A stretch of 64,000 bases of DNA, taken from NCBI GenBank assembly GCA_044892525.1, contig CM097885.1:9488001-9552000 (forward strand), given 5' to 3'. The stretch comes from Schmidtea polychroa. Taxonomy: Eukaryota. A program made the translations under genes and the position numbers. Below are positions 1 to 64,000 of the stretch, piece after piece (positions within the stretch are counted from its first letter, which is position 1; each line of letters begins with the position of its first letter). The notes below the pieces were generated by a model. The model saw nothing but the letters and a program-made list of their open reading frames with translations. It did not search any database and had not been told where the DNA came from.

Positions 1-229
1 TTCAAGGTCATATAATTATTAGTGATCCAGCGGTGACCTGGTTTTCGTTTGCCCCAAAGTTATCGTTCCCATTATCCGAATTTATTATTTGATAGCTTAT
101 TTTGAAGCTTAGTGCAAGATCTATCTACTGATGTATAAATATTATTATTAACATTATTTTACACACGGGGGGGAGAGGGTATATGTGGCCTGGCGGTGAC
201 CTGGTCTGGATGGCCCCAATCATACTACT
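1..229. mobile_element. Right terminus of a short non-autonomous Polinton-type element
   Basis: Ends GGGGGGAGAGGGTATATGTGGCCTGGCGG...CTGGTCTGG...ATCATACTACT at 229, closely matching the right end of the 22356-34649 element. Bases ~15-130 match the internal module at ~23820-23950. Confidence 0.75.
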
Positions 230-335
230 CTTTTATGTCTCTTTTCACATGTCTGATCGAGATTTAAGTGTAACAATGTATAGGCAGAATTTAATTCTCT
301 ACAACATGGCGCAATTACAATTTCAGTTTGATGCT

Positions 336-715
336 TTGTGTGTAATGCACACATGTTTTTACAATAAATTTGTAGTTTTTCGCGCGGTTAACGTAATTTT
401 CTTGGATTTTTATTCATATATTATATAGATAAAATTTAATTTTCTATAAAATAGCTTGATTAAACATTATGTCTAGTATGTTGTGTGTAATACACACATG
501 TTTTTATGATAAATTTGTATTTTTCATACAGTTAACGTAATTTTCTTAGGATTTTATTCATATAATATATAGATAAAATTTAATTTTCTATAAAATGGAT
601 TGATTAGAAATTATGTATCTTGTTTTGTGTGTAATACACACATGTTTTTACGATAAATTTGTATTTATTATACGTTAACGTAATTTCCTTGGATATTTAT
701 TCATATATTATATAT
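336..715. repeat. ~144-bp tandem repeat, about 2.7 copies
   Basis: TGTGTGTAATRCACACATGTTTTTA...ATAAATTTGTA recurs at ~338, ~482 and ~626. Each unit starts with a small TGTGTG/CACACA hairpin. Confidence 0.85.
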
Positions 716-718
716 TAA

Positions 719-3700
719 TATATTAATATAAAAAACACCGATGATTCATGTTTTTTATATAGCATTTTAGCTATTTTAAAATATGATGAGGTTAGTAGTT
801 ATGCTAGAAATAGGACATCCAGTTATAATTTATCTGAATTAATATATAATCCATTGGACTTACCCATGAAATTAAAAGATATTAGAAAATTCGAGGCCAA
901 AAATCCTGGTTTAATAATTAACGTTTTTTCTTATGACAATAACAAACAATTAATAGATAATTACGTTTTAAAACACCCACATTTAGACATTATACATCGT
1001 TCCAAAGTTTTAAATGGAACTGTAATTAATTTACTATTATTAAATAAAGGGAACAATTTCCATTACGTTGCTATAAGCAATTTAAATAGGTTATTGAATT
1101 GTGGTATCAACACTACTTGTCCTACACGCATACGTTCATTATGGTCCCATCGGTGTTTGAATGGGTTTAATAATAGAAACGCACTAGAAAAACATGAAAT
1201 ATTATGCAAACGTAATCAATTAGGAACAACTCTTTATACTTTCCCTCAAAATAAATTCTTACAGTTTACTGACTGGTCGAAAACAGTAACTCCTCCTTTT
1301 GTAGTTTATGCCGATTTTGAGGTTATTTTACCTTCTGATAATGATCATTTTCAGCGACACATGCCAATATCTGCTGGTCTTTTACTAGTAAATAACTTTG
1401 ACGGATCTAAATCTTATCAGCAGTTCATAGGTTTAGATTGCGTCGAGAGTTTTTTAAGTGCTATAGAGGATATAGCATTAAATAAGGTTCTTCCTTTTTA
1501 TTATAAAATGGGTAGGAAACCAATGATTAAATTAACGAAAATTGAGCAACAACAATTCATTAATTCAACGGTTTGTTATCTTTGTTTGAAATCTATCGTG
1601 GATCCTGTTAGAGATCACGATCATTTTATGGGGAAATACTTGGGTGCAGCTTGTAGCACATGTAACGTAAATAGAAAAATAAATAAAATTTTGCCTATCG
1701 TATTTCACAACTTGAAGGGATACGATATGCACCATATACTTAAATTTGGATTAAATAAATTTAAAAATTGGAATTTAGGGTGCATCCCAATAACTACGGA
1801 AAAATTTATATCTTTGATTGCTCATTTAGGTAAAATTAGCCTAAGATTCATTGATTCGTATCAATTTGTCAATGATTCTTTGGCTAAAGCAGTCAAAACT
1901 TTGAATTCTTTGCCTTTTACTAATTCTGCTTTTTCTGGCACCATAGTAAGTGAAAAAGGAATCTTCCCTTATAATTTCGCCACTTCTTTAGATATTCTCC
2001 AAACTACTTATGAATTACCACCAATCTGGGAGGGTGTCACTGAGCTTGAGTATGAAAAAGCTCAGGAGATTTGGGTAGAAACTAATTGCGTAACTTTATT
2101 AGATTATATGATGATCTACCTAAAACTTGATTGTTTTCTTTTGGCTGATTTCTTTCATCAGTTTCGGTTGAAATCCATTGCTCACAATAGATTGGAACCA
2201 TTGAATTATATATCACAATAGATTGGAACCATTGAATTATTTCGGAATTCCAGGCATGTCTTGGTCTTCTGCATTAATGTCTTTAAATGAACCAATTGAA
2301 CTCATAACTGAAAACGAAATGTTTAGCTTTTATGAGGGTGGAATAAGAGGCGGTCTTACTTTTGTGAATAAGCATTACGTAAAAACCGACGAGAACACTG
2401 AGTTACTATATATAGATATTAATAATCTTTATGGCTGGGCTTTAAGTCAATCATTACCTTGTGGCGAATTTTGTTGGGTTCTTGATGGATTTGATAAAAT
2501 AATGGATGAATGTAGGAATTTAAATCTTGAATCTTTGTCTTATGGATACACACTTGAAGTTGATCTTGTAATTCCTTCTGAGCTTCATGATAAGTTGGAT
2601 GATTTCCCTGTAGCTGCTGAAAAAATGAAACCTGCTGGGTCTAAGGTTGAAAAATTATTATTAACTCATCTTCCAAAATCTAATTATGTTATTCATTGGA
2701 GATTATTAAAATTATATTTGGAACTTGGTGTTAAAGTAACACGTGTAAATAGGGGTGTAAGATTTAAGCAATCACCAATTTTTAAAAAATATATAGATAC
2801 AAATACCGAATTAAGATCAAAAAGCGTAAATAGCTTAGATAAAAATTATTATAAATTGCTAAATAATAGTTTATACGGCAAAACAGTTGAAAATTTAAAG
2901 AGAAGAATGAATCTTCGTCTTTGTACAACTGCCGGTAAATTAGTTAAATATTCGTCAAAACCGACTTTTAAAAAATCTATTAAAATAGCAGATAATTTAA
3001 TTGCAGCACTATTGAATTCCGATTCTATATGTTTAGATAGACCGAGTTACATTGGTCAATCTGTACTTGATCTATCTAAACTTAGAATGTATGAATTGCA
3101 ATATAAGGATCTGGAATCAATTCGCAATGAGTTTAATTGTAAAATTAATATCGTTGCAGGTGATACAGATTCTTTTTTCCTCGAAGTCATTAACTGCAAA
3201 CTTGAGGTTCTTTTACCTGCAATGGTTCGAGATAATTTATTGGATACTTCCAATTACAATAGTTGTCATTCCTTATATAGTAAGAACCTTGATTCAGTCA
3301 TTGGAAAGTTCAAAGACGAGAATAAAGGTCTTAAATATAAGGAGTGGGTTTTTCTTAGACCTAAATGTTATAGCTTGTTGAGTGATGAGGAAACAAAAAA
3401 GGCTAAAGGTGTAACATTGAAAGGTAGTGACATAAAACATCAGTCATACCTGGATTGTTATAACACTAACCAGATTTTTTCGGTTCCTCAGACTAAAATA
3501 ACAAGCAAAAATCATCAAATTTTTACAATTAAAAACACAAAAATAGCACTAACTAACAAAGATGACAAAAGGGTTTGGGTGGGGAAAAATACTAGTCTTG
3601 CATATGGGCATGTAAGATTAAGTGAATTAAATATTGGAGAAAATGTTGGAGAAATTGTTGCAGAAAATGTTTCAGAAAATGTTGGAGAAAATGATGGAGA

Positions 3701-3779
3701 AGATGAGGAAGAATTAAATGAAGATTTTGGAGAAGATGACATCGATATCGATGACGTTATTTTGTCCGATGAGGACTAA
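719..3779 (+). pseudogene. Protein-primed family B DNA polymerase (pPolB), Polinton/adintovirus type; 5'-truncated and split by one frameshift
   Basis: The frame is open from 719 (INIKNTDDSCFLYSILAIL). Motifs: VVYADFE (Exo I), endonuclease VII-like CYLC...DHDHFMGKYLGAACSTCN, FHNLKGYD (Exo II), FIDSY, KGIFPY, GIRGG, YIDINNLYG (region A), KLLNNSLYGK (region B), GDTDS (region C), PKCY, KAKGV, DDKR. A 28-bp tandem duplication plus ATA (2182-2240) shifts the frame between ORFs 854-2221 and 2223-3779. Confidence 0.93.
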
Positions 3780-3819
3780 TTTTATTGAATAAATTTTATA
3801 TCTTTACATTTGTTATTTG

Positions 3820-3966
3820 GTAAATTTTTATGTTTGTTATGTGTCTAGTTCATTTTTATGTGTTTAGTTAATGTTTATATGTTTTGTTATGTGTCTAGTT
3901 ATTTTTATGTGTTTAGTTAATTTTTTATGTGTTGTATAGTATTTGGTTGATATATTATTAATATTA

Positions 3967-4022
<56 letters not shown>

Positions 4023-4600
4023 TCATAAAAATTTTCATTAAAAATTATCTTAAAAATTATTCTATTAAAATTTCCATTAAAAATTACCATTGAAAATTAT
4101 TCATAAAAATTTCTATTAAAAATTACTTAAAAAATAATTCATTAAAATTTCCATTAAAAAATTTCAATTCTCAAACACCTTCTATTTTTGTTAATAAATT
4201 TAAAAATCTTACTTTAATTTACTTATTACATTACTTTAATTTACTTATTTAAAAATTATTACTTTAATTTTAAAATTTTTGACCTTAATTAACTTTAATT
4301 TAATTTTTAGAACCATAATTTACTTTAATTTTAAAATTTTTGACCATTATTTACTGTAATTTAATTTTTAGAACCATTATTTACTGTAATTTAAAATATT
4401 TGGACCATTATTTACTTTAATTTAATTTTTTAGAACCATTATTTACTTTAATTGAAAAATCTTAGCCCATAATTTACTTATTTAGACCATAATTTACTTT
4501 ATTTCAAAAATAAATCTGAACCTTGATTTACTTAAATTTTTAGACCCATCATTTACTTTATTTTTAAATTTTAGACCCATAATTTGCTTTATTTTAAAAA
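3820..4600. repeat. Subterminal low-complexity tandem arrays
   Basis: TTTTTATGTGT(T/C)TAGTT repeats, (TTA)n at ~3968-4022, ~20-bp TTAAAAATT units, and ~30-bp ACCATTATTTACTTTAATTT units. Confidence 0.75.
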
Positions 4601-5749
4601 TTTACTATGCGTTTTTTTAATGTAAACCACCTTTTCTATTGAAATTCTCATGACCAAGAGGATCCCCTCACTATAGTGTGAAAAATCCATGCTTTTTTAT
4701 TGAAGACTACCTTTTTCTATTGAAATTCTCAGGACCAAGGAGACCCACCCAAATAATATTTATCCTTGGCTTGTTTATTGAAAAAAAAAAAAAAAAAAAA
4801 AAATTTGTATTTAAAATCCCAGAAAACATTGGGCATTACGGCAACAATTATGTAATCAAAAAATGTCTACGGAAAAAGTTATGCAATCAAAAGTTTGCAA
4901 CATTTTTTACCCCCCCCCCCCCCTATTGCTGCCGTAAGCCACTAACTACCTACTCAATATAGTGTGTGTGTTTGACCTACTTATTTATAAACTATATAGT
5001 TTTGACCAACTTCTTTTAAAAACTATATAGTCGTGACCTACTTAATTTTAACATGACCTTCATATTTTATATAGTGTCCTGGAGGTGACACGTGTTTAAA
5101 GTAAGTTGACCTACCTAAAAACTTAGAAATATTTATGAAAATATCGATAAAATCAGTCCAATTTCATAAAAACTTAGAAAAATTTCGCTAGAAACCATGG
5201 AAAAATAGTGAAGATTCAAAAAATTTGACTTGACCTACATATTTTTAACTTTAAAAAATAAATTTTTTTTAGCTAAATATTTTTTCCCCCGGGTGGAGGG
5301 GGATTGTGTCCTGGAGATTACATATCCTACTACTTATAATATAGTTTTTCAATATTTTAAATTTTCGTGTCGGCCCCTGCTAGGAAAAAAAATTCAAATT
5401 TTATTCTATTATAATAAATATTTTCAATACATAAATTTTATTATTAACTCAAAAAGTATAATTTAATTTTGAAAAATAAAAAATAATTTAAATAGAAAAA
5501 ATTATAAATTAACTAAATTTTTATTTAATTTCCTAAGCTAAGTTTAATAGGTCTACTCAATGATTTAATCAAATTGACAAGAGATAAAGTACCAGAATTA
5601 TATCTTTCCTTTGTATTAGTAATGTTGTTGTAGTTCTTGAAATTTAATTATGATATCTGCTATCGTCTGTATATCAATAAGGAAAGGTTTGTCAGAACCT
5701 AACAGAGTCTCCTGTAAAAATCTGTGTCGGGACTGTTAGGGTGCATGTA

Positions 5750-6218
5750 TGTAATGCGAATAAAATGATAATAATAATAAGTGCAACAAGAATAACAAAA
5801 TGATTAAAAAATTAACAACTTAAAAATTGTAACTTTATTAATAAACAGAAGCTACTTGGTGTGCCGGGGAGTATTGACTTCGGATTCACAACAAAAATAT
5901 CTAAATGATCTCAATCTACTGATGAGCTTGACGTCGAATTTTCTTTTGCAAGCTTTAGGAACTCCAATTTTGTGTTGTATATAGTTTTCGAAATGATTTT
6001 CCACAGTATTTATAATAATATCAAATTGTTAGTTTTTAGGTTTTGAAAGAATTATTTGCTTAATCTTTTTTTCGATTTTCTTCTTTTTCTGTCAATTTTT
6101 ATATATCGATGATTCACTATGGTAAATTATCGCTATATAGTTTTTTAAATCTTTTTTTACACGCAACTTGCGTCAACAGAACGAAACAACAAAAAATATA
6201 ATTTAACAATGCATTACA
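5750..6218. mobile_element. Possible solo LTR
   Basis: Bounded by the 8-bp inverted termini TGTAATGC...GCATTACA (TG...CA). The TSD is imperfect. Confidence 0.4.
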
Positions 6219-7244
6219 AGTAATATATTCATGGCATAAAAAAATAAAATTTGATAAATAAAACGATTTTTTATTTAAAAACGTTTAAATCAATAAATAA
6301 ATATAAATGGTTTATTTTTATGCTATTTTTAGTTATTAATTTAAAATTTAATTAAATTTATAGAATAAATTTTGAAATTTTTTTTTCCTAGAAAAGCGAT
6401 TTACTAACAAGGGGCTTGGACCCTAGATTTTAATTCAAATTGTTACCTGTTTACATTGATGTATTACTGATAAATAAACAAAGATATTTTAAAATGTTTA
6501 GGTCTTGATTTGACCGAAGAATAACTAAAAATTCAATTAATAAAACATTGAATAAAGAGAAGTAGTTATTAATTAATAAGTGCAAGTTGAAAATAGAAGT
6601 TGAAAGACATAAACAAAAATGGACAACGAATTCTTCTTATCTTGATAGTTTGACTAAGATAGCGAAATGCGCGAGACGGAAGCTAGAGGGAAAGCCAGAA
6701 ATATATAGGTTAACTAATAAAAATATCAAGTATAATTCAACGTCAAGACTATAAAAACCAAAGCAGAAATCGAAAAACGGCATAAAAAGACAACGAATAT
6801 ATATTAAAGGTGATATAAAAAACAATTGAAAGGAAGTCTACAATTTGAGAGAATTTGAGGAAATTCGGAAATATTTCAATTGTGCATTTTTAATAAATTA
6901 TAAAGGAAAATCACAAAGTCAAAACAAAGAAAACAATCAAGTTAAAAGTGTCGAGATTTTTAATTTAAGTGATTGTGAATCTAATATTTGTTGAACATTG
7001 CTATTCCTCACTAAGTGTTGCAGTAAGCACTAATATTATTGAGCTTCCTAATAATTCAATATATCACAACACTTTTTCATTGTCTGAAGGTTTACTTTCT
7101 AAACTCTCAATAATTTACTTTTTATTTTATTCGGATATTAACTTGTTGGGATTCAGTTTTCATGAAGTTGGTTTTCTGGATATAGCCTTAATTTCTGACA
7201 AAAAACATGGCTTATTAAAAAATTTAATAAATGTTATATTTTAG

Positions 7245-7557
7245 GTCATTTATTCTAGAAACGTTTCTGGAGGATAAAATCGGTGGAAACTGTGTAACGA
7301 ATATCTTACTTTGCGTATCGGCTCAATGGCCAACTGAAACATTTGGTTCAATATTTAAGATACTCAATAAATTAGCAAAAATACAAAATTATCCAATTGT
7401 AAATACAGAGAATGCAAGGTGGCTAATAAATAAATCCCGTCATCGTGTAATCGGACCTAATCTCAGAAATAATTTCATAGATGAAGAGAAATCGCGTATT
7501 CCCCATGGATCTAAATCGTCTCTTGTCGAAGAAATTAATTTCATTAAGTCCGAAAAT
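7245..7557 (+). CDS. Exon encoding the end of a divergent kinesin-like motor domain plus neck coil; probably an upstream exon of the CCDC78-like gene
   Basis: TTTAG acceptor and GTAAGT donor. LETFLEDKIGGNCVTNILLCVS...LAKIQNYPIVN resembles kinesin LTxLLxDSLGGNCxTxMIxxxS...AKxIxNxPxVN. The phase-0 end (IKSEN) joins in frame to exon 16173 (IRLRDKVEDLQ). Confidence 0.55.
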
Positions 7558-8844
7558 GTAAGTTGTAGTTCTTTGTAATGCGATTTACCCCTGAGCAGTT
7601 ATTTTCTGCGTCATATTTCTAAAATTCTTTTTTCGATTAATTTATTTTTTTGTTTTAATAAATATTTCCTTGAAATCTCAATGCAACATTTTTAGAACAT
7701 TTTTATTTTACTAAAATATATTTATTTTTTGTCTGAATCAGGACGATATTCAGAAAGATATCTAAAAAATCTTTGAAAAAAGACAGTGCTGAAAATTTGT
7801 GTTAATTATAGAACAAAATAATGATTTATAAAGGTGTTTGGCAACCATTTTACTTTCTTTCCATTTCATTATTTATTTAAATGAAAAGTTTCGTTGAATT
7901 TAACAAGTTTAAAGTTTTCAAATGCAAACACATCCACCAATTGTTTTAAATAATATATTAGTAAAATAATTTATCTTTTCTTTCACCTTTGATCTGTTTT
8001 TATTTTCATTTTCATTTGTCATGCCAGTTGCGATTCCACCTTTAATGTATATCTTATTTGTGTTAAAGGAATCCAATACCGGAGCAAAAATCAATACTGG
8101 TATTTCGGTATTAAATAATAGCAGTAGATGGATTGGGCACCGCCAGAACAGGACTCCGCTGGCACAGTACCCCCCCCCCACCCCCCGGCCGGAAAAATTA
8201 AAAAAAAATTTTTTTTCAAGGTCAACTTGAGAACAAAGACAATGAGTCATCCGATGACTCATACAACAAAGACAATGACTCATAAAAATTATTATTATTT
8301 TTCAAAAATATTATTAACTGTGCCAGAGGAGTCCTACTTTTCGTCAACCCAAAACATAGTCTGAAACTTAAAATATTTAAACGATTTATAGTTCACTTTG
8401 AAGCCCAGACGGAGACAAATCCTTTGAGCTATCGAAATAATTTTTATCATAATTATTATAAAAGTTATTAATTTTTTAGTCCGACACTGATTGATGAAAA
8501 AATTATTATTATTTTTCAAAAATATTATTAACTGTGCCAGCGGAGTCCTACTTTTCGTTTGTTTAAATCGTTAATTATATAATAATTTTTTTTTGTTTTA
8601 ATTATCAATTCCACAATAATTTCATTTTGTTTAAATCGTTGATTATATTTTTTTTTGTTTTAATTATCAATTACACAATAATTTAATTTTGTTTAAATCG
8701 TTGATTATATTATTTTTTTTTGTTTTAATTATCGATTACGTTTGTTTACATTATCGATTATGTAATTATTTAATTTATCATTATTATTGGGAAAGAACGC
8801 CCGCGCGGAAGATTAAAATTATTATTATTATTTTCAAAGTCTTA

Positions 8845-11320
<2,476 letters not shown>

Positions 11321-11718
11321 TACTCCTAGTCTATCCGACAAAATATTTTGTCCCCCTATGGGTACTGCTCACACTCAACAGGTTGCAAGGGTACTAGTCA
11401 TGCTTATTGTTATACAATATGATATTACTTAGACATTTGAAGGTTCAACCATGGTTACAATTTCTACATTTTGAAAACACTAATTTGATTGGCTATCTCA
11501 ATCGTTATAAATGTAAAAAACAAAAGTAATTTAGTTATTAAGAAATTTATTTATTACTGATGATTTCTACAAGTATGAATATGAATGTGTAAATCACAAA
11601 ACACATTTGGTAACTTTATTATTTTGTCAATATTTTATATATATGTCATTTATAGCAAGGAAATCCTACTAGAAATAAGGAAAAATTAAGTCCAACCTAT
11701 TCCGAAGATAAGCGTTTA

Positions 11719-12207
11719 TTGAAATTTTTCAACAACACAGTTGAAGATTTTATAAATAATTTAACTTACACTGATAAGCAAATCATAAATATTTTAAAAA
11801 TTTTCAAACATTCCTCTATTGAATATTTGATTGATTTATTTAATTATGATAAATGCATTTTGAAGTTATCTAGTTATTTAATGTATTTAGAAAAAACAGT
11901 GGTAAACAACGATTCACTGAATGAATACTTTTGGAGTTGCATGTATTTAAGGTTGAAACCGGGATATAGTAGATTGATTTATGAATGGATAGCAAAAGCC
12001 GACTTGATTGAAAATAAGCTAACGGAAAAACTGAACGATGTTAAGAAAAGGTATTTAACTTGTTCAATTTGTAAAGAAAATCAAGTTTCGGTTTTGTATT
12101 TACCGTGTGGTCACGTAATTGTTTGTTCTAAGTGTCACGAGAAGAATGTTCACAATTGTCAAGCCTGTTCAACACTGATTAATGAATATCATAATATATA
12201 CATGTAA
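11719..12207 (+). CDS. Intronless protein with a C-terminal IAP-type C3HC4 RING finger (element cargo, possibly 5'-damaged)
   Basis: CSICKENQVSVLYLPCGHVIVCSKC...CQAC...IYM* fits the IAP/MDM2-type RING pattern. The frame is open from 11656 with no ATG until late. No BIR domain is visible. Confidence 0.75.
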   Translation: MKFFNNTVEDFINNLTYTDKQIINILKIFKHSSIEYLIDLFNYDKCILKLSSYLMYLEKTVVNNDSLNEYFWSCMYLRLKPGYSRLIYEWIAKADLIENKLTEKLNDVKKRYLTCSICKENQVSVLYLPCGHVIVCSKCHEKNVHNCQACSTLINEYHNIYM

Positions 12208-14613
12208 GTTCTCAATACAAATCAATACAATATCAAAGTTAAATGAATTATTACCATCCATAATGACGGTACTATAATGTAGAAAATTTTCAAACATTGA
12301 ATAATATGAAATCATCTTGGTAATTAAATATATTGGGCGCAACTACCAAATGTTGGTGATATGATGAATGGAATGGTTTGGTATTTATAATATATGATAT
12401 TATTTTAGATTATTCAGAATGAAATATACCCATGAGTTCATCAAAATGGAAAAAAAGATCTTCGCAAAAACCATGATGTTGGAAAAGCAGAAGAAACCCT
12501 AACCAATATTTTAAAGCTGCCATTATAAGTTGCAGTAGTATTGGTTATTATTGTTTCGTAAATAAATGTTTTTATAAATTTATTGTTTTATTGTAATACT
12601 TTTTGATTAAAACATATTCATTTTGTTTTAATATTTGTATTAATTTTTGAAATAGTGCTATTTATATATATGGAAATTTGCATTTCATGAAATATTCATA
12701 ATGATGCTTTTCTCTGTCCATTCATTCTCCTCTGATATTACTGCCATAATCATCTTCGACATAATGCAAAGATAATATTTCTAATGTCTTTGTTAATCAT
12801 GCCCATTTATTGCAAAGTCTTTGTTAATTATGCACTTGTATTGCAAATTTATTAGTCATACAATTATATTATTTTTTCATACCCTGACATAATATTATTT
12901 TATTTTCATTATTATTTTGTTTAACAATACCATATAGCAAATATTTAGGCAATTTAGTGAAAGGGTATTTTAAATATAGGAATTTCTTAAGTAAAATAGA
13001 TAAATTAACCTATTTAGTTAGAAATCCATGTTTTTGGTCGTACCATTTAATTAAAATATTCTTGGATTCATAACAATTTTTATATAGTTGATACATAAAC
13101 CAATTATTTAACTAGAAACATAACAGAATTCGTAGGTAATATAGTATTTTTGTGTATTTTTTAGTTAATTTATAAATATTATCTAACATTTTGATGTATC
13201 AATGCAATATACAACAAATTAATCAATAAAAACCATAGCATATTGTAAGTTTTTATATATATAGTCTGAATTTATCCGACAAAATATTCTGCCCCCCTAT
13301 GTGTATTTGTCGTAAGGGTACTGGTCACATTCAACATGTCGCAAGGGTATATTAATTAAGGCATATGTATATTAGTTAAACATTCTTAGGTAATTTAGTG
13401 AGAAATGCATAATCATTAATAACAACATATATTCATTGATAATTTTGGTAGAAAGTCTTTATCATTTGGAGTAAATTTCTGTCTTTGTTCGAGTCAAAAA
13501 GGAATCATAATAGAAACATGATCATTTGGTTATCATTTAACCAATTAAGGTGCTTATTTGTTAGAAATATAGGGTTACAATTCTTTTCTAATTTAATGAG
13601 ATGACCATTGCGTGTAATATATCTTTGTGAGAAATATATGGTTAACATTTTTAAATAGGGATTTTTGAGTAACTTTTACCAAAACAGGGATATTTTGCGT
13701 GAATAATTTAAGAATATTGGTTAATTTTCTCTTTTTCAGTCATTTAAAATAATATTTAACAAAGGTAATTTAGCAAAATATCATTGAAAGATTTATCCAT
13801 TCGATAACAATATTCCTTCAATAGATTGTACCCTTTATTCAACCGATTTAATTTCTAGAAATCTAATTAAAATCTTACCATCAAATACCTAACTAGAGAT
13901 GAAATATTGATCATAATTCTTCATCGATTCAGCCAATTATATAGCAATTATATCTTTCAAAATCACAAATTTCAGTATATTTTACAATAATTTTCAAGTA
14001 GATTTCAAATATATCATCATGATAAAATTAGCTGGTTTCAACTTTCGATTTTCAATATTTAAAAGTTCATCAATATTCGTAGAAAATATATGAAAAAATT
14101 ATTTAGTCAATATCATTACAAAGTCAACATAAAAATTAAATAATAATCACTTGATTATTGTAAAAACTCTAATTATTAACCTAACTGTCATTAAAAATAA
14201 TTTTTATTTAAAATTTAAAAACAAGTCAATAAAATATAGCAAATTATCAAGAAATTAATTAAATTTGTCTTAGAATTAACACTAAAACCTTAAATTTTAA
14301 ATATTCTTTCAAATAATAGAAATAATTATTTCAATTGTATAGAAATAATGTAAGTAAAATCCCGCTAACTCTAAAAATTACCAATGAATTTAATGCTAAA
14401 TAATAACCAAAAATTTGCCTAAATAAAATCATTAAAACACACCAGTACCTTTACGACCAGTACCCTTACGAGCAGTACCAATTGTGAACAGTACCCATAG
14501 AGGGAGAAAATATCTTGTCGGATAAACTCAGAGTATATATAATAAAACGAATTAACAATAACTCCATCAAATTGAATCAGTCAAATTTTGATAAAAAAAA
14601 TCTTATTCTATAG

Positions 14614-14680
14614 CAGAGCTTTCCAACCGGTGTGTCGCGACACTCTAGTGTGTCGGCAGCGCTGCATAGGTGTCTCGCGT
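14614..14680 (+). mobile_element. hAT (Charlie/Buster-like) terminal sequence
   Basis: CAGAGCTTTCCAACCGGTGTGTCGCGACAC is preceded by TTCTATAG, which fits the NNNTANNN target pattern. The partner end was not found. Confidence 0.55.
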
Positions 14681-16172
14681 GAACATAATGAAAAGCCAAG
14701 GAGTCCCTTAATTTTATAAACTTTTTAACGATTGTTAGACTGAAATACAATACACATATATAGTCCGTCGTGTTTTAGCAGCAAGAACGCTTGTTTACCC
14801 TATTTATTCGTTAATCGTTGGAATTCGTTATTTAAACATAGAAAAAGAACCAACCAAAAGACTTTTTTTTTCACATATAAACTTCATTAAATTACATTTA
14901 TTCTCCGTGTTTTTATCGTTCAACCGGAAAGAATAATATTCCACCAAATATTCAAAGGTTGTGTTCTTCCCATCCAGCTCAAATATCTTATTAAAATTGT
15001 AAATGTATATTGGCTTTATTCAAATTTTTTAATTCTTAATTAATTACATATTGTTACTTATAAGGATTACTTATAAGGATTATGAGTGCAGGGATTCATT
15101 TGAATTAGTTAATTTTATAACAAAACAGGCTATAGATCCGTCTAAATATAGGGTGTTTTCGGTGTCACTAGTTTGTTAACAAATGAAACTATTGATCCTT
15201 GGAGTAATTCGCGGACTGAGAAAATGCTGAATGATCAGATATTAGAAAAAGTTGCATTTCGTGAATTGTTGATTTTGGCCGCTTTGTTGCATTTCTTTTC
15301 AATGATAATTGGTATCAAGAAATTGATGGCGTATCTAGGAAATCACCCGTAACTCCAACTCTTGCAATAATTTTTCTTTCAACATTATAGAAAAAGATTT
15401 ATACTTTTCCTTTTATGTTAATTAGAATGTAGTTCTTATCTTATACCTTTGAAAAATCTAGCAATACATAATCTTGGTTCTCTTTTGAATAAAATTGGAT
15501 ATTCAAAGGGTTTTATTAGAAAGATTGACTAATGAATCCAGTGCCGTAACTAACATTTTTTGGGCCCCTATATTTTTTTGGGAAAAAGTAATTATAGTTC
15601 AAATAGATATCATATAAATAATTTACCAAGAAATCATCACTTTATAAATATATAAAATATATTAAAGAATATTAAATCATTGAAAAGAATTACATGATAC
15701 TAAAAAACACATTTTGTTTCCAGAAAAATATTGTTTATTTTTTACGTCAATATTACACATAAAGATTTAATGAAAATATTATAAAAAACTGTTTTCAATT
15801 TTCACTGCTGATTTCTTTTCAATTGACATTGTATTTATTAAAAAGTTTGACTATGAATCAGTAGTTTTGATCTAAATCACTTGAAAAAGGCAGTGAAAAA
15901 TTTGTGAATATCAACAAAACATCAATATATTTACTGATTCTTAGTGAGCCTTTTTAATAAATACAATTTAATGAAAATAATTTATAAATATCAATAAAGA
16001 TTTGTATCATTGTTTACCTTTGATCTGTTTAATTTATTCGATGATATCTCATTTATTTTCATCATTATTGAAATAACACTTAATAAAGGCAAAGCGAAAA
16101 TTGATCTATAGTCAGAATGAAAATAAATGAAATATCAAAATTTATAAATATATTTATATAAATCATGTACAG

Positions 16173-19100
16173 ATTAGACTTCGAGACAAAGTAGAAGACT
16201 TACAAGCTATTATTTTAAAAAGGAATGCGGATTCCTTGGATTTGAAAAGTAAAGATTTGGAAAATCACTTGTTTATTAAGAGAGAAGAAGAAAAATTGAG
16301 GTCATCAAAACTGATAATGGATTTGGAAATAAGAAATCGTCAACTTAAAGAGCAAATGGAAACTGTTCGATTTGATTTACTAAATAAGGTAAGTGAATTT
16401 CTTTTTCGTTGAGTTTTGTTGAGTTTTGTCCCTACTTTAGATTTTGCATTTGGAAGAAAAGCTCACTATCAGTGAAGTGGAAAAGGAATGTTATAAAATC
16501 AATTATAAAGATCTCGAAACCGCAAAGGAACAAAGATCAGATGTTTTGGAGAAATTTTCAGCTTTACAAAAGGCATTTGATAATCTGCAGAGTCAAGCCA
16601 ACTCAATGGTTAGCTTGATATTAAGTTTAATTGAAGACATTTTCAAAGATCTCGAATTAAACTGAAATTAATAATTAAGTTAAAATACCTTTGAGTCATA
16701 AAGTGCAATATCAACATTTCTTGACATTTTTCGCTCCAAAATAGATCAAACGCACAACCAAGAGAAAATATATCGGAGTAAGCTGTATCTTTTGCTTATG
16801 AAAAACTCTTGCGTCAAGAACAATAAGGTTGATCAGAGTAAAGAAGTTGCGGGACAAATGTAGGGGAGAAAGTTTTCGTAAAAAGAGTATTGGAACTTTA
16901 TAGCTAAAATATTGAAATATGTATTTATTTATTAAGATATACTGCTAATTGCATATTCGGGGTGCGCCAAAGTTAAATCACATAAATAATTATTAATGAT
17001 AAACCAAGCTATCTATCATTGAGTGCTTGCAGCAAGATTTCTTGTTTCCCAAATGCAGATTCTTCATAAGCTTTAGCAAAGTAGTTCTTACTATCTCTAG
17101 CTTACTTTATGTTTTATTTTGGGATTTCTTTGAACCTTTGTCACTAATTGAATCCTTATTGCCCGTTTCCCATATTTCGGCTTTCCTGATAATGGTATGT
17201 CCATTATTAATCCTGCTTTCAATTTCCCCTCAAATTTAAGGGGTTATTGAAATATTCATTCAACATGACATCGCATTGTTTTCTTCAACCAACTAAAATC
17301 CATATGTGTATCCCAATGCATTAGTAGCCAATTTCTGATGTTTGATGAAATTAACACCAAAATAAAGTGAAAATCAATTAAAAACATCAAATTCACAATA
17401 ATAATTAAAAGTAAAAAATATTACTTAAAAATCAAAGATATTAAAAGTGAATATTTTTTGGGGAAAACTGGTATGGGAGGATGCAAAACAATGAGGCGAA
17501 TTCAAATATAATAAAATAAAATCAATTGGGGGGGGGGGTTCCCAGAAGGAAATATTTACAAATAACTAAAATTAAATAAAAATTAAATAAATTAAAAAAC
17601 CCAATCTAATAGAAAATCCGAGTCAACAAAATTATTGAAATAGTTCACTTCAAAATGAGGAAAACACGAGAGAAAAGAGAGCCGATTGTAAATTAAATTC
17701 GGGAAAATTAACATAAAATTCAATAAATTGTCCGAAAACCTTAAAGCTTCAAATCAAATAGGTTATCAAGAAAATCCCGGGTAAAAAAAGGCTCAAAATG
17801 AAAAAAAAATCAATTTAATTGGGAAAGAATTTAATTAAAGAATTAAATGCGCAACCATGTCATCAGAATTGACAGTTGATCGAAGAAAGAAGCTTGATAA
17901 ATTTAAAGAAGTTGGAAACGATTGAAAACTTAGTGATAGCCAAATCGAGTTGAGTCTACAAGTAGCAGAAAGGAAGATCTCCCATTGGATGATATATCCA
18001 TATGCCAGACTCAAAGTGATATTAAAAAGTGTGCAGAATAAAAAAGTATTACGAAAATTGGTGTAAAGTGAAATTCTTGTATTAAAGTATGTAAATAATA
18101 AAAGTGTAATTGTGGTAATTTCGAATAAATATTATTTTGGATGGTTCGATTTGAATAATTAAAGGGCACCAAGGAGTCAGATACTGATATCAACTTACAT
18201 AAATAGCCAACACAATGATGTCATCATTATCATTTCTGGAAATGAGTTTAACAGTGAATTATATATTTTTCACAATGCAGTAACAACCTAAAAATTTGGT
18301 TTTTGTCAAAGTGTTGAATGATCAGATAATAAATAACTGATTTGTAGTGATTTGAAATATTTCGTTTTTCTATTTCTTGCATACATAATTTACAGATATG
18401 CCTCGTTTTACGTCGCTTTGCTCATACGGCGCTAAATTATTTTTCGACGCATGTCTCGTACTTACAGCAACCATGTTCTGTACAGCTTTTAATCAACAAA
18501 TTTTCCATGCGGCGTTCAGTTTGAACGAATGTATACCCATATAGATATGGGCCCCCTATCCTATTGTAATGTAAGCGTTAATAATAAGAATCAACATTTG
18601 TCGTTATTATTTATATTATTATTTTTTATGTGATTGTTGTTATTTTATTTGTTGTTATTTTTTATTTTTACAAGTTAACATAAATTATAATAACCAAAAA
18701 ATAATTATAAATCAAAATTAAAAAAAAAGATCGATAAAAATTGGAAAATTAATTAACGAAAATAACTAGACAACAAAAAATTCAAACTAAAACTTATCAA
18801 GAGAAAATACGAAAAGAAATCCAACCTAAATTAATCCAAGGATAGATTTAGAATATAAATTACAATTATATTTCAAGTTCCTATATTATTCAAGTCCGCG
18901 TGATCTTTACAAATTATAAGTTTCGTGATTTTGGATATTCCACATATTCCACATATTCCATTATTGGGCATTCTACAAAACTGTACATGTACAAATTCCA
19001 AGTTCCATAATTTTTGACTATTGAACTATAAAGCAATTTACAAATAGAGATCTCAAGATAAAGACAATATTGATTCATTAATATTTGCTTAATAAAAGTT

Positions 19101-20258
19101 ATATAAGTTTATTTGCTGTGTTTTATTATTTTGGTTCAAATTAAACGTTTGATATTAATATAATTGTAATAAATTCTCCCCATTAGTCAACACACACAAA
19201 CACCCCAGCAGTTCGGAAACAGATTTTAAAGGTGACTCTGATGGGTTCTGACAACTTCTCTACAACATAACAATTAATAGTTAAATTTACAAATATAGTT
19301 AAATAAGTTCCTAAGGAACATAACCACAATACCTATGATGTATCCTATGATTTATCCTATGAATTATGCTATGGTGTATTCAACTGTGTATCCTATGATG
19401 TATTCAATGATGTATTCAATAGTATATCCCATGATGTATCCTATGGCGTATCCTATGGTTCTACGATCTTAATGTTATGTCTTTCTGCTGCCCTTAAGAT
19501 AAAAATAGTGACATATTTGATTAAAAAAGGTAACACGCCAGGCCTTTTTGGTTGAATCACGATTCTAAGAGCAAACCATTTATATGATTATTATAAATTT
19601 CATTATATTATTCAATATCCACCAATTATTTTTTTTAAAATACTAATATATTTTACAAAATAATCTAAACTTTCTGGCCCTTTATGATTCTAATCTATAG
19701 GAAGCGAGAAATTCGGAACTGAACATAGAATATATCAACTTGTCAAACTTGGAGGGAAATTTTAAACGAAAATCACTTCAACCTGTTTCAAATACTCCAA
19801 CAACACAAGTAATATAAATTTATATAATATTATATTTATAAATCAGAATTTAATTAATTAATTTGTTTATTTATTTAAGGGAACACGGGATCTAAAAGGT
19901 TCAAACACACATCAAGAGTTAAAGATTTTGTCCCCAATCAGCCCATCTAAGGACAGAAATCTAAAATTGAGATTGTAAGTATATTTTCTCTTTTATTACA
20001 ATTTTATTCTTTTTTACGTATAATGCAAATAATGATTTGAAAATTCTAAAATTGTTACTTATCGAATTTCGAAATCTTTATTTTTATTATAAATCATTAT
20101 AAATTATAATGTTATATCATTTCAATATTTTTATTTTTAGAATTTAGTGCATTTGTTTTAATTTATAAATATGCACGAAAATACTATAAAATTTTAATAC
20201 AAGAAAAGGAATTTTTAATAAGAAATAAGTAATGTAAGCCCTACATACAATTTTTTTT

Positions 20259-20316
<58 letters not shown>

Positions 20317-23300
20317 TTGAAAATAACATCTCCCGCGCGGAGGTTAATATCTTTACCAATAATAATGTTAATAATGATATATATATATATATATATCAGT
20401 AGATAGATCTTGCACTGAAAATTGCATTCTGAAATGTTATCATTAAGAAAATAATTAAAAAAAATTATTACTCCAGAGGTCAAATGCAAGAAGAATTACA
20501 AAATTCTCGCTCAATCGCTCAAGAAAGACTCAAAGAACTATCGCAATTATCAATAGTATATTTATTGAAAATTATTGAAAATGTGATTAAAACAAATTAT
20601 TTTTGAAAAATAGGAGCTGATTGTCGTGAAAGAGGAAAACCAAAAATTGGAGTCGCAGATAAATTATATGAAAAGGTACCTAAATCAAATTTCACAGGAA
20701 TACCAGAAACAGATAAAAAATTATGCCACTTTAAAACTTGTAATTTTCATTTTATAGCGATTTGTGAAAAATGATTTAAACAAATAATTATATTTTTATT
20801 TAGGATGGAATGAACTCTAATGGAAATACAAATACAAATTATAAAATGGAAATATCTTCCTTACTTAATCAGTATGATTCAGTTTACGCTACCAAAGAGA
20901 ATCAACTGAAAACCTCTATGAAGGATCTAGAAAATAGACTTAACGCTTTGAGATCCTGGAGTGACAAGGCAATCATCGAGTACATGTAATGCTTATGTGA
21001 AAACTTTCTACATATTCGAATGTAATTATTTTTAAGATTAATCAGAGATCAAGTGAAACAAATGGACAACATAAATATTGGTCCCGACCCTAAAGATATT
21101 ATAGCCAGCAATCCTACACCAACTGAGACAGTGAAGTTATTAAAGAAATATTTCGACAACCAAGAATCTCATAAAACGTAATTTCCATGATTAAATATTA
21201 TATTTTACGTGGCGTGTCCATTAAGTAGTAGGCCTAATTTAGAAAACAAGGGGCAATTCCAAAACATTGTTTTACTCACAATATAGAATTGTTTCAATAA
21301 AACTTCCGAAAACGTTAATCCATAATTAAACATAATAAAATACAACGAAATAAAAAAAATACAACTGCATCCCACCTCTGACAACCAATCACCGTAATGC
21401 ATCTTTGGTGCTGGTGCTTCTAGAGGGTGAATTTAAAACATTTAAAACCATTATATAATAATATTTAATAAATATTAACAATTAAATGATAATTTAAGCT
21501 TTTTGCTGCAAATATCATATAATACAAATGAAAAAATTTTCGACTAATTTCTATTCGACGAAATTGACAAGGACTATCGTAGGTACTTCCGTGTTATCTT
21601 ACCGCCAAAAATTAAATTATAAAATACAATTAAAATAACAATATAAAAAATGAGAGAATACATTATTGATGATGTTATTGAACATTATTGAACATGAATT
21701 TATTAAGGCTATCTGTGATTTATGTGATTATGTGAGTTTATATGGCGCAAACGTGTTCTAAGTAACAGTGCCGATGTGTTCGACACTATTCTCAACGACA
21801 TTGTGGTTTTCTAGCCACCTGGATGACCATTTACAAACTCTTTACAAACATTTGCTGAGTTTGTAACTGTGATTTAGAAAATAAATATAATAATTATATG
21901 TGTTCTTTTTTAATTTAGTTTTTGGGGGTAAGATAACACGGAAGTACCAAATCATATAGTGGAAACTTTTTTATATTGTATTAAATATATTATTTACAGC
22001 AAAAGGCTTAAATTACTTTATAATTAATAAATAGTAATAATAATAAGCACCGAATATCATTATTAAATCAATTCCTAAAACTTATAATATGAAAAAGCAT
22101 CTTAGATAACCATATTTTTCTATCAAATATATATAAATTGACTGAATTACTGAATGGAGGTTGAAAATAAACGTAATATTTACAAAGAATTTGTGAATTG
22201 TTATTCCAACTAAATTGCCTGCTAATATGTAAATTTTGCTTGAGAACAATTATGTACTTCTTACTTAATAACGCAACCCCCCCACATATGTCCTGGTAAA
22301 TTCCAAAGAGTAAGGCAGCATGAAAGTAAAAAATTACAATTTAAAATACATTTATAGTAGTATGATGTGAGCTCCCCAGACCAGGAGCCCGCCAGGCCAC
22401 ATATACCCCCTCCCCCCCCCCGGGAAAAAATTTTTAGAACGATGCCACATATTTTTAGAACTATTGCGTAATTTTTAAATTAAGTGATCCAGAGTGCTCA
22501 CACTTTTTTTCATCCCAAAAATTTAATGTTCTCGTTAACAGATTTTATTGGACGATACCTCTTCTTAAAGCTCAGTCCAAGACCTTTCGAATGAGCTATA
22601 TGTATTTTATATATCTTTAATAGTTTTAATGTTATTAACAATTGATGACCACCATCTTTTCAACGTTAAATTATTATTATTATTCAAAATATTATTAATT
22701 GGTCCAGCGGGCTCCTACTTTTTTTCATCCCAAAAATTAATGTTCCCATTATCCGAATTTATTGGACGATACCTCATCTTAAAGCTTAGTGCAAGACCTT
22801 TCGAATGAGCTATTGAAGGTATCATCATCATTAATATTAACAAAGAGAATGACTCACCCAATGACTCACCCAACGATGCCAAATATTTTTAGAATGGTGC
22901 CTCTTATTTTTAGAATGGTGCCTCTTATTTTTAGAATGATTACGTCATATTTTTAGAATGATGCCTAATATTTTTAGAATGATTACGTTATAATTTTAGA
23001 ACGATGCCTAATATTTTTAGAATGATTACGTTATAATTTTAGAACGATGCCTAATATTTTTAGAATGATGCCTAATATTTTTAGAATGGTGCCTCTTATT
23101 TTTAGAATGGTGCCTCTTATTTTTAGAATGATTACGTCATAATTTTAGAACGATGCCTAATATATTTAGAACGATGTCTAATATTTTTAGAATGATTACG
23201 TCATATTTTTAGAACGATGTCTTATATTTTTAGAATGATGCCTAATATTTTTAGAATGATTACGTCATATTTTTAGAACGATGCCTCTTAATTTTAGAAT

Positions 23301-26300
23301 GATGCCTAATATTTTAGAATGATTACGTAATATTTTTAGAACGATGTCTAATATTTTTAGAATGATGCCTAATATTTTTAGAACGATGACTCACCCTATG
23401 ACTCATAATTTTTTCCAAAATATTATTAATTGATCCAGAGGGCTCACACTTTTTTTCATCCCAAAAATTAATGTTCCCGCCAACCGATTTTTCTGATTGA
23501 TACCTCATCTTAAAGCCCAGTGCAAGACCTTTAAGATGAGTTATAGATTCATATCATATGATGCCTCATCACATTTTTAGAACAAAGACAATGGCTCACC
23601 CAATGTCTCACCTTATTTTTAGAACGATTACGTCATATTTTTAGAACGGTGCCTAATATTTTAAAACTGATTACGTCATATTTTTAGAACGATGCCTAAT
23701 ATTTTTAGAATGATTACGTCATATTTTTAGAACGATGACTAATATTTTTAGAATGACTCATCACATTTTTAGAACGATGCCTAATATTTTTAGAGCGACG
23801 CCTCGTATTATTTTTCAAAATATTATTAGTGATCTAGCGGTGACATGGTTTTCGTTTGCCCAAAATTTATCGTTCCCATCATTCTACTTCATCGATCGAT
23901 AGCTCATTTTAAAGCCCAGTACAAGACCTTTAAGATGAGTTATAGATTCCTATCATCCCATGACTCGTCATATTTTTAGAACGATACCTCTTATTTTTAG
24001 AATGATTACATCATATTTTTAGAACGATGCCTCTTATTTTTAGAACGATGCTTAATATTTTTTAGAATGATTACGTAATATTTTTAGAATGATGCCTCAT
24101 ACGATGACTCATCATATTTTTAGAACTAATAATTTTTGTTTTAATTATTGATTACATAATAATTTAATTTTGTTTAAATCGTTGATTATATAATTTTGTT
24201 TAAATCATTGATTATATAATTTTTTGTTTTAATTATCGAATACGTAATAATATAATTTTGTTTAAATCGTTGATTACATATTATTATTTTTTAATTTTCA
24301 ATATTTTCTTTTAAAATATTAACGCGAGCAGGGAATATTATTATCATATATACTCCTAGTCTATCCGACAAAATATTCTATCCCTCTATGGGTAATGGTC
24401 ACAAGGGTACTACTCACATTCAACATGTCGCAAGGGTTTTCGATCTTAAAGCATATTATGGTTTATTAAGGTTAGTAAATAAAACTTATAACACCTACTA
24501 TTTTTAATAATATTTAAACGATAAAAATCAAGACAAGAGAGGACAAGGCAAAGTTTATGCATTTAGTATTGCCAGGCCTAATGAGCAGTGACCAAATATC
24601 TGTGCCTGAAAGACACGGTGGATATTTGTTCGCGTCCACAAGGGTCGTCTGTGCCTCCCCAAGTGGGGTCAGAAGCACCTGGGCATTATAGCTTTCCGTA
24701 CGGAACATTACGCCTAGCATGGGTAGTCAACTACCAGCACATTCGAAACGTATAATTTCAAAATACATGCGTCATTGGCACTATAACCAAATTAATTAAT
24801 GTTTTCACTAACACAAACATATATTTACAGAGGCCTCCCACTAGTTGGATTACAACCGCCCACCACGACGATCAGCTTGTAAATATATATTAATTAAGGG
24901 ATAAAGAGGACCCACCCAACCCTATTATATTTAATTTACAAAAGGTTTCTCGCTCTTCTGCTGGTAATCTATCTCAAAATTATCATCTCCATCGGGCCAT
25001 TTGGAATACATCTTGCAAATTGGATGTATTTCTTAGTTTCTGATGCGGTTTCAACTATCATTGCTAAAATTTAAAAGCCATTACAGATGTTATTTAACAT
25101 TTTATCGCCACAGGCTTGATAAATTAGGCAACTGTTATTTGTGGTATACTTTATCAATATAATTTCTTATCAATTCACACCATAAAACACCGATACCTAA
25201 ATATAATATATATATTTTAAAGAATTAATTCATGTCTTACATTCGAAATCTTTCATATTCTTCAGGTATGATGAGTACTTAATTGCTAAAACATCGGTTT
25301 TCCCATTTTTCTTGACATTCGTAGAAAGAAAGTTTACATAATTTAAGTCTGATAAGTAAACATTCATGTTGAAGGACACCCACAATCATCTAATTCATTT
25401 AAGAAATCTCTAAATCCACAACATAAGTCCTTTAGTGTTTCAGCATTTTTTCTGGTTCATCTTCTTCATAATTATATAATTCATTTTCTTCATTACTAAG
25501 TAAAATAATTAAAATATTGTAGTAAATTCTTTATATACTTACTTTATGGATACTAAAACGAAAGAAAAAAGTTATATGAAAAGTTTATTTAAATAATTTA
25601 AATTTAGTTATTTAAAAATATTTAAACAATTTAGTTATTTAAGCATATTTAAACATTAATATAGTAAAATTTTATATAATATTATAATATTATGTACACT
25701 TATATATCCTTCATTTAATTTTTTAAGTTCAAAAATTTATAATGAAGATTCTTTGAATTAAAAAAATATTCTGTTAGTATTTCCAGGCAGAAAACAACGA
25801 ATTCAATAATTAAAATCTTAATTTTCATGTTGTTAGGGTTGTGGCCAGAAGTTAATCGCCATCTATTCGTTTGTTCAGTTATCACCCTGTTCTCAATTTC
25901 GCTAAATTTTGTTCAAAAAATTCTATTTTCAATGGTATATTAAAAACATTTAAGGTATCCTTCAGTAAAATAATATAGTATTTTTGAGTATGTTTTAGTT
26001 AATTTATAAATAACAGTATTTTGATATATCAATAAAGACCATATACTCCGAGTTTATCCGACAAAATATTCTGTCCCCCTATGGGTATTGCTAGCAAGGG
26101 TACTACTCACATTCAACATGTCGCAATATTAATCAGTTAGAAATTCTTAGGTAATTTAGTGAGATGATCAGAAATTCGTGAATATTTTAAATGTAACTTT
26201 ACACTTATGTCGAGCGACTAATTTATTGGTTAACATTTTAGACATTTAAAGCAAAAGGTAATTTATTCATCTAATGTTCGTTACAATAGTTAATAATATG

Positions 26301-29300
26301 AGAAAAACATGGTCATTATTCATTGATAATTTTAAATTCTTTATCATTTGGAGTAAATTTGTTCGAGGCAAAAATATTTAAAGGAGTCATAATAGAAATA
26401 TGGTTATCATTTAACCAAATAAGGTGCTTATTAGTTAAAAATACATGTTCATATAGGGTTACAATTCTTTTCTAATTTAATTAGATGATCATTAGACGTA
26501 ATATATCTTTTCGAGAAATTTAAGATGTTTGAGTAACCAAAACATGGATATTTTGTGCGATAAATTTATGAATATTGGTTAATTTTGTTATTTTTAGACA
26601 TTTAAAATAATATTTAGCAAAGGTAATTTAGCAAAATATCATTTATCCACCCGATAACAATATTCATTCAATAGATTAACTGATATTCAACCTATTTAAT
26701 TTCTAATTAAAATCATAAATTTCCTTCAATAAAGTTAAATTTTCTTTAGTTGTCGATGTCCAACTCTTTTAAGTCTATATTTTTGTTACCGTTATCTTCA
26801 TAATGAATGTCCGTCTTTAACATGTTAAAGCAATAATTTAAAGCAATAACCTTTGATATCAATTATCTCTAAATATTTCATTGACAAAACCAAGTAAATT
26901 AGTCATTAACCCTAAACACTTTGATAAAATCCTGGATAATTAATAGACTATTTCCCTTGAAACATTTCCAATAAGAACATCACCCATTTAAATATTCAAA
27001 ACATTTCCACCCTAACCGATCCCTCACCAAATATTTCTACCCCTTTAAACATTCAACCGACTATATCCCCCTTTAAATACTATATATTCCCAACTTAACC
27101 GAACCCTCACTAAATCCAACCGACTATATCTCTTAATTTCACCCACTTGAGCCCTTTAATATATCTTAAAATCTATAGAAAAATCTTCAAAATATGAATT
27201 TTATTTAATTGTTACAGACATTTTTCCATTGAAATAATTTAGTAGCTAAATTCAAAGAGTCCACTTAAAGATCAAAATTCATTAAAATAAATATTTAACC
27301 ACATGTATCATCAAATACCTAACTAGAGATGATAATATCTCATTAATTGATCATAATTATAACCATTATAACATGATATATCTTTCAAACTAAATCACAA
27401 ATTTCAGTATATTTTACATTAATTTTCAAGTAGATTTCAAATATATCATCATCGTGATAAAACTAGCTGGTTTCAACTTTAGATTTTCAATATTTTAAAG
27501 TTCATCAATGTGTAAATATTCTTAGAAAATATATGAAAAAATTAATTAGTCAAATTCAATATCATTACAAAGTCATCATCATCAAAATTTATCCTATCAC
27601 TTGATTATTAACCTCATTAAAAATTAATTTTTATTTAAAATTTAAAAACAAGTCAATAAAATATAGCAAATTATCAAGAAATTAATTAAATTTATCTTAG
27701 AATTAACACTAAACCTTAAATATTCTTTCAATTAACATGAAATTCACAAAAAATGTTAGTAAAATCCTCTAAAAAATTACCAATGAATTTAATGCCAAAT
27801 AATAACCAAATATTTGCCTAAATAAAACACACCAATACCTTTACGACCAGTACCCTTACGACCAATACCCTTACAAGCAGTACCCATAGAGGGAGAAAAT
27901 ATCTTGTCGGATAAACTCAAAGTATATATAATAAAACGAATTAACAATAACTCCATCAAATTGAATCAGTCAAATTATCACAAATTTTAATAAAAAATCT
28001 TATTCTAAAATGGTAAGCAGCGTAAAATCGAAAGATAATTTTGATAACACAGAGATAAAATTAACAATATTATTCTCAGGTGGTAAGAATCATCATTATT
28101 ACATGATTAATTAATAATGAAATTCAAAAAGGTGAAAATAAGTGTTTGAATTATTCATTAATGGAAAGTAAAACTAAACATAGCGAGAAGTGGCATAGAT
28201 AAGATGGAAATATATTAATTGCATTTATTTAAAATTATTTCATGAAATTCATTAGAATAATGACTTTAATAAAAAATATTTAATAAAATGTTCAACGAAA
28301 TATTTGTTGGGAGGATTAGTGGAAAATGGGGGGGGGGGCTATAAGTGATGAGGATATATAAAATTATTTCTAATATATGAGTTACTAACGAATTAAATTA
28401 TTTTAATAATGTGATAAACATTTATTTTGATAGAGTATTTAATCCACAAATGAAAACATACATAACAAATGGTATTTGACTGAGCAATTATGATAAATTC
28501 ATATTTTAAATTTTGATTAACTCCTTTAATATTGAATTATTATATTTACTATTTTACACTAAATATTTCAAAAACAAATATTCTAAAAGATAATTTAAGA
28601 TACATTACTCTTTTCAATCAAAATGATCTCTCAAAGTTAAGAAGGAAACAAAGTGTGCCAGAACACATACCCAGCATTAACATTAAAACACCAAGTAATC
28701 AATGATAATAGAGGGATAACAGACTCAAAAAAAAATTATTCTTACCACCTGAGAATAATATTGTTAATTTTATCTCTGTGTTATTAAAATTATCTTTCGA
28801 TTTTACGCTGCTTACCACTTTAGAATAATATTTTTTATTAAAATTTGTGATAATTTGACTGATTCAATTTGATGGAGTTATTGTTAATTCGTTTTATTAT
28901 ATATATACTCTGAGTTTATCCGACAACATATTTTCTCCCACTATGGGTACTGCTTGTAAGGGTATTGGTCGTAAGGGTACTGGTCGTAAAGGTACTGTTG
29001 GGTTTTAATGATTTTATTTAGGCAAATATTTGGTTATTATTTGGCATTAAATTCATTGGTAATTTTTTAGAGGATTTTACTAACATTTTTTGTGAATTTC
29101 ATGTTAATTGAAAGAATATTTAAAGTTTTAGTGTTAATTCTAAGACAAATTTAGTTAATTTCTTGATAATTTGCTATATTTTATTGACTTGTTTTTAAAT
29201 TTTAAATAAAAATAAATTTTGATGATGATGATGACTTTGTAATGATAATTTGACTAAATAATTTTTCATATATTTTTCTAAGAATATTTACACATTGATG

Positions 29301-32300
29301 AACTTTAAAATATTGAAAATCTAAAGTTGAAACCAGCTAATTTTATCACGATGATGATATATTTGAAATCTACTTGAAAATTAATGTAAAATATACTGAA
29401 ATTTAGTTTGAAAGATATATCATGTTATAATTGCTATATAATTAGTTGAATCGATGAAGAATTATGATCAATTAATGAGATATTATCATCTCTAGTTAGG
29501 TATTTGATGGTAAATGTGGTGAAATATTTGTAGAAAATATTGATTTTAGTAAATTTTGATTTTTTAATGGGCTCTTAATGCATGAATTTAGATACTAAAT
29601 TATTTCAATGGAAGGATGTCTGTAACAATTAAATAAAAATCATATTTTGAAGAATTTTCTATGGATTTTAAGAGATTTGATATATTAAAGGTCTGATATA
29701 TTAAAATGATAGAAATATTTGGTGAAGGATCGGTTAAGGTGGAAATGTTTGAAATCTCTATTTAAATCGACAATATTCTTATTGGTAAAATTTTAAAGGG
29801 AAATAGTCAGTATTTAGCTATGAATTAATAATAGTTCCTGTGAAATTATATCGTTTTAGAGGTTTATTAGGTTGTGATGAATGTTATTGTACAATAATTT
29901 AGATTTATGTTTTAGAACCAGTTTTTTTATTAATTATCCACTGTTTTATTAATGGTTAATGATCAATTTACTTGGTTTTCACAATGAAATATTTGAAATC
30001 TTTAGAATTAATTGATATCAAAGGTTTGCTTTAAATTATTTACTTAAGAAGTTATTTTATTCATTGTGGGGACATCAGTGACAAAACTTGAGAAATATTG
30101 ACTTAAAAGTTGGAAATCGACAACAGCTAAAGAAAATTGATCTTTATTGAAGGAATTTTATGATTTTAATTAGATTTCTAGAAATTAAATCGGTTGAATA
30201 TTAAAGGTAAAATCTATTGAAGGAATATTATTATCGGATGGATAAATCTTTCAATGATATTTTGCTAAATTACCTTTGCTAAATATTATTTTAAATGACT
30301 AAAAATGACAAAGTTAACCAATATTCTTAAATTATTTGCATAAAATATCCCTGTTTTGGTAAAAGTTACTCAAAAATCCCTATTTAAAAATGTTAACCAT
30401 ATATTTCTCACAAAGATATATTACACCCAATGATCATCTCATTAAATTAGAAAAGAATTGTAACCCTATAAGCACCTAATAAGCACCTTATTTGGTTAAA
30501 TGATAACCATATTCCTATTATGAATCCTTTAAATATTTTGCCTCGAACAAATTTACTCCAAATGATTAAGAATTTAAAATTATCAATGAATGATGACCAT
30601 GTTTTTCTCATATTATTAACTATTGTAACGAACATTAGATGAATAAATTACCTTTTGCTTTAAATGTCTAAAATGTTAACCAATAAATTAGTCGCTCGAC
30701 ATAAGTGTAAAGTTACATTTAAAATATTCACGAATTTGTGATCATCTCACTAAATTACCTAAGAATTTCTAACTGATTAATATTGCGACATGTTGAATGT
30801 GACCAGTACCCTTGCTAGCAATACCCATAGGGGGACAAAATATTTTGTCGGATAAACTCTGAGTATATGGTCTTTATTGATATATCAAAATACTGTTATT
30901 TATAAATTAACTAAAACATACTCAAAAATACTATATTATTTTACTGAAGGATACCTTAAATGTTTTTAATATACCATTGAAAATAGAATTTTTTGAACAA
31001 AATTTAGCGAAATTGAGAACAGGGTGATAACTGAACAAACGAATAGATGGCGATTAACTTCTGGCCACAACCCTAACAACATGAAAATTAAGATTTTAAT
31101 TATTGAATTCGTTGTTTTCTGCCTGGAAATACTAACAGAATATTTTTTTAATTCAAAGAATCTTCATTATAAATTTTTGAATTTAAAAAATTAAATGAAG
31201 GATATATAAGTGTACATAATATTATAATATTATATAAAATTATACTGTATTTATTAATAAATTTAGAATACATAAAATTATAATATTATTTAAAATTATA
31301 CTATATAATAATGTTTAAATATGCTTAAATAACTAAAGTGTTTAAATATGTTTAAATAACTAAATTTAAATTATTTAAATAAACTTTTCATATAACTTTA
31401 TTTCTTTCGTTTTAGTATTCATAAAGTAAGTAAATAAAGAATTTACTACAATATTTTAATTATTTTACTTAGTACTGAAGAAAATGAATTATATAATTAT
31501 GAAGAAGATGAACCAAACAAAATGGTGAAACACTAAATGACTTATGTTCTGGATTTAGAGATTTCTTTTTAAAACATGAATTATTGGATTATGAACCAGA
31601 CAAAATGGTGAAACACTAAAGGAGTTATAGTTCCGGATTTCTTAAATGAATTGGCCGATTGTGGGTGTCCTTCAACATGAATTATCAGATTAAAATTATG
31701 TAAACTTTCAACGAATGTCAAGAAAAATGGGAAAAATCGATGTTTTAGCAATTAAGTAAAGTACTCGTCATACCTGAAGAATATGAAAGATTTCAAATGT
31801 AAGACATGAATTAATTCTTTAAAATATATATATTATATTTAGGTATCGGTGTTTTATGGTGGGAAATGACATTGAAAAAGTATACCATAAATAACAGTTG
31901 CCTAATAGTCAGACAGAATTTAATTTGTGACGATAAAATGTTAGATAATGTAAATTAATTGCTTTTAAATCAATATAAATTTTAGCAATGATAGTTGACA
32001 CCGCATCAGAAACTAAGAAATACATCCAATTTGCAAGATGTATTCCAAATGGCCCGATGGAGATGATAATTTTGAGATAGATTACCAGCAGAAGAGCGAG
32101 AAAAATTTGTAAATTAAATATAATAGGGTTGGGTGGGTCCTCTTTATCCCTTAATTAATATATATTTACAAGCTGATCGTCGTGGTGGGCGGTTGTAATC
32201 CAACTAGTGGGAGGCCTCTGTAAATATATGTTTGTGTTAGTGAAAACATTAATTAATTTGGTTATAGTGCCAATGACGCATGTATTTTGAAATTATACGT

Positions 32301-34930
32301 TTCGAATGTGCTGGTAGTTGACTACCCATGCTAGGCGTAATGTTCCGTACGGAAAGCTATAATGCCCAGGTGCTTCTGACCCCACTTGGGGGAGGCACAG
32401 ACGACCCTTGTGGACGCGAACAAATATCCACCGTGTCTTTCAGGCACAGATATTTGGTCACTGCTCATTAGGCCTGGCAATACTAAATGCATAAACTTTG
32501 CCTTGTCCTCTCTTGTCTTGATTTTTATCGTTTAAATATTATTAAAAATAGTAGGTGTTATAAGTTTTATTTACTAACCTTAATAAACCATAATATGCTT
32601 TAAGATCGAAAACCCTTGCGACATGTTGAATGTGAGTAGTACCCTTGTGACCATTACCCATAGAGGGATAGAATATTTTGTCGGATAGACTAGGAGTATA
32701 TATGATAATAATATTCCCTGCTCGCGTTAATATTTTAAAAGAAAATATTGAAAATTAAAAAATAATAATATGTAATCAACGATTTAAACAAAATTATATT
32801 ATTACGTATTCGATAATTAAAACAAAAAATTATATAATCAATGATTTAAACAAAATTATATAATCAACGATTTAAACAAAATTAAATTATTATGTAATCA
32901 ATAATTAAAACAAAAATTATTAGTTCTAAAAATATGATGAGTCATCGTATGAGGCATCATTCTAAAAATATTACGTAATCATTCTAAAAATATTAGGCAT
33001 CGTTCTAAAAATATTAGGCATCGTTCTAAAAATAAGAGGTATCGTTCTAAAAATATGACGAGTCATAGGATGATAGGAATCTATAACTCATCTTAAAGGT
33101 CTTGTACTGGGCTTTAAACTGAGCTATCGATCGATGAAGTAGAATGATGGGAACGATAAATTTTGGGCAAACGAAAACCATGTCACCGCTAGATCACTAA
33201 TAATATTTTGAAAAATAATACGAGGCGTCGCTCTAAAAATATTAGGCATCGTTCTAAAAATATGACGTAATCATCGTTCTAAAAATGTGATGAGTCATTC
33301 TAAAAATATTAGGCATCGTTCTAAAAATATGACGTAATCATTCTAAAAATATTGGGCCTCGTTCTAAAAATATGACGTAATCAGTTTAAAAATATTAGGC
33401 GCCGTTCTAAAAATATGACGTAATCGTTCTAAAAATAAGGTGAGACATTGGGTGAGCCATTGTCTTTGTTCTAAAAATGTGATGAGGCATCATATGATAT
33501 GAATCTATAACTCATCTTAAAGGTCTTGCACTGGGCTTTAAGATGAGGTATCAATCAGAAAAATCGGTTGGCGGGAACATTAATTTTTGGGATGAAAAAA
33601 AGTGTGAGCCCTCTGGATCAATTAATAATATTTTGGAAAAAATTATGAGTCATAGGGTGAGTCATCGTTCTAAAAATATTAGGCATCATTCTAAAAATAT
33701 TAGACATCGTTCTAAAAATATTACGTAATCATTCTAAAAATATTAGGCATCATTCTAAAATTAAGAGGCATCGTTCTAAAAATATTAGGCATCATTCTAA
33801 AAATAAGGTGAGTCATTGTCTTTGTTCTAAAAAATATTAGGCATCGTTCTAAAAATATGACGTAATCATTCTAAAAATAAGAGGCATCATTCTAAAAATA
33901 TAAGGCATCGTTCTAAAAATATGACGTAATCATTCTAAAAATATTAGACATCGTTCTAAAAATATTGGGCATCGTTCTAAAATTATGACGTAATCATTCT
34001 AAAAATATTAGGCGTCGTTCTAAAATTATGACGTAATCATTCTAAAAATAAGAGGCACCATTCTAAAAATAAGAGGCACCATTCTAAAAATATTAGGCAT
34101 CGTTGGGTGAGTCATTGGGTGAGTCATTCTCTTTGTTAATATTAATGATGATGATACCTTCAATAGCTCATTCGAAAGGTCTTGCACTAAGCTTTAAGAT
34201 GAGGTATTGTCCAATAAATTCGGATAATGGGAACATTAATTTTTGGGATGAAAAAAAGTAGGAGCCCGCTGGACCAATTAATAATATTTTGAATAATAAT
34301 AATAATTTAACGTCGAAAAGATGGTGGTCATAAATTGTTAATAACATTAAAACTATTAAAGATATATAAAATACATATAGCTCATTCGAAAGGTCTTGGA
34401 CTGAGCTTTAAGATGAGGTATCGTCCAATAAAATCTGTTAACGAGAACATTAATTTTTGGGATGAAAAAAAGTGTGAGCACTCTGGATCACTTAATTTAA
34501 AAAATTACGTAATAGTTTTAAAATATTATGCATTGATTACGTAATAGTTCTAAAAATATGTGGCATCGTTCTTAAATTTTTTTTCCCGGGGGGGGGTGGT
34601 ATATGTGGTCTGGCGGGCTCCTGGTCTGGGGAGCTCACATCATACTACTATTTATTTTGTTTTAATTAATTTAATCGAATCATTAAGAGATTCTTCTAAC
34701 CTTATGGAATTGAGACAACAAATTAAAGAGTTTGGAAACACAACGGTGACCGACTTGGAAATTGAAAGAGCTCAACTAATCTCGAGGAACGTGGAATTAG
34801 AACAAGAGTTATTAGCAGCACAAGATTACATTGATTATTATCTTAAAAAGTAAGATGTTTAGGAGTTTAATTTGATTAAGGAATATTTAGAAAGCTCACC
34901 TCGAGAATTCCTAGAAATAAGAATCTCTGA
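16173..34930 (+). CDS. CCDC78: CCDC78-like coiled-coil protein, spliced. Exons: 16173-16388, 16441-16608, 19701-19808, 19880-19974, 20477-20555, 20614-20739, 20804-20985, 21037-21177, 34688-34849, 34891-34930
   Basis: All introns are GT-AG and phase-consistent through to TGA at 34928-34930. EEEKLRSSKLIMDLEIRNRQLKEQMETVRFDLLNKILHLEEKL resembles DUF4472. LRQQIKEFGNTTVTDLEIERAQLISRNVELEQELLAAQDYIDYYL resembles the CCDC78 C-terminus as I remember it. The start codon lies upstream. Confidence 0.72.
21582..21948. mobile_element. Small TIR element, possibly Merlin-derived, nested inside a second inverted-repeat pair (~21490/22016)
   Basis: TIRs GGTACTTCCGTGTTATCTTACC / GGTAAGATAACACGGAAGTACC are a 22-bp perfect match that extends further. 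The outer pair is TAATTTAAGCTTTTTGCTG / CAGCAAAAGGCTTAAATTA. Confidence 0.7.
22860..24130. repeat. Subterminal 22-24 bp tandem array of the left arm (mirror at ~32925-34130)
   Basis: Dozens of TTTTTAGAA(T/C)GATGCCTAATA and TTTTTAGAATGATTACGTCATA units, interspersed with ~130-bp modules. Confidence 0.9.
24565..24740. ncRNA. Candidate structured RNA inside the palindrome arm (mirror ~32305-32485)
   Basis: A GC-richer island with nested stems: TGCCAGG/CCTGGGCA, GCAGTGACC/GGTCGTCTGT, CAAATATC/GATATTTG, CCCC-AAGT-GGGG, TTCC-GTAC-GGAA, GGTAG-TCAA-CTACC. Family not recognised and strand unknown. Confidence 0.35.
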
Positions 34931-35829
34931 GAATTCAATCGAATGATATTTTTGTTATGAATTTTTTTCTAATACAATTTGTTTACCTTATTTTAATATT
35001 TTGCAAAATAATAGTAATTGAATTTTTTTAATTATAGCAATGTACATTTACGTCAACACTGTGTTTTCACCGGACATTAATTATAGAAATGAGCGCTCTA
35101 GCTTCAAGTAGTTTGTCTGTTTTATTGAAGCACCTCACGTTTTTGTGACGAATCAATTAGTTTGTTTTCTATTGGTTTTTGTTGAATGAAAGTTTTCAAT
35201 TAATACTGTTGCTATAATATAGAATGCATGTTTGATGAAAAACATTTTATAAATTCCTTAAGTATTGCAAATACTGAAAACAATTTCAAAAAACATTGAT
35301 ATCTTTACTGATTCATAGTCAATTTTTTAATAAATACAATGCCAATTGAAAGGAAATCAGAGGTGAACATTTAAAAACGTTCTTATAATACTACTTTATA
35401 TTTCTAAGCCTAATAATAATATTGAGTTATAAAACAAAAGAAGAATTTTGTTAGCTGGAAAATTAAATTAATCAGGAATAACAGAGAAATAATTAGCCTT
35501 AGAGCAGAATCTAAATTCTTTCTTTAAATTTGCAAGTCATTGGAACAAGAGAGAGTGCATGAAGCCAAGTTGAAACTAATTTTTTGTTGGCGGGCAGCAT
35601 GATAAAATTATAGGAAATTTACCATATATTTAACAAATTTAAAATAATTATATTTTGAAACTATCAGGAAACTGTCCTTTACTCTAATTAATCATAATAA
35701 TAGTATTTTAGTAGTATAAAAAAGATAAATAAAAAAAACTACTTTACATATAGTTTATTTAAAATAATTTAAAATATAAAATTTAACGAGATTTTTGAAA
35801 TTGCAAACAGTTTTTAACTAGATTTTCAA

Positions 35830-37130
35830 AATCTGAAGTCAAAGTACTTGTTGAAATCCGTAGTATAGAATACAGATTTGTATCAGACTTTGATTTATTG
35901 ATGTTTATGCAGAAGGAAGTTTGTTCATATATGTAAGTTGATGCAAATAAAACAAACATTTCATGGCAAAGTGTTGTATATTTTGAAAACTTGTCGCATT
36001 TTAGTGATGCATAAAATTTTGTTAATTCTGTTAATTTGAAATTCTCTCTTTGAGAATGTTATCATTCTGCAAATCTGTAAATTCCAGTTGCAGATCAGTA
36101 GAAGCTTTTATCAATATCATTTGAAAACTGCAAGTTAAGAACGAAAAACGGGTCCTAAAGAGCTTTAAAATCAAGAAAACGCAATTAAAACTCTTCTTTT
36201 AAAGGTAAAGTCTGATGGCTGCATTTTTTTACACATTCTGAAGAAACAAATTATGTCGTAAATGTTGGAAAGTGAACAAAACTTTATTCTTTCAGAAGTT
36301 TTGAGAACAGGATAAGAATCACTTGAAAAGACTTAATTTCTGCAAATAGCTCATGAGCAAAAACACTTTTTCCTGGCAGATTCACATTCAGTTCATTAGG
36401 CCTGTACAGTATGTCAACTGTAATTGCAAAATGAGACAGCCATTTTGTATTTTCCATCAGAGTTCTTTAATCTCCAGAAACAACACTATTTCATCTCTCA
36501 TATTCTACACTTTCTTTAAAACCTCAACCAACGTACATTTGTATGATTAAGTACATCACAATATTCAGATTTAGTCTCCTAGCTCCTAATGCATTCACAA
36601 CACAAACAACAGGGTCAACAACGTGTTTGAAATCAAGAACAGGTTGGCACAAACTTTCTTGGAGAATGATGCAATGACATGATTATATGCTGTGATTTGG
36701 ATGTAACATTTTCAATTGATCATTGAATGTGGATCGGAAACAGATTGAGATTGATGGGTTTGCAAAATCCCTCTGATTCAGCTGGTGTTTCAAAATTACC
36801 AATGAACAAAACAATGAAAAATACAATCTTGCATGGACCGTAGTTTACACACCCATACATTAGAGATTATAAATCAGTTTAGGTTCTTTTTCCAAGATAA
36901 TGATCATGGATTTCATCCAACATTATTCTTCTTAAATGTTCTTACAAAACTGAATCGAACTTTCCTTTAAGTTCTACCAAGGCAAGAAAGTTACCATTGT
37001 CTCTCTGATTACTTTTATTAATGAGACTCGAAAAGCAATGTTGTATTGAGCTAAAAATTAAGTAATTAAGAGTAATCTTTCAAAACCATTTTGTCGGTAT
37101 ACAATTTCAGCATTTAAACTTCTTTGATTT
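35830..37130 (-). pseudogene. Decayed hAT (Buster/GTF2IRD2-like) transposase
   Basis: The minus strand reads HCIILQESLCQPVLDFKHVVDPVVCVVNALGARRL and STYIYEQTSFCININKSK (similar to the hAT dimerisation domain), with many stops. Confidence 0.75.
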
Positions 37131-38789
37131 TGCTTGTCAGTAGCGCTTCATTTAACTTCATTTTCAATTAAGCCCACCTACTAACGCTCCCACAATACGT
37201 TGGAAAGCACTCATGATGAAGTTCTCAAAAGTAAATCTAAATTCGAAATTAATAAAAAATAATACATGTAATTGAAAAAATGGTTATAAAGTGATAACAC
37301 ATTTTTTGTAAAATCGCATCCTCCGTAACTACTTGACCTAACTATGCCAAGAGCTGGATTTGAACTCAATATTCACAAGAATAACTTTGATTTATAATGT
37401 GATTTGAAATTTTTTATCCGGTCTGGCAATATTTTCCCAATAATTTTGTGTTATAGCTCGTTTGCACTTTTTCGTTATATTTTCTCTTCCCTCTTGCTTT
37501 TTTTCTCTTTATGGTTCGCATTTTTATATTATTATTCAATAGCACATACAGATAGTTTGCTGGTCCTTTTACTTTTTCAATTTTAATTCCTATAAACTTC
37601 TAACATCCTAAAGATCTAACTATTATTTCACATAAGTTTTCGAAATGAGACAATTTCATTTCCCATTCGTTTACTCTTTTAAGTTTTTACTTTACCAATC
37701 AGTAATGACCTCATTTGTCTTATTGTTTGATTTTTGGTATTTTTTTCATATTTTTTAATTTCCTTTTTTTCTTTTTTCTCAAAATTTTGGACTTATGCAT
37801 GATGCCTTGATAGAGATATGGCATTAATCTCTAAAACAAGAGAAAAAAATCTACAATAATTACAGCTCAACAGGAAATATGTCTACAAATTCGTATTTTT
37901 GAATCCGTGGTAGATCAACTAGGAAGAGTATTATTCCAAAGCAATAGCGGCAGTTCAAAAAACATTCCTTGATGTTGAACTGAAAATAAAATAGAAGTTA
38001 CTATAACTAGTGGTCAATTTTATAGGAATTTGACCATTAACAGTGGTTCAAGAATATTTGTAATTAAACACAATGATACAAATGAAAAATTAATGAAAAA
38101 TTAATATTCTTATTCTAGTATATTTCCTGAAATTGACAAATGTGGCATTAAGCACGGTTAAGAAGAAGTCTGGTTTTTGTCAAAAAGATAATTATTTTGT
38201 TTGCTTTCACGTTTATTTATTTTTAATTTTAATACCACTATAATATTAGATAACCAATTTACAAATTTATGCAAGCAATAAAATAAAGCACTGTAAAAAT
38301 AATCTTTTTTCATTTTTCCTATTAAGCATTCCGATTCATTTTCAGTTCCCGGAATCTCTTTCGTTCAAAATTCATCGGTTTGGTTTGGAAGGCTTTTTTA
38401 AGCCCAGCGGTATTAAGTCTAACGATTGTAAGCCACATAAAGCCAGAAGTTATTGGAGGTATAAGTAGTTGCGGAGATAAAAATTCAAATTTTTTTAAAT
38501 TTTAAATTTTACGCTCGATTTCCTCTATGTTCCCGATAGAATTTTAAATTGAAATTTCGCACAGAAGTAGGACGTTCGATCTTTATTTAACTTCTGTTGA
38601 AAAATCTATGAAAAAATATATAGTTGCGGAGATAACACAAATGCAATAGCCATGAGTAATAAGAACATGCATATAATCGAAGTAAACTTTGAGAAACCTA
38701 TAATAGGAACAGAAAAATTAAACAAACCAAGAGAGGAATTAAAAGTGAACTATACGATGTTAACAGAAATTTATTGAATAGCCAATATA

Positions 38790-39220
38790 TTTTTATGACT
38801 AACAAATGAGATATCAAATGCATAACATTGCTGAAACATAAAATAGATCCACACGGGAAACCAATTAATATCAAGGCACGAATACAATCAATTCATTTGG
38901 AACCAAAGATTTAGTAGACAATATAGAATCTTTTTGAAAATGGGAAATATTAAGAAATGCAATTCATCATGGAATACACCGCTGGTTTGTGTTTGGTAAA
39001 TATGGAAACAAGACATGTCCAGATTTCTGACAGCTATACCTAGTTACACATAGACAAGCATATCCAATGCCAAATATAGCGGAGATATTAGATTTATTGA
39101 AAGCAGAAACATATTTTACTTTAATAGACATTGGAAATGGGTATTATCAGGTAGAAATTAAAAAATTCAAAAGGAAAGACAGTATTTTCCACAATAAAAG
39201 TTAAATATTGCTTCATCATT
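38790..39220 (+). pseudogene. Ty3/Gypsy reverse transcriptase fragment
   Basis: SSWNTPLVCV and YPMPNIAEILDLLKAETYFTLIDIGNGYYQVEI, with frameshifts. Confidence 0.75.
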
Positions 39221-39500
39221 CAAAATAATTCAAATTTTAGTTTATTTTAAAATCTTTATTTAAAAAAAAATTATTTAGATAATTTTTGATGGACTACTTT
39301 AGTTTTTAATGAATAATTTCTATGTTAATTTAGATATCGGTTGATAATTTTATTCTCTAATTGTTTTGTTTAAATATAGTATATTCTATAATTTTATAAA
39401 TAGTTTAATTTGAAGTTACCTATTCAGTGATTGGTTATACGTAGTAATATAAAATTTTTAGTTTATCTTTTGCTTTAGATCTATAAATAAATATTGACTG

Positions 39501-60499
<20,999 letters not shown>

Positions 60500-60777
60500 G
60501 TATTTTCTATATTTTAAATTATTACATTTATTTTCATATTTTTACCATTTACAATTTGTTGGGGTTATAATTTTATTGGAAACTTATCGCACATAAATAT
60601 AGCAGTTTATTAACCAAAGTAACTTGTTTTTTTAAATAAAATGGGATTTGAGATATAAAAAATAAAAATTTTTTAAAAATATAATTAAAAAATCTTTATT
60701 GTTGTTTGGGTTTAATACTGAATATAATAAAAAATTCTATAAATTTGATATTTTTTCAATTTATTTTGTTTTTCGAT

Positions 60778-62760
60778 TATTAGGATCTCATCCGTTACAA
60801 CATTAATATCTGGTTCCAAATCACTAAATATTTCCATAAATTTTATTCATTAAATTTTACACTCAAAAACTTGTCTCTCTTATTTTTGTTATTTAAACAA
60901 ATTTCAATTTTTCTTCTAAAATATTTTTCGATAAAAATATTTTTTTAAAAATGCTAAATGTCAGTCTCCTTTTTAAAATATTTTTCAATAAAAATATTTT
61001 TTAAATTTAACAAAATTTCTAATTAAATCTTAAAGAATCTTTTAACTTCCTCATATCCCCCTCCTTAAGAAATTTTTTAAGTTTTTCCACGTTTCTTTCA
61101 ATCTTTTTACCATTCTCATTTCTTAAGATATATCGTCTGTCATGCACTTTCTCGATCACTTTATATGATCCCTCATATCTGTGCTGGCTTTTGTTGCTAG
61201 TTTCTAATTTTACTAACACATCTTCTCCTATGTTGAATTTCCTCCTTGTTTTTCTTGTGACTCGTACCATTTCTCCCTGCTAATCTTTTTTCCAAAAACT
61301 ATCTCTGTCGTCTTTTTCATGTCGTTTTTTGTTTGGTTGCATTTAATGTAAATTCTCTGTCCAATCCGTTTACCTTCTGTCTCGTAAAGTAGCATTTATC
61401 AGATCTTGTATTGTCCTGAATCGCCTTTCTATCTGTTCATTTGTTTGGTGATGGCATGGACTCGAAAAACATAACTTAATATTAAGTTTCTTTGTGAATT
61501 CTCTAATCATTCCTGAGTCAAACGCCTTCCCACAATCAACTCTTATCTCCTTTGGGTATCCAAATCTAAAATCGTTTTCTTTATTGTTTCCTCGTCTTGT
61601 CTTGTTATAGCTGTCAAGACTTGATACTTACTATACTGGTCTATTATACCCAATATATACTTCTTACATCCTTTTGTTTCTTGCATTGGTCCACATATAT
61701 CCACGAATACAATTTCAAAAATTTCGGTTGATTCTAGTTTTTTTAGTGATTCCTTTATTGTAATTGTTATAGCCTTAGTTTTTTGATAAGTCTCACAACT
61801 TTGAGTCTCACAACTGCTCTAATGGTATCAAAACCGGCATCGGTATCTAAAATGAACTCCTTCTCAGAACCGGAAAGCAAAGAATCGGTGCCGTTGTAAA
61901 TGCTAACTTCAATCCCTTGAATACGGTATTCGTTCCTTCAGTCCATTCTAGTCTTTTCTTACTCGGACCTCTACATAATTGTTCTAACATCCTTGCTTTC
62001 TTTGCATACTCACTAATGAATCTTCTATAATAATTGAAAATGCCTAGAAAGCTTCGTAGTTTCTTTAAGCAACTTGGATTCCCAAAGTTTTGTATAGCCT
62101 AAATCTTAGAAGAATCGGTCTGTACTCCTTCTTTGCTGATTATGTGTCTTAAGAATCTGATTTCTTTCTGTATTATTTGACACTTTTCTGGGTTGATCTT
62201 TAGTCCTGCTTCTTCGATCGCTTTTAATACTTCACTGAGTATTGTATAATAAGGTTTTTCTTTACTATTCGAATAAATGAGAATGTATCCAAATACACCA
62301 TGGACCCATTTATTTTGCTTATTACCTTTGTCATCATTTCCGAACGGCATTCTATTGAAACAGTGTTGCCATTTCTTTGTTGAGAAGGCTGAAGGATCCT
62401 GATAGACCACTCTTGCATAACTTTTCATAGCGTTTATCTGATCTCTCATTTTTTTCTACTTTATCTATCAGAATTAATGTTTCCTTTATCTCCTCTGTGC
62501 TTTTTATCTTCCGCAATATTACTTTTTTCTCAACATTTTTATTCTCAGCACATACTATCAACATCTTTGCTATTATTTTGTATTTGGTGAATTCTTAATT
62601 CTCAAACAACCTGTTGACAAGGTCCTCCACTTCTTTTAAATATGTTTCAATCTCTTCGCTTCTTCTTTTATAATTCAATAAACTTTCCATATCCTTTATT
62701 ACGTGTCTTTCGTAATCAAATGCCATTCGTAACCTGGCTTGAAATCCTTCTGCTTTTTTT
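60778..62760 (-). mobile_element. Decayed Ty3/Gypsy retrotransposon: RT, integrase, PPT and 3' LTR
   Basis: FNRMPFG and LKINPEKCQ...FLRHIISKEGVQTD (RT), integrase remnants, RYEGSYKVIEKV (GPY/F-like), and PPT AAGGAGGGGGATA followed by TG at 61053. Confidence 0.85.
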
Positions 62761-62810
62761 CAGCCTTCTTTTTAAAATATTTTTTAAATATAACAATCAT
62801 ATCAATTTAA

Positions 62811-64000
62811 TCATGAAAAACAACTTCAAAATGGCCAAATTTGAATGCATTTTTTATGTACCAATGTCGTCAACAGTTTATTTTAAAGAAAATCATAAAA
62901 TTTTGAAATTAAAATCTTTAAACTCTTTAGAAATTTCGCTTAATTGAAAAAGACGTATTTCATTTTAAAAGAATATTACGATTACCAAAATGTTCATTTA
63001 TCACTATAATTTACAAATTTGGAGAAAATATCTTAAAAAATCTAAAAACATTATTCAATAAATAATCACCATTTTTTGCTCAAAATGGATAAATAAAATT
63101 AAAATAAATGGTTAATAATATAATGTTGAACCAGAATACCGATAATTAAAAACAATTCAATTAATTAACGAAAATTAACAAAACGTTTGTCAGCGTAAAG
63201 CCACACACCATGAAAACCACAACAAGTTACTAAAGATCTACAAATAAAACACCAAATAAACAAGAAATTAAACAAGAACCCCTAATTAAAAATAAAAAAC
63301 CCAAAAACCGAGTAAAAGGAATAAAACCTTTAAAACACAAAATTAAATCAAGAAAAATAGAAATCAAAAATCATTTAAAAAACTCTTCATAATATTAATA
63401 TGTTTTTTACTTAAACTTTGATAAAAGATTAAATTGCGGGAGATTAGCCTCATTAATTTTTAAATCTTGAAAATATTTATTTAATTATATAATAAATTTA
63501 ACAATAATAAATAATATTAGTGAGCATATTAGTGAGCACAAAAGGGCTGTAAGATTAAAATAGGTATGTTATTAAAAAATTTCGATAATTATTGGGAACG
63601 TGTGATTTGTGAGGCGTTGTTGATAAAGTCATAGAATCCAAAAATTAATGTGCAGAATGCAGTGAATATTTGTATTTTAAATGTTTTTAAATAATTTTTT
63701 TTCTTGTATATTGTATGTATTGATTGTTGTGTTAAATTAAATAATTAATAAAATTTTTTAAATTATTAAATTAAATTTTGAATGTTTAAAATTTTTAAAA
63801 ATAATATATTAATTTAATTATAATTTTAAAGTAATAATTAAATGTTTTTATTAAATAAAAAGTTTTTATATAATTAATAAATTTGTTTAAAATCCTTAAT
63901 TTACATAGTTATTATATCCCATCTGATGATGACAGGAAAACTGTCGAAATATATCGTGAAAAGAATGTTTGATTGGCGTTATCTTATAATTAAATGATTG
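62811..64000. mobile_element. Penelope-like element remnant, copy 2 (runs off the window)
   Basis: Direct repeat of 40912-42101 with small indels. Confidence 0.7.
63920..63958 (+). ncRNA. Minimal type I hammerhead ribozyme, copy 2
   Basis: CAT-CTGATGA-T-GACAGGAAAACTGTC-GAAA-TATA-TC-GTG. The C>T change in stem I still allows a U-G pair. Confidence 0.78.

What the first reader, a model, noticed from the sequence alone, without database searches (positions are those of the whole stretch)
22356..34649. 12.3-kb fully palindromic Polinton-type element that integrated as one unit
Seen: AGTAGT...ACTACT termini, an exact 6-bp TSD (ATTTAT), ~5.7 and ~5.9 kb reverse-complementary arms around a ~650-bp spacer, and no intact gene. 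Known: AG...CT termini and 6-bp TSDs are Polinton/Maverick hallmarks, but their TIRs are usually about 1 kb or less. Each arm is collinear with the left end of the related element at 8120-14613, so the element looks like two left ends joined back to back. Inference: this is a snap-back or defective-interfering genome from pPolB strand-displacement replication with template switching, integrated in trans by a helper integrase. That would make it a giant hairpin satellite of a Polinton/adintovirus.
Basis: partly seen in the sequence, partly recalled or inferred. Interest (0 to 1): 0.85.

Follow-up and report, generated by a model that had tools for sequence, protein, structure and literature searches.

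The report
Giant palindromic Polinton satellite family member
This 12.3-kb stretch is one of hundreds of gene-less, mirror-image jumping elements in an animal genome that share their ends with virus-like Polinton transposons and likely borrow their enzymes to spread, and each arm carries a conserved copy of the ribosome-docking head of the cell's 7SL RNA that may be made into an RNA.

Summary
In detail: AGTAGT/ACTACT ends, exact ATTTAT duplication, 5.7 and 5.9 kb mirror arms, ~647-bp spacer, no genes. It is not a one-off. It belongs to a family of several hundred loci; 14 of 14 other sampled copies with both ends found have their own 6-bp duplication. Intact-looking Polintons with the same ends have only ~1.5-kb TIRs. 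In 19 of 22 copies the two arms are at least as alike as either is to any other copy. This copy is an exception: its arms (5.5% apart) come from different sub-lineages, a recombinant not yet evened out. Palindromes of coding Polintons also occur, only from the polymerase end (9 of 91 loci against 0 of 100 integrase loci), with short native inverted repeats at the three centres I could resolve. Each arm holds a 7SL Alu-domain-like unit, the least variable part of the arm. Fold-back during protein-primed replication and mobilisation in trans are inferred; no monomeric parent of this family was found. The scan noted this family before at other loci of this genome. Ten literature searches listed no description.

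The parts
22350..22355 (.). left target-site duplication ATTTAT
34650..34655 (.). right target-site duplication ATTTAT
22356..28090 (+). left arm
28738..34649 (-). right arm (mirror of the left; 94.5% identical without gaps)
28091..28737 (.). unique spacer (~647 bp); one of two spacer types in the family, 18-20% apart
22356..24437 (+). TIR proper: AGTAGT terminus, C-tract, 21/43-bp repeat arrays, ending in the ~90-bp motif; homologous to the TIR of the intact-looking Polinton
32612..34649 (-). TIR proper of the right arm
24347..24437 (+). ~90-bp motif that marks the inner TIR edge in coding Polintons; mirrored at 32612-32701
26041..26126 (+). second copy of the ~90-bp motif; mirrored at 30783-30868
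27860..27950 (-). third, inverted copy of the ~90-bp motif; one derived palindrome elsewhere is joined at this inverted pair
24789..24876 (-). 7SL/SRP Alu-domain-like unit (core 24833-24876), pointing outward
32172..32259 (+). mirror copy of the 7SL Alu-domain-like unit
26334..27300 (.). zone where the two arms differ by 7-21% with large indels and are closest to different sub-lineages (partner 30575-29500)
8120..14613 (+). related, diverged neighbour element (shares TIR motifs and inner arm; carries a RING-finger ORF at 11656-12207); not part of the palindrome

Best explanation
The element is a gene-less, palindromic copy of a many-copy family that carries Polinton ends and is likely replicated and inserted by the polymerase and integrase of intact Polintons in the same genome. 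Shown: ends, TSDs, copy number, fixed arm-spacer junctions, arms alike within copies, exchange of arms between copies, spacers and the capsid half of coding Polintons, and palindromes only of the polymerase end. Inferred: (1) such palindromes arise when a strand made by protein-primed strand displacement folds back at a short inverted repeat and copies its own end; (2) the product has two origins and two integrase ends and spreads as a satellite; (3) free copies recombine, and a displaced strand that snaps back lets one arm be re-copied from the other; (4) this copy is a recombinant inserted before that was complete; (5) the 7SL-like unit is kept by selection, probably as a short Pol III RNA.
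For: Family size: 218 exact hits of a spacer 27-mer, 711 of an arm 25-mer, 1,539 of the 7SL-like 30-mer; 62 of the first 100 of the last lie in 31 outward pairs within 10 kb (strand-shuffled mean 8.6, maximum 18). 17 of 20 systematically sampled spacer hits and 7 of 10 of the second spacer type have both arms. 14 of 14 with both ends found have a 6-bp TSD, all different. Helper-type element: 16.8 kb, same terminus, ATPase, integrase and protease by Pfam, pPolB by tblastn and homologues. Arms: median 0.15% within a copy against 1.5% to the nearest other copy; 19 of 22 within <= nearest. Arm lineage is decoupled from spacer type; 2 of 20 sampled hits are capsid-half/arm hybrids joined at an ATT tract. 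Coding palindromes: 5 of 5 inverted pPolB pairs fetched are palindromes with TSDs; two loci share one 101-bp spacer with different TSDs. Centres: native inverted repeats of 7, 5 (7 of 8) and 4 bp in the three resolvable cases; two more centre on the TIRs of a nested element whose flanks are inverted, not direct. End bias 9 of 91 against 0 of 100, Fisher p=0.001. 7SL-like unit: Rfam E 3e-6, 42 of 58 identical to the host 7SL 5' end, 7 stem changes of which none breaks a pair (3 double changes), lowest diversity of 37 bins (0.0024).
Against: No monomeric parent of this family was found, so its own fold-back point is untested; the arm interior has no protein homology. For 9 further pPolB palindromes the centre could not be matched to a monomer, and several spacers are long (0.6-3.5 kb); one more centre (C1j) was also unresolved. 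2 of 11 inverted pPolB pairs were not palindromes. 3 of 22 copies break the within<=nearest rule (two true chimeras, one near tie). Sequence alone cannot separate re-copying before insertion from gene conversion after it, nor fold-back from recombination between two molecules at the same repeat. The 7SL-like hit is below the Rfam cut-off (31.8 against 70 bits), the two-sequence shuffle control is uninformative (71 of 500), and the longer predicted fold is not supported (z -1.47; 34 variants break pairs, 15 keep them).
Confidence: 0.62

Rival explanations
1. The family moves by a helper integrase without a free replication phase; palindromes form and are evened out in the chromosome by hairpin breakage and arm-to-arm gene conversion, as in Y-chromosome palindromes.
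For: Explains identical arms; in several copies identity is highest next to the spacer and falls outward; short inverted repeats also seed chromosomal palindromes (recalled).
Against: All 14 TSDs are intact and palindromes end exactly at element termini; arms reassort between unlinked loci and spacer types; an insertion in one arm was not copied to the other; this copy keeps 5.5% difference. A single crossover between two molecules also gives the inner-alike, outer-different pattern (inference).
Confidence: 0.2
2. Same satellite, but palindromes arise by recombination between two oppositely oriented molecules at short inverted repeats rather than by one strand folding back.
For: Recombination between copies is shown; long asymmetric spacers and centres on nested TIRs fit it.
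Against: Homologies of 4-7 bp and a 20-nt hairpin centre suit self-priming better; arms of young coding palindromes are over 99% identical.
Confidence: 0.12
3. Simple internal-deletion derivative of an autonomous Polinton that normally has ~6-kb TIRs.
For: Polintons with ~2-kb gene-containing TIRs are reported (10.1101/2025.02.07.637071, passages); some shorter family members could be internal deletions.
Against: The intact-looking relative has ~1.5-kb TIRs and none of the inner arm except the ~90-bp motif; 0 of 100 integrase hits are mirrored.
Confidence: 0.04
4. Assembly or amplification fold-back chimera.
For: Fold-back reads make palindromes (recalled); polishing could make arms look more alike.
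Against: Exact and distinct TSDs, shared junctions across loci, arms 5.5% apart with large indels.
Confidence: 0.02

Closest known systems
Polintons/Mavericks (self-synthesising, virus-like DNA transposons)
   Same: (AGT)2 ends, 6-bp TSD, TIR sequence shared with coding members; size 12-14 kb near the 13-25 kb range (PMC10748475, passages; PMC8097293, passages).
   Different: No protein genes; arms of 6-7 kb make up 95% of the element against TIRs of 100-1,500 bp; carries a 7SL-like unit.
Non-autonomous Polintons, MITE-like and Foldback-like elements (recalled)
   Same: Gene-less, TIR-bounded, moved in trans, many copies.
   Different: Ten to fifty times longer than MITEs; arms evolve in concert within a copy; palindromes arise repeatedly and from one end only.
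Snap-back or defective-interfering genomes of AAV (PMC10924063, passages) and inverted-repeat deletion genomes of adenovirus (recalled, paper not held)
   Same: One end duplicated around a loop; centres at short or nested inverted repeats.
   Different: Here they are integrated, inherited and form lasting lineages that reinsert; free or packaged forms are not shown.
SRP (7SL) RNA Alu domain and 7SL-derived SINE1 (PMC4238359, passages; PMC7245038, abstract)
   Same: 5' three-way junction, U-turn sequence and two loop-loop pairs kept against the host 7SL.
   Different: No S domain; not a free SINE (11 of 11 unpaired hits lie in arm context); carried by a DNA element.

Membership tests
Polinton/Maverick | (AG)n or (AGT)2 termini | tested here: met
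Polinton/Maverick | 6-bp target-site duplication | tested here: met
   ATTTAT here; 14 of 14 other copies with both ends
Polinton/Maverick | encodes pPolB and integrase (autonomous member) | tested here: not met
   no ORF >=120 aa, no Pfam or tblastn hit inside the arms
Polinton/Maverick | TIR of 100-1,500 bp | tested here: not met
   5.7-5.9 kb here, 6-7 kb in relatives
Non-autonomous Polinton derivative | ends shared with a coding Polinton of the same genome | tested here: met
   terminus and TIR blocks 80-89% identical; 634 and 517 exact hits of its integrase and polymerase 26-mers
Non-autonomous Polinton derivative | dispersed copies with their own TSDs | tested here: met
Snap-back/defective-interfering genome | one end of a parent duplicated, centre at a short inverted repeat | tested here: inconclusive
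   met in 3 resolvable coding palindromes and 2 nested-TIR cases; no parent found for this family
Snap-back/defective-interfering genome | replicates free of the chromosome, is packaged, interferes with the helper | not testable with these tools
   needs free-DNA or particle data
SRP (7SL) RNA | full-length match above the Rfam cut-off, with S domain | tested here: not met
   31.8 bits against 70; only the 5' domain aligns
SRP (7SL) RNA | Alu 5' domain helices kept | tested here: met
   15 of 16 named pairs in both sequences, 3 double changes; two-sequence control uninformative
SRP (7SL) RNA | transcribed by Pol III and bound by SRP9/14 | not testable with these tools
   needs RNA and binding data
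7SL-derived SINE1 | independent dispersed copies outside a carrier element | tested here: not met
   11 of 11 unpaired hits lie in arm-homologous DNA

The most novel reading that the evidence does not exclude
A heritable class of hairpin satellites of a polintovirus: snap-back genomes made only from the polymerase end, replicated and possibly packaged by the helper, swapping arms with it like segments, and expressing a captured 7SL Alu-domain RNA that engages SRP9/14 or ribosomes, an analogue of adenovirus VA RNA carried by the parasite of the virus.
Probability: 0.2. Interest if true: 0.9.

Novelty: new variant of a known kind. Interest (0 to 1): 0.68.

Why it matters
How Polintons replicate has been inferred from their genes, not seen. 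Hundreds of integrated palindromes with datable arms, mappable fold-back points and a one-ended bias are fossil replication intermediates: they make strand displacement, arm re-copying and an end-specific signal testable from sequence and free-DNA data. The family also shows that 6-7 kb near-perfect inverted repeats can be stable and abundant in an animal genome, and that a gene-less satellite may carry a host-derived structured RNA.

Tried and rejected
1. 'Parent' reading of two capsid-bearing loci: rejected; their left half is 98.7% identical to the coding Polinton and they hold only part of the spacer, so they are later hybrids. 2. Decayed polymerase inside the arms: no tblastn or Pfam signal. 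3. tRNA genes: 0 in the window. 4. Full-length 7SL-like fold of 355 nt: not supported (20 of the 51 loci were picked by the unit itself). The first pair count used a mis-set structure and was redone. 5. Rfam on 7 loci of coding elements: 0 hits at E<=0.05. 6. Public runs: no RNA holder listed. Contigs of 4 runs cover 28-29 of 29 bins of the spacer region, but the best pieces reach only 29-30 letters past the left junction and 13 past the right, short of the tool's 31-letter rule: inconclusive. 7. Empty site through a repeated flank: no paralogue reaches the insertion point. 8. Centres of 9 further pPolB palindromes could not be matched to a monomer. 9. Homologue search of the polymerase gave 9 unnamed proteins. 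10. Bacterial promoter scan is irrelevant here and gave chance levels. 11. Rows dropped: in the arm trees, copies lacking an anchor or one arm, with a large insertion or a deleted inner arm (8 of 30 sampled palindrome-type or broken loci plus the single-arm hybrids kept apart). 12. Papers sought and not held: the 2006 Polinton paper and the adenovirus inverted-repeat paper.
Full report
Observation. The element runs from 22356 to 34649, begins AGTAGT, ends ACTACT and is flanked by ATTTAT on both sides. The arms are 5,738 and 5,915 bp, 94.5% identical without gaps, around a ~647-bp spacer. Identity is patchy: 0% substitutions over 24096-24900 and 25734-25934, 7-21% with large indels over 26334-27300. 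There is no ORF of 120 aa or more inside and no Pfam hit in 12 read-throughs.

Setting. The window is G000:C1:9488001-9552000 in a 781-Mb, AT-rich genome. A mir-753 hit at the Rfam cut-off at 56336-56397 fits a planarian host; that distribution is recalled. The genome is full of Polintons: 8,819 first-look candidates for the protein-primed polymerase family, 91 scored. One 16.8-kb locus (C2:45566856-45583643, TSD ATATTA) has the same terminus as our element, ATPase, integrase and protease by Pfam, two unnamed ORFs in the capsid positions and a 1,388-aa polymerase ORF. Its TIR is about 1.5 kb, within the 100-1,500 bp given in PMC10748475 (passages). So long arms are not normal for the helper type.

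A family, not an accident. Exact pattern counts: 218 for a spacer 27-mer, 711 for an arm 25-mer, 1,539 for a 30-mer of the outer arm. Of the first 100 hits of the last, 62 form 31 outward-pointing pairs within 10 kb; strand shuffling gives 8.6 on average. Scaled up this is roughly 500 palindromes among about 1,000 loci (inference from one chromosome arm). Of 20 spacer hits taken at every fifth row of the first 100, 17 have both arms, 2 are hybrids and 1 is interrupted. Of 10 loci with the second spacer type, closer to ours, 7 have both arms. All 14 copies in which both termini were found have a 6-bp TSD, each different. The arm-spacer junctions are the same across copies.

Arms evolve together, and this copy is an exception. 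Over the inner 3.6 kb, the two arms of a copy differ by a median 0.15%, the nearest arm of another copy by 1.5%; 19 of 22 copies are within <= nearest. Our element (5.5%) and C1:266844100 (4.2%) have arms from different sub-lineages; the third exception is a near tie between sister copies. In 26563-27267 our left arm is nearest one clade and the right arm another. Arm lineage and spacer type are decoupled. In several copies the inner arms are identical and the outer parts, even the termini, differ; in the two chimeras the reverse holds. Both patterns follow from crossovers between two copies plus re-copying of one arm from the other (inference). Assembly polishing could add to the sameness, but the assembly clearly kept unlike arms apart here.

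Which end. Two sampled loci carry ATPase, integrase, capsid-position ORFs and protease, 98.7% identical to the coding element, and then, at an ATT tract, switch to part of the spacer and one arm in place of the polymerase half. In C1 0-31 Mb, 6 of 39 integrase hits are such hybrids and 8 have the polymerase pattern. The arm therefore acts as a right, polymerase-side end. Coding palindromes show the same bias. All 5 inverted polymerase pairs among the 91 scored hits are palindromes of 7.4-16 kb with TSDs and outward-pointing genes. With exact patterns, 11 outward pairs appeared among 100 polymerase hits, 9 confirmed as palindromes with 9 different centres, against no inverted pair among 100 integrase hits (p=0.001). 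An end-specific signal such as packaging, or selection against inward-pointing genes that would make double-stranded RNA, could each explain this (inference). Two loci share one 101-bp spacer but have different TSDs, so coding palindromes also move; one has an extra AGT at one end, as jumping-back initiation would give (mechanism in PMC8097293, passages).

How centres form. Where a monomer was at hand, the centre lies at a native inverted repeat: 7 bp around 40 nt in the capsid gene, 5 bp (7 of 8) around a 20-nt hairpin in the polymerase gene, 4 bp around 101 nt. Two others centre on a small nested TIR element whose flanks are inverted rather than direct, so the palindrome was formed at its TIRs. 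Ten other centres could not be resolved. Shorter members of our family show new joints with overlaps of 0-68 bp, which fold-back and deletion would both give. For our family no monomer was found, so its origin is by analogy.

An RNA-like cargo. Following a lead from an earlier scan note, Rfam found a Metazoa_SRP match at 24789-24876 (-) and its mirror, E 3e-6 but 31.8 bits against a cut-off of 70. The first 58 nt are 42/58 identical to the host's own 7SL genes. Of 10 differences in the first 44 nt, 7 are in stems and none breaks a pair; 3 pairs change on both sides (the shuffle control on two rows is uninformative). The 100-bp bin holding it has the lowest diversity of 37 bins in 24 arms chosen by spacer (0.0024, most bins 0.02-0.07). 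It is not a free SINE: 11 of 11 unpaired hits sit in arm context. A longer 7SL-like fold is not supported, and the unit was not found in 7 loci of coding elements. Expression is untested.

Mechanism. Shown: a gene-less, mobile, palindromic family with Polinton ends, recombining with itself and with coding Polintons. Inferred: origin by fold-back during protein-primed strand displacement, replication and insertion in trans, arm re-copying in the snapped-back strand (0.62). Main rival: chromosomal gene conversion with integrase-only movement (0.2).

Novelty. Paper searches (listings only) showed no description of palindromic Polinton satellites or of a 7SL-like cargo; passages of PMC10748475, PMC8097293, PMC6431247 and 10.1101/2025.02.07.637071 hold no 'palindrom' hit, the last reporting ~2-kb gene-containing TIRs. 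Subscription papers, Repbase entries and supplements were not seen and may hold a non-autonomous Polinton entry for this family. The scan itself noted the family at seven other loci of this genome; look-ups for the 7SL-like unit returned nothing. Class: new variant of a known kind; interest 0.68.

Noticed in passing
window 683-3779 (+), terminus at 4954: Polymerase half of a second Polinton family, split into two ORFs (719-2221, 2205-3779); a TIR of the first family's type ends at 229 just upstream.
   Followed up: partly
window 11656-12207 (+): RING-finger (zf-C3HC4_3, E 2e-9) ORF carried by the related element at 8120-14613, in the position where the palindrome has its 7SL-like unit.
   Followed up: partly
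window 14613 onward: The related element is cut at 14613 by an unrelated sequence that looks like the end of another DNA transposon; its right terminus was not found.
   Followed up: no
window 56336-56397 (-); weaker at 42970-43034: mir-753 precursor match at the Rfam cut-off (62.3 bits).
   Followed up: no
window 40878-42101 and 62773-64000: 1.2-kb direct repeat, 95% identical, 22 kb apart; 45247-45567, 49332-50529 hold 320-bp inverted repeats.
   Followed up: no
L006 (G000:C2:5210214-5218580): 8.4-kb element with one family's terminus on the left, the other family's on the right, a polymerase ORF and an exact 6-bp TSD (AATGTA): mixed ends can be inserted.
   Followed up: partly
L021-L023, L044 (G000:C1:139674924-139700392): A polymerase palindrome inserted with its own TSD into one arm of a copy of this family.
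   Followed up: yes
L097 (G000:C1:22387400-22393900): Another palindromic family shares the outer arm and the 7SL-like unit but has a different interior and spacer.
   Followed up: partly
L087-L089 (G000:C2:31.93-31.98 Mb): Host 7SL genes form a tandem array with a 593-bp unit.
   Followed up: no
G000:C1:90648199/90650739: One inward-pointing pair of polymerase hits 2.5 kb apart, unlike all other pairs.
   Followed up: no
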